Virus record (IMG/VR): IMGVR_UViG_3300006056_000027
Span: 1 to 64,000 of that record
Direction: 5' to 3' (one strand)
DNA length: 64,000 nt
Origin: a virus
Taxonomy: Duplodnaviria; Caudoviricetes
Shown: positions 1 through 64,000 of the stretch, piece by piece
Numbering within the stretch: the first letter of the stretch is position 1
How the letters are laid out: each line of letters opens with the position of its first letter
The notes under the pieces: generated by a model
What the model was told of the DNA's origin: nothing
Database searches by the model: none
Seen by the model: the letters and a program-made list of their open reading frames with translations, nothing else
Made by a program: the position numbers and the translations under genes

Positions 1-2
1 AA

Positions 3-662
3 ATGAGCGATCAAAATCTTGCACGTTATTGGGACCAAAGGTCTAAAACCTGGAGTGGCATTCCAGAGCCTTTAAAACCTACAGATGAAGACATTTCTGT
101 TTTTAATGTTATGCTTTCAAAGTATTCAAAGACAAATTCTGATGCACTAATCTTAGGTGCTACGCCAAAACTTTACACCTTAGACCAAGGCTTAGAAAGA
201 GTTTGTGTTGATATATCTCAGTCTATGATATTAGAAAATCATAATGAAAATGTTCGATTTGTTCAAGGTAATTGGCTTCATATGCCATTCATACCTAGTA
301 GTTCTATTGGGTATGTTGTTGGTGATGGTGTCCTAACATTGCTTAAGTTTCGAGAACAATATGAAATGTTTTTTAAGGAACTACATAGAGTTATGGAACT
401 TGGTGCCGTATTTATTGTAAGAGTTTTTGCTCGCTCTATTCACTTAGCATTATTGCAAGGCAATGAACATGTTGATAGATTTAAAGGCTATATGGCCAAA
501 AGCGAAGATAATCTTGTAGTGGATCACGAATTTGATATTACTTATTCCTTTCCAGACTTAATAGATGTTATTGATATTGCAGCTGAATGGTTTCCATTGA
601 TGGCCATTGAGTTCCCTCATGGGAATGTAAACTTTCCTATTCTTTGCTTTGTGAAGTCTTAA
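3..662 (+). CDS. Class I SAM-dependent methyltransferase
   Basis: ALILGAT motif I-like, VCVDIS, FVQGNW, VVGDGVL, LHRVMELG pattern. Confidence 0.7.
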   Translation: MSDQNLARYWDQRSKTWSGIPEPLKPTDEDISVFNVMLSKYSKTNSDALILGATPKLYTLDQGLERVCVDISQSMILENHNENVRFVQGNWLHMPFIPSSSIGYVVGDGVLTLLKFREQYEMFFKELHRVMELGAVFIVRVFARSIHLALLQGNEHVDRFKGYMAKSEDNLVVDHEFDITYSFPDLIDVIDIAAEWFPLMAIEFPHGNVNFPILCFVKS

Positions 663-1264
663 TGAAAAGTATATTGTTAATGTTTTCAGGTGGCTTGGAT
701 TCTTTGGCTGCCTTATATCTATTGTTAACAGATCCTAAATATGCTGAATATTCAATTCATGTTCATCATGTTGAAATTGTTAATAAAGAATGGCGACATT
801 TGGCAGAACGAATAGCTGTACAGAGTATCTTTAAGTATCTTAAGGATAATAAATATAAAGACTTTGATTATTCAGAGTCCTCTATTACAGTTCCTGCTAT
901 TGGTAATAACTTCCTTTGGGATACGGACATTACTAGTTTTATTTCAGGATATATGTCTTTATATGGCAACCATACTATTGCGTTTGGTGTTAATAAAGAT
1001 GACTTAACCAGAGTTAATAGCAGACAAATGATGAGAGCAGCTTCTCTCTTTGGCAGCTTCTCTGATCCTAGACGTAAACTTTATCCTGTTTCCCATTTAA
1101 CAAAGCAAGAGCTTTATGATCTTCTTCCCAAAGAACTTTCTGAATTGTCATGGTCATGCAGAACTCCAGTATTAGAAAATAATATTTGGACTAAGTGCAA
1201 GAAATGCCATACATGTATAAGATTGTCATTGCTAAGGATGGTTGATTATAAACCAAATACTTAG
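662..1264 (+). CDS. QueC-like PP-loop ATPase (7-cyano-7-deazaguanine synthase family)
   Basis: FSGGLDS PP-loop and C-terminal SWSC...CKKCHTC Zn motif; start taken at ATG 662. Confidence 0.7.
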   Translation: MKSILLMFSGGLDSLAALYLLLTDPKYAEYSIHVHHVEIVNKEWRHLAERIAVQSIFKYLKDNKYKDFDYSESSITVPAIGNNFLWDTDITSFISGYMSLYGNHTIAFGVNKDDLTRVNSRQMMRAASLFGSFSDPRRKLYPVSHLTKQELYDLLPKELSELSWSCRTPVLENNIWTKCKKCHTCIRLSLLRMVDYKPNT

Positions 1265-1274
1265 GTGTATTAAG

Positions 1275-1526
1275 ATGAAAAAGATTATAGCATTAGCATT
1301 TATCATACTATTAACGGCCTGCGAACGTAAGACTGTTGATGTTGCAGGTAATTATGCTATTCCTCAAGAATTGTCTGATTGTATCTTTAGGCGTATGGAT
1401 TCTCATACTGCTTTCTTCATTACTGTTGTTCGTTGTCCTAATAGTGCAACTACCACTGTTCAAAGCGATAAAGCTCATACGACTACGATTGTTGTTGATG
1501 GAGTTAAATATACTCCAGCTCAATAA
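1275..1526 (+). CDS. Small lipoprotein
   Basis: MKKIIALAFIILLTAC signal peptide with lipobox. Confidence 0.6.
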   Translation: MKKIIALAFIILLTACERKTVDVAGNYAIPQELSDCIFRRMDSHTAFFITVVRCPNSATTTVQSDKAHTTTIVVDGVKYTPAQ

Positions 1527-1535
1527 TTGTTGCTA

Positions 1536-1564
1536 TTGATATCATAGCACTTAGCATATATAAT
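1536..1564 (+). promoter_or_regulatory. Sigma70-like promoter
   Basis: TTGATA-17 nt-TATAAT upstream of the GIY-YIG gene. Confidence 0.55.
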
Positions 1565-1594
1565 ATATTTAAATCATCAATAAGGAAGAATTAA

Positions 1595-2320
1595 ATGGGC
1601 TTTATATATGCTTTAATATGTCCAGAATCACAAACAATTAGATATATTGGACAAACAAAAAGAACATTAAATATAAGATTGGCTCAGCATATTTCAAGAT
1701 GCAAGATTGCCAAGAAGAAATATAACCATAAAGAACAATGGCTCAGAAAGCTTATATCTAATAATTCAATTGATAGCCTACAGATATTGTTAATTGAAGA
1801 ATGCAATGATGATCTTCTCAATACTCAAGAAATCTACTGGATAGATTACTATTCTAATAGTTGCCAATTAGTTAATGGCACAATAGGCGGATCATATGTC
1901 CCTATATTGGTTGGTGTAGATAATCCAAATTATGGTAAGAAATTATCAGAAGAACGATTACTTAAGCTTAAGCAAAGAATTGGTGATGCTAATCCTAATT
2001 ATGGAAATCACAATAAGCCTTCTGGTGAAGTTATTATAAAACGTAAAGAAGCGATGATTGTTTTTGAAAAATTTCAACAATCTAGAAAATCTGAAGAGTA
2101 TAGAAAGAAGATTTCTGATATATAATTAAATACTGTCTTGGTACTAGATGAAGATTTTAAAATTATTTCTGCTTATAAAAATGCAACTATTGCTTCTGTT
2201 GCACTTGGATTTACGCGTGGTAACATAACTAATGCTATTAGAGCTAAACGTCAAATTGGTAAACAATCTAAAAATAAATATTGGGTGTGTTATGAAAAAG
2301 ACCTCGGAAATTTTATATAA
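1595..2320 (+). pseudogene. GIY-YIG homing endonuclease (NUMOD3/NUMOD1-type tail) interrupted by in-frame TAA at 2123-2125
   Basis: GFIY...YIGQT motif; repeated NPNYG; ORF 2138..2320 continues in the same frame with an HTH-like tail. Confidence 0.7.
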
Positions 2321-2942
2321 ATATCCAAGAACGCCACACTTACCTCATAGCCCTGGCGTTACTTCTGACGATAAAATTCATAAAGATATGACTTTTTTCA
2401 ATGGCAAAGAAGTTGTAGTTACACTTAAAATGGATGGTGAAAATACGACTATTGGCAATGATTATTATCATGCAAGATCTTTGGATAGCAATAATCATCC
2501 TAGTAGGAATTATGTTAAAGGATTTGCCGCTCAAGTTATTTATGGCAATCTTCCTGGTTTGTGGAGAATTTGTGGTGAGAATCTCTTCGCTAAGCACTCA
2601 ATCTATTATAAAGACCTAGAGTCATACTTCTATGCTTTTTCTATTTGGGATAGTACAAATAAGTGTCTTTCTTGGGATGACACAATTGAGTGGATTAGTC
2701 TTATAGGATTGTTTCCAGTTAAGACAATCTACCGCGGTATTTACAATCAAGACCTTATTGATAAGGCTTTCTCTACTTATGCAAATGATCATGAAGGATA
2801 TGTTGTGCGTCTAACGAGTGCTATTTCTTATAATGATTTTGAATTATCATTTGCAAAATTTGTTAGAGCTAATCATGTTCAGCCAAATTCTGAACATTGG
2901 ATGCATTCTCAACTTATTAAAAATGAACTAAGAGAATTTTAA
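2292..2942 (+). CDS. ATP-dependent RNA ligase (Rnl family)
   Basis: KYPRTPHLP N-terminus, motif I KMDGEN, CGENL, HEGYVVR, AKFVR. Confidence 0.8.
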   Translation: MKKTSEILYKYPRTPHLPHSPGVTSDDKIHKDMTFFNGKEVVVTLKMDGENTTIGNDYYHARSLDSNNHPSRNYVKGFAAQVIYGNLPGLWRICGENLFAKHSIYYKDLESYFYAFSIWDSTNKCLSWDDTIEWISLIGLFPVKTIYRGIYNQDLIDKAFSTYANDHEGYVVRLTSAISYNDFELSFAKFVRANHVQPNSEHWMHSQLIKNELREF

Positions 2943-2945
2943 ATT

Positions 2946-3152
2946 ATGGCTTTATTTGGTAGCATCGTAATGATGCTTTTAGGCATATGTGTTTGTATTG
3001 CCGCTGGTCTCTTTACTATGCTTGCCAATGGTATGTCTACATCTCCTTTAACTTTTGAAGAAGTATTATTCCTTATCTACTTATATGCAGCTGGCATCTT
3101 TTTGGTTTTCTTTGGTGCATACTATTCACCAATTCATATTACGGTAATTTAA
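2946..3152 (+). CDS. Small two-TM membrane protein
   Basis: Two hydrophobic segments. Confidence 0.5.
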   Translation: MALFGSIVMMLLGICVCIAAGLFTMLANGMSTSPLTFEEVLFLIYLYAAGIFLVFFGAYYSPIHITVI

Positions 3153-3335
3153 TCATGGTTATGAGTCTTAAAGAATACATGGAACGGAAAGAAAGAGGCG
3201 AGGAAGTGTTTAACTTTCCTTCTAGCGGTCTTTCTAAAGATGATGCATTTTATGATGGTTTAGGCGAAATGATTGAAGAAACAGGATATATAGGTCACAT
3301 GGGATGTGTTGGAATGCGCGGACATACAGGTTTAG

Positions 3336-3821
3336 ATGATGAGCTTATTTCCTAATAGAATCTCTTGGGATGTTCCAGAAGCACCTCACCCAGGCTCCTA
3401 TGGAGCCGTTAGACGCCATGATCGTCACACTGGAGTAGATATATACGTTCCTGAAGGAACTCCTGTCTATGCCCTTGAAGATTGCCGTGTAATTGATGTT
3501 TCCTACTTTACTGGTCCAAATGCTAAACCGCCTTGTCCGTGGTGGGAAGAGACTTGGGCTGTCACTGTGATAAATAAAAGCTCTACTTATTTATTGTATG
3601 GTGAATTAACTCCTGTTGTTCTTGAACATGATCAAAGAAAAGCTGGTGATATCATTGGCTATGTTAAAAGAGTCTTAAAGACAGACAAAGGCTTACCCGT
3701 ATCAATGCTTCATGTTGAAATGTATAGTCATTTATTAGATGAACACCCTTACTGGCATCATGATGAACCTTCTCCGTATGGCTTATTAGATCCAACTTCA
3801 TATTTAAAGCAATTTAAATAA
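3336..3821 (+). CDS. M23 family metallopeptidase
   Basis: HTGVD and LHVE zinc-binding motifs. Confidence 0.8.
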   Translation: MMSLFPNRISWDVPEAPHPGSYGAVRRHDRHTGVDIYVPEGTPVYALEDCRVIDVSYFTGPNAKPPCPWWEETWAVTVINKSSTYLLYGELTPVVLEHDQRKAGDIIGYVKRVLKTDKGLPVSMLHVEMYSHLLDEHPYWHHDEPSPYGLLDPTSYLKQFK

Positions 3822-3863
3822 ACCTCTTTACTGGAGATATGGCTGAGTTAATTATGGATAATT

Positions 3864-4238
3864 ATGAATTCAAAACAAAAAGGTAATATTGGAATTGGCA
3901 TGGCTATTGCCCATTTCACAAAACTTGGACTTACAGTATCTTTGCCTCTTACTGATAGTCAAGATTATGATATTATTGTAGATATAGACGGTGTTTTACA
4001 AAAAGTGCAAGTAAAATATACTGCAAGTAAAGCAACTAGTAATCACTACATAGTGCCATTAAGATCTATTAGCGGTACTACTCGAAAAATTTATAAAACC
4101 ATCATAGAAACAGATATAGACATTTTGTTTATATATTCTGAAGATGGTAACTCTTATTGTCTTTCAATTAATGATTTGTCCAATGTTAATATGTTGACAC
4201 TGAATGAAGAATTTAAAGAAAAATATTTAATTAAATAG
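3864..4238 (+). CDS. PD-(D/E)XK homing-type endonuclease
   Basis: KQKGNIG...DYDIIVD...KVQVK motif typical of intron-associated PD-(D/E)XK nucleases. Confidence 0.8.
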   Translation: MNSKQKGNIGIGMAIAHFTKLGLTVSLPLTDSQDYDIIVDIDGVLQKVQVKYTASKATSNHYIVPLRSISGTTRKIYKTIIETDIDILFIYSEDGNSYCLSINDLSNVNMLTLNEEFKEKYLIK

Positions 4239-4331
4239 TGAGTTGGATGAGCGGTTTAAATCGGTATCCTGCTAAGATATTACTCGTACTAATAATACGG
4301 GTCGTGGGTTCAAATCCCACACTCACTGCCA
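4237..4331 (+). tRNA. tRNA-Ser(GCT)
   Basis: AGTGAGT/ACTCACT-G-CCA, loop CTGCTAA, long variable arm. Confidence 0.92.
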
Positions 4332-4374
4332 CTAACTATCTCCGCCAATTTAACTATTCCTTCTGGAAACAACT

Positions 4375-4623
4375 GTGAACTTTATTATGAAATTTATTGC
4401 TAAACTGTTTAGCAAACCTTCTGCACCATTGACTATCAATGATGTCGTATCTCAATTTTCTAAGATGATTAAAGATCTTAATACCATTGCAGACAATCAA
4501 CGTGCTTCCATTACTTCTTGTGATTTAAGTATTCAAGCGCTTGAAGTGAGAAAAGCTAACAATTAGGTTGAACTTAATCGTGCAACCGCTATTGCTGAAA
4601 AAATCAATAACATTATTGAATAA
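4375..4623 (+). CDS. Coiled-coil hypothetical protein, probable TAG readthrough at 4564-4566
   Basis: After the TAG the frame continues as amphipathic VELNRATAIAEKINNIIE to TAA 4621-4623. Confidence 0.45.
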
Positions 4624-4651
4624 TTCCTTTAGCATTTAAAAGGATGTTTAT

Positions 4652-6076
4652 ATGTCTGCTCAATCTTATGAATCTCATCGCATGGGGTTAATGGGATATA
4701 TTGATGATCGTCCGAGCTTCATGTCTTATGGGGATGAAATTCATGCCAATGAGTATGAACATATGCGTATGATTACTCTAAAAGAGAGGTCCAAATCAAT
4801 GGCACAAACTGCTATTCCCGTCCTTACGGCACCTTGGGATAAGCCAGTATTGTCTTTAACTGATAATACTGCGTATACCTACAATCCTTATCTTTCTCAA
4901 GCGGATAAGTTGTATGAGGTAAGCCCTTCAAGTATTGCGTCTTATTTAAAGGAATTGAATAAACGTTTTGCCTTGACTCATGGTCAAAAACTGTTCTTTA
5001 TGTATTCTGCAAAGATTACTGATTATTTCTATGCTAATACGGGTAGAACTTATCGCAAAGCTGATGATGATGTTTATGAGATGATTTGTGAAATTGTTTA
5101 CTCATCTTATAGAAATGGATCTGATGGAATACGCGATGGACTTGGTGAAACAAGTGGTGATAGACCAGGCTTAATGCATAATCTTAGAAGATATTTTTCT
5201 AATATAAAAGCAACCCTTCCATGTAAGATGAATTTTGGAATGACCACTCCGTACTTTGGATGTGGTGGCGACTCTTTATATGATGCTATTAAATCAAATA
5301 TTTTTCTAATTGATAACAGAAAGCATGTTCCTTTTGATAAGGATATGTATGTTGAAATTGATGCTGCTGAAAATTTTGATTTAACTCATAGAGTGGACAA
5401 TAAGATGACTAGTTTCATTAGAAGTCCTTACACTTTTATGTTTGCAGTAGACTTTAATGCTTTAAGGTTTATCTTAAAATGTTTTGCCATATTGTGCGAA
5501 AATAAACATTTTGAAAAAAAAGTTGTAACTCTTGAGCAATGGTCTCCTGCAAAAGTTGATGCAGACTTTAAAGAGTTTTTAGATCCTATTATTAAATTAC
5601 CTCAGATACAGAAGAATATCGTGGCCTCACCAGTTAACACTACCGCTGAAGCATTAAGTTCATTAGCAGTTCTTAAAGCTGCTAAAACTAAAGCTGCCCC
5701 TAAACCAACTGCTACTATTGTAGCGAAGAGTGATAAAACGACTACATTGTCTACACAAGTCGATCAAATTAAAGATGCTAACTTACAAGCTTTTGCTTTA
5801 GCTGGTAAAATTGAAGCTGGTAAAGCTGTCATTGCTTTAATTAAAACCCAATTAGCTGATAAAGTTCCAGAAGGACTTACAATTTGGACTCAGCATCCAG
5901 CTTTTGATTTAATCGTTGCAAACTTAGCAAACATTGCTATTCAACAATTTGCAGCTGACCATCCAAAGGCACAGTTTGTTAACGAAGCTTTGATGATTGC
6001 TTCTGCTCAAACTCTTGTTCAAGCTTTTAACATTCCTGGTTTTATCAGAGATGTTCTTGATTCTACTAAAATTTAA
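4652..6076 (+). CDS. Hypothetical protein (474 aa)
   Basis: Long ORF with SD AAGGA; no motif recognised. Confidence 0.7.
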   Translation: MSAQSYESHRMGLMGYIDDRPSFMSYGDEIHANEYEHMRMITLKERSKSMAQTAIPVLTAPWDKPVLSLTDNTAYTYNPYLSQADKLYEVSPSSIASYLKELNKRFALTHGQKLFFMYSAKITDYFYANTGRTYRKADDDVYEMICEIVYSSYRNGSDGIRDGLGETSGDRPGLMHNLRRYFSNIKATLPCKMNFGMTTPYFGCGGDSLYDAIKSNIFLIDNRKHVPFDKDMYVEIDAAENFDLTHRVDNKMTSFIRSPYTFMFAVDFNALRFILKCFAILCENKHFEKKVVTLEQWSPAKVDADFKEFLDPIIKLPQIQKNIVASPVNTTAEALSSLAVLKAAKTKAAPKPTATIVAKSDKTTTLSTQVDQIKDANLQAFALAGKIEAGKAVIALIKTQLADKVPEGLTIWTQHPAFDLIVANLANIAIQQFAADHPKAQFVNEALMIASAQTLVQAFNIPGFIRDVLDSTKI

Positions 6077-6093
6077 TTTTTAGTGACCCAAAT

Positions 6094-6221
6094 TACGACA
6101 TAGTGTAATGGTAGCACGTATAAAAATTTCTGTGATAACTTCCTTCTCCTTAATAGGATGCGATAATTACAGTTACTTCTATTGGGTAGATAAGGTCTGG
6201 GTTCGATTCCCAGTGTCGTAA
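6094..6221 (+). ncRNA. tRNA-like / permuted Y RNA chimera 1
   Basis: tRNA acceptor, D and T arms; anticodon arm replaced by a ~65 nt module with GATGCGA...GTTACTTC; no encoded CCA. Confidence 0.7.
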
Positions 6222-6248
6222 ATATTTTATTAACAGGGTATTGACATT

Positions 6249-6536
6249 ATGGATATTATGCGTCTTAATATTCCACGTGATCAAAAGAAAACGGTTCGTT
6301 ATTTCAATCCTCCTCGTGGATGGGCTACTGACAATGTTGTAGTAGGCGAAAGAGCTGTTGTTTATACTATTGATCATCCATCACCATTTGTAACGAATGG
6401 ACAAGCATGTTACACATCTCCAGTTGTTTCTTACAATAAAGACACTGATGAGATTGAGACAGTATTCACTATTTATATTCGCATCAGAGACAATGATGAA
6501 CAAATAGATTCAACCAAAACTAGTCGTAATAACTAG
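6249..6536 (+). CDS. Hypothetical protein
   Basis: 95 aa ORF; C-terminus resembles that of ORF 10560..10784. Confidence 0.55.
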   Translation: MDIMRLNIPRDQKKTVRYFNPPRGWATDNVVVGERAVVYTIDHPSPFVTNGQACYTSPVVSYNKDTDEIETVFTIYIRIRDNDEQIDSTKTSRNN

Positions 6537-6852
6537 AAATGATTTAAGTGCTGGTTATCAATCAGTACAACCAGCTCATGCTGTAGCGCAATTTGCTGTA
6601 GACCATTATGATACTTTTAAGAAATGGGATGCAGAATCTAAGTATATTATTATTTTATCTGCTAATGATTTAGAGCATCTAAATAAACAGATAAATAAGA
6701 TAAACCATCTTAATGTTGATTTTTCGGTATTCAATGAACCCGATATACAAAATCAAACAACAGCAGTATGTTTTTATGCAGAGACTGATAAAGCAATTAA
6801 AATGTTTTCTCATTTACCTCTGGCATTAAAGAATTATAGGTCATTGGTGTAA
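6493..6852 (+). CDS. Pth2-like peptidyl-tRNA hydrolase with in-frame TAG at codon 5
   Basis: MMNK*IQPKLVVITRNDLSAGYQSVQPAHA...FNEPDIQNQTTAVC...FSHLPL matches the Pth2 pattern; missed by the ORF track because of TAG 6505-6507. Confidence 0.75.
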
Positions 6853-6911
6853 TGAAAGCACAGCACCCTTTGACGGTGTTAGTTGAGGTTTGAGTCCTTG
6901 ATGGCCTACCA
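6838..6911 (+). tRNA. tRNA-Gln(TTG)
   Basis: Cloverleaf, loop CTTTGAC, CCA end; overlaps the Pth2-like stop codon. Confidence 0.88.
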
Positions 6912-6929
6912 TAATTAAATTAAAACAAT

Positions 6930-7017
6930 GCGGACGTAGCCCAGCGGTCGAAGGCACTGGATTGCAAATCCAATTAGAGAAATCTACGCGTCTGTTCGAA
7001 TCAGACCGTCCGTTCCA
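6930..7017 (+). tRNA. tRNA-Cys(GCA), long variable arm
   Basis: Loop TTGCAAA, U73-CCA. Confidence 0.88.
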
Positions 7018-7042
7018 TATTTAAAATATTTAGAGATTTAAA

Positions 7043-7309
7043 ATGACATAGATTCATCATATAGATTCAATAGTTCCTATTGTATTCCATTATAATAAAC
7101 AGCATAATATTGATTCAGCAATTCCTCCTTGGGTTGTTAAAGCAAAAGGTGAAACACATTATGTTAACCATATAGATGTTGATAAAGGGATTGGCTTCTC
7201 AACTCGTGAGACACCTGATAATCCACATACTAAGGCTAGTTTAAAATTCAAAGGCAAATTAACTATTGAAAAACAAAATGATGAAATCATTGCCAAGATT
7301 TATTTGTAA
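7043..7309 (+). CDS. Hypothetical protein with in-frame TAG at codon 3
   Basis: ATG ACA TAG ATT followed by 85 sense codons (IHHIDSIVPIVFHYNK...RETPDNPHTKASLKFKG...) with no other ATG; SD-like AGAG upstream. Confidence 0.65.
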
Positions 7310-7326
7310 ATGTATTAGGTATTAAT

Positions 7327-7473
7327 ATGAAAAAGAAGAAACCAAAGCTTGTAAAGTTTAATCCTGTCGCTATGCATCAACTGATAAACAGAGGTGGTAG
7401 ACATGGGCCAACTGGCAAAGCTATTCGTCGTCAACAAAAAGTTGACATTCAAAAAAATATTGATACAATATAA
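7327..7473 (+). CDS. Small basic protein (48 aa)
   Basis: MKKKKPKLVKFNPVA...; SD AGGT upstream. Confidence 0.5.
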   Translation: MKKKKPKLVKFNPVAMHQLINRGGRHGPTGKAIRRQQKVDIQKNIDTI

Positions 7474-7500
7474 AAATTACATAGCGTAAAGCTATAAACC

Positions 7501-7591
7501 GAACATGTGTTTGTTGCAATAGATGCGGGTTACTTCTTTCTTTTGATGAAAAACCAAATATCCTGCGTCAATCTTTATCTCTTACACATTC
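7501..7591 (+). ncRNA. Y RNA-like element (Ro-binding module only, non-permuted)
   Basis: ATGTGT/ACACAT and GATGCGGG/CCTGCGTC stems with the GTTGCAA...GTTACTTC motif shared with the chimeras. Confidence 0.7.
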
Positions 7592-7619
7592 TTATTCCTT
7601 TCCTCCTTGGATTTATATC

Positions 7620-7784
7620 ATGAGAATCTTAGCATTAATTGCTACCATTATTTTATTAATAATCCTTTGTTGGATGTTGTTCCATACTTTGTTATTTCCA
7701 TTAGCTAAGTTTGTATTCATCATTGTCTTACTCTATATGTTTGTTAAGACTTTTAAATACGCTTACTATGGTAAAGCAATTTAG
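7620..7784 (+). CDS. Small membrane protein
   Basis: 54 aa, almost wholly hydrophobic. Confidence 0.45.
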   Translation: MRILALIATIILLIILCWMLFHTLLFPLAKFVFIIVLLYMFVKTFKYAYYGKAI

Positions 7785-7789
7785 TTTTT

Positions 7790-7875
7790 GGGTGTGCGCC
7801 AGAGCGGGAGAGCTGGGGCGGACTGTAAATCCGTTGTCTTCGACTGAATAGGTTCGAATCCTATGACACCCACCA
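7790..7875 (+). tRNA. tRNA-Tyr(GTA)
   Basis: Loop CTGTAAA, variable arm, CCA. Confidence 0.92.
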
Positions 7876-7880
7876 AATAT

Positions 7881-7957
7881 CCCGAATTAGCTTAGCTGGT
7901 CTAAAGCTGCCCCCTCTAAAAGGGCCATCACAGGTTCGAATCCTGTATTCGGGACCA
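7881..7957 (+). tRNA. Amber suppressor tRNA (anticodon CTA)
   Basis: CCCGAAT/ATTCGGG-A-CCA; anticodon loop CT-CTA-AA (7914-7920); canonical T arm. Confidence 0.88.
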
Positions 7958-7967
7958 ATTTTTTAAC

Positions 7968-8051
7968 GGTACAGTTCCCGAGCGGTCAAAGGGAATGTCT
8001 TGATAAGGCATCACGAAAGTTTCGCAGGTTCAAATCCTGCCTGTACCACCA
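7968..8051 (+). tRNA. tRNA-Ile(GAT), extended variable arm
   Basis: Loop TTGATAA, CCA. Confidence 0.88.
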
Positions 8052-8181
8052 ATTAAAGCCCATTTAAATAAAATTATTATTTATCCAAAGCTCTTCAGTT
8101 AGTCTAGGATTAAGAGTTGCAAACTTATACGCTATAATAATTATCTGATACTAAATGGCACAATTTTAATAAAGGCTGTAT

Positions 8182-8679
8182 ATGTCCTCAATGCCATTGT
8201 TTGTAGATATGGATGGAGTCGCTTGTGACTTCAATAAAGAAGCTTCTCGTATGGTTGGAAGATCATATGAAGAATTAACTTCTCATGAAAAAATAGATTT
8301 TTGGCATTACACATTCACTCCTGAATTCTTTGAAAGATTAGAGCCTGCTCCTTTCTTAGATGAGTTTTTAGATGGTGCAATGGATTTCTTTGATGGCGAT
8401 GTAAGGTTTTTAACTGCCTTGCCATTAAATAGAAAAGATTTAGCCTATCAATCTGCTGCTTGTAAAATGAATTGGGTTCGTCGTAATTGTAAGCGTGATA
8501 TTCCTGTAACATTTGGTCCGTTTGCAATTGACAAACAAAGACATTGCTTAGGTAAGACTTATAGCTTATTAGATGACAACAAGAAGAATGTTGCTCAATG
8601 GCAAGCAAGAGGTGGAATAGCAGTCCATCATAAGGGTATTGACACGTTGTTAGATAGTTTAATATTATTAACGACGTAA
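8182..8679 (+). CDS. HAD-family 5'(3')-deoxyribonucleotidase
   Basis: FVDMDGV motif I, FLTA, LLDD motif. Confidence 0.8.
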   Translation: MSSMPLFVDMDGVACDFNKEASRMVGRSYEELTSHEKIDFWHYTFTPEFFERLEPAPFLDEFLDGAMDFFDGDVRFLTALPLNRKDLAYQSAACKMNWVRRNCKRDIPVTFGPFAIDKQRHCLGKTYSLLDDNKKNVAQWQARGGIAVHHKGIDTLLDSLILLTT

Positions 8680-8722
8680 ACGAATAGGTGTCCCGCTACC
8701 TTAAATGCGGATCATAAATTGT

Positions 8723-8807
8723 TGCGGTGTGTCAGAAGTCTGGTATCTGGGAGGGCTCATAACCCTCTGCGTAAGCCTCGTGGGTTCGAATCCCACCTCC
8801 GCTACCA
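8723..8807 (+). tRNA. tRNA-Met(CAT), initiator-like
   Basis: Three G-C pairs closing loop CTCATAA; unpaired 1:72; CCA. Confidence 0.85.
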
Positions 8808-9490
8808 TATTGTATAGAGAGTCCCATACTACGGTAATTAAAACCTGTGCTATCGTTCTCTATTCATGAGGTGTATAAGGTTTGGCCATTGTGACCTGTA
8901 AAATTGCCTTATTACATAACATAGGGTTCATATGTTGCCACTTAAAACAAAGGACGTGAGTGCCTTTGTAAGTTCCTGTGCCCTTCCACCTATTGCTTCT
9001 GGCGATATGAGTCACACCCAAGTGTGTTTAAGAGATCAGTGGCGCTAATTTAAGAGTTTGTTATGAAAATGGAAAAATTAATACCGCTTTATGACGAATT
9101 CTACGAGTCGGTTTGTAAAGTATCAGAAGATATTGATCCTCATAATAATCATAATTGGTCTTCATTGTCTATTGGCTGGGCTCTTGCTAAAGGATTGAAT
9201 CCTGAAGATGCTCTTCAATTTGCACAATATGCAAGGTTTACTAAGTATTATGAAAAGAGTTAAGAGTTTCTTTAAGTGTGTTAAAACAACACAAGATCAT
9301 ACGCTAAGAAGAACCGATTCTGCTATTTTAATTAAGGTATTTTATACAGTATCTTATGATAATAATAAATCTACTACGTCATGTGTCTCTGTTAGATGTG
9401 CTGAACAAGATTTAGTTTCTAATAGAAAAGAAATTGCTGATCAATTAAGATCTGCAAGAAAGTTATTGCGTAGTAAATTAAAAAATTAAT

Positions 9491-9561
9491 ATCCCATCCA
9501 ATGGAAGGCTTGATGCATACGAAGCATTGAATAACAGGTTCGAATCCTGTATGGGGTTCCA
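9491..9561 (+). tRNA. Atypical tRNA-Arg(ACG) with truncated D arm
   Basis: ATCCCAT/ATGGGGT-T-CCA, loop ATACGAA, canonical T arm, 7-bp anticodon stem. Confidence 0.6.
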
Positions 9562-9649
9562 GTAAAGCCTTAGATAGTCTCAATATAGAACAAGTTGACC
9601 ACCCATTTCTGGAAGCAGTCATCCCTGTATACTTTCTAAGCATTAATTT

Positions 9650-9726
9650 CAGTATGTCGGATAGCGGCAATTCCGCCACGTTTGGGACGTGGTTTATCGA
9701 AGGTTCGAGTCCTTCCATACTGACCA
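9650..9726 (+). tRNA. tRNA-Pro(TGG)
   Basis: Loop TTTGGGA, CCA. Confidence 0.92.
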
Positions 9727-9925
9727 AGTTTTATAATTCGTAAAGAGCATTGTATGAAATGGGCCACGGCATTATCGGGCCTTCATACTCGGACGGCAAA
9801 TCTATATGCAGGTTTGTATACAGGACACGTAATGAGAGATTATTCTCGTGAGGGTGGAACCCGAACCTCAAAGCTAAGGGGTCGCTGCTACTGTGTAATT
9901 ATAAATTATTTAAAAGAGATCCATT

Positions 9926-10108
9926 ATGGACGATACAGATTTATATAATGAAGCTTTAAATGATCTTGTTGATGAATGGCATGAAAGCGATTCAGTTCAA
10001 GAACTTTATGAGTATATTGGCATGACTTGGGAAGAATATTCTGATTGGGTCTATGACTCTAATGATATTCCTGATCGCATTAAGGATCTTATTGATCAAT
10101 TCTCATAA
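9926..10108 (+). CDS. Small acidic hypothetical protein
   Basis: DEWHES...LYEYIGMTWEEYSDWV pattern common in phages. Confidence 0.6.
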   Translation: MDDTDLYNEALNDLVDEWHESDSVQELYEYIGMTWEEYSDWVYDSNDIPDRIKDLIDQFS

Positions 10109-11086
10109 GGAGGCATTCATAGTGAATGAATTGCACCAATTAAGACTCGTAGTAAGAGCTACTCTTGCTAGTGAAGAACTTAAGAATGAAATTGTTATGG
10201 ATTTAATCAAAACTAAATTATTGCATGATTGCATTTATTTTGGTGGAGAAGATTCTATAATTGTGTACTTTAAAAAACTTTCTCAAAGTAATATTGATTA
10301 TATTATTTCAGAATTTGAAGATTCTAAGTTTGTTAAATTAGAATTTGGCGTAAATAACGACTATGTAAAAATAGTTATTGATAAAACCGTAGAGGTGTCA
10401 AATGGCGAAGTTAAAAACTAATACTCTTAGAGATATTAATTTAGCGGCTAGAACTATTGTTAATGCTGATAAAGCTTTAACTGTTATTCTTAAACACTTA
10501 TCAAATTTTAAGTCTGCTAAGACTAAAAAAGAAACCACTACTACGGAATAATCTTCATCATGTGTAAACCTGTTGTAGAATATCATTGTAATAAACTTCC
10601 TGCTCCTACGCTTAATGTAGGAGAATCTGCCTATATATTCCCAGCGGAATTAATGATCAGAGAAGATGATAATGTTGTTCAAAGAAAATATGGCTTAACT
10701 AAGACTGATGAGATTGTATTTGTCAATCCTGAAGATGGTTCATTTGAAACTTTTTCAGTACGATATGTTTTAGTAAGCAAGTAAAGAGCAGACTGTTTGT
10801 AGGTTTAACGCATTAACCTTCTAGATAAAGATGTTTCCTAGGACATCGCATTGAATCTCTACTAGGAGCTAATTTTGGTAATACTGATTCTATTAGGTAT
10901 TTAATTTATATTAGAGCTAGTCTGGTCTCTATATAGGTATTACTATAAAATAATCTCATAAGAATACTACTTATGAGCGGGAAAAACTCTACATAAGACG
11001 ATACGATGTAGGAATTCGTGGGAGTTAGAAGCCACAGTATAAGTCTCTATACTAAACTGGATTGACAGATGAGGCACTATTTCTAT

Positions 11087-11161
11087 TCTGTGTAGCCCGC
11101 AAGGTGCGGGAGAATGCTGTTAACATTCCATAGCTTGGTTCGATTCCAAGGCGCAGAGCCA
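11087..11161 (+). tRNA. tRNA-Asn(GTT)
   Basis: Loop CTGTTAA, G73-CCA. Confidence 0.9.
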
Positions 11162-11317
11162 ATTTTGTAGTATGTGACATGATTCGTAGTAATACGGCCT
11201 AGGTGGATTCCAAAATCATACTACACTGGAGGGCAGGTAAGCATTCCCGATCTAGATTAAGTTCTAGTGAGGCGCTCCTGTCTAAAGAAGCAGCTATGCT
11301 CTAAATAGCACTAATTC

Positions 11318-11393
11318 GGGAATGTAGTTTAGTCGGTTAAAATACAGGATAATAATCCAGGAGCCAGTGGTTCGAATCCACTCTTTCCCACCA
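11318..11393 (+). tRNA. tRNA-like gene, undetermined anticodon (6-nt loop)
   Basis: Good D and T arms and CCA; anticodon loop TAATAA. Confidence 0.65.
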
Positions 11394-11397
11394 TAAT

Positions 11398-11473
11398 GAT
11401 TGAGTAGCTTAGCAGGTAGAGCAAAGGTGGTTATACATCTTCTGCGCTGGTTCGATCCCAGCCTCTTTCGCCA
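11398..11473 (+). tRNA. tRNA-like gene, undetermined anticodon (6-nt loop)
   Basis: D and T arms, CCA; loop GTTATA; two acceptor mismatches. Confidence 0.6.
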
Positions 11474-11706
11474 ATTTTAATCGTAAGTGCTCCCAAGGGT
11501 AAAAGGAATCCCCGTTCATATAAATATCTTATGTCAGGCTGTAATGACAGGACACAGAGAACAGCTACGATTAAATCAACTTAAAAACAGAAGGTAATAT
11601 AGAATGTCAAAAACAGCTAGTGGTATTAGTGGCTACGTTTATACAGCTAAAAGTATTGGTGATTCATTTCAACCATTTTATCGGTTTACTCAGAAATAAA
11701 AGAATT

Positions 11707-11776
11707 CGGAAGGTAGCTCAGTTGGTAGAGCGGGACATAGCAGTCCGCGTCGATGGTTCGAATCTATCCCTTCCGA
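11707..11776 (+). tRNA. tRNA-like gene, shortened anticodon arm
   Basis: Canonical TAGCTCAGTTGGTAGAGC D arm and T arm; GGAC-ATAGCA-GTCC anticodon arm; no CCA. Confidence 0.6.
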
Positions 11777-11786
11777 CAAATTAAAT

Positions 11787-11857
11787 GGCTTGCGATCTGG
11801 GATTAAGAAGGTCTCCAACACCATCTGTGCGCGGTTCGATTCCGTGGCGGGCCGCCA
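11787..11857 (+). tRNA. tRNA-Trp(CCA), short D arm
   Basis: Loop CTCCAAC, G73-CCA. Confidence 0.75.
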
Positions 11858-11874
11858 AATAACCAAGGAACGTT

Positions 11875-12237
11875 ATGACAATTAATATTAAGCCTAAGTT
11901 TATTGCTCTAGAAGGCTTTAAAGAATGGATTGAAAATGCTTTTGACTTATTCCGTAGAGAATATGCTGAAGAATTAGAAAGTTCAATTCCAACACAAATT
12001 GATAGTGAAAACATTTTTAAATACTTATTAACTCCAATGCATGCGTCACATTTTAATGATGTCACTCAAATTGGTACAAGCTGCATTATGGTAGCTTATG
12101 ATGATAAGATTTCTATGGTTTCATTTGGTAATGATGGTTTGTTTATTTATAAGAATGAACATCTATCTGGTTATAATAAAGATTTTGATCCTTCTATTAA
12201 AAAAGAAGAAACTTCAAAACTGTTATTGCCTACTTAA
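11875..12237 (+). CDS. Hypothetical protein
   Basis: ORF with SD AAGGA. Confidence 0.55.
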   Translation: MTINIKPKFIALEGFKEWIENAFDLFRREYAEELESSIPTQIDSENIFKYLLTPMHASHFNDVTQIGTSCIMVAYDDKISMVSFGNDGLFIYKNEHLSGYNKDFDPSIKKEETSKLLLPT

Positions 12238-12244
12238 GAATTTT

Positions 12245-12320
12245 GCTCGCTTAGCTCAGTTGGTAGAGCGCCATCTTTACACGGTGGATGTCGTCAGTTC
12301 GACTCTGACAGTGAGTACCA
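12245..12320 (+). tRNA. tRNA-Val(TAC)
   Basis: Loop TTTACAC, CCA. Confidence 0.93.
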
Positions 12321-12357
12321 TTTACAATGTCACATGTTTACATGTGTACCAAAATAC

Positions 12358-12465
12358 GGGGAAGACGCCCATCGGGGGCATCTACTGACTCTAAACTTTT
12401 TACTTCTTGATTGATTGCAAATTAAAGTCATACATCTAAAAGTTCAACTCTTTTCTTCCCCACCT
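12358..12465 (+). ncRNA. tRNA-like / permuted Y RNA chimera 2
   Basis: GGGGAAG/CTTCCCC acceptor, D arm, T arm AAAAG-TTCAACT-CTTTT, internal GATTGCAA...TACATC module. Confidence 0.62.
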
Positions 12466-12471
12466 AATTAT

Positions 12472-12543
12472 ACTGTGTTCATATAGTGGTTATTATGCCA
12501 GGCTGTCTACTTGGTCACAGGGATTCGAATTCCCTACGCGGTG
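12472..12543 (+). tRNA. tRNA-Asp(GTC)
   Basis: Loop CTGTCTA, G73; CCA not encoded. Confidence 0.8.
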
Positions 12544-12610
12544 CATTCCAGCTTATTGATGTCCTATCAGTAAACTAATAAAATCAGAATTTATTAGTAA
12601 GATATAGCAA

Positions 12611-13234
12611 ATGAAAATATTGTTTTTAACTGGTGCTGGACTTAGTGCCAATGCAGGTTTGCCTACTTATCGTGGGCCTGACGGTGTTTATACAAACACT
12701 GATTTTAAGATAGAAGATTTCCTTACTTTCAAAAACTATAAAGCCAATACTGATGTTGTCAGGGCTTATATGGAAGATATGAGAAAGAAGTTCTCTGGAG
12801 TTCCACCTTCTGATTGGCATACTTATATTGCATCTCTTCAGAAGGATCATGACGTTCTTGTAGTTACCCAGAACATTGATGGTTTACATCAGGCTGCTGG
12901 ATCTAAGAATGTTGTGGAGCTTCATGGGAATGCTCACAATCTTATTATTAGGGATGGTATTGAAACTCCTGATATTGTATTTTTTGGTGATCACATTAGT
13001 AATGATAAAATGTGGCACATTTATAGATGGGAAAATAATGAAGACATAGATCTTTGTATTATTATTGGAACATCAATGCAATTTGGTTATCTGTATGAGA
13101 TAGGATACATGGGCAAGAAAGTTATACTTGTAGACAAAGATCCTAATCATCCTTGCGCTTCTTCTGTTGATTATGTTTATCAAAACATTACAGAAATTGC
13201 TACTCATATTAAATATGGATTAACCTATGTATGA
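12611..13234 (+). CDS. Sir2/CobB-like NAD-dependent deacylase
   Basis: TGAGLSANAGLPTYRG, TQNIDGLH, ELHG, PDIVFFG, IGTS. Confidence 0.92.
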   Translation: MKILFLTGAGLSANAGLPTYRGPDGVYTNTDFKIEDFLTFKNYKANTDVVRAYMEDMRKKFSGVPPSDWHTYIASLQKDHDVLVVTQNIDGLHQAAGSKNVVELHGNAHNLIIRDGIETPDIVFFGDHISNDKMWHIYRWENNEDIDLCIIIGTSMQFGYLYEIGYMGKKVILVDKDPNHPCASSVDYVYQNITEIATHIKYGLTYV

Positions 13235-13772
13235 AATTCCTGAAGAAGGTTTATTGTTAGATAGGTATTTTAGACCTGCTACATATCAAAAGATTCTTGA
13301 TCTTATTGGTGATGCTTCTTGGAAGTTTGGATGGAAGACATCCAACAATGTTCCTGAATATGTATTTAATTGTACATATGTAAAATGTAATAGAGGTGAC
13401 ACTCACGACATTCAAGACGAATTACCAAATGATACGCTTCGTTTAGTTTGGAAGATTCTTAAAGAAGAATTTGAACTAAAGAAATTGTTAAGATGTTATG
13501 CTAATTTAACTGTACATGGTGTCGATGCATATCCACATGTAGATGTTGAAGAAGACGATGTTCTTACTTTTGTTATTTATATTTGTGATCAATGGGATAT
13601 AGGCTTTGGTGGATCAACTCTTTTATATAATAAGGATACTATTATTAGAGCAGTAAGTCCTAAACCGAATCGTATGCTTGTTTTTCATGGCAAACAATTG
13701 CATTCTGCTACATCTGTTACTAGGATGTGTAGTTTGCCTCGTATCACTTTAATGTTTAAGGCAAGTAAGTAA
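13227..13772 (+). CDS. 2OG-Fe(II) oxygenase
   Basis: HVD...LHSA...R motif. Confidence 0.85.
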   Translation: MYEIPEEGLLLDRYFRPATYQKILDLIGDASWKFGWKTSNNVPEYVFNCTYVKCNRGDTHDIQDELPNDTLRLVWKILKEEFELKKLLRCYANLTVHGVDAYPHVDVEEDDVLTFVIYICDQWDIGFGGSTLLYNKDTIIRAVSPKPNRMLVFHGKQLHSATSVTRMCSLPRITLMFKASK

Positions 13773-14054
13773 ATGAATCTTAATAATTTAAAAGAGGTTA
13801 ATGGCCTTTCTGAAGCTCTTCGTATAACTGAAAAGGCTATACTTTATTACGATGCATCTTGGAATGATTCTAGATGTAATGGCCCTCATGTTATTAGTTG
13901 TCATCAACAGTTTATGCCTGATGATAAGCAAATTTCTGGCTTTCAGCATGAAGTAATGCCTGATAACGATCTTCGTGCAGCATTTCGTGTTTTCTATACT
14001 AAGCGTAAAATTAACATCTTGAATAGACTTCAAGAGCTTGGTGTAACTGTGTAA
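13773..14054 (+). CDS. Hypothetical protein
   Basis: ORF abutting the upstream gene. Confidence 0.55.
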   Translation: MNLNNLKEVNGLSEALRITEKAILYYDASWNDSRCNGPHVISCHQQFMPDDKQISGFQHEVMPDNDLRAAFRVFYTKRKINILNRLQELGVTV

Positions 14055-14061
14055 GTTTAAT

Positions 14062-14136
14062 GGGACTATAGCCTAGCGGTCAGGCATCTGGCTTTTAACC
14101 AGTCCAAGGTTGGTTCAACTCCAACTGGTCCCACCA
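14062..14136 (+). tRNA. tRNA-Lys(TTT)
   Basis: Loop CTTTTAA, CCA. Confidence 0.9.
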
Positions 14137-14191
14137 TTTCCCGATCACATATCGTGATCATTTTTATTAACCTATAAAAAGGTAATTTTTT

Positions 14192-16123
14192 ATGAGCGGT
14201 GCTATCCCTCAAATCCCTCAATCTTCGTATTACAAAGTAACTCAAGTCAATGGCAAACCTGCTTTTGTACTTCATGATAATTCTTTCCGTTATCTGCTTG
14301 TGAACAATTTTGATATTTTAAATAAAACAGTTATTCATGATGATGATACTGATGCAGTAAAGCGTGAAAAGAACAAGATTATGATACCTGTCGATGCTTT
14401 TATTGAAATGTTTGTAAAGGCTGCTGCAGATGCTTATGCTCATGGTGGTTTAATTTCTGTTTTGCACATGGTTGATTTAACTCAGCGTACAAGTGATACC
14501 AGTTTAAGCTATATCAATTATGATGAAATTTACACCTTAGAAGAATCTTTGGAAGATGATAAGGTTTCTACTGAAGACAAAGTAAAGAACTCTGCTCAGT
14601 TAGAAGTTTATTACAAAGAACGTTCTAATCTTCGTTTGGCTTTTATTGCACTTGCTAATTACTGTATTGAAATTGCATATATCAACCTTGTTGCTTTATT
14701 AGCAAAATTTGATAAAGACGAACCTTTATCTTTCATGGAGCTGCTCACAGTTGCTCGTGAAAAACGTGGTTCTCCATTGGCAATTGAAATTAAAGATGGC
14801 CATAAAGTTATTTCCAATTTACTTCGTGCAACTTTAGAAAGTAGTGCCTTTACTGGTCCATATATTCAGCTTACTTATACTGCTTATTACCATGACGGTA
14901 CTAGCTTTAATGCTAAGCAAGTTCAAAGTACCATTGATGGCTATGATGACTTAATGCAGCCTAGTCAAGCTGGTTTAAGCGTTCCAACGCAAGAGTTGAA
15001 AGATAAACTTATTGCTCGTGCAAATTTATATATCAAATACACTGGTAATGGTCCTTACTATGCAAGAAATACTGGTGTAATTATTCAAGATCGTGGTTGG
15101 TTCATTGCTAAGTTTAATGGCACTGGTCGTGTAATGATTGATACTACTGGTATGCGTGTTTCTATGCCTAACTACAGCAAGTATTGGCCACAAGGCAGCA
15201 TGCATAATCAAGACAATGGTAGCAGCAATCGTAGCAAAGGTAAGCATGCTCATGAGTTAAGTGATACTCATAAATATGCATTGACTCCATTTATCTATGG
15301 TTTCTCTTTTGTGTCAAAAGTGTGGGGCGAATTAGTTGTAGAAAACATTGGCGAAATTTCATTCCGTAACGATGCGTATGACAAACTTGTTCTTGATAGT
15401 GATACTAAAGGCTTAGTACGTGCTCTTGTAGATAATACAATTGGTGGTGCTGAAAAAGACTTTATTGACAACAAAGGTGGTGGTTGTATCTTCTTGTTAG
15501 AAGGTGTTCCTGGAACTGGTAAAACCTTAACTGCAGAATCTGTTGCTGAAACATTGCAACGTCCTCTGTATTTGGTTGGTGTTGGTGAACTTGGTACTAA
15601 CGTTGTTGAGCTTGAAGAAAACTTGAAGCGTGTATTAGATATTGCATCTGCATGGAATGCTGTGTTATTATTAGACGAAGCAGATATCTTTATGGAACAA
15701 CGGTCAGAAATGGACGTTGAACGTAATGCAATGGTAAGTATTTTCTTACGGTTGCTTGAATACTATCAAGGTATTATGTTCCTGACTACGAACAGAGCTG
15801 ATAATATTGACCAAGCTTTTTACTCACGTATTAGTTTAGCAATTAACTATCCAGACCTTAACGTTCAAAGTCGTTCAATCATTTGGACTAACATCCTTAG
15901 CCTTTACTCGAAAGAGTTCGATACCTCTACGGTTGATATTGCTGTTCTTGCAAACCATGACATCAATGGTCGTCAGATTAAAAATGCCTGTCGTATCGTA
16001 TCTGCATTAGCCCGTTATCACAAACGTGAGCCAAGAATGTCAGATTACATCATGATCTTAGATCGTATGGGCAAGTTTGTTAAACCAAGCGGTACAGTTA
16101 AAGCATTGCCTTTAGCTGCATAA
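14192..16123 (+). CDS. AAA+ ATPase
   Basis: Walker A GVPGTGKT, Walker B LLLDEAD, FLTTNR, SRH AFYSRI. Confidence 0.9.
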   Translation: MSGAIPQIPQSSYYKVTQVNGKPAFVLHDNSFRYLLVNNFDILNKTVIHDDDTDAVKREKNKIMIPVDAFIEMFVKAAADAYAHGGLISVLHMVDLTQRTSDTSLSYINYDEIYTLEESLEDDKVSTEDKVKNSAQLEVYYKERSNLRLAFIALANYCIEIAYINLVALLAKFDKDEPLSFMELLTVAREKRGSPLAIEIKDGHKVISNLLRATLESSAFTGPYIQLTYTAYYHDGTSFNAKQVQSTIDGYDDLMQPSQAGLSVPTQELKDKLIARANLYIKYTGNGPYYARNTGVIIQDRGWFIAKFNGTGRVMIDTTGMRVSMPNYSKYWPQGSMHNQDNGSSNRSKGKHAHELSDTHKYALTPFIYGFSFVSKVWGELVVENIGEISFRNDAYDKLVLDSDTKGLVRALVDNTIGGAEKDFIDNKGGGCIFLLEGVPGTGKTLTAESVAETLQRPLYLVGVGELGTNVVELEENLKRVLDIASAWNAVLLLDEADIFMEQRSEMDVERNAMVSIFLRLLEYYQGIMFLTTNRADNIDQAFYSRISLAINYPDLNVQSRSIIWTNILSLYSKEFDTSTVDIAVLANHDINGRQIKNACRIVSALARYHKREPRMSDYIMILDRMGKFVKPSGTVKALPLAA

Positions 16124-16128
16124 GCTTA

Positions 16129-16151
16129 ATAGCGGGTACTTTGCCCGCTAT
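16129..16151 (+). terminator. Hairpin after AAA gene
   Basis: ATAGCGGG/CCCGCTAT stem; weak U tract. Confidence 0.45.
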
Positions 16152-16193
16152 GTATTCCACGAATAGCTGAGATGGATTAGCTATAATGATTTT

Positions 16194-16269
16194 GCCTTCC
16201 AAGCTAACTTAGTAGAAGCGACTGACTGAAAATCAGTAGGATGTGGAGCGTAACCACAGGTCGGCACCA
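16194..16269 (+). tRNA. tRNA-Phe(GAA), divergent
   Basis: ACTGA-CTGAAAA-TCAGT; atypical T loop AGCGTAA; CCA. Confidence 0.8.
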
Positions 16270-16286
16270 TATATAAGAATCAATGT

Positions 16287-16637
16287 ATGAAGTGTAAATT
16301 TCATAAATGTGAAAATGAAGCCAGGGAAAACTCCTATAAAGGCCATATTCCATTATATTGTTCTAAATCTTGCAAAACAAAAGATGCAGTAAATGCACAT
16401 AGGCAACGCAGAAAACAGTTGTTTGTAGATTATAAAGGCGGCAAGTGTCAGTGCTGTGGATATAATAAAACAATTGCAGCACTACAGTTTCATCATCTTG
16501 ATCCAACTCAAAAAGATTTTGAATTAAGTCGTGCCGTAACAGTTGCCTTTGAAGTTGCTAAGCCAGAATTAGATAAATGTATTCTTGTATGTGCTAATTG
16601 TCATGTAGAAATTCATCAGGGTCTTATCTTAATCTGA
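16287..16637 (+). CDS. HNH endonuclease
   Basis: GGKCQCCGY...LQFHH...LVCANCHVEIH. Confidence 0.88.
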   Translation: MKCKFHKCENEARENSYKGHIPLYCSKSCKTKDAVNAHRQRRKQLFVDYKGGKCQCCGYNKTIAALQFHHLDPTQKDFELSRAVTVAFEVAKPELDKCILVCANCHVEIHQGLILI

Positions 16638-16697
16638 AAAGCTTGAGAGATTGGCTCGATACCAATTTTGTGGACCAATTTATTACAATATGCTGTG

Positions 16698-16771
16698 GTG
16701 GTCTTATCCTAATGTAAGGACCCTCCCTGTGAAGGAGGTATATGACAGGTCGAGTCTGTCAGGCCACACCA
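16698..16771 (+). tRNA. tRNA-His(GTG)
   Basis: Loop CTGTGAA, CCA, upstream G available as G-1. Confidence 0.88.
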
Positions 16772-16779
16772 ATCTTATC

Positions 16780-16920
16780 GGGGATGTAGCTCAGTCGGTA
16801 GAGCAGCCGTTTAAACAAAGCGACTCATAGCTTTTTACTCATACTTTGTATGTTGCAAATATAAGTCTTACTTCTAATCCACACAGTTGGTCATTGGTTC
16901 GAATCCAATCTTCCCCACCA
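16780..16920 (+). ncRNA. tRNA-like / permuted Y RNA chimera 3 (CCA end)
   Basis: Canonical D and T arms, GGGGATG/CTTCCCC-A-CCA, internal GTTGCAA...TTACTTC module. Confidence 0.78.
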
Positions 16921-17019
16921 ATTTTGTAATCATTATTTTATGAAATCTGTTATTTGTAATCGTTTCTAGATTCTTTTATACGTTTTTATATTATTGTGAT
17001 CGTTTATATAGATTTTATT

Positions 17020-17523
17020 ATGGCTAATGTTATTTATCCTCCTACTTCTTTATTACAAGCTCGTAGTTCTATTCGCTGGGTTTCGCTATTCTTAGCTGGC
17101 TCAATTGAAATGGGTTCTGCTGAACCTTGGCAAGATGAAGTTATATCTTTACTGTCTGATCATAAAGATTTGACCATATTTAATCCTAGACGTGCTGATT
17201 GGGATTCTTCTTGGAAACAAGAAATTGGCAATCCTCATTTTAAAGAACAAGTCACATGGGAATTAAATGCCTTAACTGCATCTGATGTTGTTGTGTTTTA
17301 CTTTGATGGTAATACTAAGTCTCCAATATCAATGTTTGAATTAGGATTGATGGCTGCATTTAGTTACTATAAAAAGATCCTTGTTTACTGTCCAGATGTA
17401 TTCTGGCGCAAAGGTAATATTGATATAGTTTGTGAAAGATATCATATTCCTGTTTATTCTGATAAATCTGAATTTATGACTAATCTTAAAGATCTTATTG
17501 ATAATTTTGAGATTGATTTATAA
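17020..17523 (+). CDS. Nucleoside 2-deoxyribosyltransferase-like protein
   Basis: LFLAGSI...FNPRR...QVTWE...SPISMFELG. Confidence 0.8.
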   Translation: MANVIYPPTSLLQARSSIRWVSLFLAGSIEMGSAEPWQDEVISLLSDHKDLTIFNPRRADWDSSWKQEIGNPHFKEQVTWELNALTASDVVVFYFDGNTKSPISMFELGLMAAFSYYKKILVYCPDVFWRKGNIDIVCERYHIPVYSDKSEFMTNLKDLIDNFEIDL

Positions 17524-17676
17524 ATGAAGAAAATGCTAAAAAGATTTTATGACAAATCTCTGAATGCTTTACTTCTAGTGTATGGATTTACACTATTCTG
17601 TGCGGCATTTACGGTTTGGTACATCGCTGTGAAACTTGGATTTAAAGTCCGTGCTTCAAGCGGTTAATGTTTATTG

Positions 17677-17756
17677 GGGCTGTGGGACTGCTGGGAGTGG
17701 TCACCTGATTTGCAATCAGGCTAAGCAGATCGGTTCGAATCCGATACGGTCCACCA
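17677..17756 (+). tRNA. tRNA-Ala(TGC)
   Basis: G3:U70 pair, loop TTTGCAA, CCA; followed by a 3' tRNA fragment at ~17763-17790. Confidence 0.9.
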
Positions 17757-18014
17757 TATTTTGAGAGTTCGATTCTCCATTGGTCCACCAATTTATAGAT
17801 ACAATCTATGCAAACTTTTAAAATGATTCGTATTCATTATACCGACAAGAAAAGATTTTATGAGGAATTTGCGAAAGCTTATCCAGAAGAAGATCAGAAT
17901 CCTAGATTAGTAGGATGGCCTTGGCGTATTAGTGATCCACTTATCTTTCTTTATTATGTTCCAACTGAATTTCAATTTATTTGAAATTAAATTTAAATAC
18001 CCTGAAGGAAAATT

Positions 18015-18635
18015 ATGACAACTCCAACTCAAGAAGTTAAAAAAACCTTAACAGCCGTGGATCGTTCCACAAAGGCGTTAACAACTGCTGCTGAAACCGT
18101 TACTAAAGTAATTGGTGAACTTGGCGGAATTACTCAAACAGCTATTGCATTAGCTCAAGATATTGAATTCAAACAAAGTGAATTAAATGCCTTAGATGCA
18201 CAGTATGCTGTTAAAGAACGTGAACAAGTTGCTGAATTAGGCTTGCGCGTTAAAGAAAATGCTGATAAGGTTCTTGAAGCTCTTCTTAAAGAACGTAAAT
18301 TAGTAGCTGTTGCTCCAAGTGTAATCCCTGAATTACAAAGTGATTTAGTTAATGCTAAGGCTGCTACTGAATCTGCTGTAACTGAAGCTGTTAAAATTGA
18401 AACAGCTCGTTTGTCTGCTAGCTTAAATGCTCAATTGACTGCTAAAGATTCAGCCCATAAAGTTGAAACTGCAGAATTGAAAGCTACAAATGGTGCTTTA
18501 TCTGAACGTAATAGTTTTTTAACTACTCAGATTACTCAGTTGCAAAGTGAAATCCAGAAAGAACGTGATGCTCGTGTTAAGATTGCTGAAGCAGAATCTA
18601 AACAGCAAGGTGTCGTTGTTAACGCTGGTAAGTAA
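18015..18635 (+). CDS. Coiled-coil protein
   Basis: Heptad-rich 206 aa ORF with SD. Confidence 0.7.
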   Translation: MTTPTQEVKKTLTAVDRSTKALTTAAETVTKVIGELGGITQTAIALAQDIEFKQSELNALDAQYAVKEREQVAELGLRVKENADKVLEALLKERKLVAVAPSVIPELQSDLVNAKAATESAVTEAVKIETARLSASLNAQLTAKDSAHKVETAELKATNGALSERNSFLTTQITQLQSEIQKERDARVKIAEAESKQQGVVVNAGK

Positions 18636-18643
18636 TGTGTTTT

Positions 18644-18670
18644 GCCACATCTGAAAAGGTGTGGCTTTAT
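18644..18670 (+). terminator. Intrinsic terminator
   Basis: GCCACATC/GGTGTGGC stem plus T-rich tail. Confidence 0.55.
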
Positions 18671-18804
18671 TGTAGTGTGGTCCAGCGGTCAGGACGCCTA
18701 AATCTCTGTTTTTCAATTTATTACTCTTAGTTGTTGCAACAGATAACAGTTACTTCGCACTCATAAAGCGGGAGGCATTGGTTCGAATCCAATCACTACA
18801 TCCA
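18671..18804 (+). ncRNA. tRNA-like / permuted Y RNA chimera 4 (CCA end)
   Basis: TGTAGTG/CACTACA-T-CCA, D and T arms, GTTGCAA...GTTACTTC module, residual CTCATAA loop. Confidence 0.78.
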
Positions 18805-18826
18805 AATAGATAGATAATGTAATAAT

Positions 18827-18935
18827 GTGGCTGTGAAGGAATTGGTAGACTTGGGCGAATAAAAGCGTCCGTTGTGAATAACTCTGATAACAGACAATAT
18901 CAACAATGTAGGTTCGACTCCTACCAGCGACACCA
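18827..18935 (+). tRNA. Leu(TAA)-like tRNA with 8-nt loop and oversized variable arm
   Basis: Leu-type D loop GGAATTGGTAGAC, A73-CCA, ~35 nt variable region. Confidence 0.65.
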
Positions 18936-18950
18936 AACAAAGAGAACGTC

Positions 18951-19208
18951 ATGTCTAAATCTAATAGAGTAAAGTTCAAATGCCTTGATTGTTCTGTTGA
19001 TACAGGACGTATTTATGAGCATTATTTTATAGAAACAGAATTATGGCTTAGTGCAGTTGGATCAAAAACAGGAATGCTTTGCATTGGATGTCTTGAGAAA
19101 AGAATTGGTAGGAGATTGAAGCCTATTGATTTTCCAAAGGTGACTATAAACGATCCAAGAATGACAACGATGAGTTCTAGATTAATGTCTAGAATCTTAA
19201 AAGGCTAA
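18951..19208 (+). CDS. Small Zn-binding protein
   Basis: CLDC...LCIGCLE. Confidence 0.6.
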   Translation: MSKSNRVKFKCLDCSVDTGRIYEHYFIETELWLSAVGSKTGMLCIGCLEKRIGRRLKPIDFPKVTINDPRMTTMSSRLMSRILKG

Positions 19209-19514
19209 ATATGTTAGGTAAATATTCTGATATATGGAACGCCGTATTAGGCCCTGATAAGGTCACCATAGAAATTACTATGGATGTATTACAATTTGAT
19301 CCTGAAATTAAAGAGGATCAAGTTAACGACTCAGAGTATAGAACTAGGCGCACAGCGAGTGCGGTAGTGGCAGGAGATAGGGATTAGAGAACCCGAAAGC
19401 AATGCTTACAAAGAAGAAAAGGGCGCGCGCCTGAATGTATTCAGACCTAGTTTTGCAATCTATACTCGGAAATGCAGAGAGAAGGGCACTTTACCCCTAG
19501 AATACTGCAGATCT

Positions 19515-19597
19515 GCCCTGGTGACTTATGCAAATTGGCACAGCTACTGGTCTTAGAAGCCAGGTTTTTACGGGTTCGAGTCCCGTCTAGGGTACCA
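19515..19597 (+). tRNA. tRNA-Leu(TAG), atypical (short variable loop)
   Basis: Loop CTTAGAA, T arm, A73-CCA; extra nucleotides before the D arm. Confidence 0.75.
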
Positions 19598-19813
19598 CAT
19601 TAAATTGCTAGGATTGGCGTATCACCCAACCTAGTGTATGGTAAAGTATTTAGCTATTAGCTTTATATGGATACTGTTGATACAAAATATAAACGCCCTT
19701 CAATACCGACTTCTGGTGTTTATATTAATGATGAAGTCTGTTTAGTAGTACGCATATGTGCTGGTGAACAAATGGCATTCATCCCCAAAGAGCAATCTGT
19801 AAGGAGGAACCAA

Positions 19814-20164
19814 ATGATTAAATCGGCACTTTTGTGTCTAGCTCTGACAATATACCACGAATCTCGTGGAGAGCCTGTATCTGGCCAATATGCTGTTGCT
19901 GAAGTAGTAGTCAATAGATCTCAAGAAAGAAACCTTTCTATATGTGATGTTGTCTATGAAAAGAATCAGTTTAGCTGGGTTAAAGCTCATAATAGTATTC
20001 CATCAAATGAAGTATTTAATAAATCACTTCAGATTGCCGATGATGTTTTGAATAAAGGATCAGTTACTAATTATAGTAAGGGTTCTAATTATTTTAAACA
20101 ATCGCGTCTTGCGAATAGTAAGAATAATATTAAGGCAAGAATAGGCGGTCATATATTTTACTAG
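19814..20164 (+). CDS. Cell wall hydrolase (SleB/Hydrolase_2)
   Basis: CLALTIYHESRGE...AVAEVVVNR...QFSW...IGGHIFY; SD AAGGAGG. Confidence 0.88.
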   Translation: MIKSALLCLALTIYHESRGEPVSGQYAVAEVVVNRSQERNLSICDVVYEKNQFSWVKAHNSIPSNEVFNKSLQIADDVLNKGSVTNYSKGSNYFKQSRLANSKNNIKARIGGHIFY

Positions 20165-20174
20165 GAGTAGTAAT

Positions 20175-20534
20175 ATGTCACATTCTTATAAACACACACC
20201 TATTATTGGTTATACATGTGCTGAAACTGAAAAACTTGATAAGCGCATTTGGAATTCCAGATTACGTGCTCATGAGAGAGATAGGTTAAAGCAGATACGT
20301 TTATATCGTGATTATTCAGATCAGGAAAAAATAGTTAGTCGCCTTGAAGGAGGTGATGAATACTGTGAATGCTGGTTATGTAATTATGGTATCAACTTTT
20401 ATGAGCATGACGGTGGTGATCACTTAACTACGCTACTGAGAGAAGTCTCAAGTGTGTGGGAAGGTGCTAAAGATGGTAAAATGTATTGTTCTCCTAAAAG
20501 TCCTAATTTTGATCCTAAGTGGATTAGAAAATAA
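20175..20534 (+). CDS. Hypothetical protein
   Basis: ORF with SD AGGAG. Confidence 0.6.
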   Translation: MSHSYKHTPIIGYTCAETEKLDKRIWNSRLRAHERDRLKQIRLYRDYSDQEKIVSRLEGGDEYCECWLCNYGINFYEHDGGDHLTTLLREVSSVWEGAKDGKMYCSPKSPNFDPKWIRK

Positions 20535-20579
20535 ACTTGACGATATCCTAGTGTAACTGCTAGGATATTAACTTCTAAT

Positions 20580-20655
20580 GCGGGTATAGTATAAAGGCTA
20601 TTATGCTGTTCTTCCAAATCAGAGACGTGGGTTCGACGTCCCACTACCCGCTCCA
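20580..20655 (+). tRNA. tRNA-Gly(TCC)
   Basis: GCGGGTA/TACCCGC-T-CCA, loop CTTCCAA. Confidence 0.9.
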
Positions 20656-20661
20656 ATTTTT

Positions 20662-20997
20662 ATGGTTACTATTATGGATAGTAAATTATATTATGAATGT
20701 CATGTTACTGTTGAACCAGTATTTGACGAACAGTTAGTAAATTTAAAAACTATTGCCAGATCATTTGGCTTTAGGGTCGCATCTCTTTTGATGCAGAAAC
20801 GTGCAGAAGATAGTCCTGAAAGATCTAAGTATGATACTTTTATGACTGCAACTGCTAAAAACTATGAAAATCTTCAAGAATCTATGATCCAACTTATTAA
20901 AGCTTTACAAGTAGCTCGTTATACAGTTTGGCGTTATAAGATTGAAGATACTGTAATAGATAGTAGAATAGAAGATCCGCTCGGACTTCTTAAATGA
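20662..20997 (+). CDS. Hypothetical protein
   Basis: YECHVT...RYKIE pattern. Confidence 0.6.
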   Translation: MVTIMDSKLYYECHVTVEPVFDEQLVNLKTIARSFGFRVASLLMQKRAEDSPERSKYDTFMTATAKNYENLQESMIQLIKALQVARYTVWRYKIEDTVIDSRIEDPLGLLK

Positions 20998-21038
20998 ATG
21001 CCGATTATTTTCTAATTCTTGTTCCGTTGCCTTTATTT

Positions 21039-21114
21039 GCTACCTTAGCTCAATTGGCAGAGCAATCGTTTTGTAAGCGATAGGTTGTCCGTTCAATTCG
21101 GACAGGTAGCACCA
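21039..21114 (+). tRNA. tRNA-Thr(TGT)
   Basis: Loop TTTGTAA, CCA. Confidence 0.92.
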
Positions 21115-21119
21115 AATAT

Positions 21120-21206
21120 GGAGAATGCTGAGGTTGGCTCCTCACACAGTCTTGAAAACTGTAGTAACGTATCCCGTTAATAGTTCGATGCTATCATTCT
21201 CCGCCA
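21120..21206 (+). tRNA. tRNA-Ser(TGA)
   Basis: Loop CTTGAAA, variable arm, G73-CCA. Confidence 0.88.
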
Positions 21207-21220
21207 TTTCCCCAATCAAT

Positions 21221-21307
21221 GCTCGTGTCGTCTAGCGGTCCAGGACAACGCCCTTTCAAGGCGTGGTGTTTATCACCTCGTGGGTTCAAATCCCATCACG
21301 AGTACCA
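21221..21307 (+). tRNA. tRNA-Glu(TTC), long variable arm
   Basis: Loop CTTTCAA, GGTG/CACC extra stem, CCA. Confidence 0.88.
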
Positions 21308-21323
21308 AATTCTTTTAAATTAT

Positions 21324-21962
21324 ATGTCAAATTATTCTGATAATAAAAAACTCCTTGTAATAAACTTACATGGTGGTCCAGGTTGTGGTAAAAGTACCAC
21401 GGCTGCTAGATTGTTTTGTCTCCTAAATATTATGGGATACAAAGTTGAATTAGTAACAGAATATGCCAAAGATCTTGTCTATTCAGATAGAGTTAAACAA
21501 CTCTCAGAACAAGATTATCTATTTGCAAAACAAAACCAACGCTTACGTAGATTGGTTGATAAAGTTGATATCGTTATTACTGATTCATCCTTAATTAATT
21601 CTATTGTATATACTCCAGAAAACTTTCCTTCTTCGTTTCCTTTATTCGTTAAAGAAGTTTATGACAGCTATACAAATATTAATGTTCTTATCAACAGAAA
21701 TCATGCATATAAAAATTATGGCCGTGTTCAAAATGAATCAGAAGCCGTAATCCTACACAAAAAGATATCTCAATGTCTTTATGATTTAGGAATTAAATGT
21801 ACTTCATTTAAAACTTCAGATTCTATAGCACAAGATATTTTTAATCATCTAAAGACTAATTCAGATTTTAGAAATGTCCCCACAATCCAAACACAATCCG
21901 CCAATGCAGTTATTAAAAGAAGCATTAATTGGATTAAAAACCAGTATAAGTCTTTATTCTAA
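21324..21962 (+). CDS. P-loop kinase/ATPase (NadR/AAA_28-like)
   Basis: GGPGCGKST, ELVTEYAK, VITDS; start moved downstream of tRNA-Glu. Confidence 0.78.
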   Translation: MSNYSDNKKLLVINLHGGPGCGKSTTAARLFCLLNIMGYKVELVTEYAKDLVYSDRVKQLSEQDYLFAKQNQRLRRLVDKVDIVITDSSLINSIVYTPENFPSSFPLFVKEVYDSYTNINVLINRNHAYKNYGRVQNESEAVILHKKISQCLYDLGIKCTSFKTSDSIAQDIFNHLKTNSDFRNVPTIQTQSANAVIKRSINWIKNQYKSLF

Positions 21963-22143
21963 AGATATAGATCCTGAGTCTATGCCTTTTGATCATCTTG
22001 ATATTATTAAATCTAAATATCTTGTATGTAAGGCTTATATTGATATGTTGAAATGTTTAAACCTATATATCGTAGCTATGCTAGAAGTAGAAGAATCTAT
22101 TTCCGTAGTTATAAACAAATTCTCTCCACACTGGTAAAATAAA

Positions 22144-22812
22144 ATGTCTAATTTTCTATCTCGTCTTGGTCGTACCATTGTAGGTGCTGCTAATAAAGTT
22201 GTAAGTAAAATTGAAGATCCTGTAGCTTCTGCTAAGGTCATTGTTGAGCAAATGGATGAACGTATCCAAACTGCCAATCAAGCTCTTGTAAGAACTATGG
22301 CTCGTCGCAAGATCGTTAAGGCCGACCTAGATACTGCTAATGCAGAAGTTTCTAAATGGTCTGATAATGTTCGCAAGGCTAATGACAAAGGTCAAGCCGA
22401 ACTTGTTCAACAATGTTTAGCTAAAGTTAAGTCTGCTAAGACTCAAGTTGATATGTTTCAAAGTCAACTAAATGAATTAAATGCCGCTATTGCTGGTACT
22501 GAAAAACAAATTCAAGAAGCCGAACATAATCGTGCAAATGCTTTAAATGGCGTACAGATTATGGAATCACAGATGTTTACTGCAGAAGCTAAGATGGCTG
22601 CTGTTGAAGCGTCTTCGGCTACAAATGTTAGTGAGCTATCTGGTGAGATGGCAAGATTGCAAGATAGTATTAGAGTAAGAACTGCTAATGCTGATGCTGC
22701 AATTGAATTGGCTCAGAATAAAACTGGTCAAGATTTAGAAAATCAAATGGCGGCATTGGATACTGATTCAGACGATGCCTTATTAAATAGTATCTTGGGT
22801 AAAGCCGCATAA
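22144..22812 (+). CDS. pspA: PspA/IM30 family protein
   Basis: MSNFLSRL...KIEDP N-terminus and long coiled coil. Confidence 0.82.
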   Translation: MSNFLSRLGRTIVGAANKVVSKIEDPVASAKVIVEQMDERIQTANQALVRTMARRKIVKADLDTANAEVSKWSDNVRKANDKGQAELVQQCLAKVKSAKTQVDMFQSQLNELNAAIAGTEKQIQEAEHNRANALNGVQIMESQMFTAEAKMAAVEASSATNVSELSGEMARLQDSIRVRTANADAAIELAQNKTGQDLENQMAALDTDSDDALLNSILGKAA

Positions 22813-23471
22813 TGAACCGTCTATACATTTTTTTACTTGTACTATGTATGAGTTTCTCTGCCTATGCGAAAGTCTATCAGCCGTATGAAGTAAAAGAAGC
22901 TATAGATAAAAAGGATTGGCCAGCTGCTGAAAAAATGCTTAAAGAAAGTATTGATGATCCTGACCAAGGTTGGAGTATTAAAGATTCTTATCGTATTAAC
23001 CGCTGGATGGAACAAGTCTTAGTAGAGCAGGGTAAAATTAATCAATCTACCTACTACAAAGATAGAGCAATTACTATTAAGAAGCGTAGAGAGAATGAAG
23101 AAGGCGGAAGCTTCTTTGGGTTTTTAAAATTCTTATTTATGGTTGTTGCTACTATTTCTCTTTTTGTTTTTGGTAAAAAATATTTTGAGAAACGTAAAGA
23201 TAGACAAAATATTGTTGATTTTAAAAACAATAATCTTGGTAAAGCTATTGCTGCTTCGTCTTTGATTGATGAAATCTTGATTGATATTAATCTTGGAACT
23301 ATTCCTACTCCGTCTAAAAATAGAATACAAGAACTTCAAGAAATGAGAACTCATGCTCTTGATGCTATTCAATTGCTTTCTTCGTCTTCTTTAGATGTCG
23401 ATGCAGATTCTATTAATCACTTCTTCAAAGATATCCGTGAAATTGGTGAGCGTTATGAAAAAACTTTCTAA
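22812..23471 (+). CDS. Membrane protein with signal peptide
   Basis: N-terminal signal, central TM helix. Confidence 0.6.
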   Translation: MNRLYIFLLVLCMSFSAYAKVYQPYEVKEAIDKKDWPAAEKMLKESIDDPDQGWSIKDSYRINRWMEQVLVEQGKINQSTYYKDRAITIKKRRENEEGGSFFGFLKFLFMVVATISLFVFGKKYFEKRKDRQNIVDFKNNNLGKAIAASSLIDEILIDINLGTIPTPSKNRIQELQEMRTHALDAIQLLSSSSLDVDADSINHFFKDIREIGERYEKTF

Positions 23472-24087
23472 TCTTGTCCTATGTATTGCTTTGGCTTTAT
23501 CTACGCCTCTTGCAGAGGCTGGTTATCGAAGCACTTCTAAATCCAGCTCTTATAAAAGCAGCTCATTTAGCAAGAGCAGTAAAAGTAGTGGCTCTAATTA
23601 TAAGAGTCCATCATTCTCAAGTTCTAAACCCTATGCAGCTAGTGTTTCAAAACCTAGTTATAAATCGAGTATAAATTATGGGATATCATCACAGCCATCA
23701 GTCGCAAAAGTTAAACCAGCAAAAAAGAAAGACTATTATGCATCCTCTAGATCGGGATTATATGATAGTCGCAATTATCGTAATGATAGCAATCGTAACA
23801 GCAGTAATACTGACCATTTAGTTAATGCTGTTGCTGCTGCGATGATTGTTTCTTCAATTAATAATGCAACTGCTGCACCTGTTCCACAAGTAGTAGTAGT
23901 TCAAGCTCCTGCTGAGGTAAAACCGATTCAAGCTCCTACGCAACCTGTTACTGTTAAAGATATTCCCAATTTGGCTCAAGCTAGTAGTCCACCTCCGCCA
24001 CCTCCTGTAAGACGTGTAAAGTCTTTTGATTTTGGTGAGACTGGTCAACCTGACTGTTCTCCATCTACTAAATGGTCTTGTGAGTAA
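23455..24087 (+). CDS. Secreted Ser/Pro-rich low-complexity protein
   Basis: Signal peptide AEA, Ser-Lys and Pro-rich tracts. Confidence 0.6.
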   Translation: MKKLSNLVLCIALALSTPLAEAGYRSTSKSSSYKSSSFSKSSKSSGSNYKSPSFSSSKPYAASVSKPSYKSSINYGISSQPSVAKVKPAKKKDYYASSRSGLYDSRNYRNDSNRNSSNTDHLVNAVAAAMIVSSINNATAAPVPQVVVVQAPAEVKPIQAPTQPVTVKDIPNLAQASSPPPPPPVRRVKSFDFGETGQPDCSPSTKWSCE

Positions 24088-24431
24088 TGAATCATTACAC
24101 TACGCAGTTTCAATTAGTATTTTATACCAAAAAGGAATTGCCTTACTTTGCCGATAAGTGGTTAAGTTTTTATAATTACTACATTATAATTCCTAAAGGC
24201 TATTCTTGGAATGGATACTTTTCTGATCATCCTTTCTTAGTTCTTAATGCTTTATATCAATATGCTGGTATGCATCATATGACTAGGCACATGGTTGATT
24301 TAATGTTCTTAGAACAAATGTATTGTTATAAGTTTAAGTTGGCTAAGTTATTTTATGTTGGAGTAAGACTTTTTGGACTTTATGCTTGGCAAAGATGCGT
24401 TAAAGAAAATGAGGCTAGGAAACATTCCTAA
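24087..24431 (+). CDS. DUF1353-like protein
   Basis: IIPKGYSWNG...ALYQ...DLMFLE...YVGVRLFG. Confidence 0.5.
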   Translation: MNHYTTQFQLVFYTKKELPYFADKWLSFYNYYIIIPKGYSWNGYFSDHPFLVLNALYQYAGMHHMTRHMVDLMFLEQMYCYKFKLAKLFYVGVRLFGLYAWQRCVKENEARKHS

Positions 24432-24573
24432 ACTTCCCAGTATTCCTGATGATGTTTTAAAGGATGACAAACCTGCCTCGCAATGCATGACATGTGGACG
24501 CTTTGTGTATAAATCTGATGCATATTTTTGTGTCAGAGATCCTTGTCCCATAAATGTAAAAACGAGACTTTAA

Positions 24574-25005
24574 ATGTTATACGAAAAAATTAAAGAAGAT
24601 GTTCTTATTGCAAGAAAATCTTCGTCAACTAATACTGTCGTTCGCGATCTATTAGTCACATTATTATCAGATCTTTCTATGATAGAAAAGAATACTGGTA
24701 CTGCCCCATCTGATATTCAAGTCTATGCTTTAATTAAAAAGTATTTAGACAACAACGTTGAGTTTCAAGGATTCAATCCTGATGCTGCAACTCTTGATAA
24801 GCTGACTGCAGAAGCAAATATTCTTAAAGGATATATGCCTCAACAAATGTCTGATACTCAGATGGATTTAATTATTACCGACTTTACTAAAGATAGCGTT
24901 GTATCTATTGGTCAAATTATGGCTCATTTTAAAATGAATTATAGCGGACAATATGATGGCAAAGTCTTATCTAATAAGGTCAAATCAACCTTAGGACTTA
25001 AATAA
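24574..25005 (+). CDS. GatB/YqeY domain protein
   Basis: IKEDVLIARK...EANILKGYMPQQMS...GQYDGK. Confidence 0.82.
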   Translation: MLYEKIKEDVLIARKSSSTNTVVRDLLVTLLSDLSMIEKNTGTAPSDIQVYALIKKYLDNNVEFQGFNPDAATLDKLTAEANILKGYMPQQMSDTQMDLIITDFTKDSVVSIGQIMAHFKMNYSGQYDGKVLSNKVKSTLGLK

Positions 25006-25589
25006 TGGATGATAACCAAAAAGATAAGATTATTAATATCTTGTTTCTATTAGATAGTAGCGGCTCAATGTCTGGTACTAAACAGGCTGCGATTGATGGC
25101 TTTAATCAATTCTTGACTTCTCAAAAAGAAGTACCTGGCTTAGCCGAATTAACTTTAACCACCTTTAGTAATAGATCTGTTAAGGTATTGGATAAGGCCG
25201 ATATTATTACTGCCACTTCATTGAATGTGTTTTCCTATAATCCTAGTGGTGGAACTGCATTGTTTGATGCCATTGGCGATATTATTGTAGAAAATATTGG
25301 AAGCGGAAGAAAAACCATTCTTGCAATCTTAACCGATGGTGAAGAAAATCAAAGTACGCGTTATAACAAAGAACGTATTTCTGATTTGATTAAAAACGTT
25401 CAAGATAATCTTGGATGGGAAGTAACTTTCTTGGGCGCAAATATTGCTAACTTTAGAGACTTCACTCGTTCTCTCAATATGAGAGATGATTTATCAACTG
25501 CGTTTGTATCTGATAATGCTGGCATTGCAAAAAGTTTAGCTGGCAATATTGGTTGTACTGTAACAAATTACAGACATATGCACGGTTAA
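25005..25589 (+). CDS. vWA domain protein
   Basis: MIDAS DSSGSM, GGTALFDA, TDGEEN. Confidence 0.88.
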   Translation: MDDNQKDKIINILFLLDSSGSMSGTKQAAIDGFNQFLTSQKEVPGLAELTLTTFSNRSVKVLDKADIITATSLNVFSYNPSGGTALFDAIGDIIVENIGSGRKTILAILTDGEENQSTRYNKERISDLIKNVQDNLGWEVTFLGANIANFRDFTRSLNMRDDLSTAFVSDNAGIAKSLAGNIGCTVTNYRHMHG

Positions 25590-25607
25590 TTAATTGGAGA
25601 CAACATC

Positions 25608-26273
25608 ATGCAACCATATGTATATAACAATTTTGAAAGTGCTGTTTTAGTTCTTTTCAACACCATTGCCTTTAGACCTAAAGAAAGTGTTCTTAAGGCT
25701 CTATGGTTTGCAGAGAAAATGCATACAGGGCAAAAGCGTAAATACACTAATGAAGATTATATTATTCATCCTGTATTTGTTGCTAATCTTGTAGCTAAGT
25801 ATCTTATATCTATTGAAGAATATGAAGAAGATATGATTTGTGCTGCATTATTGCATGATGTTGTCGAAGACTGTGGTGTATCTTTAGATGATATTAGAAG
25901 CCTATTTGGTGATAATGTTACTAATTTAGTTCACTGGTTAACTTCGCCTTCCAAATGGTTTTATGGATCAAGAGCTATTAAAAAGCATATTGATTCACAC
26001 TTCTTTATGATTGCGCCTGTAGAGGCTGTAATTATTAAGTTGTGCGATATCATTGACAATACTAAGTCTATAGAGTTTTTTGATTCTGCATTTGCTACTA
26101 GATACTATGCAGAAAAGAAATCCTTTATTAACAATATTGGTGCTTTCAGTGGAATTGTTCCAGTCATAGCTCCTAGTCAGGCCAATCACATTATTTTATT
26201 AGAATTAGCTGATAAATTAAAAGATACCGTATTTGGAATTATTGACAAAGATGGATCAACAAATACTAAGTAA
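25608..26273 (+). CDS. HD-domain hydrolase (SpoT/Mesh1-like alarmone hydrolase)
   Basis: HTGQKRK...YIIHP...AALLHDVVED...IKLCDIIDN. Confidence 0.85.
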   Translation: MQPYVYNNFESAVLVLFNTIAFRPKESVLKALWFAEKMHTGQKRKYTNEDYIIHPVFVANLVAKYLISIEEYEEDMICAALLHDVVEDCGVSLDDIRSLFGDNVTNLVHWLTSPSKWFYGSRAIKKHIDSHFFMIAPVEAVIIKLCDIIDNTKSIEFFDSAFATRYYAEKKSFINNIGAFSGIVPVIAPSQANHIILLELADKLKDTVFGIIDKDGSTNTK

Positions 26274-26691
26274 AGCTGCTTCAGAGGCTCTAAATGCCTT
26301 TTTACGCCGTTTACTAGACCGAAATGCATATTCACACCTTTATGCTTATAAAGCGTTTAATGGGGCTCCTGTAGCGTTTATAGGGCCTCATTGGGAAGAT
26401 GTAGATTTTACTAAAACCTATTGCCATATTGCAGTAGTTGAAAAAACCAGAGATGGTAAACCTCTAAACAAAAGATATGTCGGATTTAATGAATCAATCG
26501 AATATGAAGATTATCCTTACTATACAGCTAAGGGTGATGATTGGAATCAAGTTAAATACTATCTTGCTCTAATTCATAAAGAATGTAATGCAAAGAATCC
26601 AGACTCTGTTGTCATAGATGATCTGTTCCTTCTACTAGATAAACTTCTGGTAGATCTATCTTATAAATATGAAATCGTGAGTGATTTATGA
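26251..26691 (+). CDS. Hypothetical protein
   Basis: ORF overlapping its neighbours in the operon. Confidence 0.55.
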   Translation: MDQQILSKAASEALNAFLRRLLDRNAYSHLYAYKAFNGAPVAFIGPHWEDVDFTKTYCHIAVVEKTRDGKPLNKRYVGFNESIEYEDYPYYTAKGDDWNQVKYYLALIHKECNAKNPDSVVIDDLFLLLDKLLVDLSYKYEIVSDL

Positions 26692-26890
26692 TTCGTCAGT
26701 GTACATGTATCCATAAAGGCCAAGACAGTCTGCATGGTAAAGGGATGAGAGTATTCAACCCAACAAATAAAGGGCTTCGTTGTACAGTATGTGCTTGCAA
26801 CGTTGTTGATAATGAATTGACTAAGGCTAATGCTAAAGCTGAAAAGGCTAGTGCTAAAGCTAAAGCTAAGTAATAAAGAAGGTAAAATTT

Positions 26891-28381
26891 ATGGCTGCGT
26901 TAAATCGGAAACCAGTTGCTGCTCGCGTAGTGACTCCTGCTCCAAAAATGGGATTATCTGGTAATGGTAATCTTCAATATGTTAAATCAGATAAGTTGAT
27001 GCTTGTAGAAATTGCAACATCAGTTCTGTATGGTAAAGATCAGTTTTATAATTCTGCTGATCAATTATCTACTAATGCTATTAAAGCTATTAACGCATTG
27101 GTATCACATAACGAATTAGATTATGTTGCAAATACATGTTTGTTTGCTCGTAAAGTTATGGATATGAGAACTTATCCTATTGTTATTGCTGTTCAGTTTG
27201 CTAAAGCATTGCGTACACATGACAAGTCTTACTCTCTTCTACGTACATTGATTCGTGATGTTATTACTCGTGCAGACGAATTGTCTGAACTGTATGCTTA
27301 TGCATTAACTGTATTCGGTAGCAAGAAAGCTGTTCCATTGGCTATTAAGAAAGGTGTTGCTGATGCCTTTAATAAGTTTGATGAGTATGCTTTAGGTAAA
27401 TATAATAGCAAAAACAAAGCTGTTACATTAAAAGACTTATTGCGTATTGTTCATCCAGTGCCAGTAGATGAAGTACATAGCCAATTGTTCTCTAAGATTA
27501 TGACTGATACTGTTGCAACTCCTTATACATGGGAAACAGAATTTAGCCGTAATGGTCAATTGCACGTAAGAGAGCAAAAGACCAAGAACCAAATTTGGAA
27601 TGAATTATTTAATTCTGGCAAGTTGGGCTATATGGCTTTGTTACGTAATCTGCGTAATATTGAAACTGAATGCGACTCTACCTTTATTAAGAGAGTTGCA
27701 GAACGTATTCAAAATGAAGATCAAGTTGCTCGTTCAAAACAATTTCCTTATGCGTTTTTAACCGCCTTAGAAAATGTTACTAATGGCGTATTAAGACAAG
27801 CATTGAATATTGCTTTAATGCATTCCTGTTCAAATATTCCTAATCTTGGAAACAAGATCTGTATTATTTTTGATAAGTCAGGTTCAATGGGAAGTTTTGA
27901 AACTAAGTCGGCAATGCAAAGCGCTGGTATTTTTGCTTCTGCAATAATCAGATCTCATCAAGATTCACAATCAATTCATTTGTGCACATTTGCGTCATCT
28001 GCTCACTTGAATACTGATGCTCGTCCTTTAAATACATTTGAGTCTGTAAGAACTTATGTGTCTAATAAAAGTGTTGGTGGGTCTACTGCATTCGAAGCTG
28101 CTCTTAACTCTACAAGAGGACAGGATTATGATGCAGTGTTTGTATTGTCGGATGGTGATGTTAACCAAACTTCATTATCACGTGTAAACAATGTATGGCC
28201 AAAGGCTACTAAAGTTATTTTTAATTTTAATGGTTCTCCAACGACTCCATTTAAAGAAGGTAATTCAGTATTCTTAACTGGTCTAAGTGGTAAAATCTTC
28301 CAATATCTTAAATTCCTCAAATCTATTAATGGAATTGTGGACTTGATTGATACTGGATATAACCAATTTCCAGTGGTCTAA
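26891..28381 (+). CDS. Ro60/Rsr TROVE-domain RNA-binding protein with vWA domain
   Basis: KKGVADAFNKFDEYALGKY, LKDLLRIVHP, PYTWETE, GYMALLRNLRN, SKQFPY, DKSGSM. Confidence 0.93.
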   Translation: MAALNRKPVAARVVTPAPKMGLSGNGNLQYVKSDKLMLVEIATSVLYGKDQFYNSADQLSTNAIKAINALVSHNELDYVANTCLFARKVMDMRTYPIVIAVQFAKALRTHDKSYSLLRTLIRDVITRADELSELYAYALTVFGSKKAVPLAIKKGVADAFNKFDEYALGKYNSKNKAVTLKDLLRIVHPVPVDEVHSQLFSKIMTDTVATPYTWETEFSRNGQLHVREQKTKNQIWNELFNSGKLGYMALLRNLRNIETECDSTFIKRVAERIQNEDQVARSKQFPYAFLTALENVTNGVLRQALNIALMHSCSNIPNLGNKICIIFDKSGSMGSFETKSAMQSAGIFASAIIRSHQDSQSIHLCTFASSAHLNTDARPLNTFESVRTYVSNKSVGGSTAFEAALNSTRGQDYDAVFVLSDGDVNQTSLSRVNNVWPKATKVIFNFNGSPTTPFKEGNSVFLTGLSGKIFQYLKFLKSINGIVDLIDTGYNQFPVV

Positions 28382-28404
28382 ACGGGATTTTTAGGCTATA
28401 ATTT

Positions 28405-28476
28405 GTTCTAGAGTAAACTGATAAACAAATAGTGTGTACAATTAATTATTGTCTTTATTTGTTATTACTCTAGAAC
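28405..28476 (+). ncRNA. Long bulged hairpin directly downstream of Ro60
   Basis: 12-bp GTTCTAGAGTAA/TTACTCTAGAAC plus inner 9-bp and 5-bp stems; TATAAT at 28397-28402. Confidence 0.55.
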
Positions 28477-28596
28477 CAAGCTTGACGAATATGAGGCGGT
28501 GCTGAACCAAACACATTGTAGTCACATTGATAATATTAAATGGACCTAGTGATCCAGGCTAGTTGGTATATCCGTAGCAACTCAGATTGGAACTTC

Positions 28597-29264
28597 AACT
28601 GTTAATTAACAGTTTTTATTATAAAATTCACGAAACATGCACCCACAGGCACACCGCGACCTGCAGTCATTCCGATTTTAATCTCAGAGAGATACAATCG
28701 GTCTGACGTGCAGTCGCTAAGTGCCTCAGGGTTCCTTAATCGTGACAACTATTTCTAGTTGGCCTTTAAAATAACTATTTAGTTATATTTATTTTAAGAA
28801 TCACAGTAAGTAATTTTCAGGAACCTAATTGATCTGTCCACTTATGCTCACGCAACGTTACCAATCAATTAGGAACCTGAAATTTATACTGTGACTATCA
28901 TTACGGTAGATCTTTAAAACAACAACATTAATCAGCATTGTCTGATATTTATTCAACTATTCACCAAGTCCAAATTAAATCAGCACGTGTCCCAGAGCCC
29001 GTTTCACTAAAGTTGCACTACCTCTGGAGACACCAGCTGATTTAATTTTGTTTGGTGACAACTATTTCTAGTTGATCTTGATTCGTATTTATGTATGAGT
29101 CTTGTGAGCAATTAAATAATTGCTTTTATTTAGAGCAATCTTCGTTCATTGAAGGACGTAAATCCTGTCCATCCAACAGATGGATGGAGCTCCTTTGAAA
29201 GAAAAGGCGCGTCGCATCTGAAGGTAGACTTCAGATCAGAATTTAGTCTTCAATGAACGAAGAT
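28597..29264 (+). repeat. Array of four structured units: short hairpin-TTTATT-7 nt-long hairpin(-short hairpin)
   Basis: Long stems start at 28628, 28801, 28961, 29138; exact 20-nt repeat GTGACAACTATTTCTAGTTG at 28742 and 29055. Confidence 0.8.
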
Positions 29265-29595
29265 CCTGGGGCCCCTCCCTTCAGGTATTCATAAGTTCGG
29301 ATCCGACGGAAGTCGATGACCGAACTTTCATGAAATCCCAGAAGGAGCGCCTGCAGAGCTGATGCTAGAAAATTAAAATTTTCTCATCGAGCTCTACTGG
29401 GATGACCTGCATGCATAACTAGTTATATAACTATAACCTTAGTTATGTGCAGGTAGGTTATTGCGGTCAATTATAAATTAAATCTATATGTATATATCAA
29501 TCTTATTGGAAAGGATTTCCATTATGAGAATTGATAGTTCGAGCCATTATATGGTCTTGTACAAGACCGTATTTAAGATTTGATTTCGACCGTAC
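29265..29595 (+). ncRNA. Chain of consecutive hairpins (putative ncRNA or structured DNA)
   Basis: Four back-to-back stems, one of them multibranched; no ORF. Confidence 0.55.
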
Positions 29596-29617
29596 ATCGA
29601 CCTAACTTAACTCACAC

Positions 29618-29645
29618 AAAGGCTTACTTCGGTAGGCCTTTTTTA
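29618..29645 (+). terminator. Intrinsic terminator
   Basis: AAAGGCTTAC-TTCG-GTAGGCCTTT followed by a T run. Confidence 0.85.
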
Positions 29646-29668
29646 TTATCTATTAAAGAAAAGCATGT

Positions 29669-30244
29669 ATGAAACATTTGGCAGGTCACGATCATGTAAT
29701 GATTGATTGTGAAACACTAGATATAACTAATTCACCAGTTGTATTTTCACTCTCAGCAATAAAATTTGATATTGATTCGGTAAATGAAAAAGAAGAATTT
29801 GATGCTAATAACTTAAATCATTTTCACATAGCTTTAAAATTTGATGATCAGATTAAAAAAGGTTTTGATGTTGGATCTTCAGCATTAGCCTTTCACTTAA
29901 AAACTTGTCCAGCTTATCTATTGAATTGTATTAACGGATCAGATATTCGATTAGTTGATACAGCAACTGGCCTAATGATGTTTACAGAATTTGTAAAGGA
30001 TTTTAATAATCCAATGTTCTGGACTGCAGGGGCAATCAATGATCATGTATGGATAGACAATTTATATACAGCGTATGGTTTAAGAAATCCTATGCCATAC
30101 AATAAAAGATTTTGTTTTAGAACTATTAGAGAAGCCTTTCACGGTATGAGTCCGCGTTATGTTAATGATCATAATTCGTTTAGTGACTCTGTGAATCAGG
30201 CTATTGCGTTACAACAAATCTATAAAGGAGTTGTTGGCGAATGA
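29669..30244 (+). CDS. DEDDh 3'-5' exonuclease
   Basis: VMIDCETL...NDHVWI...HNSFSDS. Confidence 0.8.
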   Translation: MKHLAGHDHVMIDCETLDITNSPVVFSLSAIKFDIDSVNEKEEFDANNLNHFHIALKFDDQIKKGFDVGSSALAFHLKTCPAYLLNCINGSDIRLVDTATGLMMFTEFVKDFNNPMFWTAGAINDHVWIDNLYTAYGLRNPMPYNKRFCFRTIREAFHGMSPRYVNDHNSFSDSVNQAIALQQIYKGVVGE

Positions 30245-31212
30245 AAGAATATATTGATTTATCAAATAGAATTTTAGAATTTGGCGAAGTAAGACAAGAC
30301 AGAACTGGTGTTGGTACTGTTAGCTTATTTGGCGAAAAAATGGTTTTTGATTTACTTGATGGCTTTACTGCTGTAACAACTAAATTAGTTTACTGTAAAA
30401 CAGCTATTAAGGAAGGGCTATGGATCTGTAGTGGATCTACTAGTAACCTAGACTTAAAAGCACAAAAGGTTTCTATATGGGATGAATGGGCTTTACCTAA
30501 TGGTGAGCTTGGACCTATATATGGGAAACAGTTAAGAGATTTTAATGGTGTTGATCAATTGGCTATGCTTGTTGAAGGATTAAAAAATAAACCTTTTTCG
30601 CGTAGACATATTATTTCCTATTGGAATCCAGAAGTATTACCATTTGAAAACTTAAGTCCACAAGACAATGTAGAGTTGGGATTGCAAGCGTTACCACCTT
30701 GTCATGCCTTTGCTCAATGGTATGTTTCAAATGCTGATAATTATGACAGAGTTCGTTATATGCATTATCTCAATGTTATTGAGCGCATACAAATGACTGA
30801 TGAAGAATTGTTCTTATCGCATAATCAGGAAAATTATAATACAGGCAAGATGAACCAGATTCTTGATAACTATAAGATTCCAAAACTTAAACTAAGTTGC
30901 CAGTTGTATCAGAGATCGGCCGACGTCGTACTCGGTATTCCGTTCAACTTAGTAATGTACCCAATGTTGACTATGATGCTGGCTCAACAATGTGGGTTTA
31001 TACATGGTATGTATCATCATGTTATTGGTGATGCTCATGTTTATTTAAATCATGTCGAAGCATTCAAAGAACAATTATCTCGTGATCCTTATCCTAGACC
31101 GATATTAAAGATAAACAATTTAGTTGAATCTGTTTTTGATTATAAAGCAGATGACTTTGAGCTGATCGACTATCAGCATCATGAACCTATCTCGTATGCA
31201 GTTGCAACGTAG
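30241..31212 (+). CDS. thyA: Thymidylate synthase
   Basis: DRTGVGT, LPPCH, QRSAD, PFN, GDAHVY. Confidence 0.96.
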   Translation: MKEYIDLSNRILEFGEVRQDRTGVGTVSLFGEKMVFDLLDGFTAVTTKLVYCKTAIKEGLWICSGSTSNLDLKAQKVSIWDEWALPNGELGPIYGKQLRDFNGVDQLAMLVEGLKNKPFSRRHIISYWNPEVLPFENLSPQDNVELGLQALPPCHAFAQWYVSNADNYDRVRYMHYLNVIERIQMTDEELFLSHNQENYNTGKMNQILDNYKIPKLKLSCQLYQRSADVVLGIPFNLVMYPMLTMMLAQQCGFIHGMYHHVIGDAHVYLNHVEAFKEQLSRDPYPRPILKINNLVESVFDYKADDFELIDYQHHEPISYAVAT

Positions 31213-31264
31213 GAATTTCATAAATGGATTTTTAACTTTCGTATAATTAAGGAACATTTCTTTC

Positions 31265-31795
31265 ATGAAGAAAATTGCTCTTATCTCTTTCGGTATTGCA
31301 GATGGCTATTGCAGTCCCCATTCATCACGTTTAATTAATAATGGCCCAGAACTATATGCTAAGGTTTTAGAAACCTTAAAAGGTTCTGATAAAACTCTTG
31401 GCGCTTATGTTGCTGTAAATAATCCTGCTGATACAACTAAAATGGTTGATATTAGCAAGACATTGCCTTCTACAAAAATCATTAATATTAAGTTGTGCAC
31501 TGATGACTTTTTACATGTTAATAATGAGCTAAGTTTGACAGACTATTCTGGTGACACCATGTTGTTTAATGGTAATCAACTAGATTTTATATTACGTCCG
31601 CAAGATTATGATATTCATATTTGTGGTATTGATATTAATGGCATCTTTGTTAGCGCAATAGATCAACTGTTGTCTCTTGGATATCATGTAACTATTTATA
31701 GCGATATGATTAAGCCATTTAGTAAAAAAACAATTACTCATATTAAGAGTAGTAATGTTAAATTTGTTAGTGCAAAAAGTGTATGTCTAAAATAA
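31265..31795 (+). CDS. Isochorismatase/nicotinamidase-like fold, divergent
   Basis: IHICGIDING...LGYHVTIYSD resembles the cysteine-hydrolase core; catalytic Cys not evident. Confidence 0.4.
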   Translation: MKKIALISFGIADGYCSPHSSRLINNGPELYAKVLETLKGSDKTLGAYVAVNNPADTTKMVDISKTLPSTKIINIKLCTDDFLHVNNELSLTDYSGDTMLFNGNQLDFILRPQDYDIHICGIDINGIFVSAIDQLLSLGYHVTIYSDMIKPFSKKTITHIKSSNVKFVSAKSVCLK

Positions 31796-31966
31796 ATGAT
31801 ATTTCCGCTATGGACATTTATTCTATGTCTCGTTCAAGTTTGGTAAATCATATTCGGTTTATTAAACGCGAACTTGCCAAGGACAAATTTGACACGGATG
31901 AAGACAAAGAGTTTCATCAACATATGCTTACTTCTCTTGAAGAAGAGTTGGAAATGCGGGAATGAT

Positions 31967-32596
31967 ATGAAAATCACACTAATAGTTGCATGTGATGAAA
32001 ATGGCGCTATAGGTAAAAATAATACTTTGCCTTGGCGAATTCCTAGTGAATTAAAACATTTTAAAAAATATACAGATGGCAAGATTGTTGTTTGTGGTAG
32101 AAAAACTTTTGAATCTCTACCTTTCTTATTGAAGAATAGACATATGTTTGTCTTATCTAAAAATGAGAAAACTCTTGATCTCATGCAAGAACGTGCAGAT
32201 TTGTTTAAAGAAAAGAATCAACAAGATCCTCCTTTCTGTGCATTAGTAAAATCTATGTCGCAATTTATTGAGACATATGATGGCTGGTTTGCAGATACTC
32301 ATGAGGAGATATGTATTATAGGTGGAGCATTCATATATGAACTGTTTTACCCATATGCAGATAAAGTTGTTTATACGTTAGTGCATACTAGTATTGACGG
32401 TGCTGATGCTTTTTTTGAAAAACCTAATAAGGCAATTTGGAGTATAACTAATACTCTGGCCACGCAGGTTCAGGAAGAAGGCGATGAATTTCCTTATTCA
32501 ATTTATGAAGTAACGAAAAACAAATCGGCGGAAATTATTTCTATGAAAACACGTAAAGTGCTTACAGATGTGGAAATAATGAAATTAAGAATGTAA
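31967..32596 (+). CDS. folA: Dihydrofolate reductase
   Basis: IGKNNTLPW, GRKTFESL, IIGGAFIY, GADAFF. Confidence 0.93.
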   Translation: MKITLIVACDENGAIGKNNTLPWRIPSELKHFKKYTDGKIVVCGRKTFESLPFLLKNRHMFVLSKNEKTLDLMQERADLFKEKNQQDPPFCALVKSMSQFIETYDGWFADTHEEICIIGGAFIYELFYPYADKVVYTLVHTSIDGADAFFEKPNKAIWSITNTLATQVQEEGDEFPYSIYEVTKNKSAEIISMKTRKVLTDVEIMKLRM

Positions 32597-32631
32597 TTTT
32601 TATTGTAAGTTTAGACGGTTAGGAGTAAAAT

Positions 32632-33006
32632 ATGGCATTGCCATTATTGAACGGTTCAGTTGTAAAAATTTGGCACGGCACACGTGGCCACGATTATGTT
32701 GTTGTTTGTATTGATAGAAATGCTAAGAAAATTGGCCTATTGAAACACACCACAATTAACTATGATGGCTCTATTCACGGAGCAGTCACAGGTGTGCGTA
32801 AATGGATTCCTTATGAAGAATTAGGAACACAAAAAATTGTCCCACGTATCGCGAGAGTGGTAGGCGTAAGACAAATTGATAGTACACAATTAGCAAACTT
32901 CTTTAGCGAAATTGGCGTTACTAATGTTGCTGCTGTTGGCCATGTACACAATGTTGTAACTGCCATCGACACAGCTAATGATGCTCGTCAATTCGCTATG
33001 TTGTAA
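32632..33006 (+). CDS. Hypothetical protein
   Basis: SD AGGAG. Confidence 0.6.
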   Translation: MALPLLNGSVVKIWHGTRGHDYVVVCIDRNAKKIGLLKHTTINYDGSIHGAVTGVRKWIPYEELGTQKIVPRIARVVGVRQIDSTQLANFFSEIGVTNVAAVGHVHNVVTAIDTANDARQFAML

Positions 33007-33020
33007 TACATAGGTAGATA

Positions 33021-33407
33021 ATGACTCAGAATATTTCTGTACAATATTTCCCGCCTAAAGGTGATGCAAAACCTTCAGATTTAGGTGGTGGATATGTTAC
33101 TAGTGGAATTTTAAAAACAAGTTTTAGACTTGTTAAGACAGATAAGAATGAACATGGATTCTTTCCTTCTTTCCCTAGTAAGAAAAACGAAACAACAGGT
33201 GAATGGAAAGAACTTGTTGAATTCCCTAATGGGGAAGCAAAAGAACAGTTTATTGCGCTCGTCAAGGATAAAATCCAAGCTGGCGGAGGTAATAGACCAA
33301 CTCAAGCTACAGGGCAACGTCCAGCTACGGCTGCTACTGCTAATAATATTGCTCGTCAAAAACCTCCAGCAATGGGCGTTCCTGGTGAGACTGGTATTCC
33401 TTGGTAA
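33021..33407 (+). CDS. SpoVG-like / SSB-like nucleic acid-binding protein
   Basis: GFFPSFPSKK..GEWKE motif, disordered tail ending IPW. Confidence 0.6.
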   Translation: MTQNISVQYFPPKGDAKPSDLGGGYVTSGILKTSFRLVKTDKNEHGFFPSFPSKKNETTGEWKELVEFPNGEAKEQFIALVKDKIQAGGGNRPTQATGQRPATAATANNIARQKPPAMGVPGETGIPW

Positions 33408-33413
33408 TAGCTA

Positions 33414-33878
33414 ATGACGGATGTGCAAAAGAATTTAACTAGTTCACAATTCACATTATTTAAAGGTAAGTCTGCAATGAGAATGCAGCTCCAGAAACCA
33501 GAACGTCTCATTGAAGACAAGTATAAGACTGGCTGTATATTCTTGCAGATGGCTCCATTTAAAGAAGAAAAAAACGGAACACGCATATACTCTTGGGAAG
33601 ATCTAAAGATTTCAGTTAAACTTGGAATTAATGATTTAACTCAATTGATATACGCTTTTGATTCTGGCGGAGAAACTAATCTATTTCATCAATTTAACGA
33701 AAGCACTAAAACTATTGCTTTAAAAGTTAATGGTGATAGAGGATGGTTCTTATCTATTAATGAATCAAAAAAAGATGGAACTAAGTCAAACTTAAGCATT
33801 CCTGTTTCAAGGGAAGAAGGATACGCAGTATCTATAATGTTGAAAACAGCATTACCTCTTCTTCATAATTGGTTTTAA
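33414..33878 (+). CDS. Whirly-like ssDNA-binding protein
   Basis: FKGKSAM, IFLQMAP, IYSW, LFH, SIPVS...ALPLLHNW parallel the Whirly-domain motifs KGKAAL, YDW and IPxT. Confidence 0.65.
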   Translation: MTDVQKNLTSSQFTLFKGKSAMRMQLQKPERLIEDKYKTGCIFLQMAPFKEEKNGTRIYSWEDLKISVKLGINDLTQLIYAFDSGGETNLFHQFNESTKTIALKVNGDRGWFLSINESKKDGTKSNLSIPVSREEGYAVSIMLKTALPLLHNWF

Positions 33879-33900
33879 TTTTAATAGAAGGTAAATTTTC

Positions 33901-34167
33901 ATGGCTAATGAAAACAAAGCTCTTGCAAAACTGTCAGCAGCAGCAGCTCTAGCGGGTGTAAGTGCGGCAGCAAAAGCAGCAGCAGCAGCAAAGGTAGTAG
34001 CAGCAGCTGTTCCACAAAAAGCAAATCCGTTAGCGGCATTTGTTAAAACTACTCCTGCTGTCAAAGCGATTCAGGATTCAGTAAACGTATTTGATGTTCA
34101 AGCTGTTAAAAGCATTGAGATCATTGTACGTATTAATGGCAAAGACAACGTAGTGTTTTCACTATAA
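33901..34167 (+). CDS. Ala-rich hypothetical protein
   Basis: SD GAAGGT. Confidence 0.6.
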   Translation: MANENKALAKLSAAAALAGVSAAAKAAAAAKVVAAAVPQKANPLAAFVKTTPAVKAIQDSVNVFDVQAVKSIEIIVRINGKDNVVFSL

Positions 34168-34206
34168 TTGTCACAATCAATCAAAAATTTTTAGAAGGTA
34201 TTATTC

Positions 34207-34398
34207 ATGTCTAAGTCAATTCGCGTTATTTACGGTACAGAAATAGATCAAGTCGTTGATGGCGATTCAAAACCAGCAGATATCATTGCTGCATTAACCC
34301 CAACTTACAAAGAGTTAGCTGACTCCGAGTTCACATTGAAAGATGAAGGCGATTACAATGTAATGCGCATCACCTTGAAACAAGGCCGTAAAGCTTAA
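34207..34398 (+). CDS. Prokaryotic ubiquitin-like protein (PRTRC protein C-like)
   Basis: 63 aa, TYKEL motif, C-terminal GRKA; upstream of E2/JAB/E1. Confidence 0.6.
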   Translation: MSKSIRVIYGTEIDQVVDGDSKPADIIAALTPTYKELADSEFTLKDEGDYNVMRITLKQGRKA

Positions 34399-34418
34399 TA
34401 AGCTGGTCTTGGGGGATT

Positions 34419-34448
34419 AAGGGGCGTAACTGCCCCTTTTATTTTTTA
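34419..34448 (+). terminator. Intrinsic terminator after Ubl gene
   Basis: AAGGGGC/GCCCCTT plus T-rich tail. Confidence 0.7.
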
Positions 34449-34744
34449 TGCAAACTACACAATCCTTACTTGATTTATTTAAGACATTTTCCCATTCTTT
34501 GAAGGGCTCTAATCTACCACAGCAAGTTGTGGATTTTATTGAATTAATGTCCACTGCTAAATATTCAACCTTTTTAGATGAGGAAAAAACAAAAGTATAT
34601 AGCGAGCTAGATATTGTTGCTGCCATTAATGGTATGGGCGACTTTAATAGATCGTGTAAAGTATCTGTTCTTCACTTTTCTAGAATAAAAAAATATATAG
34701 CCAATCTCCCTTCCTTTACTGATCCTCAAGAGGATTACGTTTAA
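34448..34744 (+). CDS. Hypothetical protein
   Basis: Coupled to the next gene (TAATG). Confidence 0.55.
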   Translation: MQTTQSLLDLFKTFSHSLKGSNLPQQVVDFIELMSTAKYSTFLDEEKTKVYSELDIVAAINGMGDFNRSCKVSVLHFSRIKKYIANLPSFTDPQEDYV

Positions 34745-36090
34745 TGACAATTACCGCTAGGGACATTGTTAACTTTCCGAGTTACATGTCATTCTTTTTC
34801 ACTGGAGCGTATTCTAATTCTAATGGATACTCTACTAGGAACATCGCACCGAATCTCTCTGATATCAAAGATATCTGTAGTAAGACTTCAAAGCTACTAA
34901 ATAATATTGTAAAAACAAACTTAGATGCTGTTACTGGCATTAAAGACTCTTCAACTACTCCTGCTGTTCATATTAATAGATTCAATATTTCCTTATTTGA
35001 TCCAGAATTAACTTTGATTAAAAGTAGAAGAAGAACTGCCTCAACTTATCATGACGTCACTATGGGTGACTATTGCAATTATGAACTTACGTTTTCTTGT
35101 AAGCATCATATGTATGCACGTCTTGGCGCTAATCCAGTTGACTGTACGTCTCCTGATGCATTAAAGCTTATTCTTGCCAATATATTTGGATTTGATTTTT
35201 CTATTCAGAATGATTTTGGAAGATTTGATAACAAATATGAATATACAAATGTTCAGACCTATTATAAGAATGCTGTAGAGAAGATGAAAAAAGGCGAAGT
35301 ATTTATTTACGGATTCTTTTCTCCTGATGAGGCTATAGGTTTATTAACTAACCGTCAGAAATTAATAGGTTCTATTGACTCTTTAGCTGCTTCTAGTCTT
35401 AGACCAATGATGGACTTGTCTCATCTTAGCAATGTTACATTATCGCCTTTGATGTCTCCAAAAGGACTTTCAAGATCTTATTTTACTTCTAATGTGTCTG
35501 CTAATTTGACACCTCTTGATATTGTTAAGCCTACAACTATGGTTCCTTTAAGAGCTTCTAGGTACTTAATTGAGACTGGTCATTCAGATGTATTAAATTC
35601 TACTTATAAGATTTCAGATGTTGTAATTAATTTTAATTGTCAAAATATTAAAGATCATTTTGTTTTGTCTCCAAATATCTTTACCAAGATTAGTAAGTCC
35701 TTATTGTCTCTTCAGGAGACTACTCAAGTTCCTGATAACATGATGGTATTTGCTCCAGCTGCTGCTCGTAATTATAATAACAGATTGTCTTCTGAGTTCT
35801 TTAGAGCTATTACAGAAGAGAAGATGTATAACCGTGCTGCTGGTGGATATATCACTGCAAAGAATCTTTGCGATGTTTCTTTTGCACTTGGTGGTGGTAA
35901 GTTTGTTACATTTATTATTACTGATATACCTAATTTGTTTGATCATAAACTTGATCTTAGTGTCAGTATGAATCTTAAATTTCATAATGATTTTTTTAAA
36001 GATTCTAATTCCGTGTCACAAGGGATGACTTCATTGGTTGAAACTATAAATGAAGCATTTATAAAAAAGGAGCCTGTTACTAATGGCTAA
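34744..36090 (+). CDS. Hypothetical protein in Ubl operon (448 aa)
   Basis: Long ORF translationally coupled to the E2-like gene. Confidence 0.7.
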   Translation: MTITARDIVNFPSYMSFFFTGAYSNSNGYSTRNIAPNLSDIKDICSKTSKLLNNIVKTNLDAVTGIKDSSTTPAVHINRFNISLFDPELTLIKSRRRTASTYHDVTMGDYCNYELTFSCKHHMYARLGANPVDCTSPDALKLILANIFGFDFSIQNDFGRFDNKYEYTNVQTYYKNAVEKMKKGEVFIYGFFSPDEAIGLLTNRQKLIGSIDSLAASSLRPMMDLSHLSNVTLSPLMSPKGLSRSYFTSNVSANLTPLDIVKPTTMVPLRASRYLIETGHSDVLNSTYKISDVVINFNCQNIKDHFVLSPNIFTKISKSLLSLQETTQVPDNMMVFAPAAARNYNNRLSSEFFRAITEEKMYNRAAGGYITAKNLCDVSFALGGGKFVTFIITDIPNLFDHKLDLSVSMNLKFHNDFFKDSNSVSQGMTSLVETINEAFIKKEPVTNG

Positions 36091-36799
36091 AACTGTTTTT
36101 AATATGGAAATTCTTGATGATGGCTCTATGGTTATAGAATCAACTGATGGATCCGTTAAGTCTAAAAAGACAACATCTTTAGGTTACTTCCTAGAGACTT
36201 TTGGTAGTATGTTCAATAGTATTGAAACTCCTATATTGCCATTAAATTGTAGAAAAATTATCAAATCAAGTACCAATGAATTGTATATATTTGAGTATCC
36301 TTCTGCTTATAGAAGAATCACTTATGATGATGTTCATTATGAAAATGTGCTTTGTCCAAGAACTATCTTTATTGTTAAACTGGCCGTTGATGGTGCTGGT
36401 GCTAAAACTTTAGTTAAGGCTAATTTCTTTATTCCAGATAACATTAGTCCATTTAGTTTAGATATGCCTTTGCATACTTGGATCTTTAATAACTTTAAAG
36501 AAGGCACTATTTGTTGGGGCACCAATGAAAGTACCGCTAGAAAACTATTAACAAACGATCCATCTACGTATGCTGGTTTGTTTAATGTTTATATTGGTTC
36601 AAAATTTAATGACCATTGGCCTCAACAGGTTAATACTGCTGCGTTTATCAAAGATACTCCCGATGCTATTGGTCGTCCGCATATGTTAAAAATTATTTTA
36701 GGTTTGCAAAATAAACAGGTGTTTCCTGATTCTGCATTAACCAAAACTCCAATCACTTTAAGACAAATTGTTGTCGATTACAATTCTGGAAAATTTTAA
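36083..36799 (+). CDS. Prokaryotic E2-like protein (Prok-E2 D / PRTRC protein B-like)
   Basis: ETPILP, FNNFKEGTICWG (catalytic Cys), SKFNDH. Confidence 0.7.
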   Translation: MAKTVFNMEILDDGSMVIESTDGSVKSKKTTSLGYFLETFGSMFNSIETPILPLNCRKIIKSSTNELYIFEYPSAYRRITYDDVHYENVLCPRTIFIVKLAVDGAGAKTLVKANFFIPDNISPFSLDMPLHTWIFNNFKEGTICWGTNESTARKLLTNDPSTYAGLFNVYIGSKFNDHWPQQVNTAAFIKDTPDAIGRPHMLKIILGLQNKQVFPDSALTKTPITLRQIVVDYNSGKF

Positions 36800-37923
36800 T
36801 GTCCAATTTGATGTCTGTGCTCTTAGGTTCTAAGGGTGAATCTAAAATTGAAGATCTAGAATCTACTAAGCAATTTTGTACTGGTTTATTTAAAAATGGC
36901 TTATGGGAAAGACGTAAGACGGATTTAGGTTATTTTACTCATCAGCTAAATAATATTGAGATTCCGTATCTTACTAAGACCTGTACGCCAAAATTCGAAA
37001 TGTCTCTGCCTAAGATGCCTATTGGTATTTATAATGAGATTTTGAGATTCTTTTTACAGATCTATGGATCTGTTAAGTCTGAAGTTATTGTCCAAGTGTT
37101 TTGGAATTTAACTACTAAGAAGTATGAATTGTACGTTCCTGTACAAAAAGTTGCTGGCGCTTCTATCGTTCTAGAAAGAAATCTTGGGCCAATGATTGAT
37201 CCTAATATGGCATGGATTGCTGACATTCATAGTCATAATGTTATGGGTGCTGGATTCTCTGGTACTGATACGAATGATGAAAAATCTACTCGTTTGTTTG
37301 GTGTTATTGGTACTATTACTACTAAACCAACAAGTGCTTGGAGAGCTGGATGCAATCAGAAGTTTGTAACTTTACAAATGATTGATATCTTTGATTCCGA
37401 ATCTACAGAAGTGTTTGCTATTGATCCAGAGGCAATCAAAAACGTTACTGAATTTCGACCTGCCGTGGTTATAAGCTATCCGCCATTAGGTAATCGTATT
37501 CAAAGCCAAGCTACCGTAAGAGATGCTCATGGTAGAATTATTTCTCCTCATGTTAAGTATCCTGTTACTGGTGTTCCTATTAGTCCAGAGCGCTATCCAA
37601 AAGGCGACTTTGATTATATGGCGTATTTAGATTATCTATCCGACGGAGATGAGTCTGCTGATGAATGGGCCAAGCCAATTTATTATGATGCTGTAACTGA
37701 TTTTATTAAAACCTTTAAGGCTTGGGTTTCCTCTGTCAATGATGGAGATGATAGTCAGGCTATTAATAGACAGCTGATTTCAGATTTCTGCGATATGATT
37801 AGCGAATGCGATATGATGGAACAAGATTTTATTGAAGATGTTATTAACGAGCTATCATTACACGCCTCTAGTAGAGAGTGGATTGATATTGTTAAGCATG
37901 CATCAGACTTAGGAGGATTTTAA
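36799..37923 (+). CDS. JAB/MPN+ peptidase (PRTRC protein A-like)
   Basis: SEVI...DIHSHNVMGAGFSGTDTNDE JAMM motif. Confidence 0.85.
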   Translation: MSNLMSVLLGSKGESKIEDLESTKQFCTGLFKNGLWERRKTDLGYFTHQLNNIEIPYLTKTCTPKFEMSLPKMPIGIYNEILRFFLQIYGSVKSEVIVQVFWNLTTKKYELYVPVQKVAGASIVLERNLGPMIDPNMAWIADIHSHNVMGAGFSGTDTNDEKSTRLFGVIGTITTKPTSAWRAGCNQKFVTLQMIDIFDSESTEVFAIDPEAIKNVTEFRPAVVISYPPLGNRIQSQATVRDAHGRIISPHVKYPVTGVPISPERYPKGDFDYMAYLDYLSDGDESADEWAKPIYYDAVTDFIKTFKAWVSSVNDGDDSQAINRQLISDFCDMISECDMMEQDFIEDVINELSLHASSREWIDIVKHASDLGGF

Positions 37924-39284
37924 TGGACGACGTACAATTAGAGAATATGAAAAGCTCTCTTGCTTATCAGATTAAAAATCATCAATCTTCTGTTATTGGT
38001 GTTCAACTAATACATAGCTCCTTGAATACTTTATTTAAACAATCTATTTTTAATAAAGCTATTACAGAAACCTTAATGCAGGGTTTGTTAGTTGACTCTA
38101 AAACTATTACATCAATTGTTATTAATGGATGTGGTGGCACTGGAGGCTGGTTCTTGCCTAAGCTTGTTAAGATTCTTAATGATGCTAAAGCAAAAGGAAA
38201 GCTTGCTGATGTTCTAGATATCTATCTTATTGATGGCGATAAGGTTTCAAGAAAGAATCTGATTAGACAGAATTTTATTGAAAGAGATATTGATAAAAAC
38301 AAAGCTGAAGTAATGTGTAATAGATATTCTGGTCTTTTATCTCGTGGCATAAATATGTGCTATATAGATAAATATGTTACTAGTAAATCTATTCTTGAAA
38401 CCTACAACCCTTTAATTGCTGGTAAGTTTGTAGATGTTCAAAGCTTGCCATATATGGGGACCAATAGAGGTGCTAATAGAAACACTGTTTTAATTCTTAA
38501 CTTTGTTGATAATGCTGTTAGTAGAAAAGTAATCCATCAAAGCGCTATCAATATTGGCAACACTGGCATGACCGATGCTGTTGTTATTGACGCTGGTAAC
38601 AACTCTTATAATGGACAGGTTATAGTCTCTTCCTATCCACATGTTTTACCTTCTAATTATTATATAAATTCTTCTGATGAATTGTATGATAATGAGGCTG
38701 TTAAACTAGAGAATTGTGCTGATGCTGATTTGGCTGCTAATAATCCTGAACAATTATTTAATGCAAACGATTTTTCGGCTGCTGTTACTGGTAATTTAAT
38801 TAACACCTTATTTGCTGAAAATAGAATTCATTACGGGCAAACTGGTTTCACGACTGGTAGTAATTTAACTATCACTCAAATATATCCGTTAATGTCATGT
38901 ATTTCTCATGGTAAGAATCTTCTTTATGCTTTAGCTACTGTAAATAAGATGCGTGTTAATGAACCTATTATTGAACAGTTTAAGACTGTTGATAATGCAA
39001 AATATCTTCAGTTGGTTCAGCAATACATTTTTAGTGGTTCAAATTATTACATTGGTAGCAATTTAGCAGTAGGGACTAATTTGTTCCTTACGAATATCCG
39101 TAAATACATTAATGATGTTTATATACCTAATGCAACTATGCAGCATTCTAGTAGCTCCTATATTTCATCAGCTGAAATGTTACAAGTTAGTCTAAAATTA
39201 TATGTACATTCGCTCGAACAGGCCAAACTTGCTCAGAAGGCAAAGCCTACAAACGAAGGGCAGCAGATTGCTCTTGCAGCCTAA
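37923..39284 (+). CDS. ThiF/E1-like activating enzyme
   Basis: GCGGTGG, IDGDKV..KNLIRQNF, NKAE, VDN, IDAGN, ENCAD. Confidence 0.88.
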   Translation: MDDVQLENMKSSLAYQIKNHQSSVIGVQLIHSSLNTLFKQSIFNKAITETLMQGLLVDSKTITSIVINGCGGTGGWFLPKLVKILNDAKAKGKLADVLDIYLIDGDKVSRKNLIRQNFIERDIDKNKAEVMCNRYSGLLSRGINMCYIDKYVTSKSILETYNPLIAGKFVDVQSLPYMGTNRGANRNTVLILNFVDNAVSRKVIHQSAINIGNTGMTDAVVIDAGNNSYNGQVIVSSYPHVLPSNYYINSSDELYDNEAVKLENCADADLAANNPEQLFNANDFSAAVTGNLINTLFAENRIHYGQTGFTTGSNLTITQIYPLMSCISHGKNLLYALATVNKMRVNEPIIEQFKTVDNAKYLQLVQQYIFSGSNYYIGSNLAVGTNLFLTNIRKYINDVYIPNATMQHSSSSYISSAEMLQVSLKLYVHSLEQAKLAQKAKPTNEGQQIALAA

Positions 39285-40554
39285 ACATATAGATACTGGT
39301 CTTTCTTTTGAGTCTTTTCTTGGCCAGTTTTCTGGCCTTTTAGATTTGTATGTAGATGTTAATAGTCTATGCACAAAGATCTTGGTTAGCCCAGATATCT
39401 ATAAGACTGATAAGGCTCAAAAGTCTATTAAGTATTTGATGGATAGGTTTGATATTCACTGCTTTATGCATTCTACTACAATCTCTAAATTTAAAGATTT
39501 ATCTGATAGATTTAAAAGATTAAAGACTATCTATCTTAAGATGCCAAATTGTCAGGATTATTATCTTGCCAAGATTCTTGATGTGGTTAGTCAGCTAATT
39601 CCATTGTTTAATTTATTATCTGAATTTACTGGTTCTGTTTCTAATACTTTTATGTATAGAAATATTAAAATTGGTGAAAGGGTTATATCTATTATTAATC
39701 CGTCTTTCTCTATTGTTTTTCAAAATGAGATTAAGAAAAATCAAATTGCTATACATAATTACTTCTATGATCTTAGTGATACTTTTATTAAGTATTATGG
39801 ATTATCTGAGAATGTGTATGGCTTTGTAAAGAACAAAAGCTGTATAAGCAATGCTCAATTTCATTTAGCTAATAAGCCTGAATCTGTAATTAATTTAGAT
39901 ATTAATAAATTTTTCAATAACTGTTCTTTGTATAAAATTATTAAGTATGGCAATCTTTCTGAATTATTTTCTTTGTTTGAATACAAGGATCGTCTACTGT
40001 TTTCTGGATACCAGATAGGTGTTCTATCTATACTATCTTTTGCTACACATAATTCTGTGTTTGCTACTGGTGCTAGATTTACTCCGACTTTATCTAACCT
40101 AATATTAATTCCTATGGATGTTAAGATTAAGGCCTTACTTAAAGAGTATGGTAGATTGAATAATGCAAATATTTGTTATTCTAGATATGCTGATGATATA
40201 ACAATATCTTCTAATAAAAGTAAATCTGATAATAACTTTATTCTTAATATAAGCCTTGTTAATTCTATAGAAGCAATTCTAAATGAATATGGGTTCTATA
40301 TTAATTATACCAAGACTAAAATTTGTGGTAAAAAAGATAGAAAGCAGGTTAATAATATCAACCTTGATATCGTAAATAATTGTCTGTCTTTTGGATCGGA
40401 TGAGAAATTGAAATATAAGATGCTATATAATAATCCAGATGCCTCTCAAGAGTCTAAAGATTATTTAAAGTGTCTACTGCCATATATTAAACAAATAAAT
40501 CCAAAACAATATGATTATATAATGAGTGATTTTAATGATACACATTTATCATAA
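39202..40554 (+). CDS. Retron-like reverse transcriptase with N-terminal extension (start uncertain)
   Basis: YGFVKNKS, NAQFH (NAxxH), LDINKFF, ATGARFTPTLSN, YSRYADDITIS, INYTKTKI, KQVNNI at the VTG position. Confidence 0.88.
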   Translation: MYIRSNRPNLLRRQSLQTKGSRLLLQPKHIDTGLSFESFLGQFSGLLDLYVDVNSLCTKILVSPDIYKTDKAQKSIKYLMDRFDIHCFMHSTTISKFKDLSDRFKRLKTIYLKMPNCQDYYLAKILDVVSQLIPLFNLLSEFTGSVSNTFMYRNIKIGERVISIINPSFSIVFQNEIKKNQIAIHNYFYDLSDTFIKYYGLSENVYGFVKNKSCISNAQFHLANKPESVINLDINKFFNNCSLYKIIKYGNLSELFSLFEYKDRLLFSGYQIGVLSILSFATHNSVFATGARFTPTLSNLILIPMDVKIKALLKEYGRLNNANICYSRYADDITISSNKSKSDNNFILNISLVNSIEAILNEYGFYINYTKTKICGKKDRKQVNNINLDIVNNCLSFGSDEKLKYKMLYNNPDASQESKDYLKCLLPYIKQINPKQYDYIMSDFNDTHLS

Positions 40555-41272
40555 AGGCTTTTCTGCTGCTGACAAACAGGGCATATTAAAAATATTATCC
40601 TTTGTTCAGATTACTGCAGAAGAATGCTTATTTATAGATAGCACGATTGAAGATATTGATATCAAAGGTAAGGATTTTATCCTATGCTTTGGTTCTTATA
40701 AGGAAGTTACTAGGGCTTTGGTTGCTTCTGGATTTTTTAAAGTTGGCGACCTTCTGGGTAAAGATACTTATGATCCCTCTAGCTCATTCTCTTTAATTAA
40801 TATTCCATACGATATGACTCAGATCTTTTCTAAAGAAGAAGTTAAGCAGGTCGTATGGTCTAAACTTAGTAAGTTTGGTGAATACTATATTAATGTCTGT
40901 GAAAGGGGTGCAAGCAAGACTAAACAACCCTCTCAGCAAATGGAACTTCCTTTTGATGACGACATCTCTATGATAGCGCCTGTGCCTATTGTAGAAGATG
41001 CTGCATTAACTACGGTTGATGTAGAAACCTTAATGGCTGCCATATCTCAGACTATAGACTTATCCGATATAGGATTAGGTAAAAGTCTTTCTTTAAGCTC
41101 TAAGATTGAACTAGATACTCCATCTGGCAAATTAGTTATTTATCCTACCAATAGAATAGCTACACCAGATGCAAATAAAACTCACTTATCTTTTAAGGAT
41201 AGCTTGGCTTTGCTAAGACTAAGTATCATGTTTGATGCTACTAAGATAAGTTTTTTTAACGACGCCACATAA
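40535..41272 (+). CDS. Hypothetical protein overlapping RT stop (possible RT partner)
   Basis: Overlaps the RT 3' end; N-domain loosely resembles UDG-like/HolD folds. Confidence 0.6.
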   Translation: MIHIYHKGFSAADKQGILKILSFVQITAEECLFIDSTIEDIDIKGKDFILCFGSYKEVTRALVASGFFKVGDLLGKDTYDPSSSFSLINIPYDMTQIFSKEEVKQVVWSKLSKFGEYYINVCERGASKTKQPSQQMELPFDDDISMIAPVPIVEDAALTTVDVETLMAAISQTIDLSDIGLGKSLSLSSKIELDTPSGKLVIYPTNRIATPDANKTHLSFKDSLALLRLSIMFDATKISFFNDAT

Positions 41273-41578
41273 ATGCATATTTTTATTGCTAAGCTGATAA
41301 AAACTTTCATCTCTACATTAATGATGTATTTGTCTAGAAAGTTAATCTATTACATAGATGATTATTTTAGCAGCAAAATAATGCAAGATACCCCTACCAT
41401 AACATGTGATTATTGCGGCTTTTCATTTGATAAAGAAATTGTATATTCTCTTTACCATAAAAAATGTCCGCAATGTCTAGCAAAATTCCAATGCGATTTT
41501 ATAGAATATGACAACGGATCAATCAACCGAACAAACCACTTCCACACCAATCAATATCACAAAGCAAATGTCCATTAG
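41273..41578 (+). CDS. Zn-ribbon protein
   Basis: CDYC...CPQC. Confidence 0.5.
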   Translation: MHIFIAKLIKTFISTLMMYLSRKLIYYIDDYFSSKIMQDTPTITCDYCGFSFDKEIVYSLYHKKCPQCLAKFQCDFIEYDNGSINRTNHFHTNQYHKANVH

Positions 41579-41828
41579 CCTTGATGAATCTAATCAGTTG
41601 AATTTTACCCTTAGCGATACTTGGTCTGTCCATGAAGCTTTTGGTGTTTTATTCCTTGCTGGTATTAATTTGTATATTAACAACTTAAGTCCAGTTAGAG
41701 GTCTTCATGAAAAGCTTGATCATTTGATTCAAACTAGCTCACAACCAGCAACTACTGGCGCGGCTACTCCTTCAATGTCTGACTTATTAATGGCTGCTGC
41801 TGAACAACTAAAGACTAATAATGATTGA
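41508..41828 (+). CDS. Hypothetical protein
   Basis: ORF in operon. Confidence 0.55.
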   Translation: MTTDQSTEQTTSTPINITKQMSISLDESNQLNFTLSDTWSVHEAFGVLFLAGINLYINNLSPVRGLHEKLDHLIQTSSQPATTGAATPSMSDLLMAAAEQLKTNND

Positions 41829-42396
41829 TACTGTATATTTTGCTGCTATAGATGCGTCAATAACTAGCACTGGTATTTCGATACTGTCTGTTACGGATGA
41901 GAACAAGTTTATCTTGCATGACAAGACCACTTTGTCAGTCGGCACCAAAAAATATAATGATCCAACTAAATTTAACAAGAAAATGGATATGTATAGATTG
42001 TTTAAGTTTTACTTTGACAATTTAAAATACAAAATATCCTTTGCTGTCTTTGAAAATTATTCATACCGTTCTAATGGTCAGTTGGCTGATATAGGTGAAC
42101 TTGGTGGACTGTATAAGTCTTATTTGCATCAAAATGATATCAGCTTTGATACTATTCCTCCTGCTAGCGTTAAGCTAATAATTACAGGAAATGGTAGAGC
42201 AGAGAAGACGGAAGTAGCGGAGGCTATAAGAAAGCATGTTATTAATATTGATAATTTTACTTTTAATAATTATGACGAGACAGACAGTGTAGCTGTTGGT
42301 ATTGCTTATTCATTAAAAATGTTAGAGATAATTGAAGATGAACCTAAACAAAATACAGTCAAAAATAAAAGAGTTCGTAGAGTCAAACCAAAATGA
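41821..42396 (+). CDS. RuvC-like Holliday junction resolvase
   Basis: AIDASITSTG, VFENY, VKLIITGNGRAEK, DETDS. Confidence 0.85.
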   Translation: MIDTVYFAAIDASITSTGISILSVTDENKFILHDKTTLSVGTKKYNDPTKFNKKMDMYRLFKFYFDNLKYKISFAVFENYSYRSNGQLADIGELGGLYKSYLHQNDISFDTIPPASVKLIITGNGRAEKTEVAEAIRKHVINIDNFTFNNYDETDSVAVGIAYSLKMLEIIEDEPKQNTVKNKRVRRVKPK

Positions 42397-42605
42397 TCTA
42401 CTTACCTCATCTGAGTATATAATTTATTGTGCTAACTTACTTTTAGCTTTGTCTGGAACGACTCTTGGGATGGATCCTAAGTATGCTAATTTAAGTCTTA
42501 CTGATTATTTTGCACTTGAAAAAGCATCTATAGATGACGATAGTCCTTATATATCTATTGCTATGCTTGCTCATGGCCTTATAGAGGTTTCTAGTAGGTT
42601 TGAAA

Positions 42606-43103
42606 ATGACGAGTAGTGTAGATTTAATTATAGACGCTTCGCAGATGCTTATTGATTGTGAAACCTTATGCTTGACTGGTATTCAGTTTAGAGAGAAAAC
42701 TTTGGCTCAATGGGAAGAAGATTTAAAGCTTCCCACTTTAAGTGACAATATGTCGTATGCGGATATACAAAAGTATAACTTTGCGTATGTAAGATTAAAC
42801 GAAGTTATTATGTCTAATTACTCTTATGCTAAGGCTATGTATAATTTTTCTAATTTAACTTATCAGGCTGCTATAAAAAGCAAAACTAAGCTTGCCTTGG
42901 ACGATATTAAAAAGGACGCCACTAAACGTGCTCCTGGAATGGACAGTTTAGAAAAGAATATTTCACTACAGTGTATAGAAGAATTTACTGCATTAAAGAT
43001 TAATGAAATATTTTTAGATTTCTGGAAAATATATTATGAAAAAATGCAGTTATTAGACTCTAGACTCTCTAATATTAACTACATGTATAAAGGTCAGATA
43101 TGA
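42606..43103 (+). CDS. Hypothetical helical protein
   Basis: ORF upstream of recA. Confidence 0.55.
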   Translation: MTSSVDLIIDASQMLIDCETLCLTGIQFREKTLAQWEEDLKLPTLSDNMSYADIQKYNFAYVRLNEVIMSNYSYAKAMYNFSNLTYQAAIKSKTKLALDDIKKDATKRAPGMDSLEKNISLQCIEEFTALKINEIFLDFWKIYYEKMQLLDSRLSNINYMYKGQI

Positions 43104-43630
43104 AAATTGTTTTAGCTACCCCATACGATGGTATGAATCAATACATACTAGATAATCATTGCTCTATAAGAATCTTGCTATTAAGCAGTGAATCTTTTTT
43201 AGACTTAATTATTGATTTCTGTACGAAGTACGGAATTACCGAAGATCCATTTTGGATTATGAGGTCTGCTATTTCTAACGTTCATTACGCAAATAGATTG
43301 CCATTACTTAGTATTGATTTTGTATTTGCTGTATTTGATTATTTAATTTCTAAATACGATCATCTTATTCAAGATACTCACCTTATTCATGTTTTATATA
43401 TGCATGATGTGCGTACTATGATTCTTGATTCAGGAATGATTAATGCATATCTTTCTAAGAATGTTATTAGTGTTGTGGATGATTCTTTACACTTAAAGGG
43501 TATTGGTTTACATACCCGTGAATATGTTGCTATCGGTGCCGATAGATACTATTCATTGCGAAAAATTTGCGAGCTACTTAAGGTTCCGCCTGGTAGGTTC
43601 GTACATATAGATGGAAAATTAGAAACATAA
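43100..43630 (+). CDS. Hypothetical protein
   Basis: Coupled to recA. Confidence 0.55.
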   Translation: MKIVLATPYDGMNQYILDNHCSIRILLLSSESFLDLIIDFCTKYGITEDPFWIMRSAISNVHYANRLPLLSIDFVFAVFDYLISKYDHLIQDTHLIHVLYMHDVRTMILDSGMINAYLSKNVISVVDDSLHLKGIGLHTREYVAIGADRYYSLRKICELLKVPPGRFVHIDGKLET

Positions 43631-44754
43631 TGGCAAAGAAAAAAGAAGTTGAAGTTAAACAGACCAATTTCTCTCCTGAAGAAAGGATGAAAATCTTATC
43701 TTCAATGAAGACTGTTTTAAAAAAGAAATTTGGTGAATCTGTTATTGCTGATCATCAAAAGTTAAAGATAGAATCTGTATCTACTGGATCTCCTTTGCTT
43801 GATGGTGCTATCACTGGCTTTGGTTATGCTAGAGGTAGATTTATTGAACTTAGTGGTGAGAATTCATCTGGTAAGACTACTACTGCAACATTAATGCTTA
43901 TTGAATCTCAAAGAGCATATCCCGATGAGCTGATTGGCTTTATTGATATTGAGCATGCCATTAATTTGGAATACGCTCAAATTCTTGGTCTGGATATTAG
44001 TCCTGAAAGATTCATCCTTAGTCAGCCAAGTAGTGCTGAAGAAGCGTTTGAAATTCTTGGTGCATTTTCTGAGTCTGGATTATTTAGTGCTATATGCTTC
44101 GATTCAATCGGTGCGTTGGTAACTCAAGATCAGTTAGATAAAGGTATGGATGAGAATACTATTGGTTCTGTTGGCCGCTTGATTGGTAAATCAATTAGTC
44201 GTATCAATATTGCTGCATGTGCTTCTAATACTACAATTATTTGGATTAACCAAATTAGAACAAAGATTTCTTTATTCGGATCTAGTGAAACTGTTGCTGG
44301 CGGTCGTGCATTGCCATTCTTCCATTCTACTAGAATTAAGATTAAGAAGATCAATGTAATCATGGTTAAAGATAAACCTGTTGGTCAAGTAGTTAAATAT
44401 GAGGTGACTAAAAATAAAGTCGGTACTCCTTTTGGAGTTATTGAAACGGCTATTTATTTTGGTATCGGATTTGACGAATACACAGAAACTATCGAAATAG
44501 CTTATAAGACTGGAATTATCCAGCCTGCTGGTGCTTGGTGCTATCTTGACAAAGGAACGCCTCAAGAGCTTAAATGGAACGGCAAGGCCGCTTGTATTCA
44601 ATGGTTCAGAGATAATCTAGAAGCATTTACTCCATTCAAGGTTAGAGTTTTGGAAGCTAATACTCCAGAAGTTGATATTGCCTTAGCGACAGAAGTTGAT
44701 GAAGCTACAGGATTAACAAATACAGAAGTTCAAGGACTCGAAGTAAATGAGTGA
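43630..44754 (+). CDS. recA: RecA/UvsX recombinase
   Basis: STGS, GENSSGKTT, FIDIEHA, DSIGAL, INQIR, GGRAL, KNKV. Confidence 0.95.
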   Translation: MAKKKEVEVKQTNFSPEERMKILSSMKTVLKKKFGESVIADHQKLKIESVSTGSPLLDGAITGFGYARGRFIELSGENSSGKTTTATLMLIESQRAYPDELIGFIDIEHAINLEYAQILGLDISPERFILSQPSSAEEAFEILGAFSESGLFSAICFDSIGALVTQDQLDKGMDENTIGSVGRLIGKSISRINIAACASNTTIIWINQIRTKISLFGSSETVAGGRALPFFHSTRIKIKKINVIMVKDKPVGQVVKYEVTKNKVGTPFGVIETAIYFGIGFDEYTETIEIAYKTGIIQPAGAWCYLDKGTPQELKWNGKAACIQWFRDNLEAFTPFKVRVLEANTPEVDIALATEVDEATGLTNTEVQGLEVNE

Positions 44755-45244
44755 TATGAATTTAGCGATTGCCGAAGCTATAAAGGCAAACCTACCAGAA
44801 GCAGTTGCTGGTGAAATGAAAAGATATCTTGACGAAGCTAAGGCTGCTATGTCTGATAATGTCAGGCTTAATAAAGCTTTAGCAGATGCTAGAGCTAGAA
44901 TTGCACAACTAGAAGAGTATTCTAGTAAGACTTCTCGTGAAAATGAGATTCTTAAAGATGCCGATATAAAAACTCAGGCTCTGGCTAAGGAATTACAGAA
45001 CAAGGAGATTGGTCATATTAAGCTTCTTGCTCGTAATGAGGCTGATATTGCTAATGCTGCAAAGAGTGCTGCGTTTGAAGTAATTGGGCTATTCTTAAGA
45101 AATCCATCTATCAGAACAGATATTCAGAGAACTGTTACGCATCCAGTAGAGGGAGTTCCTCCTTCTCAGTATAACTCTTCAGGATCTTGTGGTTTTGTTG
45201 GAAGCGGATTCGAAACTGAAAGTAAGACAGTAACCAATGAATAA
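44747..45244 (+). CDS. Coiled-coil hypothetical protein
   Basis: Heptad repeats. Confidence 0.6.
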   Translation: MSDMNLAIAEAIKANLPEAVAGEMKRYLDEAKAAMSDNVRLNKALADARARIAQLEEYSSKTSRENEILKDADIKTQALAKELQNKEIGHIKLLARNEADIANAAKSAAFEVIGLFLRNPSIRTDIQRTVTHPVEGVPPSQYNSSGSCGFVGSGFETESKTVTNE

Positions 45245-45731
45245 AGAACTGCATTGCGAATTAGTGCCAAAGACTTGTTGGTATTCCAATATGAGAGATC
45301 ATTTAAAACAATCTCAATGGGATAAGATTCGTCGTTGGTGCTATGAACGTGCAGGCCATGTCTGTGAAATCTGTGGTGATTCTGGAAAGAATCAGGGACG
45401 TAATCATGCGGTTGAAGCCCATGAAATATGGCATTATGATGATCCTACTAAGACTCAAACCTTAAAAGGTCTTATTGCCTTATGTCCCGCCTGTCACAAT
45501 GTTAAGCATTATGGCAGGGCACAGATTGTTGGTACTGATAAATCTGCACGATTTCAACTTAAAAAAGTAAATACACATTGGTCTTGGAAGGACGTCTTTG
45601 CTCATTGCGAAGCGGCTATTAAGACTTATGAAGAAAGAAGTAATCACAACTGGACTTTAAATATGGATTATTTAAAGGCTGAGTTTGGATTAGATATAAA
45701 AATAAAAAGAGAAATTATTGAGAACAAATAG
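45237..45731 (+). CDS. HNH endonuclease
   Basis: CEICG...EAHEIW...LCPACHNVKH. Confidence 0.82.
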   Translation: MNKELHCELVPKTCWYSNMRDHLKQSQWDKIRRWCYERAGHVCEICGDSGKNQGRNHAVEAHEIWHYDDPTKTQTLKGLIALCPACHNVKHYGRAQIVGTDKSARFQLKKVNTHWSWKDVFAHCEAAIKTYEERSNHNWTLNMDYLKAEFGLDIKIKREIIENK

Positions 45732-46200
45732 TCAATCCGTTAAGGATTTTATGATCATTTTTCAACAACCATTTTCATCGGTTCCTACTACTGATGTTCC
45801 ACTAGATACTATCAAGTTAAGATTAAGGCTATCGACGGAAGAACTGGAAGAGCTCTTTTTTGGGATTCTTGGGAAGGATGCTCAAAAGGCAGTTAACAAA
45901 TACTTCCATGATATTAATTCGTTTATTGATTCCTTATCTGAAAGTGATATTGATATTAAAATTGACGAAGTTGCAGACGCGTTAACCGATATTGACTATA
46001 TCAATAATGGTAATGCTGCTGTCTTTGGTGTTCCAATTGATGCAACCTTTGCAGAAGTGCATAGATCTAACCTTTCTAAGCTTGATGAGCTTGGTAGACC
46101 AATCTTCAGAGAAGATGGAAAGGTTATGAAAGGACCTAAGTATAGTCCTCCAAATCTTATGCCTATCTTAGAGGCTTATGGGTATAAGTCACATGAATGA
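45718..46200 (+). CDS. MazG-like/PRA-PH nucleotide pyrophosphohydrolase
   Basis: EELEE, DALTDIDY, EVHRSNLSK, DGKVMKGPKY. Confidence 0.85.
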   Translation: MRTNSQSVKDFMIIFQQPFSSVPTTDVPLDTIKLRLRLSTEELEELFFGILGKDAQKAVNKYFHDINSFIDSLSESDIDIKIDEVADALTDIDYINNGNAAVFGVPIDATFAEVHRSNLSKLDELGRPIFREDGKVMKGPKYSPPNLMPILEAYGYKSHE

Positions 46201-46480
46201 TTTTGAATCCTTTTATGACAATCAAATAGAATCTGAAATTAACGAAGATGATTCTATTGCTGACTTACTACAACAAAAAGCACCAACAAACAATTTATGC
46301 TCCGCTATAGATCCTGACGGTGAAATAGTTGGCTTGTCTGGCAATGATGATATTTTCTCATCTCCACAAGCTGCATTTTTTGAATTCTTTAAAGCTCTAT
46401 ACCTGAACAAGGACAAACTTGTTTCTGATGTTTTAAATCAGTTAGGCGTAGATCTATATTATATAAAATAAGGAAATATT

Positions 46481-46789
46481 ATGTCATTAAAAGACGTTAT
46501 TAGTACCACTGCTGCACAGCAAGGTATTTCTAAAGCTAAAACAAAAAGAGTTGTAGACTCTGTACTTGCTGCAATTACTGCCAACTTATCTGCTGGTGAA
46601 TCTTTTAGATTTCCAGGTCTAGGGGTGTTTAAGGTAAGAGATAGCGCTGCTCGTGTTTGTCGTAATCCGCAAACTGGTGGAACTATTGATATTCCAGCAA
46701 GAAAAGTTCCAAAAATCTCTTTCTCTAAGAGTGTTAAAGATGTTGTAAGGAATCCTCCAGCTATAACTGCTGTTGCCTATCATGACTGA
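46481..46789 (+). CDS. HU/IHF family DNA-binding protein
   Basis: GLGVF...RNPQTG...IPARKVPKI. Confidence 0.9.
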   Translation: MSLKDVISTTAAQQGISKAKTKRVVDSVLAAITANLSAGESFRFPGLGVFKVRDSAARVCRNPQTGGTIDIPARKVPKISFSKSVKDVVRNPPAITAVAYHD

Positions 46790-47204
46790 ATTTGACGAAG
46801 ATGAATACAAGCAGCTTTTAAATAAACTTCTTGAAGATTATCCAACTGGATTTAGATCTCGTTATTATGTCAGCACACGACCTAGTCATCCACGTCCACA
46901 AATAATTGATGGTAGAACTGAAGGTATTGAACCTATTCCGTTTGGCTATGATGGGTTATGCCCAGAGGTATTAAATGTCTCTAACTAATAAATTAACTAT
47001 TGGTAAACTTAAAGAGCTTTTATCCGTCATTGATTCTAAGTGGGATGGAGCTATTATTAATTTGGTTTCTGAAGATAAGTTAGAGCCTGTTACATCTTTT
47101 AAGATTATTACCAATCGAGAGATGTCTCCTATCTTTCATCATGGTCAACAAATTGTTCGTGGTAAGACTGTAGCCTTTCTAGAAATTAAGAGTGAAAATT
47201 CATA

Positions 47205-48527
47205 ATGTTAAATGAAGATATCTTAGAGTCTGATATTGGTAAGTATACTAATCTTCATGCTCATAGTCGTATTGCAAGTCCATTGGATGGATTCTCTAAT
47301 ATAGATGATTATGTTAAAAGAGCTAAGGCAATGGGAATGACTAGTTGCGTGTTTACCGATCATGGACTGATGGGTGCTGCATATGAACTAGAAAAGGTGT
47401 GTAAGAAGAATGGAGTAAAGCCAATTTATGCAAATGAATTGTATTTTACTCCTAATGATCCCCTGATTAAAGAAAGGATTCCTGGCGTTAAGCCTAATTT
47501 TCATATTATTCTTATTGCGTATAATCAAGCTGGTTATCAGAATCTCTTAAAGTTATCTTCAGATGCTTGGACTAAGTATAGGTATTACAAACCTAGGGTT
47601 GGATTTGAGCAGTTAAAGGACCATGCAGAAGGTTTAATATGCCTTAGTGCTTGTCTTGGTGGATATCCACAGCAGCTTCTTTTAGAGGGCAAGGAAGAGG
47701 AATCTGAACTTGCTATCTTAAGATTTAAGAAAATATTTGGTGACAATTATTACTTAGAAAAGCAGTGGACTAATATCCCAGAACAAGATACAGTGAATGC
47801 CTTTTTCGATTTGATGTCTGATAAGCATGACATTAAGCAGGTTATCACTTGCGATTCTCATTACACATATGCTCATGAATCTGAACTGCATAGGGCTTTA
47901 GTTACCATTAATGTTAATGGTGTATTTAAAAGGCTCGCTGTTGCAAAGGAAGGCGAACTGATTGACGAGAATAAGGATACCGATGAAAGCGCTTTGTTTT
48001 ATACTCCTGGTCAGTATTACTTAAAGCCCTATCATGTTCTTAGAGAGTATTTTAATACAGACAGAGATCTTCTTGCATTTGATAATACAAATAAGATAGC
48101 TGAAATGTGTAATGTTAAGCTTCCTGTAGGATTAAAGATTTTTCCGCAACTTGTTGGCGATCCTGATAGTTTTATTATGAATCAATGTTATGAATTTATT
48201 GAGTCATATTGTAAAGATATGACTTCTGATAAAAAGCAGCTCTATCTTGACAGGCTTGAAGAAGAATCTTGGATCATTAAACGTATGGGATATTTTGACT
48301 ACTTTACGGTAGTTCAAGATGTAATTAATTATTGTAAGCGTAATAGCATTCTTACTGGCCTTGGTCGTGGGTCTGCTTCTGGTAGCCTAATATCGTTTTG
48401 TCTAGGCATAACTGGTATTGATCCGCTACTTTACAATTTGTTATTTTCAAGATTCTTAAGCTCATCTCGTGCTCCATATCCATTGATTGAGCTTGAGGAA
48501 TATCCTTTATCTGTTTGGAATAAATAA
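47205..48527 (+). CDS. dnaE: DNA polymerase III alpha, N-terminal part (PHP + start of palm)
   Basis: NLHAHS, TDHG, LSACLGG, CDSHY, GRGSASGSL, LLFSRFL. Confidence 0.9.
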   Translation: MLNEDILESDIGKYTNLHAHSRIASPLDGFSNIDDYVKRAKAMGMTSCVFTDHGLMGAAYELEKVCKKNGVKPIYANELYFTPNDPLIKERIPGVKPNFHIILIAYNQAGYQNLLKLSSDAWTKYRYYKPRVGFEQLKDHAEGLICLSACLGGYPQQLLLEGKEEESELAILRFKKIFGDNYYLEKQWTNIPEQDTVNAFFDLMSDKHDIKQVITCDSHYTYAHESELHRALVTINVNGVFKRLAVAKEGELIDENKDTDESALFYTPGQYYLKPYHVLREYFNTDRDLLAFDNTNKIAEMCNVKLPVGLKIFPQLVGDPDSFIMNQCYEFIESYCKDMTSDKKQLYLDRLEEESWIIKRMGYFDYFTVVQDVINYCKRNSILTGLGRGSASGSLISFCLGITGIDPLLYNLLFSRFLSSSRAPYPLIELEEYPLSVWNK

Positions 48528-49112
48528 ATGTCTGAAACAAAAACAATAATGAGATTGGCTACCTATGCCGATTTAGAATTTATTAAAGATTGTTATCATA
48601 ACTCTGCTACTTGTAATGAGTTTGTAGAAAGTTCTAGTGACTACTTTGATTCATTTACAACTCCTCAAGAAGAATTTGCTTACTATACAAAAATGCTTAA
48701 TGAAAGATCTTCATTGGATAAGTTGTATATAGTTAATAGGAATGGCTCCGACATATCTTTATTAGCTTCTCAGTTTAATGAGATTAGCAAAACTACTGGT
48801 GGCATTGTGTTTACTCATCCACGTGTATGTAAGATGTCTGTCATAGCTTCTTTAAAAATACTTACTATTCACAACTTCTTGTTGATCAAGAATGGTTATG
48901 CTGAATCTATCTATATGAAGGTTTGGCATCCATTAATGTCTCAAGCTGTTACCAATGTCATAAAAGATTTTAAGTCTATAAAGCTATACACAGCACATTA
49001 TGTATTGTTTTGTATGTCTTCTGAAATAAGAAATTCTTTCACTGAAGATTACATGAAGGAAGTCCAAGTGCGTAATATAGATCAGCATATGTGTTTTGAA
49101 TGTAGCCTATGA
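48528..49112 (+). CDS. GNAT-like hypothetical protein between dnaE halves
   Basis: MRLATYADLEFI N-terminus and strand/helix pattern resemble a GNAT fold. Confidence 0.45.
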   Translation: MSETKTIMRLATYADLEFIKDCYHNSATCNEFVESSSDYFDSFTTPQEEFAYYTKMLNERSSLDKLYIVNRNGSDISLLASQFNEISKTTGGIVFTHPRVCKMSVIASLKILTIHNFLLIKNGYAESIYMKVWHPLMSQAVTNVIKDFKSIKLYTAHYVLFCMSSEIRNSFTEDYMKEVQVRNIDQHMCFECSL

Positions 49113-51628
49113 ATAAACAACTCAATTTAAGAGAAGTTATTGAAAATGCCTATATTGATAGCGATGTTTATAAGAAGTATAAGGAATGGATTGATTTTGA
49201 ATTAAACCATTTAGAGCTTCATGATTTAGATGATTATGTTTATAACCTAATTGCTATTGATGCAAAGGTTAGTGTTAATCCTAATAATTCTTCTATTCTG
49301 TACTTGCTAGGCATAACTTCTGTTCCTCCTACTGCAAAGATTTCTACGATGGGTGGCACTAAGCCAGATATTGATTCTGACATTGAGCACACCAAAAGAG
49401 AGCAAGTCTTTCAATATTTGAAGGGAAAGTATGGCAATGGATTTGCCCACATAGGTACGTTTTCTGTTTCACAAGGCAGAGGATTGTTTAAAGACGTTTG
49501 TAGAATCTTTGATGTTGAATTTAATAAGAGCAATGAAATTAGCAAGCTCCTACCAGAGAATGCTCATTATATTCCTATTAAAGAAGTCCTTGTTCAGAAT
49601 CCAGAATTCAAAAAGCATTACGATGAAGATCCTTTAATCAAGGAAGTAGTCGATTATGCTATTAAGATGGAAGGATGTGTTAAGTCTTTAGGCGTTCATG
49701 CTGCTGGAGTAATCTTGGCAGACGAACCTATTACTAATTACTTACCGCTATTCTGTTCTAAGGATGCTTCGGTTACCCAGTTTGATGCTGATACAGTTGA
49801 TAAGATTGGATTTAATAAATTAGACGTTCTTGGTCTTAAGACCTTATCTGTCTTGTCAGAAACGTTTAGATTTATTAAGGAAAGACACAATGTGGTTGTT
49901 ACTATGGAAAATATTCCATTAGATGACGAAGCTTCTTATAAAGTCTTCCCTGCAAAAAACACTCTTGGTATCTTTCAAATGGAAGATGTTGCTATCACTG
50001 AATTTGGTGCTAGGTGTAATCCTAAGACCATTTACGACATTAGTAATGTAATTTCATTATGGCGACCAGGCCCAATGTCTATGCCTAATTGTCTATCTAA
50101 CTATATTAAGGCTTGTAATGGTTATGAGAAATTTGATTTTCCATTTCCAGAATACAACTATATCTTTGATAAGACGTATAACTTCTTGGTTTATCAAGAA
50201 CAGTTGTCTAGACTATCAATGGATATGTGTGGATTTACTGGGCCTAGGGCAGACGAATTAAGGAAAGTTGTTTCAAAAAAGGATCGTGTTGCTTTGGTTG
50301 CTATGCGAGAAGAGTTTATAAATGGTGCTGTCAATAAAGGACATGACAAAGATAAGGTCGCTAAATTGTTTGACGATATGGAGGAATTTTCCAGGTATGC
50401 ATTTAACCTGTCTCATGGTATTTCATATTCTTATTTAACTTATTTTACTGCGTATCTTAAGACTCACTATCCTTCTGAATTCTTTGCTTCTGCAATTAGT
50501 CTAGAAGATGATCCTTCTCAAAAGTCTAAGTATATAGACGATGCTAGAAAGAACGGTCTCAATGTTTATCCTCCTGATATTAATCAGTCTAAGAATGGAT
50601 TTACTATTGGCACTGATGGCTCTATTCTTTTTGGATTCAATGGCATCAAGGGTCTTGGCCCTGCTGTTACTAAAAAGATATTAGATTCTCGTCCTTATTC
50701 TAGCTTTGGCGACTTTCTCATTAAGTCTACAATTATTAAAGGTGTCAATAAGAAAGCTATTGAGGCTCTGATTCATTCAGGTGCTTTAGATTGCTTTGGC
50801 TATAGACGCTCATGCATGATTAGATCTTTTGAAAAGTACATATTGGATTTTTCTGAAAACGGAAAACTTAAAGAATTCCCTAAAGAACGTATACAGGAGT
50901 ATATAAAACTTCAAGATGATTACTTTAAAGATAATTCTTTTGCTGAGTTTTCTATATTTGATATTCTTGAAAAAGAAAAAGAACTCATAGGAATTTACAT
51001 TTCTGGCAATCCATTTGATCTAATCGGATCAGTCGTGTCAGAAGATTATCATTCCTTTCAGAGTATTATTGATAGACTAACCCCTGGCAACAAGATAATT
51101 GAATACTCTCTATGTGAGATAGTTAAATTTAAGAAACATAAGACTCCTAAGGGTCAGGAAATGGCATTCCTTGACTGTAAAGACTCTGAAGGCACTAACA
51201 TGTCTTTAACTATGTTTCCTAATATATATGAAAAGTATAAGGATATGCTTAGGGATGGATTGTATATATTAGCCTCTGCTGAATTTAAAAAGGATTCCCG
51301 TGGTCTAGGTGGACTCGTATATAGTTTAACTAATATTTCTGAAAAGATTTCTACGATTAATATTAAAGATATTAAGAAGAAGTCTAGAAATACGATTGAG
51401 CTTCATATTATTGGCACTCCTTCAACAGTCAAGTGTAAGACGGTTTTTAGCAAAATATCTCAGTATGCAAATACTGATAACCTGGATTGTATTATAAATC
51501 TTTACGTCGATATAGATAAAACAAAGTATCTAATAAAATCTATTCCAGTTGTTTCTGTTGATATAGATGTTATTAGGGACTTGAATAAAATTCCTGATAT
51601 CTATGTGTCTAAAGCTAATGCAAGATGA
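49109..51628 (+). CDS. dnaE: DNA polymerase III alpha, C-terminal part
   Basis: PDIDSD, HAAGV, KLDVLGL, VYQEQ, YAFNLSH, PPDIN, OB fold. Confidence 0.92.
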   Translation: MNKQLNLREVIENAYIDSDVYKKYKEWIDFELNHLELHDLDDYVYNLIAIDAKVSVNPNNSSILYLLGITSVPPTAKISTMGGTKPDIDSDIEHTKREQVFQYLKGKYGNGFAHIGTFSVSQGRGLFKDVCRIFDVEFNKSNEISKLLPENAHYIPIKEVLVQNPEFKKHYDEDPLIKEVVDYAIKMEGCVKSLGVHAAGVILADEPITNYLPLFCSKDASVTQFDADTVDKIGFNKLDVLGLKTLSVLSETFRFIKERHNVVVTMENIPLDDEASYKVFPAKNTLGIFQMEDVAITEFGARCNPKTIYDISNVISLWRPGPMSMPNCLSNYIKACNGYEKFDFPFPEYNYIFDKTYNFLVYQEQLSRLSMDMCGFTGPRADELRKVVSKKDRVALVAMREEFINGAVNKGHDKDKVAKLFDDMEEFSRYAFNLSHGISYSYLTYFTAYLKTHYPSEFFASAISLEDDPSQKSKYIDDARKNGLNVYPPDINQSKNGFTIGTDGSILFGFNGIKGLGPAVTKKILDSRPYSSFGDFLIKSTIIKGVNKKAIEALIHSGALDCFGYRRSCMIRSFEKYILDFSENGKLKEFPKERIQEYIKLQDDYFKDNSFAEFSIFDILEKEKELIGIYISGNPFDLIGSVVSEDYHSFQSIIDRLTPGNKIIEYSLCEIVKFKKHKTPKGQEMAFLDCKDSEGTNMSLTMFPNIYEKYKDMLRDGLYILASAEFKKDSRGLGGLVYSLTNISEKISTINIKDIKKKSRNTIELHIIGTPSTVKCKTVFSKISQYANTDNLDCIINLYVDIDKTKYLIKSIPVVSVDIDVIRDLNKIPDIYVSKANAR

Positions 51629-51909
51629 CAGTAATATGTCTGCGGAAGATTATGAGCTATTCAAACGCCTTAATCTTCTGTTTAAAAAATATTGTGGTGT
51701 TCCACTTACATTCTTAAAATATGAAATAGATAATCTGTCCAAGCGTGTTGAAATTATCGAAACAACATTCAAACAGACTATTCCTGTTATGGCCGCAACT
51801 ACTATTAAGGTAGAAGCTATATCTGCCAATCTTTGTGCAGACAATATAACTTCCGAAGCCAGACTTTCAGCTTTTTCGAAACAAATTTTAAATTCGTGTA
51901 ATAAAGAAG

Positions 51910-52851
51910 ATGTATCTAAACGACTTACTTAATAGTCATTTGACTTCTGGCTCTAAGCTAAAAGTTCAAAGATTTCCCGCTTTTTATCCATCGTCTGCAT
52001 CCTGTATTAGTAAGGCTGACGGTCAAACTGTAGTTGGGTCTTGTATAAGACAGCTATGGTATAGGTATAAAGGTTATCCAGAATCTAATCCTCCTACATT
52101 ATATTCACAATGGATCTTTGCATCTGGGAATATTTGGGAAGAGTATTTAATTGAAAAATTAAAAGAGATGGGATTATGGCTTGCCAATAGTGTTAGATTT
52201 AATAACCTAGAGTTATTTATGTCTGGTGAAATTGACATCCTAATTAAGGGACCAAAATATAATCCTGTTACTGGCACTGGTAAATGGATTGTAGAGAACA
52301 AAACTTACGGTGGCCAAAATTATACAATGAAGAAAGATCTTCTTGGGTCTAGAGATCAAAATCCTAAACCTAAAGATGCTAACTTACTTCAATCTTTTAT
52401 CTACTTATTAACTTTCAAAGAGCAGGCAGATACTGTAGTTCTAAATTATATTGATAGATCATGTAGTGGTCCTGAAAATAATAAAGAATTCCATATCACT
52501 ATTCATGAAGAAGGTGATGATCTTTTCCCATTGATTACTACAACTAATTTTTATGGTCAAGATTATGCATACGTAGATAGACGTATAAGTCTGAATGCAA
52601 TCAAGGAAAGATTCGCAGACCTTATTGAGTATTTAAAAAATGATGATCTTCCTTTACCAGAATTTCAGCATAAATATACCGATGAGCAAGTTGAAGAAAA
52701 ATATAGCCTTGGTTTGATTGTAAAAACTAAATATGAGGCATGGACAAAAAATCATGACAAGTTCCCTATTGGGGATTGGAATTGTAGCAATATCTATTGT
52801 AGCTTTTCTGATTTGTGTCGTGCTCAAAAAAACAAAGATGGACAACTATAA
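51910..52851 (+). CDS. Cas4-like PD-(D/E)XK exonuclease
   Basis: CIRQLWY, SGEID, VENKT, Q..IY, C-terminal C..YC.FSDLC. Confidence 0.75.
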   Translation: MYLNDLLNSHLTSGSKLKVQRFPAFYPSSASCISKADGQTVVGSCIRQLWYRYKGYPESNPPTLYSQWIFASGNIWEEYLIEKLKEMGLWLANSVRFNNLELFMSGEIDILIKGPKYNPVTGTGKWIVENKTYGGQNYTMKKDLLGSRDQNPKPKDANLLQSFIYLLTFKEQADTVVLNYIDRSCSGPENNKEFHITIHEEGDDLFPLITTTNFYGQDYAYVDRRISLNAIKERFADLIEYLKNDDLPLPEFQHKYTDEQVEEKYSLGLIVKTKYEAWTKNHDKFPIGDWNCSNIYCSFSDLCRAQKNKDGQL

Positions 52852-52857
52852 TTAGGA

Positions 52858-55407
52858 GTGTTCATGTCTTTATATAAGATAAAAAATTTAGAAGATCAGC
52901 TTTTAAAAATTAAAATGTTTCTTCCAGAGTATCTCCAAGAAAATAAATTGGATGTTACGAATGGTAGAAAGATTACATGTTTGAGTCCTGCTCATAATGA
53001 TAACTCTCCTTCTATGTCTATGTTCAAATGTAAGGACACGGGCGTTCCGCTTATCAAATGTTGGTCTTGTGGCGTTGTTTACGACGTCTTTAATGTGTGT
53101 CATCTATTAGAGCATAGGCCTATTATTGGTCCAGGCTTTATTGATGATACTGTTATGTATTTATCAAAGAAATATGGTGTCCAATTAGAACTTGGTAAGA
53201 TGTCTGAAGATGAAATATACGAGATGAATGTTCTTCATCTCTATAGTAGTATTCATAAATACATTTCTCATCAAACTCCTAACGATGTCCAGCTCCAGGA
53301 GTTGCATAAGCGTGGGTGGTTACCTGAATTTGCTAAGTCGATTGGTATAGGCGTATGTCATTCAATAGATGATATGAAGCTATATTTAAAAGATTTGGGA
53401 TTTAGTTATAAGTTTATGGAGGAAAATGATCTTGATCATGAAAGATTGTTTAATCCTAATACTTTAATTTTTACGATATTTGATGAATATGCTCGTCCAG
53501 TATCGTTTGCTGCTCGCAATCTAAATTATAACGGTGTCAAGGATGATGCTGGTAGGTTAATCAATGGCACTAAGTTTATTAATTCTAAGGTTAATTCTCG
53601 TTGTGGCCTTGGTAAGAAGAATGAACTGTTATATATGTTCCATACCGCAAGACATAAGGCTACGCCTTTGTATATCTTCGAAGGTAATGCTGATGTTGTA
53701 ACTGCGCATTCTAATGGCTTATTTAATAGTGCTGCTATTTGTGGCCTTGGTTTAAATGAAAATCATCTGAACTTATGCAGACGAAGTGGCGTTTATGATG
53801 TCGTTGTATGTTTGGATAATGATAATGCTGGAATGATGAAGGCTAAACAGATCTTAGATGACTCTCTTAAAAAGGTTCATGATATTAAGATTAGGTTTAT
53901 CTTCTTACCAGATGCTGAAATAACTATTAATGGTGAAACCAAAATCATTAAGGTTGATCCAGATGAATTCATTAGAACCAATGGAATAGAAGAATTCTTG
54001 AAGTTGCCCAAAGTAGATCCATTTGCTTGGAGACTTCAGCAGTTTGATTTTGAGCAGGATGCTGATTCTGAATCAATCTGTTTTGCTATGATATCTATCA
54101 TTGCTGCTGACCCATCTCCTATCAAAAGAGAAGGTATGGTTAAAGAGCTTAGTGATTATACTGGCATTTCTGAAAAGTCAATCAGGGAAGAAGTTGAAAA
54201 GATCGTTAATGCAGATGAACAGAAGATTGCTAAAGCCAAGAGAGCCATTGCTGATGAAGTGATGAATCAACTTGGTGATAACAATATTAATTTTGAAACT
54301 GTATTAGCTGGTGCTTTGGATAAGATTCAGAACGTTGAAAAAGAGTATCGCACTGGAACTTTAGATACTGGTACTAGAATGGCTAACTTGTTGGCTATCA
54401 AAGAATATCAGGAATCTGAAGATGTTCATGTGAAATATAATTTTGGTGATGAGTTTAGAGTATTTAATCACGCTTTTGACGGCGACATGAGAGGCAAGGT
54501 TGTTTATTTAGGCGGTTCACCTAACAGCGGTAAGACATCATTCCTTATTAATCTTGGATGGAATATAGCATTACTAAATGAAAATGCTATGGTTGTTTGT
54601 TTAACTATTGATGATAGTGACAAGGAGTTCGTACCTAGATTGATTTGCTATGATATGGCTAAAAGGACTTATACTACTAACAGGGAGCTGTTTGAATTAA
54701 TTAGCATTAACAAAGTTGGATCTCCATTCCTCTACAAGGATTGTATTGAATACGATGCGATGATGGAAGAACGAGATAGGTCTTATAAAAACCTATTCTC
54801 TATGTCTGAAAAAGATAGGTTTGTATTATTAGATTCTAAGGACGGTAAAACCCTTGAGTTTATTAATACTACTATTAAGTATTATAGTGATAAGTATCCT
54901 GGCAGACATTTATTCTTCTTCTTGGACAACTTCCATTTAATTAATTGCCCGCAATACGAAGAAGGTCGCAGCAAATATAAATATCTTTCTCATGAGATCA
55001 AAGCTACTGCTGTTAAAAATAACTGTACTATTATTTCAACTGCTGAATATCGTAAATTGAATTTTGGTATTAAACCTAATAACTCTGACTTAGCTGAATC
55101 TGGTTCATTGGAATATGATTCTAATGCAATTATGCATATGTATAATGATTTGCATATTAAGCGCGAAGAATCCAATTTGTATCATTGGCCTGATGATATG
55201 ACTGAAAAGAAACCAGTGTGCGAACTTATTACTGGTAAGAATAAAATCACTAGCTTTAAAGGTAGCGTGTGGCTGAAGTTCTTCCCTGATAAGGCATACT
55301 TCCTTGAACTAACTGAACAAGCTTGTACAGATCTGAAAAATGCCAACAATCAAGAAAGACTTGAGGCGCAGACAGAAGAAGAGGATGACTTGGAGAAGTA
55401 TGGTTGA
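52858..55407 (+). CDS. Primase-helicase (DnaG-like TOPRIM + DnaB-like)
   Basis: Zn finger C..H..CWSC, FEGNAD, CLDND, GSPNSGKT, DLAESGSLEYDS. Confidence 0.9.
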   Translation: MFMSLYKIKNLEDQLLKIKMFLPEYLQENKLDVTNGRKITCLSPAHNDNSPSMSMFKCKDTGVPLIKCWSCGVVYDVFNVCHLLEHRPIIGPGFIDDTVMYLSKKYGVQLELGKMSEDEIYEMNVLHLYSSIHKYISHQTPNDVQLQELHKRGWLPEFAKSIGIGVCHSIDDMKLYLKDLGFSYKFMEENDLDHERLFNPNTLIFTIFDEYARPVSFAARNLNYNGVKDDAGRLINGTKFINSKVNSRCGLGKKNELLYMFHTARHKATPLYIFEGNADVVTAHSNGLFNSAAICGLGLNENHLNLCRRSGVYDVVVCLDNDNAGMMKAKQILDDSLKKVHDIKIRFIFLPDAEITINGETKIIKVDPDEFIRTNGIEEFLKLPKVDPFAWRLQQFDFEQDADSESICFAMISIIAADPSPIKREGMVKELSDYTGISEKSIREEVEKIVNADEQKIAKAKRAIADEVMNQLGDNNINFETVLAGALDKIQNVEKEYRTGTLDTGTRMANLLAIKEYQESEDVHVKYNFGDEFRVFNHAFDGDMRGKVVYLGGSPNSGKTSFLINLGWNIALLNENAMVVCLTIDDSDKEFVPRLICYDMAKRTYTTNRELFELISINKVGSPFLYKDCIEYDAMMEERDRSYKNLFSMSEKDRFVLLDSKDGKTLEFINTTIKYYSDKYPGRHLFFFLDNFHLINCPQYEEGRSKYKYLSHEIKATAVKNNCTIISTAEYRKLNFGIKPNNSDLAESGSLEYDSNAIMHMYNDLHIKREESNLYHWPDDMTEKKPVCELITGKNKITSFKGSVWLKFFPDKAYFLELTEQACTDLKNANNQERLEAQTEEEDDLEKYG

Positions 55408-56224
55408 ATACAATTATAAATACGAAGAAAGAAACAAAGTAAGGATTCCAAAGCAAAAGATATTAAGTCTTACTCCTGCTTTGGATTCTATTTGTCCTAA
55501 GATATCTACTTATCCAGATTACGATATTAGGTTTAAGAATCTAATATCTAATTATGATTTTGTAAGTGTTGCTAATTATATTGATGATCCTTATAAGGCT
55601 TCTGCATTGATTATTAAAATAGTCTTAAATGATTTTCTTGATAATCCCTCAATGTCTTTAATGGCTATAGAGAATCTGTTTAATAAATATTTTTTCTCAA
55701 TATACGATTCAATGAACAAGGAGCATGTAAGTATTGCTGCCAAGTCTTTTATTAGGCTTACTCAAATACATGAAATGATTTTCCCAGTTCTTAATCAGTA
55801 TAAGCATATAGCTTCCAATATTGATTTTTATACAACCTTAGGCATAAGACCAAGAAACGCTTATCAAACTTGTATTGATGCTGTTCTGGTTAATGAAAAG
55901 ACTAATGATATTTTGTTAATTAATAAAAGCTCATCTTCTCTTATGCTTAATTCTGTTATCAATCCTAAGGTATTGGCTGCTTTAGATTATTGCAAGGAAG
56001 CATCCATTAAGATCTCTAGTATCTTTATTCTTAGCTATGATTTTGTTTCTTTAGAAAGATTGCCATTATTAAAGCAGTATAGTGTTACTGATATTGTTAA
56101 TCAGCTTTCTACATCTTATATGGCTACAGTGTTTCCCAATAGGTTAAACATATCATACTGCGGTATGTGTCCATATAATTCATCTTGCTCATCTGCAACA
56201 GAATACATTAAAGGAGTTTACTAA
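55400..56224 (+). CDS. Divergent Cas4/AddB-like protein
   Basis: N-terminal ICP and C-terminal CGMCPYNSSC Fe-S pattern. Confidence 0.45.
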   Translation: MVEYNYKYEERNKVRIPKQKILSLTPALDSICPKISTYPDYDIRFKNLISNYDFVSVANYIDDPYKASALIIKIVLNDFLDNPSMSLMAIENLFNKYFFSIYDSMNKEHVSIAAKSFIRLTQIHEMIFPVLNQYKHIASNIDFYTTLGIRPRNAYQTCIDAVLVNEKTNDILLINKSSSSLMLNSVINPKVLAALDYCKEASIKISSIFILSYDFVSLERLPLLKQYSVTDIVNQLSTSYMATVFPNRLNISYCGMCPYNSSCSSATEYIKGVY

Positions 56225-56521
56225 TGAGACTTAAGTTTCTTTACGATCCTAAAGATGGCCTACCTGTCTCTGATTCGTTTGGTCATCAAAAAATTATTGC
56301 ATCCATTATAGATGACGGAAGTATTATAGTTTGTTTTGTTGATAATCTTGCTTCTAGTTATTATATAGAACGAGTTATTAATAAGTTCCTACCTGATATG
56401 TTTCAGTCTAGTAATTTTCAAGCTATATCCGATGAAGAATGGAACACTTATAACGATTTTCTTTTAGCAAATGGAATGTTTAAGAATCATAATAAAAATA
56501 AATTGAGTGAGGATGAAATAA

Positions 56522-56986
56522 TTGCCACTTCCAGACAATAGAGGTAGCGCTCCACAAAGACTTCTTTATGATTATTGTGTTTCTATATATGGCATGGATA
56601 GTGTTATATGGGAACAGGTTATACCAGAGCTTGAACAAAGATTTGATATCTTTTTAAAGTACCTAGGTATAGCTATTGAATTTGATGGTAGACAGCATAG
56701 TCACTATGTTGAACATTTTCATAAGGATATGAACGGATATATTAATTCTAAGAACCTAGATAATAAAAAGAATGAGTGGGCTAAGTTGCATAATATAACG
56801 GTCATCAGATTCGATGATTCAAATATGCCTAAATCCGCTCAGGATCTTAGAACGATAATAATAAAATCATTGTCCGATTCACCTAATGACGAATATTCCT
56901 TTTCATCTTTTGATGTTGAGAAGTCTCAACGACTTGTTGATGCGTCCAATTATAGAAAAGATCTTTATAGAAAAAATAAGAAATGA
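56522..56986 (+). CDS. Vsr/DUF559-like endonuclease
   Basis: RFDIF...IAIEFDGRQH...DNKK. Confidence 0.75.
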   Translation: MPLPDNRGSAPQRLLYDYCVSIYGMDSVIWEQVIPELEQRFDIFLKYLGIAIEFDGRQHSHYVEHFHKDMNGYINSKNLDNKKNEWAKLHNITVIRFDDSNMPKSAQDLRTIIIKSLSDSPNDEYSFSSFDVEKSQRLVDASNYRKDLYRKNKK

Positions 56987-58098
56987 CAGATATTAGAATA
57001 TTTCCAAAACTGTACGGCACGTCTTCGTCTGGCAAGATTAAAGAGTGGCAAATTACCGTAGAGGAAGTAAATGGTGTTGGTGCTATCAATACTTATCATG
57101 GCTATGTTGGCCAAAAGATTACGCACAATATTAAGTATATCTATACTGGTAAAAATATTGGTAAGAAGAATGAAACATCTCCTTATGAACAAGCGGTCTC
57201 TGAAGCACAAAGCACTTACAATAAGAAGATTGATGAACAGTACAAATTAAATTACAATGACCCTATCTTAGTTAACGAAATTCCTTTGCCTATGCTGGCA
57301 CATGAGTTTTCAAAGCGAGGTAAGTCAATTGTATATCCCTGCTGCGTACAGCCAAAACTTAATGGCGTTCGTTGCTTAATTACTAGGCTTACTGATCGTA
57401 TGCGCGCTACTAGTCGCGGTGGTAAAGAATATAAAGCCATTTTTAAAATCCTTGAAATATTAAACAACAAGCTATGCGTACATAACATGCTTGATGGGGA
57501 ACTTTATTCCCATAATTTAACCTTTCAAGAGATTGTTTGCGCTATTAAGAATGAAACAGAGTTAGATATTAATTTAGACAAGATTGAATATTGGGTATAT
57601 GACTATCCAGTTGAAAATGTTTCGTTTGCTGCTCGTTATGAGATGCTTGTCGCATTTACAAATCTTGTTAATGATCCATTGATCAAACTTGTTCCAACTT
57701 ATATTGTAAACAATGAAGAAGAGTTGATGCAAAAACATCTTGAGTTTGTTAATGCAGGATATGAAGGCACAATGATTCGTAATACTCTTGGCTTGTATAC
57801 CTTTAAGCATCGTAGCGTTGACTTGCAAAAGTTAAAAGACTTTATGGATGATGAGTTTGAAATAATAGGTGGCGAAGAAGGCTGTGGACTTGCTGAAGGA
57901 CAATGTATATTTATTTGTCAGACTGCAAAAGAACAACCATTTAGAGTTCGCTGTATAGGGCCTAATTCTATTCGTGAAGAACAATGGAATCACTTAAAAG
58001 ATTATATCGGTAAAATGGTTACTGTTAAATATCAATGCTTAAGTGATGATGGTATTCCTATATTCCCTGTTGGCATTGGAGTTCGATATCTTGACTAA
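56983..58098 (+). CDS. ATP-dependent DNA ligase
   Basis: PMLA, QPKLNGVRC, LDGELY, GYEGTMIR, KLK, GIPIFP. Confidence 0.9.
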   Translation: MTDIRIFPKLYGTSSSGKIKEWQITVEEVNGVGAINTYHGYVGQKITHNIKYIYTGKNIGKKNETSPYEQAVSEAQSTYNKKIDEQYKLNYNDPILVNEIPLPMLAHEFSKRGKSIVYPCCVQPKLNGVRCLITRLTDRMRATSRGGKEYKAIFKILEILNNKLCVHNMLDGELYSHNLTFQEIVCAIKNETELDINLDKIEYWVYDYPVENVSFAARYEMLVAFTNLVNDPLIKLVPTYIVNNEEELMQKHLEFVNAGYEGTMIRNTLGLYTFKHRSVDLQKLKDFMDDEFEIIGGEEGCGLAEGQCIFICQTAKEQPFRVRCIGPNSIREEQWNHLKDYIGKMVTVKYQCLSDDGIPIFPVGIGVRYLD

Positions 58099-58124
58099 GT
58101 ACATTTATAATAAAATAATATTCT

Positions 58125-60374
58125 TTGGATATTATAGTGATAACAAAATTAAAGAAAAGAAATGGTACTGTTCAGGATTTTAATCCAGACAAATTAAATA
58201 AGTGGGCTGAATGGGCTGCTAATCTTAATGTGGAGTGGGCATCGGTTGCCCTTGGCGCTTATAAGAAGTGCTACGACGGGTGTACGTCAGCCGAATTGCA
58301 GGACGCAATGATTTCAGAGTGCCTTGATAGAGAAGACACTCCACATTTAAAGATGGCTGGTAGACTTTATGTTGGCAATATTTATAAAAATGCTTTCGGG
58401 CATCAAGATAATATTCCTACATTAAAAGAAATGTATTACAGAATGCATCTCCAAGGTCTTTGGGCCAATATGAGATATTCTGATGCCGAACTTGATGAGC
58501 TTGAAAGTGTTATTGATCACAGTTTAGATTTGAATTGTGTTCATTCAGAAGTTAAACAGTTAGCTACTAAGTATACTGCTTCTGATAAAACTACTGGCAA
58601 GATTTTTGAGTCTCCGCAATTTGTTTATATGCGTGTTGCTTTAGGCGTGATGAATATTCAGCCTGCCGAAAGACGTATTCAGGATGTTAAAGAAGCTTAT
58701 TACTTTTTAAGTCGTAAGATATTAAACGCTCCTAGTCCAAATATGCTTCATCTAGGTACTATGCATATGGGATTAGCTTCCTGTTGTATTTATACTGCTG
58801 GAGATAATTTGCCTTCACTGGCTGCTGGTGACCATATAGCTTATATGATGACTGCTGCTTCTGCAGGTATTGGATCTCATTTAATGACTCGTAGTGTTCT
58901 TGATCCAGTCCGTAAAGGCTCGATTAAGCATCAAGGTAAGTTACCCTACTACCGTGTTATTGAGAAGTCTGTATTAGCGAACATGCAAGGTGGAAGAGGT
59001 GGCTCTGCTACCGTTCATTATAATGTTCTTGATCCAGAAATTGAAGATTTGATTCATCTACGTAATCCTACTTCTGTTAATGAAAAGAAAATTAAAGAGC
59101 TAGATTATAGTGTTGGTTATAATTCCTTCTTTGCTAAAAAGGTTGCCAAGAACAAACAGTGGATGAGTATTAGTTATCTATATGCTCAAGACTTATGGCA
59201 TGCAATGTATCAAGGTGATCAATCTGAATTTGAACGCTTATACAAAAAGTATGATGCTGATCCGAATGTTCCAACTAAAAAATATATGTCTGCTCGTAAG
59301 CTGGCATTACGCTTTTTAACTGAAGCTGTTGAAACTGGTCGTCAGTATATTCATGCTATTGATGAGATGAATCGTCATACTCCGTTCTACGATATTATTT
59401 GGTCTTCTAACCTATGTCAGGAAATTGGCTTACCAACCAAAGCATTTAAGAATGTTATGGATGTTTATAGTAAAGACTCTCAAGGTGAAATTGCTTTATG
59501 TAATCTAATGGCTATTTGTTTAGGAAAGGTAACTCCTCAAACCTACGAAAAGGCTGCCTATTACGCATTGTTAATGGTTGATAATGTTATTGAGATTATG
59601 GATTATCCGTTCCCAAGTTTAGAGCGTACTGCTAAAGCTAGACGTTCTGCTGGTATTGGTGTTATGAATCTTGCATATGATATGGCTAATAAAGGTCTTA
59701 CATATGATTGTCAAGCTGGCAAAGATTATATGCACAGACTTGCTGAACAGCATTCCTATTGGCTGCATCGTGCTTCATTGAAGCTTGGTAAAGAAAAAGG
59801 TAATTGTGAATGGACTCATAAGACTAAATATCCTGATGGCTGGCTACCTATAGATACTTATAAGAAATCTGTTGATCAAATTACTTCTCAAAAGAATATG
59901 TTTGATTGGGAGACTTTAAGAATAGAGATTGTAGAAAACAAAGGTCTACGTCATTCTGTATTAGAAGCATTTATGCCTGGAGAGTCTTCAAGTGTTGCTA
60001 GCAATACTACTAATGGGTTGTATCCTATTAGACAAGGTATTGTAATCAAGATGAATGGCACAGAGAAAAATGTGTTCATTGCTCCTGAATGGGAGGAGTT
60101 GAAGTATCAGTATCAATTGGCTTGGGATATTAAAACCAGAGACATGATTGATACCTATGCTATTTGGCAAAAATGGTGTGGTCAAGGTATATCAGCTGAT
60201 CTATATATTAAGTTCTCGGATGCTAATAATCGTAAGGTTAGTGGCAAACAGTTAATTATGGACTTCCTGTATGCTACAGAAAAGGGTCTTAAAACAAGAT
60301 ATTATTATAATAGTGCTACTGGTACTATTGAATCAGAAGAACGTGGTTGTGCAGGAGGTGGTTGCGTGTTGTAA
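58125..60374 (+). CDS. nrdA: Ribonucleotide reductase class Ia alpha
   Basis: ATP cone, ASCC, SNLCQE, MPGESSS, KTRYY, C-terminal CAGGGC. Confidence 0.95.
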   Translation: MDIIVITKLKKRNGTVQDFNPDKLNKWAEWAANLNVEWASVALGAYKKCYDGCTSAELQDAMISECLDREDTPHLKMAGRLYVGNIYKNAFGHQDNIPTLKEMYYRMHLQGLWANMRYSDAELDELESVIDHSLDLNCVHSEVKQLATKYTASDKTTGKIFESPQFVYMRVALGVMNIQPAERRIQDVKEAYYFLSRKILNAPSPNMLHLGTMHMGLASCCIYTAGDNLPSLAAGDHIAYMMTAASAGIGSHLMTRSVLDPVRKGSIKHQGKLPYYRVIEKSVLANMQGGRGGSATVHYNVLDPEIEDLIHLRNPTSVNEKKIKELDYSVGYNSFFAKKVAKNKQWMSISYLYAQDLWHAMYQGDQSEFERLYKKYDADPNVPTKKYMSARKLALRFLTEAVETGRQYIHAIDEMNRHTPFYDIIWSSNLCQEIGLPTKAFKNVMDVYSKDSQGEIALCNLMAICLGKVTPQTYEKAAYYALLMVDNVIEIMDYPFPSLERTAKARRSAGIGVMNLAYDMANKGLTYDCQAGKDYMHRLAEQHSYWLHRASLKLGKEKGNCEWTHKTKYPDGWLPIDTYKKSVDQITSQKNMFDWETLRIEIVENKGLRHSVLEAFMPGESSSVASNTTNGLYPIRQGIVIKMNGTEKNVFIAPEWEELKYQYQLAWDIKTRDMIDTYAIWQKWCGQGISADLYIKFSDANNRKVSGKQLIMDFLYATEKGLKTRYYYNSATGTIESEERGCAGGGCVL

Positions 60375-60391
60375 GACATGTGCTAAATATT

Positions 60392-60952
60392 ATGCCTAAA
60401 GCTAAAAATACTTCACATATAAATTGGTCAGAATATTTTCAATATGATGACTCATCACCTTCACACCTTCGTCATTTACTCTCTAAGGGCGGCATTAAGT
60501 CTGGTTCTGTTGCTGGCTATATACATCATACAGGATACTACATAGTTAAGCTTAATAGTTTCCAATATAGAGTGCATAGAATTATTTGGGAAATGCACAA
60601 TCCTCCTTTAAGTGAGAATGAAAAGGTTGATCATATTGATGGAAACAAGTTAAATAATAAAATATCTAATCTTAGAGCTGTTTCGGAAACTTTAAACATT
60701 AGAAATGGTAGAATGCGTAATACTAATACTACTGGAGTTACTGGTGTTTCTGTCAATATGTTTAAAGAATATAAATATTATATGGCACATTCTGTTAATT
60801 TGAATGGCAAACAGAAATCTGTTTATTTTTCTGTGTCCAAACTTGGAGAAGAGAAAGCATTTGAAATGGCTTGTAATAAAAGAAAAGAAATGATAGATGC
60901 CCTTAATCTACAAGGTGCAGGCTATACGGAAAGACATGGAGTTGCAGCATAA
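60392..60952 (+). CDS. HNH-AP2 homing endonuclease between nrdA and nrdB
   Basis: VHRIIW...VDHIDGNKLNNKISNLR, NTTGVTGV. Confidence 0.88.
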   Translation: MPKAKNTSHINWSEYFQYDDSSPSHLRHLLSKGGIKSGSVAGYIHHTGYYIVKLNSFQYRVHRIIWEMHNPPLSENEKVDHIDGNKLNNKISNLRAVSETLNIRNGRMRNTNTTGVTGVSVNMFKEYKYYMAHSVNLNGKQKSVYFSVSKLGEEKAFEMACNKRKEMIDALNLQGAGYTERHGVAA

Positions 60953-62043
60953 TGTCTAGTATTTTTAATATAGATAATGATGAGTGGCGTACTGGAGAGG
61001 GATCATTAATTCTTGGTCAAGCTCCTGGCCTTTACGATAGTATCAATGTGAGACATCCACCTTTGTTTAACTTGTATAAGTTGCAGAAGTCTATGGATTG
61101 GGCTGAAGATGAAATAAGTCTTGAGCAGGCCCGTGTCGATTTGGCCACATGCCCTAAAGCTATTAGGGATATTATGTTAATGAATATTGCATTTCAATGG
61201 CCTACAGATAGCGTTGCTGCTAGATCTGTTGCTCCTTTGTTTGCTCCGTTCATTACTAATTCTGAATTCTGGGCAGGGATGCTTAAGAATTGTGAAATAG
61301 AAGTTTTACATGCCTTAACTTATTCTGAAATTGTAAGACAATGTATTCCTGATCCTACTGAAGCATTTGAACTCATCTTAAAAAATGATGAGGTAATGGT
61401 TCGTCTTGCGCCAGTCCTTAAACACTTTGAGGCATTGGCAAAAGCAGGTGCTGAGTATAATCTTGGTATTAGAAAGAACGATCAAGAAACTTACAATATT
61501 GTTATGACTGCTTTGGTTGCATTATACGTAATGGAACGTTTGCAGTTTATGTCTTCGTTTGCTCATACCTTTGCCGTTGTTGAACAGGGTTATGCTTTAC
61601 CTATTGGCAAGTACGTACAAAAGATTATGCTTGATGAGTTAACTTGTCATTCTGAACTTATACGTACTGCTTTAGAGATTGAGTTTAAAACTGCTCGTGG
61701 TCAGATCTTCTTAGAACAATGTCGTGATATAATTGATAGCATCTTTTATACAATCAGGCAATGTGAATATGATTGGAATGCTCACACCTTCAGCGAAGGT
61801 CGATCTATTGTTGGCTTAAATGAAAATCTTGCCAATGGTTGGTCTGATCATAATGCTTATTTTGTTGCAGTAGTTTTACGTATTGATTTTCCATTCGTTC
61901 CTAATCCATTAAAATATATGGACAACTGGATTGATATTGATAAAATACAAAATGCTCAACAAGAAGAGTCTGGTAATAACTATGCTCTTAATTCCGTCGT
62001 AGATGATATGACTGAAGATGAAATCTTTGCATTTGAAGAATAA
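60952..62043 (+). CDS. nrdB: Ribonucleotide reductase class Ia beta
   Basis: EVLHALTY, MERLQFMSSF, DELTCH, QQEE..NY. Confidence 0.93.
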   Translation: MSSIFNIDNDEWRTGEGSLILGQAPGLYDSINVRHPPLFNLYKLQKSMDWAEDEISLEQARVDLATCPKAIRDIMLMNIAFQWPTDSVAARSVAPLFAPFITNSEFWAGMLKNCEIEVLHALTYSEIVRQCIPDPTEAFELILKNDEVMVRLAPVLKHFEALAKAGAEYNLGIRKNDQETYNIVMTALVALYVMERLQFMSSFAHTFAVVEQGYALPIGKYVQKIMLDELTCHSELIRTALEIEFKTARGQIFLEQCRDIIDSIFYTIRQCEYDWNAHTFSEGRSIVGLNENLANGWSDHNAYFVAVVLRIDFPFVPNPLKYMDNWIDIDKIQNAQQEESGNNYALNSVVDDMTEDEIFAFEE

Positions 62044-62068
62044 CATAAGCTATTAGTAGCTAAAAATT

Positions 62069-62090
62069 AGGGGTGCTTTGCATCCCTTTT
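62069..62090 (+). terminator. Intrinsic terminator after nrdB
   Basis: AGGGGTGC/GCATCCCT plus T run. Confidence 0.65.
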
Positions 62091-62104
62091 GAGTTTTATA
62101 ATTA

Positions 62105-62539
62105 ATGAATAAACAACAAGTCCCAACACAACTAGAATTTGATTTTCAAGATTCTATACATCCATCTGTATCTGATCAGCTTATTAGCCTTAACTTAGGT
62201 GTAGTTAATAATCCAAATATGACGCATACCACTGGTTTTCTTACTACTACTGGTGTCAAGTATGATTCTTCTAAAATAAGATTGTCATTGTATCCTGCTG
62301 AAGCTATGTATAAGATTGCTGAAGTTCTTGAGTTTGGTGCTAAGAAGTATGCTGTTGATAATTGGAAATATGTCCAACCAATTGAAAGATACTTTGATGC
62401 TGCTCTTCGTCATTTGATGGCAATTAAGACTGGCGAATTAAATGATCCAGAAAGTGGGCTAAGTCATTTAGCGCATGCTGGTACATGTATTGCGTTTATG
62501 CTATATCACGAATCTAAAGGTTTAAATCTAAAACTTTAA
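62105..62539 (+). CDS. dATP/dGTP diphosphohydrolase domain (DUF5664-like)
   Basis: KYDSSK, FGAKKYAVDNW, AALRH, DPESGLSHLAHA. Confidence 0.85.
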   Translation: MNKQQVPTQLEFDFQDSIHPSVSDQLISLNLGVVNNPNMTHTTGFLTTTGVKYDSSKIRLSLYPAEAMYKIAEVLEFGAKKYAVDNWKYVQPIERYFDAALRHLMAIKTGELNDPESGLSHLAHAGTCIAFMLYHESKGLNLKL

Positions 62540-62985
62540 TATGTCAGAAGTTCAAATATTAGAAATGGAATATGAAGCTGTAGGTCCTAGTATGGATCTT
62601 GTAAGCTCGTCTTCCTCTTGCTATCTTAACGATGAACAGGCCATGTCCGTAAGGTCTGCCTTTTCAACTATTCAAGTTAGATTTGAGTATGATCCAGTTT
62701 GGGGATATTCAAAGATCATTGCTGTAAATGGAATGTTAGTAAATGTCATATGATGGTATCTTATGGAAGGATGTTGATCCCGATCTTCATTATGAGTCCA
62801 TAGAAGACGTTCTTATGACGTGCTGTCACATATGTGGTGAGCGTCTTGAATGGGATGTTAAGACTACTTACAACTCATATATGGATGCTCCTACTATAAA
62901 AGGTGAGTCATTCAGTTGTGGTGTTAAGTATATGTTTGAATACGATCATGTCGATTCTTGTTATAAGATAATGGTTTATTACTAA

Positions 62986-63756
62986 ATGTCAGAACAATCT
63001 AATCACACAATACTTCCTTACAAAGAAAGGCTTGAGAAATTCAAACTTAAGCAAGAACGTAAGAATAAAAGGGAAGCTCTTAAACTGCTTCCTAAACGTC
63101 CTCGTGGTCGTCCTAAAAAAGAAAAGCCTCCTAAGACTCCTAAGCCTCCAAGAGTTTATCCTCCTAAGAAGCAAAGAAAAGATGGATGCATAATGATATC
63201 TCCCATTTTAAATATTGGCCAGTTTAATAGACTGATCTATAAGACGGTTGATATTATGATGTTTGATAGAGATAAGACTGCTGCGGTAATATGGAATGCT
63301 TATAAGGATTATGAGTATTTGCTACGAAGAGAATTGACTGGATATCAGGACGATACCTTTCATGACATCTTGGTAACTATTAACTATTACCACGACCAAA
63401 ATATTCGTGATCGACTTCATATCGACTGGATAGAAGTATTAGGTATTACTATATGTAAGTGGCTTATAGAGGTTGAGACAAGTTATAAAACTAAAGGCCC
63501 AGGACGTACTGGGTCTAGCTTATATAATTTCTTTCTTCATGCTTTTGCCAGAATATTTCAAAAGTCTTATATAGATTACTGTAGGCTTATGTACAAGGAA
63601 TATGTTCCTCGACTATCTTATGCTCAACGATATGAGTATTTAGACGTAGATGTCGATGAGATTCCTAGTCTTACTAATCCAGCTATATTTGATAATGAGC
63701 TTTTCTATCATATACAAAAACGAATGGAGCCGTTAGGCCCCATTGTTTGCAGTTAG
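62986..63756 (+). CDS. Hypothetical protein with AT-hook-like motif
   Basis: KRPRGRPKK. Confidence 0.6.
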   Translation: MSEQSNHTILPYKERLEKFKLKQERKNKREALKLLPKRPRGRPKKEKPPKTPKPPRVYPPKKQRKDGCIMISPILNIGQFNRLIYKTVDIMMFDRDKTAAVIWNAYKDYEYLLRRELTGYQDDTFHDILVTINYYHDQNIRDRLHIDWIEVLGITICKWLIEVETSYKTKGPGRTGSSLYNFFLHAFARIFQKSYIDYCRLMYKEYVPRLSYAQRYEYLDVDVDEIPSLTNPAIFDNELFYHIQKRMEPLGPIVCS

Positions 63757-63975
63757 TTCTAAGATTTTAATCTTATCTATCAATGGTGCTATTACTACTG
63801 ACATCTCTTCTTTAGAGATTCTGTTCATAAGTGCCTTATTGATATTCTTAATTGATCCATTTATTGCATCAATTGATTCCATGATGCCAATTAGTTTGGC
63901 AACATCCCACGGTTTTAGACCTTCTAATGCCGTACTTGCCAGTTCAATGGATTCATCATTGTAGTCGTAATACAC
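63733..63975 (-). CDS. 3' part of a convergent minus-strand gene
   Basis: Helical ORF; probably starts beyond the window end and marks a strand switch. Confidence 0.5.
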   Translation of the reverse strand: MYYDYNDESIELASTALEGLKPWDVAKLIGIMESIDAINGSIKNINKALMNRISKEEMSVVIAPLIDKIKILELTANNGA

Positions 63976-64000
63976 TATAATCTTGGATCCGTTTTCTGGC

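Follow-up and report, generated by a model that had tools for sequence, protein, structure and literature searches.

Early in-frame stop codons are known from prfB, the gene for release factor RF2, whose autoregulation relies on an early in-frame UGA that is passed by a +1 frameshift and on a product that acts directly on the stop. Frameshift suppressor tRNAs of the sufD/sufJ type, which have 8-nt anticodon loops, arose as laboratory suppressors. Phages that use genetic code 15, among them crAss-like and Lak phages, encode their own suppressor tRNAs (10.1101/2021.08.26.457843; PMC10879173; PMC9523058), and in synthetic amber-gated circuits a suppressor tRNA serves as one of the inputs, acting on target genes that carry early amber codons (PMC7969014). 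The authors who described jumbo phage XacN1 read through terminal TAGs in search of suppressor targets and found none (PMC5852040). Many large standard-code phages carry amber-suppressor tRNAs without a known purpose.

Here we describe a locus in a 120.6-kb standard-code phage genome (GC 35%), the first 64 kb of which form the window analysed, where two neighbouring genes carry a TAG just after the start and lie upstream of a tRNA with the anticodon CUA. As in code-15 phages, a phage tRNA(CUA) is combined with a standard-code host, and in-frame TAGs would tie expression to that tRNA, an arrangement proposed to provide post-transcriptional control. Unlike in those phages, in which TAGs occur across many and mainly structural or lysis genes, only 2 of approximately 138 genes in the whole genome are affected, the TAG lies within the first few codons, TAG still terminates ordinary genes, and the genes concerned belong to two small translation-linked families. 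As in prfB, a translation-related gene, here one resembling peptidyl-tRNA hydrolase 2 (Pth2), has an early in-frame stop (TAG as codon 4 or 5), and the yield of its product would report the decoding of that stop; unlike in prfB, the stop would be passed by in-frame read-through with a dedicated tRNA, and the frame changes only in one variant (L108, described below). The likeness to synthetic amber circuits is that the targets would be translated only with a suppressor tRNA; the differences are that this cassette is natural and widely conserved, and that its targets are linked to tRNA biology. The word 'hydrolase' is absent from both the Borges preprint (10.1101/2021.08.26.457843) and the theta-ribozyme paper (PMC10879173), and a literature search found no publication describing this arrangement.

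XacN1 likewise uses the standard code and has genes for tRNA(CUA) and for a Pth-like protein (PMC5852040). In its ORF364, and in gene 327 of phage Xoo-sp13, a Shine–Dalgarno (SD) motif followed by ATG AAG (AAG) TAG lies 4–5 codons upstream of the annotated start. These HD–Pth2-like fusion genes are candidate gated targets, an assignment made ambiguous by the downstream ATG.

Two early TAG codons in a standard-code genome

An initial annotation, made from the sequence alone, had reported an early in-frame TAG in two neighbouring genes, each followed by 85–114 open codons with no alternative ATG near the start. Re-reading the sequence confirms this (Table 1): positions 6493–6510 read ATG ATG AAC AAA TAG ATT and positions 7043–7054 read ATG ACA TAG ATT, and past the TAG the Pth2-like and the second frame offer no ATG, GTG or TTG until codon 98 of 114 and codon 84 of 85, respectively. 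Once gene shadows (in another frame or on the other strand) are excluded, these are the sole long start-less frames across the 120.6 kb. A first-order Markov simulation gave a mean of 0.23 such frames per 120 kb, with at least two in 5 of 100 runs. Within this genome alone, the pattern is only modestly unlikely (about P = 0.05); the strength of the case for gating lies in the comparison with other phages.

Table 1 Features of the suppressor-tRNA locus (positions in the window)
Feature	Position	Strand	Details
Pth2-like gene	6493–6852	+	Leader ATG ATG AAC AAA, gating TAG, 114-codon body, TAA at 6850–6852
Gating UAG number 1	6505–6507	+	Codon 5 (codon 4 when counted from the second ATG); next base A
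tRNA-Gln(UUG)	6838–6911	+	ARAGORN; Rfam 49.9 bits
tRNA, anticodon GCA, long variable arm	6930–7017	+	Between both gated genes; ARAGORN, Rfam 51.4 bits
88-codon gene, unnamed phage family	7043–7309	+	ATG ACA, gating TAG, 85-codon body, TAA at 7307–7309
Gating UAG number 2	7049–7051	+	Codon 3; next base A
Candidate sigma-70-type promoter	7442–7469	+	TTGACA, 16 nt, TACAAT; TG before second hexamer; 11/12 positions
tRNA-Tyr(GUA)	7790–7875	+	5 nt upstream of tRNA(CUA); ARAGORN and Rfam
tRNA(CUA), predicted amber suppressor	7881–7957	+	77 nt, ARAGORN; RF00005 57.3 bits, E 3.6e-11

The claim that TAG still terminates other genes, so that the genome is not wholesale recoded, holds as well. The thyA gene (30241–31212), which covers profile positions 1–265 of 266 in PF00303, has its normal C-terminal end at TAG; a cell-wall hydrolase (19667–20164) that spans 100 of 100 positions of PF07486 is also TAG-terminated; and crude gene calls give TAG terminators to approximately 18 of 138 genes. 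ORFs cover a fraction of 0.91 with the standard code; reading TAG as sense raises this to 0.93, which falls short of the 5–10% rise in coding density used to recognize recoded phages (at least 5% for genomes larger than 100 kb; PMC10879173). A phage-encoded tRNA(CUA), another mark of code-15 phages, is present. Behind the approximately 18 TAG-ended genes, back-up stops showed no significant excess (an extension of at most three codons in 50%, compared with 36% of TAA- or TGA-ended genes). Strong general suppression ought therefore to carry a cost, a point in favour of read-through that is weak or context-limited.

The genome has no CUA tRNA other than the one at 7881–7957. This tRNA(CUA) was well formed in the initial reading, with which ARAGORN and Rfam agree. 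It has the structural features of an elongator suppressor tRNA, with a cloverleaf, a 7-nt anticodon loop with CUA at positions 34–36, an intact acceptor stem and an encoded CCA; one C–A mismatch occurs in pair 31–39, at the base of the anticodon stem. Its Rfam score, which covers model positions 1–71, is the best among the five tRNAs in this stretch. The acceptor stem has C1–G72 and A73, stem and body bear no close likeness to any typed tRNA, and comparison with the nearest typed tRNAs gave no consistent amino acid. CUA tRNAs from different loci have mutually unrelated bodies. At the other end of the locus, the first 15 nt of tRNA-Gln(UUG) overlap the end of the Pth2-like frame, stop codon included. 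The candidate promoter lies upstream of a tRNA-Tyr/tRNA(CUA)/tRNA(GAU) cluster and downstream of both gated genes; promoter matches in the region are no more frequent than in shuffles, and this one is a consensus match only. The ORFs at 6249, 7327 and 7620 and others nearby did not co-occur with the cassette in other loci, and a DNA similarity search of the region against phage records returned tRNA matches only.

Conservation of the early TAG across phages

Pth2-like loci were retrieved from IMG/VR by patterns in the protein body, without use of the leader. An ATG, 1–7 codons and a TAG precede the body in 78 of these 80 viral loci, or in 34 of 37 lineages (less than 90% identity), and the gate recurs in the cultured Tenacibaculum phage pT24 as well as in huge uncultured phages. 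In the 88-aa family, the early TAG is found in 26 of 45 lineages, a TAG lies within the conserved domain in 2 more, and 17 lack the gate. In total, more than a hundred distant phage sequences share the arrangement. The alignment of homologues that the initial annotation had proposed thus finds the early TAG conserved, and contradicts its being an isolated error or a mutation missing in relatives. In four lineages a TAG falls inside a conserved domain: past the invariant FH[FY]NK motif of the 88-aa family in L023 and L024, and as a second TAG within the Pth2-like domain in L046 and L078. Because of this position, the TAG must be translated in these lineages.

The leader stop is TAG throughout the amber-gated lineages tallied, and its linkage to the tRNA is close. 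A tRNA(CUA), always on the same strand, was found in 67 of the 80 Pth2-like loci; in the 88-aa family, 37 of 45 lineages have one on the same strand, within 1 kb in 31 of those 37. In Rhizobium phage RHph_I1_18, the 88-aa gene ends 12 nt before the tRNA(CUA). A purine 3' of the amber codon is a favourable suppression context in Escherichia coli. Of the 34 Pth2-like lineages, 30 have A and 4 have G immediately 3' of the gating TAG, and the first base of the post-TAG codon is nearly always a purine. The gate is also absent from Lak phages and Atu_ph07. Lak phages had been considered as gated and were rejected: Lak-B5 has ATG AAT ATC TAA ATA near a tRNA(UUA), and Lak-A1 has no leader stop. Vibrio PVA8-type homologues have neither a gate nor a nearby tRNA.

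One lineage, L108, uses a different stop. Its body lies in the +1 frame behind ATG, six codons and UGA-A, and 27 nt upstream is a tRNA with an 8-nt loop and the four-base anticodon UUCA; decoding of UGAA as one codon gives the full-length protein. The 8-nt loop is like that of sufD/sufJ-type tRNAs but, unlike those laboratory suppressors, the L108 tRNA stands beside a gene that needs exactly a UGAA step. Judged by these sequences, the leader codon (the lock) and the tRNA anticodon (the key) co-vary in L108, which is one case only; two further scans for relatives of this four-base variant did not find a second.

The proteins encoded behind the TAG

The Pth2-like body matches PF01981 at E = 8.4e-7 and 29.6 bits, above the curated cut-off of 23, with residues 9–108 aligned to profile positions 2–112 of 115, and matches phrog_1866 at E = 4.9e-15. 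Its family profile also matches solved Pth2 chains (2zv3 from M. jannaschii, E = 1.8e-7; 1q7s, E = 5.6e-5). In Pth2, the glycine–lysine loop GxGK, before the conserved AQ..HA helix, is the catalytic lysine site, and the acidic residue of the R-D-A-G motif is the catalytic Asp. Alignment to 2zv3, 1q7s and 1rzw leaves a two-residue gap at this loop, where the phage proteins have G-Y, S-V, A-Y and similar pairs and the conserved lysine is absent. The acidic position of R-D-A-G aligns to an invariant Glu in an invariant E-P-D (E82, P83 and D84), so acidity is kept and the motif differs. Because the two-residue GK loop of canonical Pth2 is absent, peptidyl-tRNA hydrolase activity of the protein is uncertain.

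The 88-aa family is defined by the conserved motifs FH[FY]NK and ETPDNPHTK, and its 74 database relatives are all unnamed. The protein matches no Pfam or PHROG family, because gene callers miss or truncate gated genes. Its AlphaFold2 model is all-beta (pLDDT 92.7). Foldseek against the PDB returned nothing at E ≤ 0.001, a wide VIA-align search gave a best Z of only 3.6, which is not convincing, and matches in BFVD were uncharacterized phage proteins only. Long forms of the protein have a C-terminal domain with a ferredoxin/RRM/ACT-like fold; its top match, the CCA-adding enzyme of A. fulgidus in its tail domain (Z 7.9, rmsd 2.9 across 87 residues), was too weak to assign a function.

Proposed gating and alternatives

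We propose that ribosomes initiate at the ATG of each gene and reach the UAG after 2–4 codons. Without charged tRNA(CUA), release factor 1 (RF1) would terminate there and leave only a tiny peptide, whereas with the phage tRNA(CUA), encoded on the same strand 0.6–1.4 kb downstream, the UAG would be decoded as an amino acid and synthesis would go on to the full protein. The yield of both proteins would then track suppressor tRNA activity relative to RF1, and on the comparative evidence it is very probable that their output does so. Consistent with this idea, the conserved TAG, its linkage to tRNA(CUA) and the SD motif at the ATG support the switch first suggested, in which both proteins are made only under suppressor activity or when RF1 is scarce. 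For the locus as a whole, a suppressor-tRNA cassette with gated Pth2-like and 88-aa genes is probably the best explanation. Because the TAG lies at the very N-terminus, any inserted amino acid would be tolerated and failed attempts would be cheap.

The purpose of such gating is a more tentative matter. With slightly less than even confidence, we suggest that the dose of both proteins, the Pth2-like one as a tRNA-end enzyme and the 88-aa one as a probable RNA-binding partner, is thereby matched to suppressor activity; the gated proteins would clean up read-through products or limit the suppressor itself. By analogy with RF2, the Pth2-like product might plausibly feed back on read-through. A fuller, homeostatic version is possible although rather unlikely: the leader stop would sense the adjacent suppressor tRNA, the two proteins would act on that tRNA or its peptidyl-tRNAs and so fix the level of read-through, and lock and key would co-evolve, even to four-base codons (UGAA/UUCA in L108). 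The comparative evidence for gating also applies to a timer or AND-gate, in which the proteins do harm or have no use before an intact tRNA cluster is expressed, and need act on neither the suppressor nor its by-products. The candidate promoter, which lies between the gated genes and the tRNA-Tyr/CUA cluster, shortly before the latter, would make separate timing of the tRNAs possible, and recoded phages have been proposed to time late genes likewise (10.1101/2021.08.26.457843). However, it is the same two families that are gated repeatedly across phages, and not late or lysis genes, and the Pth2-like gene adjoins suppressor tRNAs even when ungated (as beside the tRNA(UUA) of Lak phages and in mycobacteriophage IkeLoa). 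These two observations hint at a functional link with the suppressor itself, and we regard timing alone as doubtful.

Readings that dispense with regulated read-through fare worse. If the stretch from ATG to TAG were a mini upstream ORF, translation could start or restart at the next codon, as in infC-type AUU initiation. ATT, ATA or ATC directly follows the TAG in 25 of 34 Pth2-like and 15 of 26 second-family lineages, and ATT could in principle be a weak start; in IkeLoa, moreover, a GTG that directly follows ATG TAG is annotated as the start, and the SD spacing fits that GTG. Against this, SD motifs lie 5–10 nt upstream of the leader ATG in at least 12 loci, which suits that ATG and would leave 12–25 nt to the post-TAG codon, and that codon is in numerous other lineages not a start (AAC, AAA, AAT, AAG, ACA, ACT, GTA, GTT, GTC, CAA and CCC are among those found). 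Initiation of the infC type would call for an SD suited to the AUU and for conservation of a start-like codon there, and the loci compared show neither. SD placement, the non-start codons and the internal TAGs of four lineages contradict initiation at the post-TAG ATT, the outcome that the initial annotation had named as fatal to its proposal, and the invariable leader TAG with its linked tRNA(CUA) and the pairing of UGAA with a UUCA tRNA in L108 likewise make a restart very unlikely. Early recoding of TAG to sense (code 15), with TAG drifting and its position carrying no regulatory meaning, would fit the low GC and the phage tRNA(CUA), which agree with a proposed recoding path (10.1101/2021.08.26.457843); some database relatives (P0003, P0004, P0016 and P0063) even show Q at the TAG position, probably from code-15 gene calls. 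Drift nevertheless leaves unexplained why, across dozens of lineages, the TAG is confined to codons 2–8 of these two families, and the small coverage gain, below the 5–10% criterion (PMC10879173), together with the TAG ends of thyA and other genes, speaks against it, so that we consider it highly improbable. The probability that both frames are pseudogenes or sequencing errors is negligible: each is indeed interrupted early when read with the standard code and is skipped or truncated by gene callers, but the bodies are intact, conserved and confidently folded, and independent assemblies and cultured phages share the 'defect' at the same position, a conservation that already contradicts this reading.

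As a suppressor-gated unit, the cassette offers concrete, widely conserved targets for amber-suppressor tRNAs in large standard-code phages. If the homeostatic version were true, it would assign both a target and a role to the 'orphan' suppressor tRNAs of jumbo and T4-like phages with the standard code, which have long lacked an explanation. The cassette would be a natural counterpart of synthetic amber switches, and it may represent a minimal first step toward full stop-codon recoding. Annotation pipelines for phages should check for leaders of ATG, a few codons and a stop beside suppressor tRNAs; the RHph_I1_18 and pT24 copies, for instance, are unannotated (as is the 88-aa gene of RHph_I1_18) or mis-started, because gene callers miss or truncate gated genes.

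A probable gated gene pair in a standard-code genome

The phage genome is a single contig of 120,647 bp with 35% GC, and its first 64 kb, the window analysed here, are densely coded on the plus strand and hold 19 tRNA or tRNA-like genes (ARAGORN). The initial annotation had described two neighbouring genes with an in-frame TAG just after the start, beside an amber suppressor tRNA; all three are confirmed in the sequence at the positions tabulated below. Neither frame contains a usable ATG, GTG or TTG downstream of the TAG, and the two are the only long start-less frames of the genome once shadows of other genes are excluded. The tRNA is the only one in the genome with a CUA anticodon. Because such a pattern is only modestly unlikely for one genome (Markov simulations gave at least two such frames in 5 of 100 runs), the case rests on the comparison with other phages.

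Features of the cassette and of the surrounding window
Feature	Window position	Strand	Description
Pth2-like frame	6493-6852	+	ATG ATG AAC AAA TAG ATT at 6493; 114 open codons to TAA 6850-6852 (sequence)
88-aa frame	7043-7309	+	ATG ACA TAG ATT at 7043; 85 open codons to TAA 7307-7309 (sequence)
tRNA(CUA)	7881-7957	same as gated genes	well-formed; top Rfam tRNA score of the stretch
tRNA-Gln(UUG)	6838-6911		overlaps the end of the Pth2-like frame
Promoter match	7442-7469		sigma-70 type
48-aa ORF	7327-7473		very basic
63-codon ORF	4375-4623		closes with TAG-G
tRNAs with long variable arms (GCA, GAU, CAU, UUC); tRNA-like genes with 6-nt anticodon loops	6930-7017, 7968-8051, 8723-8807, 21221-21307, 11318-11777		long-arm tRNAs 84–88 nt
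Cell-wall hydrolase	19667-20164		TAG stop
thyA	30241-31212		TAG stop

Wholesale recoding had been discounted in the initial annotation, and the rest of the genome agrees. The Pfam matches of thyA and of the cell-wall hydrolase both reach the last profile positions ahead of a terminal TAG, ORF coverage rises from 0.91 to only 0.93 when TAG is read as sense, and in no other gene of the genome does an internal TAG link two substantial pieces. The genome otherwise uses the standard code. Back-up stops are not in excess after the TAG of the roughly 18 genes that end in this codon, a point against a strong general suppressor.

The tRNA-Gln(UUG) gene covers the final 15 nt of the Pth2-like frame, TAA included, so that 5′ maturation of the tRNA would cleave the mRNA ahead of its stop codon. 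A near-consensus promoter sequence (11 of 12 positions, extended −10 TG), a consensus match only, lies downstream of the gated genes and upstream of the tRNA-Tyr/CUA cluster. The small 48-aa ORF immediately downstream of the second gated gene matches no family, nor is it conserved along with the cassette. The 63-codon ORF is followed, after its TAG-G, by 18 more open codons and a TAA, and has no homologs in the loci examined. For Cys, Ile, Met and Glu tRNAs, the long variable arms seen with the anticodons GCA, GAU, CAU and UUC are unusual, and the anticodon loop of three tRNA-like genes is 6 nt long (ARAGORN).

Recurrence and variants of the probable gate across phages

Scanning IMG/VR with the 88-aa protein recovered 41 loci of this second family, in most of which the homolog consists of an ATG, zero to four codons, a TAG and the conserved body, with a tRNA(CUA) on the same strand 12 nt to around 3.4 kb away, mostly within 1 kb. 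Shine–Dalgarno (SD) motifs such as AGGAG stand 5–10 nt upstream of the ATG in at least 12 of these loci, which fixes the ATG as the start. The codon following the TAG is often ATT, and also ATA, AAC, AAT, AAG, AAA, GTA, GTC, CCC or CAA. Redundancy removal at 90% identity gave 45 lineages (26 with an early TAG, 2 with an internal TAG and 17 with none), and 37 of the 45 loci have a tRNA(CUA), within 1 kb in 31. In the second-family loci L023 and L024, a normal ATG start is followed 16–17 codons in by a TAG that lies downstream of the invariant FH[FY]NK motif; this TAG must be translated to yield the domain, and UAG has to be decoded in lineages with internal TAGs. Among 185,579 prokaryote genomes, the family occurs in only five MAG contigs, three of them with tRNA(CUA), a near-absence that points to a phage-specific family.

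In many loci an early-TAG Pth2-like gene lies directly upstream of the second-family gene. An independent scan for the Pth2-like family, using a profile and search patterns from the protein body, yielded 80 loci, 67 of them with tRNA(CUA). The arrangement ATG, one to seven codons, TAG was found in 78; one of the remaining two is cut by a contig end and the other is the L108 exception described below. Among non-redundant lineages, 34 of 37 are gated. The same leader is found in the huge uncultured phages LR745206, LR756504, LR756500 and LR756501, the last of which has a second TAG within the Pth2-like domain as well, and in Tenacibaculum phage pT24 (BPT24_235, L047:4947-5900), whose annotated CDS begins inside the gene, with a tRNA-Sup located 2.5 kb upstream. 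In the cultured Rhizobium phage RHph_I1_18, a second-family copy (L001:3001-3249) has TAG as codon 6, and its 3′ end is 12 nt upstream of a tRNA(CUA). Owing to the early TAG, this gene was missed, and that of pT24 truncated, in public annotation. Taken together, these comparisons support the suppressor-gated reading of the initial annotation: at the level of sequence, the comparison shows an SD-preceded ATG as the start and, within a few codons of it, a UAG that is conserved across lineages and linked to a same-strand suppressor tRNA.

The exception, L108:4858-5341 (IMGVR_UViG_3300033066_002046), has an ATG, six codons and TGA followed by A, with the Pth2-like body in the +1 frame. The anticodon loop of a tRNA lying 27 nt upstream is 8 nt long and carries the four-base anticodon UUCA, the complement of UGAA; if UGAA is read as one codon, a full-length protein results (P0077). 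The nearest relative of L108, L138, has TAG and tRNA(CUA) instead, and the leader codon thus varies together with the adjacent tRNA. L108 looks like a natural four-base codon–tRNA pair, a single case to which two further scans for such variants added no second. In L138 itself (L138:2917-2991), the A of the tRNA(CUA) 3′ CCA doubles as the first base of the ATG that opens the gated Pth2-like gene (ATG GCT TAG ATT), so that tRNA and gated mRNA are physically fused.

Other relatives depart from the pattern. Lak phages keep the Pth2-like gene near a tRNA(UUA) and are not clearly gated. Mycobacteriophage IkeLoa (L051:1440-1510, Bixzunavirus) has ATG TAG GTG, with SD spacing that suits the GTG, the annotated start of its peptidyl-tRNA hydrolase, and a tRNA(CUA) 250 nt downstream; this may be a relic or variant of the gate. 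In Atu_ph07, the second-family domain ends a longer protein, with neither gate nor suppressor tRNA.

Possible protein functions and role of the gate

The Pth2-like protein matches PF01981 (29.6 bits against a cut-off of 23) and phrog_1866, and its family matches solved Pth2 structures (2zv3, E 1.8e-7). The family has a two-residue gap at the canonical Pth2 glycine-lysine loop and an invariant E-P-D at the R-D-A-G position, so that its chemistry may be different. The pT24, Xoo-sp13 and XacN1 proteins are fusions with a domain that bears an H-D-x-G-K motif, from which we read this domain as putatively HD-like. The 88-aa protein has no family in Pfam or PHROG; its model is all-beta (pLDDT 92.7), with no convincing structural neighbour. 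Longer second-family forms add a ferredoxin/RRM-like domain; the tail of an archaeal CCA-adding enzyme, which binds tRNA, is the top match of this domain, a borderline one (Z 7.9). Together, the features of the two proteins point to tRNA-end biology.

In infected cells, RF1 and charged tRNA(CUA) would compete at the gating UAG, and through this competition the yield of both gated proteins would track suppressor activity. A purine 3′ of UAG is a favourable context for suppression, and the base after the gating TAG of the Pth2-like lineages (A in 30, G in 4) fits this. The purine could also reflect a conserved Ile. With the gate at the N terminus, the identity of the inserted residue would be irrelevant, in keeping with the finding that CUA tRNAs from different loci have unrelated bodies. 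Our best guess, a tentative one, is that the cassette adjusts the dose of the gated proteins to suppressor activity, in which case these proteins would clear read-through by-products or restrain the suppressor. The main alternative purpose, a pure timer or licence, seems to us somewhat less likely.

Relation to known recoding

In full-text literature searches, no account came up of genes gated by an early TAG and sited next to suppressor tRNAs. Published work on recoding concerns late genes and the scale of whole genomes, and the word 'hydrolase' is absent from two recoding papers searched for it (10.1101/2021.08.26.457843, PMC10879173). Recoding here is confined to a small leader-gated cassette, conserved in phages that otherwise use the standard code, and represents a new form of suppressor-tRNA-dependent recoding. 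For the two tRNA(CUA) genes of XacN1, no target genes could be identified in the paper describing that phage (PMC5852040). In XacN1 ORF364 (L143:900-1000) and Xoo-sp13 gene 327 (L049:900-1000), an SD motif, 8–9 nt and the leader ATG AAG (AAG) TAG, then A, precede the annotated ATG of the Pth2-like/H-D-x-G-K fusion by 4–5 codons, making ORF364 a candidate target of the XacN1 tRNAs.

Follow-up and report, generated by a model that had tools for sequence, protein, structure and literature searches.

A phage tRNA-Phe gene split by a second tRNA-Phe gene and an HNH endonuclease gene: a candidate case of intron-less homing

Introduction

How does a phage tRNA-Phe gene come to lie in two pieces, with a second tRNA-Phe gene and an endonuclease gene between them? 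This question is raised by a locus in a 64-kb stretch of DNA (the window), which is the start of a 120,647-bp contig of an uncultured virus with an estimated completeness of 66%. It is established that homing nucleases of phage tRNA clusters spread not only themselves but also nearby tRNA genes. SegB of the phages T4 and T6 is a GIY-YIG homing endonuclease that is encoded in a tRNA gene cluster (PMC2330249, PMC13096335). It recognises a T-arm motif of tRNA genes and drives the inheritance of the neighbouring tRNA genes (PMC2330249); in addition it remodels tRNA loci (PMC13096335). Phage tRNA alleles decide the outcome of host defences that target tRNA (PMC13096335), so that the turnover of these alleles may have direct consequences for fitness.

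Results and Discussion

Layout of the locus

The tRNA array occupies about 4.2–21.3 kb of the window, as judged with Rfam and ARAGORN. The features of the split locus and its two neighbours are as follows.

14192–16123: AAA ATPase gene, 643 aa, directly before the split tRNA-Phe locus
16157–16182, plus strand: 5' remnant of the outer (resident) tRNA-Phe gene, with acceptor strand, U8-A9, D arm and position 26
16157–16163: outer acceptor 5' strand CCACGAA, then TA
16166–16181: outer D arm GCTG / AGATGGAT / TAGC, with an 8-nt loop containing GG
16182: outer T26
16183–16193, plus strand: left junction spacer ATAATGATTTT, 11 nt
16194–16269, plus strand: inner tRNA-Phe(GAA), anticodon at 16228–16230, CCA encoded (16194–16266 plus CCA)
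16287–16637, plus strand: free-standing HNH (His-Me finger) endonuclease gene, 116 aa, intact
16634–16677, plus strand: 3' remnant of the outer tRNA-Phe gene
16634–16640: anticodon-loop-like CTGAAAA, containing the HNH stop codon
16641–16645: outer 3' anticodon-stem strand GCTTG
16646–16649: outer variable region AGAG, 4 nt
16650–16666: outer T arm ATTGG/CTCGATA/CCAAT
16667–16673: outer acceptor 3' strand TTTGTGG, then A73 at 16674 and CCA at 16675–16677
16698–16771: tRNA-His, directly after the split tRNA-Phe locus

The order is thus outer 5' piece, 11-nt spacer, inner tRNA-Phe(GAA), HNH gene and outer 3' piece. A first, sequence-only reading had described the halves of one tRNA-Phe gene as separated by a tRNA-Phe(GAA) and an HNH ORF. 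On reading the sequence we find each of these parts in its place, and the architecture is indeed that of a resident tRNA-Phe gene split by a tRNA-Phe gene and an HNH gene. Comparison with other phages, described below, largely supports the view that a selfish nuclease gene and a second tRNA-Phe gene were inserted into a phage tRNA-Phe gene. A scan of 15900–17100 for promoters and terminators gave none above the shuffled background.

The outer halves belong to one dead gene

The two acceptor strands of the outer gene pair at 7/7 positions, with one G-U. We counted as an equally good 5' partner any sequence that offers 7 acceptor pairs, no more than one of them G-U, and after these a D stem of 4 bp whose loop contains GG. 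Such a partner is expected 0.004 times per 600-nt upstream window, a chance expectation obtained from 2000 random 7-mers on the remainder of the contig. When the insert was deleted in silico with many pairs of end points, ARAGORN returned a tRNA frame from 16157 to about 16677 every time. From this expectation and the constant ARAGORN frame we conclude that the halves belong together. One may object that the contig was assembled from a metagenome and that the isolated halves (16632–16690 and 16140–16187) find no match in Rfam, where the pieces are too short to score. A chance resemblance or an assembly artefact is nevertheless very improbable given the low expectation, and the locus has no repeats that could mislead an assembler. 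Furthermore, the same kind of arrangement is found again in the window and in other phages. Exact pattern searches of IMG/VR with either outer half gave 0 matches, as did a gapped pattern search for an intact tRNA-Phe of the outer type.

Could the outer gene still be functional? The halves keep a perfect acceptor helix, the D arm, the T arm and CCA, as one would expect if the gene were functional and the insert of about 450 nt were removed from the RNA by an intron or by protein-dependent splicing. Against this stands the anticodon stem, which has no 5' strand: nothing at the junctions pairs with GCTTG, and both ATAAT after position 26 and TTAAT before the loop fail. The spacer at 16183–16193 is consequently not the old anticodon-stem strand, positions 27–31 are missing, and the "anticodon loop" is assigned by register only. 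Because the stem cannot re-form, the outer gene is dead even after removal of the insert, and it was rightly called destroyed. Also against RNA joining, a search of 15900–17200 with Rfam gave no group I intron and no other ribozyme or Rfam family at E values up to 10, in line with the earlier statement that no group I intron core is visible. No intron core was found, the flanks form no anticodon stem, so that no tRNA would be restored, and the insert contains a complete tRNA with its own CCA. Removal of the insert at the RNA level is therefore hardly credible.

The outer gene was probably a tRNA-Phe

Of the relatives, the closest informative one is L031, a metagenome contig whose AAA ATPase is 44% identical and which contains a tRNA array too. 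Proteins 98% identical to the neighbouring AAA ATPase are P0001 and P0122–P0128, and one metagenome scan for its relatives gave only distant ones (at most 69% identity). The tRNA-Phe of L031 has the acceptor CCATAAT/ATTGTGG-A, compared with CCACGAA/TTTGTGG-A in the outer frame, so that the first three bases match; none of the other L031 tRNAs starts with CCA. For the remaining orthologous tRNAs of the two phages only the first 2–4 acceptor bases are common, apart from tRNA-Tyr, which is identical. In addition, CTGAAAA sits in the exact register of an anticodon loop and is followed by five stem bases, and the 4-nt variable region starts with AG, a hallmark of the phage tRNA-Phe class discussed below. 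Based on the L031-like acceptor, the register of CTGAAAA and the AG-type variable region, we accept the Phe identity of the outer gene.

One reservation concerns the outer T stem ATTGG/CCAAT, which occurs elsewhere in the array only in two tRNA-shaped non-coding frames, B (16780–16920) and C (18671–18804). Together with a weak Rfam match to YrlA at 16726–16834 (16.8 bits), this would fit an outer frame that never was a decoding tRNA-Phe but a tRNA-shaped, Y-RNA-like non-coding RNA hit by an insertion. The same three Phe-like features, with the 5-nt stem strand, argue against this alternative, and we regard it as improbable.

Judging by its L031-like acceptor and by the similar extent of acceptor sharing in the other orthologous tRNAs, the outer piece looks vertically inherited. 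Over positions 8–47 the inner tRNA is 82% identical to the L031 tRNA-Phe, a closer match than that of the outer D arm. "Old" and "new" alleles are for this reason not cleanly separable by ancestry; recombination within the tRNAs may have blurred the distinction.

Frames B and C, along with a third frame A (6094–6221), have normal acceptor, D and T arms, with 45–70 nt replacing or standing beside the anticodon arm. B and C are similar over about 70 nt (z = 13) in addition to their common T arm, and A and C have ACAGTTACTTC in common. The idea that these 45–70-nt insertions are decayed HNH insertions was rejected: A and C show no similarity to the HNH gene, and frame B is marginally similar to its 3' end (P 0.03).

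The inner tRNA-Phe is of a widespread phage class and has a flawed acceptor stem

In Rfam the inner gene (16194–16266) reaches 32.5 bits, which is above the gathering score of 29 but the lowest value in the array, and ARAGORN detects it only at a lowered threshold. The same program finds no other tRNA-Phe on the contig. The gene is odd in having no GG in the D loop, a T loop AGCGTAA in place of the usual TTCGAAT-like form, and a variable region of 4 nt. A pattern search of IMG/VR for this D arm with a GAA loop after it returned 115 stretches, and analysis of 80 of these revealed that the odd features define a widespread class of phage tRNA-Phe. In this class the D-loop base and position 55 of the T loop covary perfectly (80/80): a D-loop A goes with G55 in 28/28 cases and a D-loop G with T55 in 52/52, as if the tertiary pair 18:55 had been swapped. 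The inner tRNA conforms to this rule, and its elbow is hence that of a working class. The class members (L108–L187 in our IMG/VR set) have A8-A9, a D loop without the usual GG and unusual T loops.

The acceptor stem of the inner tRNA, by contrast, contains two adjacent mismatches, T4·C69 and T5·T68, and is thus not a fully paired stem of 7 bp. Within the 80 class members, 62 have no acceptor mismatch, 18 have one and 0 have two. The inner gene had been described as a complete tRNA-Phe(GAA); this is correct for the GAA cloverleaf, which lies above the gathering score, and needs to be qualified for the acceptor stem with its two mismatches. By its sequence we consider the inner gene to be a true tRNA-Phe by descent, and it may still function today. 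It may, however, itself be decaying, in which case the compensation for the loss of the resident tRNA-Phe may no longer operate.

The nuclease belongs to an HNH family of phage tRNA arrays

The 116-aa ORF matches PHROG 2255 (HNH endonuclease) with an E value of 1.4e-25, and its score with Pfam HNH (PF01844) is 20.6 bits at a gathering cut-off of 21.4. An HNH enzyme is defined here by the beta-beta-alpha-metal motif with the catalytic His/Asn/His and two CxxC zinc pairs, and the ORF retains two CxxC pairs, the HH, the N and the H. C54, C57, H69, H70, C102, N104, C105 and H106, which are invariant in 10 family members, are all present, as is H110, which is nearly invariant (at least 90%). A search against solved structures gave nothing beyond a weak similarity (E 0.036) to the HNH portion of a group II intron maturase. 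The PHROG match and the invariant residues identify the protein as HNH and not GIY-YIG, which places it outside the SegB family.

With tblastn, relatives were detected in 317 phage records. They lie inside tRNA arrays in nearly all of the 24 IMG/VR loci, and also in cultured jumbo phages and in Yersinia phage fHe-Yen9-04. The family appears to be specialised for phage tRNA arrays and almost confined to them. Its reading frames often finish within the first bases of the next tRNA. In the split locus the stop codon TGA (16635–16637) falls inside CTGAAAA of the old anticodon loop, just as the sequence-only reading had it. The C-terminus GLILI-stop resembles the GLIKI-stop of a homologue in another locus (L011), so that most of the ORF's end would belong to the nuclease from the outset and only the last bases possibly derive from the old tRNA.

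Two further features of the family were seen. Its members very often adjoin tRNA-Asn(GTT), as in L013, L020/L021, L026, L027, L105 and L106. Directly upstream of the HNH genes of L008–L012 (at about 2585–2710; 2757–2832 in L011) there are tRNA-like sequences missed by ARAGORN, with a perfect acceptor helix, a T arm and extra sequence between the D and anticodon arms. The first ATG of the HNH frame (MFQGSS...) lies inside the T arm of this sequence in L008 and L012, and directly after its 3' end in L011.

Related arrangements in other phages

A natural pair with and without the nuclease is found in vibriophages. In Vibrio phage PC-Liy1 an HNH homologue, 53% identical to the 116-aa protein over residues 30–110, lies between tRNA-Trp and tRNA-Asn; KVP40 is without the HNH gene. 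The DNA of the two phages is 100% identical on both sides of the HNH region. In KVP40 the interval contains two tRNA-Asn(GTT) genes; in PC-Liy1 it consists of DNA of unrelated sequence, the HNH gene and only one tRNA-Asn. This tRNA-Asn differs from the KVP40 copy at many positions, and the homology resumes exactly at CCA. The two phages are a filled and an empty site for the HNH homologue, and co-conversion of flanking markers is seen there; it would have taken place at the split tRNA-Phe locus as well. From phage phi-pp2 a 465-nt insert in a KVP40-like tRNA cluster is described, with a changed adjacent tRNA-Met (PMC3468402). KVP40 also has an unannotated tRNA-Asn-like gene upstream of tRNA-Asn-1, at about 858–933 of L107.

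Orphan 3' ends of tRNA genes are found at further loci. In L030 the HNH gene is followed by tRNA-Gln, 2 bases, and then a second T arm and a Gln-type acceptor strand with G73. In L025 a Cys-like tRNA precedes an orphan T arm and acceptor strand; the latter has T73, and the orphan is probably of the same type (Cys) as the linked tRNA. In L011 an orphan T arm with its acceptor strand begins 16 nt behind the HNH stop codon, a layout as at the split tRNA-Phe locus. In L224 a relative of the PD-(D/E)XK nuclease described below is linked to a tRNA-Tyr, behind which stand an orphan variable arm, a T arm and an acceptor strand of the Tyr type. We also considered whole split tRNAs around other HNH genes and dismissed them, since most such "long frames" are chance occurrences in a 2.5-kb window; only the orphan 3' ends are convincing. 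The gene order is tRNA then HNH in the split locus, but HNH then tRNA in most of the parallels.

The window itself holds a second nested cassette.

3833–4347, plus strand: nested cassette of a nuclease gene and tRNA-Ser, between Ser-type tRNA ends
from 3833: Ser-type 5' end GGAGATA TG GCTGAG
3864–4238: PD-(D/E)XK nuclease ORF (Pfam PDDEXK_5, E 3.3e-21)
4237–4331: tRNA-Ser(GCT), then 5 nt, then TATCTCC-G-CCA

The outer ends of this cassette are perfectly complementary and of the Ser type, and relatives of the PDDEXK_5 nuclease lie in tRNA arrays at 12/15 loci. The expectation that nuclease genes in phage tRNA arrays travel with a tRNA of the same specificity is borne out by the KVP40/PC-Liy1 pair, the orphan ends in L030, L025 and L224, and this second cassette.

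A homing model for the split locus

We favour intron-less homing by a tRNA-array HNH nuclease with a linked tRNA-Phe allele, to which we assign a probability of about 0.68. In this model the HNH enzyme, or its ancestor, would cut the resident tRNA-Phe gene of a naive phage in a mixed infection. The break would be repaired from the nuclease-bearing genome, whereby the nuclease gene and the linked tRNA-Phe allele are copied in. The old allele would carry the cleavage site, and the inner allele would be immune. The copied block would have come to lie in the resident gene after position 26 and before the anticodon loop, with loss of the 5' anticodon-stem strand, leaving that gene as two dead end-pieces. 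In further homing into intact alleles, these pieces could act as short arms of homology. The capacity of the array to decode Phe codons would be, or would have been, maintained by the linked tRNA-Phe. Elsewhere flanking homology would usually give a clean replacement or only a 3' stub; here the block ended up inside its target, and both tRNA ends therefore remain. The comparisons lend good support to the proposal that the HNH gene probably brought its own replacement tRNA-Phe, and the two genes would have arrived in one insertion event.

The locus could also have been formed in several unrelated steps and not by one cassette. Either the HNH gene inserted alone and the second tRNA-Phe was moved or recombined in later, or a nuclease-driven segmental amplification was followed by deletions. 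Indeed, SegB drives the segmental amplification of tRNA and nuclease units via microhomology (PMC13096335). We found no conserved unit of tRNA-Phe and HNH in other loci; in L116 and L132 a tRNA-Lys separates the tRNA-Phe from the HNH gene. The acceptor mismatches of the inner tRNA could moreover be a scar of recombination, its 5' strand being L150-like and its 3' strand L127-like. This course of events, however, needs more steps than a single insertion, the inner and outer tRNA genes have no recent repeat in common, and the nested logic recurs with another nuclease at 3833–4347. Overall we judge such a stepwise origin unlikely, though it deserves to be kept in mind.

Comparison with known systems and implications

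The homing reading calls for a comparison with known mobile elements. By analogy, the HNH gene would work like SegB-type homing, but with an HNH enzyme and a nested layout of the same isotype. SegB likewise comes from a free-standing gene among the tRNA genes of a phage array. The enzyme cleaves within tRNA gene sequence, the adjacent tRNA genes spread along with it, and its co-localisation with tRNAs is widespread. SegB differs in its GIY-YIG fold and in its location between tRNA genes, whereas the block described here lies inside a tRNA gene and has left both ends of the target. The F-Tfl enzymes of phage T5 are of the HNH type, and their ORFs likewise lie within a phage tRNA gene cluster; we know of no nested tRNA remnants in T5. 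As site-specific endonucleases of the T5 tRNA cluster they enter our comparison through the work cited in PMC2330249. The KVP40-like vibriophages have an HNH homologue, present or absent, that adjoins a divergent tRNA allele of the same specificity. Unlike the split locus, they display a clean replacement via flanking homology without target halves, and the HNH gene precedes the tRNA.

SegF and SegG of T4 are intronless homing enzymes. MobE of T4 is another (PMC2790892). As proposed here, the T4 Seg and Mob enzymes cut a nearby gene in a naive genome and co-convert flanking markers, and the linked allele is immune. Their targets, however, are protein genes that stay intact, while here the target is disrupted and a paralogue supplied. 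Some integrative elements have tRNA genes as insertion sites and bring a replacement 3' end with them. They have in common with the split locus the tRNA gene as target and a displaced tRNA remnant at one border, but they use an integrase and restore the same gene by a partial copy. At the split locus an integrase is absent, the accompanying tRNA gene is whole and separate, and the target is not restored.

What the locus would add to the known picture is that a nuclease gene can sit inside a tRNA gene without an intron, the loss being covered by a linked tRNA of the same specificity. As far as the two nested cassettes in the window indicate, this logic may have arisen with at least two nuclease folds. 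If it is general, it would provide a concrete mechanism for the rapid replacement of tRNA alleles in phage arrays, and a nuclease gene, a tRNA gene and an orphan tRNA end of the same type would be the signature to search for.

One may speculate further that phage tRNA arrays host a general class of selfish, "isotype-matched" cassettes, which would have a preference for attacking resident tRNA genes of the same specificity and would then replace them or nest in them. This idea is tentative, and we would put its chances at somewhat less than even. Such a cassette would consist of a nuclease of any fold (HNH, PD-(D/E)XK or GIY-YIG) and a tRNA gene, and the tRNA homology itself would be the recombination arm. 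If true, such cassettes would act on tRNA alleles as a gene drive, which could account for how quickly phage tRNAs turn over and for their odd structures, and perhaps for an escape from host defences that cleave tRNA.

Other observations in the array and its relatives

Atypical array members are located at 18826–18935, 11318–11777, 6930–7017, 7968–8051, 8723–8807 and 21221–21307. In one Leu-like gene of the array the anticodon loop has 8 nt and the variable arm is very long, and three genes have 6-nt loops. The Cys, Ile, Met and Glu genes are 84–88 nt long, and a CUA suppressor tRNA is found at 7881–7957. In the closest JGI relative (L076, 2060–4915) the match to the AAA ATPase spans 2856 nt for 607 residues, with 69% identity in the best segment. 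Since the region is divided among ORFs of 426, 263 and 185 aa, the gene seems to be interrupted by about 1 kb of inserted DNA.

Follow-up and report, generated by a model that had tools for sequence, protein, structure and literature searches.

The locus lies in a 64-kb stretch of DNA (hereafter the window) from a 120-kb IMG/VR phage contig that belongs to a large uncultured phage. It is composed of one same-strand (+) run of genes encoding a ubiquitin-like protein (Ubl), two unknown proteins, an E2-like protein with an ICWG motif, a JAB protease, a ThiF-type E1, a reverse transcriptase (RT) and a 248-aa protein (Table 1). Every gene named in an earlier note on this DNA was recovered in its place on the + strand.

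Table 1. Genes and RNA features of the locus, with coordinates counted from the first nucleotide of the window
Feature	Position	Strand	Basis
Whirly-like ssDNA-binding protein	33414..33878	+	Pfam Whirly 2.7e-11; recurrent module neighbour
Ubl, 63 aa, ends GRKA	34207..34398	+	alignment; Prok_Ub-bearing ESM-Atlas neighbours; WH1 gp211 repeats
Intrinsic-terminator-like hairpin after Ubl gene	34419..34438	+	8-bp stem with 5 GC pairs, then T-run
98-aa protein, no assigned function	34448..34744	+	35-44% identity in family
448-aa fast-evolving protein	34744..36090	+	alignment, 18-23% identity
E2-like protein, invariant Cys (ICWG)	36083..36799	+	alignment; PRTRC_B 0.008
JAB/JAMM metalloprotease with C-terminal extension	36799..37923	+	invariant JAMM residues; PRTRC_A 1.6e-9
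ThiF-type E1, variable C-terminal tail	37923..39284	+	Pfam ThiF 1e-7; PRTRC_ThiF 8e-18
Retron-clade RT, new subfamily	39268..40554 (frame open from 39202)	+	profiles, fold, tree
Conserved structured RNA region in RT 5' coding part	39290..39439	+	z = -4.45; core hairpin 39322-39337 and T-tract
248-aa two-domain protein; start overlaps RT stop	40526..41272	+	adjoins RT in both subclades
101-aa Cys-rich protein, possibly zinc ribbon	41273..41578	+	weak sub-threshold Pfam matches only

The Ubl encoded by the first gene of the run gave no match in a Pfam search. In the ESM Atlas, the clusters closest to it consist of small proteins, most of them viral, and some carry Prok_Ub (PF14454); these neighbours are the one line of evidence for a beta-grasp fold. 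Five tandem repeats of Bacillus phage WH1 gp211 also match the protein. The conserved end of the Ubl is G-x-K-A, without a terminal Gly, and the tails of its relatives vary after KA in the alignment. The next ORF encodes the 98-aa protein, for which family profile searches gave no match. It is followed by the gene for the 448-aa protein, in which conservation is confined to the first ~55 residues and for which profile and fold searches gave neither a family nor a fold lead; its position is occupied by a similar-sized gene (~300-340 aa) in other cassettes. The E2-like protein exhibits only a weak match to PRTRC_B (0.008; 15.6 bits), has homologues in 30 loci and contains a Cys (Cys144 of ICWG) that is invariant across six lineages. 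The JAB protein features a full JAMM motif with invariant E95, H144-S-H146, S154 and D157, and its gene is split at this motif by group I introns in three other loci (L002, L005 and L131). In the E1, the GCGGTGGW nucleotide-binding loop and C265 are invariant, and the C-terminus is AA in five of six lineages. The generic residues of a Ubl system, namely the E1 loop and Cys, the E2 catalytic Cys and the JAMM motif, are all intact. The "structural protein" label carried by the E1/E2 of phage Arash was not taken as packaging evidence, as the particle mass spectrometry behind it also picked up ribonucleotide reductase.

The RT gene product was matched by Pfam RVT_1 (1e-14) and by PADLOC retron RT profiles (1e-28), and its best PADLOC and NCBIfam matches are retron RTs. 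An hmmsearch of PDB sequences with the RT family profile returned retron RTs only, and the top 17 Foldseek matches were all retron RTs. The clade of this RT is monophyletic (support 1.0), and its stem measures 1.0 substitutions per site. Sequence, fold and tree all place the protein in the retron clade, in which it forms a long-branched subfamily of its own. The phylogeny that the earlier note had proposed as a check gave a retron placement in a separate subfamily. By fold rank and motif 4 the RT is not of the DGR clade: every retron, G2L4, group II and DRT2 RT is a better fold match than the DGR RTs, and motif 4 reads PTGxxxTPxLSN. Assignment to a typed retron fails, with a best score of 96.5 bits and a near-tie across types III-A, XI, II-A, XIII and I-C, and NCBIfam retron_St85 scored 87.7 against a cut-off of 235. 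The canonical RTs linked to related cassettes score 170-260 bits against retron profiles.

Across 13 homologues of 39-50% identity, no change occurs in the catalytic D233, in YADD or in NAxxH, whose N217, A218 and H221 are the same in all 13 sequences. At the level of sequence, it is supported that the catalytic motifs are intact and that the RT is under purifying selection. The window RT has FATG in place of LPQG and VNN in place of VTG, and the family consensus is FPTG and VNG. The glycine of VNG is missing in three lineages of the family, and in L095 and P0014, two distant relatives, this motif reads IAG and VTG. Profiles, fold, tree and the alignment of 13 homologues all agree with the earlier description of a retron-like RT with the catalytic D, YADD, NAxxH, FATG and VNN. 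A 20-25-residue insert is located between motifs. The N-terminal extension reported earlier is predicted to be a folded domain of four helices (residues 36-151, pLDDT 85-97), and it exhibits no detectable similarity to the ORFs preceding the RT in other lineages. The RT product on record is 428 aa, which is consistent with a start at TTG 39268 with GAAGG just upstream. This start reduces the E1/RT overlap from 83 to 17 nt, so that the 83-nt overlap noted earlier holds for the longest ORF and not for the likely product.

Two hairpins bear on the expression of the run. The terminator that had been proposed after the Ubl gene is indeed present (34419-34438), is kept in four of five lineages and has equivalents in L002, L003 and L005. 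A further covarying terminator-like hairpin is located 15-80 nt past the E1 stop, within the RT reading frame; its covarying perfect stems are found in five of six lineages, and only four strong hairpins of the terminator-like kind, this one included, occur on the + strand of the window. As it lies inside the RT frame, RT synthesis would require read-through and is probably kept low. The RT had been described as embedded in one operon, and the same-strand run and the overlaps agree with this, but the conserved hairpin after the E1 stop does not. It had also been noted that no non-coding gap is available for an ncRNA. The intergenic gap is absent beside the window RT, yet a conserved structured RNA lies inside the RT frame at 39290-39439. 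Structure at the homologous position has a mean z of -3.2 in six lineages versus about -0.7 elsewhere, and judging by its core the element is best read as terminator-like.

A search of Rfam gave no match. Two other stretches of the window were considered as the template RNA and set aside. The 328 nt before the Ubl gene code for an 88-aa protein that is rich in Ala and has a GAAGG ribosome site of its own, and they have a z of only -1.9 and no conserved inverted repeats. The array of long hairpins at 28.4-29.6 kb lies immediately after a Ro60 (TROVE+VWA) gene; a Y-RNA-like nature suits it better, and it is unlikely to serve as the template of the RT. In other lineages, an a1/a2-closed, GC-rich ncRNA candidate ends 7 nt before the RT start of L131 (z = -3.8), the structure in the E1-RT interval of L130 is not significant (z = -1.3), and the sequences that precede the RTs of L183, L188, L194 and L197 gave no a1/a2 repeats.

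The module sits in a DNA-metabolism block, with a Whirly-like SSB, RuvC, UvsX and a DnaE-type polymerase as neighbours. The Whirly-like protein exhibits 66-75% identity across lineages, and in L130, L178 and L179 its gene also lies downstream of the RT, at a distance of 1.6-2 kb. The 248-aa protein belongs to a family of 55 representative clusters, and its N-domain shows a weak fold likeness to UDG / Pol III psi (E = 0.02, pLDDT 67). In every lineage, the 248-aa gene has the gene for the 101-aa Cys-rich, zinc-ribbon-like protein downstream of it, and in a distant subclade both remain together with the RT and RuvC genes. The region is also rich in homing endonucleases and introns.

The order E2-JAB-E1-RT is common to two divergent subclades of the phage family and is shared by six collinear contigs and the more distant L097, in which the RT is 33% identical. 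Synteny within the window's own family is not independent evidence, as the whole 29-45 kb region is collinear. In other ~170-200-kb phage contigs, including L107, L130 and L131, and in two archaeal MAG contigs, different and canonical retron RTs adjoin related cassettes. Among 32 JAB-anchored viral loci, an RT is encoded within 10 kb downstream on the same strand in 10 and upstream in none (0/32). The two archaeal MAG contigs have the order E1-F22-F23-RT, and one of them (L060) additionally has E2 and JAB upstream. RT-linked cassettes occur in at least three E1 lineages and their RTs at at least six tree positions, on E1 and RT trees with weakly supported deep nodes. The RT directly abuts or overlaps the cassette in several lineages, and its distance otherwise reaches 6 kb, with a single case at about 14 kb; in four lineages it is 5-6 kb from the E1, with many small ORFs between. 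The cassette is present without an RT in four cultured phages (ME3, Arash, D69 and WH1), in one complete 29-kb virus and in three complete ~180-kb IMG/VR phage genomes. Of the bacterial and archaeal E1 loci, 71 of 77 have no RT, and the other six are the two archaeal contigs and four loci with RTs discounted as group II intron RTs (L032 by Pfam, the other three by clustering with L032 on the tree). IMG/VR scans anchored on the RT and Whirly with close patterns found nothing.

The link of the RT to the cassette is therefore optional. The synteny survey suggested earlier showed it to recur, and the RT is not unlinked from the Ubl genes elsewhere, as links are found in other genomes, in rearranged contexts and with different RT lineages. 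The proposed coupling to Ubl conjugation gains from this recurrence, but many phage and bacterial cassettes have no RT, and a need of the cassette for the RT is not established, nor is the trans-supplied template or the protein priming that the earlier note had put forward. Since the pairing recurs with different RTs in many large phages, the RT and the cassette probably work together, and comparison of the genomes makes functional coupling likely. No paper was found on a pairing of a Ubl cassette with a retron-type RT, in agreement with the earlier impression that the combination is undescribed.

The reading that we favor, with slightly less than even confidence, is that a ~180-kb lytic phage family carries this stretch as a two-part conflict module, in which the RT is the nucleic-acid-synthesising partner of the cassette. 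The Ubl, two accessory proteins, E2, JAB and E1 would form a complete PRTRC-like conjugation set, in which the E1/E2 set would activate the Ubl C-terminus and attach the Ubl to target proteins, and the JAB would mature the Ubl or remove the tag. The retron-derived RT may partner this set as a retron RT-ncRNA cassette partners its adjacent effector. It would copy into DNA an RNA other than a classical intergenic msr-msd, for which the structured 5' part of the RT mRNA is the only candidate in cis, and the RT-DNA complex might gate Ubl conjugation, or be its target, in competition with host defences or rival phages. The frequent cassettes without an RT, the RTs 5-6 kb away in four lineages and the terminator-like hairpin between the E1 and the RT body count against a two-part module. 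A more specific proposal, possible although somewhat doubtful, is an undescribed phage retron type whose "effector" is the whole Ubl cascade. The RT-DNA complex would sense host or rival-phage activity and switch tagging, or the RT would itself be the substrate that is tagged or primed, in the manner of the CD-NTase of type II CBASS; the window family would be a derived form with the helical domain fused and the ncRNA absorbed or lost.

The two systems may instead be neighbours only, with the region downstream of the E1 acting as an accessory-gene hotspot in ~180-kb phages where retrons and the Ubl cassette reside as separate conflict systems. The RT lineage, distance and intervening genes all vary, homing endonucleases and introns are common in the region, many cassettes lack an RT and a terminator-like hairpin follows the E1, all of which would be expected of a hotspot. 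The strong bias in direction (of 32 loci, 10 have the RT downstream and on the same strand and none has it upstream), the direct abutment or overlap in several lineages and the reappearance of the pairing in archaeal contigs and separate E1 lineages would not, and this explanation is considered unlikely, though it deserves serious weight.

It is improbable that the RT acts with the Whirly-like SSB, RuvC, UvsX and the DnaE-type polymerase in phage DNA metabolism (priming, repair or end maintenance) and has no relation to Ubl tagging. Such a role would suit a module inside a DNA-metabolism block, the recurrence of Whirly near the RT, the RT, 248-aa, zinc-ribbon-like and RuvC genes kept together in the distant subclade, and the likeness of the 248-aa N-domain to UDG / Pol III psi folds. 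This fold match is weak, however, complete related phages replicate without the RT, and the canonical RTs in other lineages are ordinary retron types. Least probable is a hidden classical retron, in which 39290-39439 would be a compact msr-msd (a1 39305-39316, a2 39412-39423) and a dual-coding template. The region is directly before the RT core, as expected of a retron ncRNA; its z in the window is low, and the homologous position shows signs of structure in six of six lineages. The sole shared element is nevertheless a GC hairpin with a T-tract, terminator-like and just past the E1 stop; an enclosing a1/a2-type stem is found in only two of six lineages, with no long msd hairpin, and the region codes for a conserved, confidently folded helix. 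The msr-guiding glycine of VTG is also replaced in the window (PMC7736814).

A recurrent phage-borne pairing of a retron with Ubl conjugation would represent a new class of retron partner and a new viral use of Ubl tagging, and might tie reverse transcription to protein modification. Retrons and prokaryotic Ubl conjugation are both recent subjects in virus-host conflict biology, so far studied as host defences. The compact, divergent RT, with its fused helical domain and altered template-recognition residues, is interesting for the study of RT mechanism and for DNA-writing tools built on retrons. The cultured relatives without an RT (ME3, Arash, D69 and WH1) serve as comparators, so the pairing is directly testable.

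Among known phage RTs, the Staphylococcus jumbo phages (PALS_2, Madawaska, MarsHill and others) encode retron-type RTs with 30-34% identity over the RT core that belong to a different subfamily from the window RT, and a search of the phage collection for related E1 proteins gave no match in any Staphylococcus phage. To our knowledge, a Ubl conjugation cascade is not among the known retron effectors. Retrons are composed of an RT, an msr-msd ncRNA and an adjacent effector, are divided into 13 types and have swapped adjacent effectors among themselves; NAxxH is their region X motif between RT2 and RT3, and the VTG glycine guides the RT to its msr (Mestre et al. 2020, PMC7736814). The window element resembles them in its retron-clade RT, the retained NAxxH and a modular neighbourhood with a non-RT partner, and relatives of the module have canonical retron RTs and, in L131, an a1/a2 ncRNA candidate. 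It differs in PTG for PQG, VNN for VTG, the insert and the fused four-helix N-domain, and scores only ~96 bits at best against every typed profile. It also has no intergenic ncRNA and a multi-gene Ubl cascade as partner, and is located in a large lytic phage whereas retrons are found in host defence islands.

PRTRC is a ParB-related, ThiF-related cassette of plasmids and conjugative elements (NCBIfam TIGR03735-03742). The window E1, JAB and E2-like proteins are homologous to PRTRC_ThiF, PRTRC_A and PRTRC_B in the same enzyme order and are accompanied by a small Prok_Ub-like protein, in line with the PRTRC-type sets cited in the earlier note. With 64.6, 37.6 and 15.6 bits against curated cut-offs of 144.75, 101.8 and 131.45, respectively, they are, on profile scores, homologues and not members by NCBI thresholds. 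The ten proteins encoded at 34207-41828 gave no ParB or PRTRC_F match, and the cassette differs from PRTRC in being phage-borne, in its two lineage-specific accessory genes and RT, and in having no ParB-like protein. Bil (BilABCD) and type II CBASS Cap2/Cap3 share the E1/E2/JAB logic of attaching and removing a tag in a setting of virus-host conflict. PADLOC gave no significant Bil profile match to the window proteins and a weak match of the window E1 to the CBASS E1-E2 profile (Cap2 E1 part, 1.6e-5). In contrast to these systems, the window cassette is phage-encoded, its E1 and E2 are separate proteins and its Ubl has Ala instead of Gly at the end. The nearest functional analogy to the RT partner is found in CBASS, where a nucleotide-polymerising enzyme encoded alongside the conjugation machinery is regulated by it.

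The combination of a reverse transcriptase (RT) with a PRTRC-like ubiquitin-like (Ubl) conjugation cassette, which an earlier note had observed at the end of a phage Ubl operon in this window, is real and recurrent in other genomes. It is apparently undescribed, and a full-text literature search returned no paper that describes an E1/E2/JAB/Ubl cassette with an RT attached and none on phage PRTRC-like cassettes as such. The window is collinear with six MAG or metagenome contigs over 29–45 kb, which is not independent evidence of linkage, and a more distant subclade (L097, RT 33% identical) keeps the order E2-JAB-E1-RT-248aa-101aa-106aa-RuvC.

The main new result is the linkage outside this family, where RTs also adjoin related cassettes in other phage contigs and in archaeal contigs. 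Ordinary retron-type RTs were found at 78 loci in an RT-anchored scan of IMG/VR, and three of these loci carry PRTRC-like JAB/E1 genes within 3.5 kb: L130 (E2-JAB-E1-110aa-RT), L107 (JAB-E1, four genes, RT) and L131, with the RT at the opposite end of the cassette (RT-322aa-Ubl-118aa-343aa-E2-JAB-E1). A JAB-anchored scan yielded 32 viral loci, of which ten have an RT within 10 kb; the RT is in each case on the same strand and downstream, with no upstream example. Another locus has its RT approximately 14 kb downstream of E1, and in several others the contig stops short of the expected RT position. The archaeal MAG contig L060 encodes E2-JAB-E1-F22-F23-RT and L040, which starts at E1, encodes E1-F22-F23-RT, so the pairing reaches beyond bacterial phages. 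These two contigs are from Thermoplasmata and Thorarchaeota MAGs, and F22 and F23 are conserved unknown genes preceding a 390-aa RT. Cassette-linked RTs outside the window's family are canonical (PQG, VTG, 170–260 bits against retron profiles) and occupy at least six separate positions in the RT tree, and their cassettes span at least three E1 lineages. Independent RT acquisitions by cassettes are likely rather than proven, because deep nodes are weakly supported. The RT of L131 is preceded by a 336-nt gap that folds as a GC-rich multi-hairpin RNA (z = -3.8). A perfect a1/a2 stem of 10 bp closes this RNA and ends 7 nt ahead of the start codon; the RNA is a good candidate for a retron ncRNA. 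Between its retron-type RT and its Whirly-like gene, the cassette-bearing phage contig L178 has a full-length tmRNA gene (Rfam 89.7 bits).

The likely TTG start codon of the window's RT is preceded by a GAAGG ribosome site and agrees with the 428-aa product on record. The protein matches RVT_1 (1e-14) and its strong matches are all retron RTs: PADLOC retron RT profiles match at about 1e-28 in a near-tie across types, NCBIfam retron_St85 gives 88 bits, far below its cut-off of 235, and PDB sequences searched with the RT profile returned retron RTs only. The AlphaFold model (pLDDT 82, pTM 0.75) has a four-helix N-terminal domain (residues 36–151, pLDDT 85–97) followed by a retron-like core, and its top 17 Foldseek matches are retron RTs, with G2L4, group II, DRT2, DGR, DRT9 and Abi-P2 below. 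The catalytic Asp, YADD and NAxxH motifs read in the earlier note are present and kept in thirteen homologues (39–50% identity), in which PTG replaces PQG and VNG replaces VTG; the VNN that it reported for the window's RT is likewise seen. Tree and fold bear out its retron-like assignment, with the RT in a separate family that is monophyletic (support 1.0) among 136 retron-type RTs and whose stem is 1.0 substitutions per site long, versus a median internal branch of 0.14. Profile, fold, motif and tree results point to an active-looking RT that is under purifying selection.

All of the cassette genes named in that note are present. E1 matches Pfam ThiF and NCBIfam PRTRC_ThiF (8e-18), JAB matches PRTRC_A (1.6e-9) and Prok-JAB, and the E2-like protein weakly matches PRTRC_B. 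Alignment with orthologues from six related contigs shows that the E1 GCGGTGGW loop and C265, the E2-like ICWG cysteine and the complete JAMM motif of JAB (E95/H144-S-H146/S154/D157) are invariant. The 63-aa Ubl has no match in a Pfam search; the Atlas clusters closest to it consist of small viral proteins, of which some contain Prok_Ub, and it matches the five tandem repeats of Bacillus phage WH1 gp211. This polyubiquitin-like protein is annotated as a virion structural protein and is encoded upstream of the E2, JAB and E1 homologues gp214–216. The conserved end of Ubl is G-x-K-A, not Gly, followed by variable tails, and E1 ends in Ala-Ala in five of six lineages; the C-terminal Ala common to both may be a feature recognised by the E1 active site. 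The JAB gene is broken exactly at the JAMM HxH...S..D motif by group I introns (Rfam, above gathering score) in three relatives, and at the same place in Acinetobacter phage ME3 by 2 kb of other sequence.

Coordinates of features in the window and in related loci
Feature	Sequence	Position	Remarks
tRNA cluster	window	4237–21307	at least 19 genes, three with odd anticodon loops
tRNA, anticodon CTA	window	7881–7957	potential amber suppressor
Ro60-like gene	window	26891–28381	TROVE and VWA domains
1.3-kb non-coding stretch	window	to 29640	several long imperfect hairpins of ~100 nt, with a small hairpin and TTTATT ahead of each
Whirly-family ssDNA-binding protein	window	33414–33878	Pfam 2.7e-11; 66–75% identity among relatives
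Ala-rich 88-aa protein	window	33901–34167	directly before Ubl; low complexity, GCA/GCT repeats; own ribosome site; partly conserved among relatives
Ubl C-terminal end (Lys-Ala)	window	34384–34398	
Hairpin and T-tract after Ubl	window	34419–34438	
RT	window	39268–40554 (+)	TTG start at 39268
E1 C-terminal end	window	39270–39284	
Hairpin in RT frame	window	39322–39337	38 nt past E1 stop
DnaE-type polymerase	window	47205–48527; 49109–51628	one PHROG family in two pieces; 194-aa ORF between
JAB intron	L002	6750–6983	LAGLIDADG endonuclease gene on opposite strand
JAB intron	L005	6576–6821	
JAB intron	L131	14520–14797	
JAB interruption	phage ME3 (L091)	6212–8238	tRNA-Met gene and small ORFs
gp211	phage vB_BceM_WH1 (L093)	2790–3689	five tandem Ubl domain copies
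tmRNA gene	L178	14604–15009	

The parent IMG/VR phage contig is 120.6 kb (completeness estimate 66%), and its first 64 kb has a GC content of 34%, all genes on the + strand and at least 19 tRNA genes. The Ro60-like gene and the hairpins following it look like a phage Ro/Y-RNA module, not RT templates. For the two-piece DnaE-type polymerase, a split gene and a mobile insertion are both conceivable. Strong terminator-like hairpins (minimum of 5 GC pairs, with T-tract) number only four on the + strand of the window, three directly 3' of genes, including the terminator proposed earlier after Ubl. The fourth lies within the RT frame. When sliding-window fold z-scores were aligned on one invariant RT codon, all six lineages exhibited a fold signal at the equivalent position (mean z -3.2 versus about -0.7 elsewhere), and five of six have a perfect hairpin of differing sequence with a T-tract 15–80 nt past the E1 stop. 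The stretch also codes for a conserved, confidently modelled helix, and in the relative L006 there is no in-frame RT start past the hairpin, which is thus translated through. Our reading is that the hairpin serves as a leaky terminator or attenuator, which would hold RT levels low.

The tie between RT and cassette has limits. No RT is found anywhere in the cassette-bearing cultured phages ME3, Vibrio D69, Bacillus WH1 and Salmonella Arash, in a complete 29-kb cassette-bearing virus or in three complete IMG/VR genomes of ~180 kb with the cassette. Bacterial and archaeal E1 loci lack an RT within 10 kb in 71 of 77 cases, the remaining six being four with group II intron RTs and the two archaeal contigs; the E1-to-RT distance is 5–6 kb in four lineages. 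Given these RT-less cassettes and the variable distance, the RT is a frequent yet optional partner. The two could merely be co-located in an accessory region, an alternative that we hold to be rather unlikely.

A role for the RT in DNA metabolism, which we find improbable, would suit its setting in a block encoding exonuclease, ThyA, DHFR, the Whirly-like protein, RuvC, UvsX, DnaE-type polymerase, primase-helicase, ligase and RNR. The Whirly-like gene is found near the RT again, at 1.6–2 kb, in L130, L178 and L179, which are unrelated cassette loci, and the protein that it encodes may bind a single-stranded product. In this family the RT is always followed by the 248-aa protein, whose own family is broader (55 representative clusters) and whose N-domain weakly resembles UDG and Pol III psi folds. 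A hidden classical retron is very improbable: reading the post-E1 structure as a compact msr-msd is possible but weakly supported, since the stems that enclose it lack conservation and a long msd hairpin is absent. We tentatively prefer a phage-encoded RT of retron origin that is allied with a cascade for Ubl conjugation. The features that define retron RTs, and the modular-effector view, have been described (PMC7736814), and the profile, fold, motif and tree results place this RT outside every described retron type.
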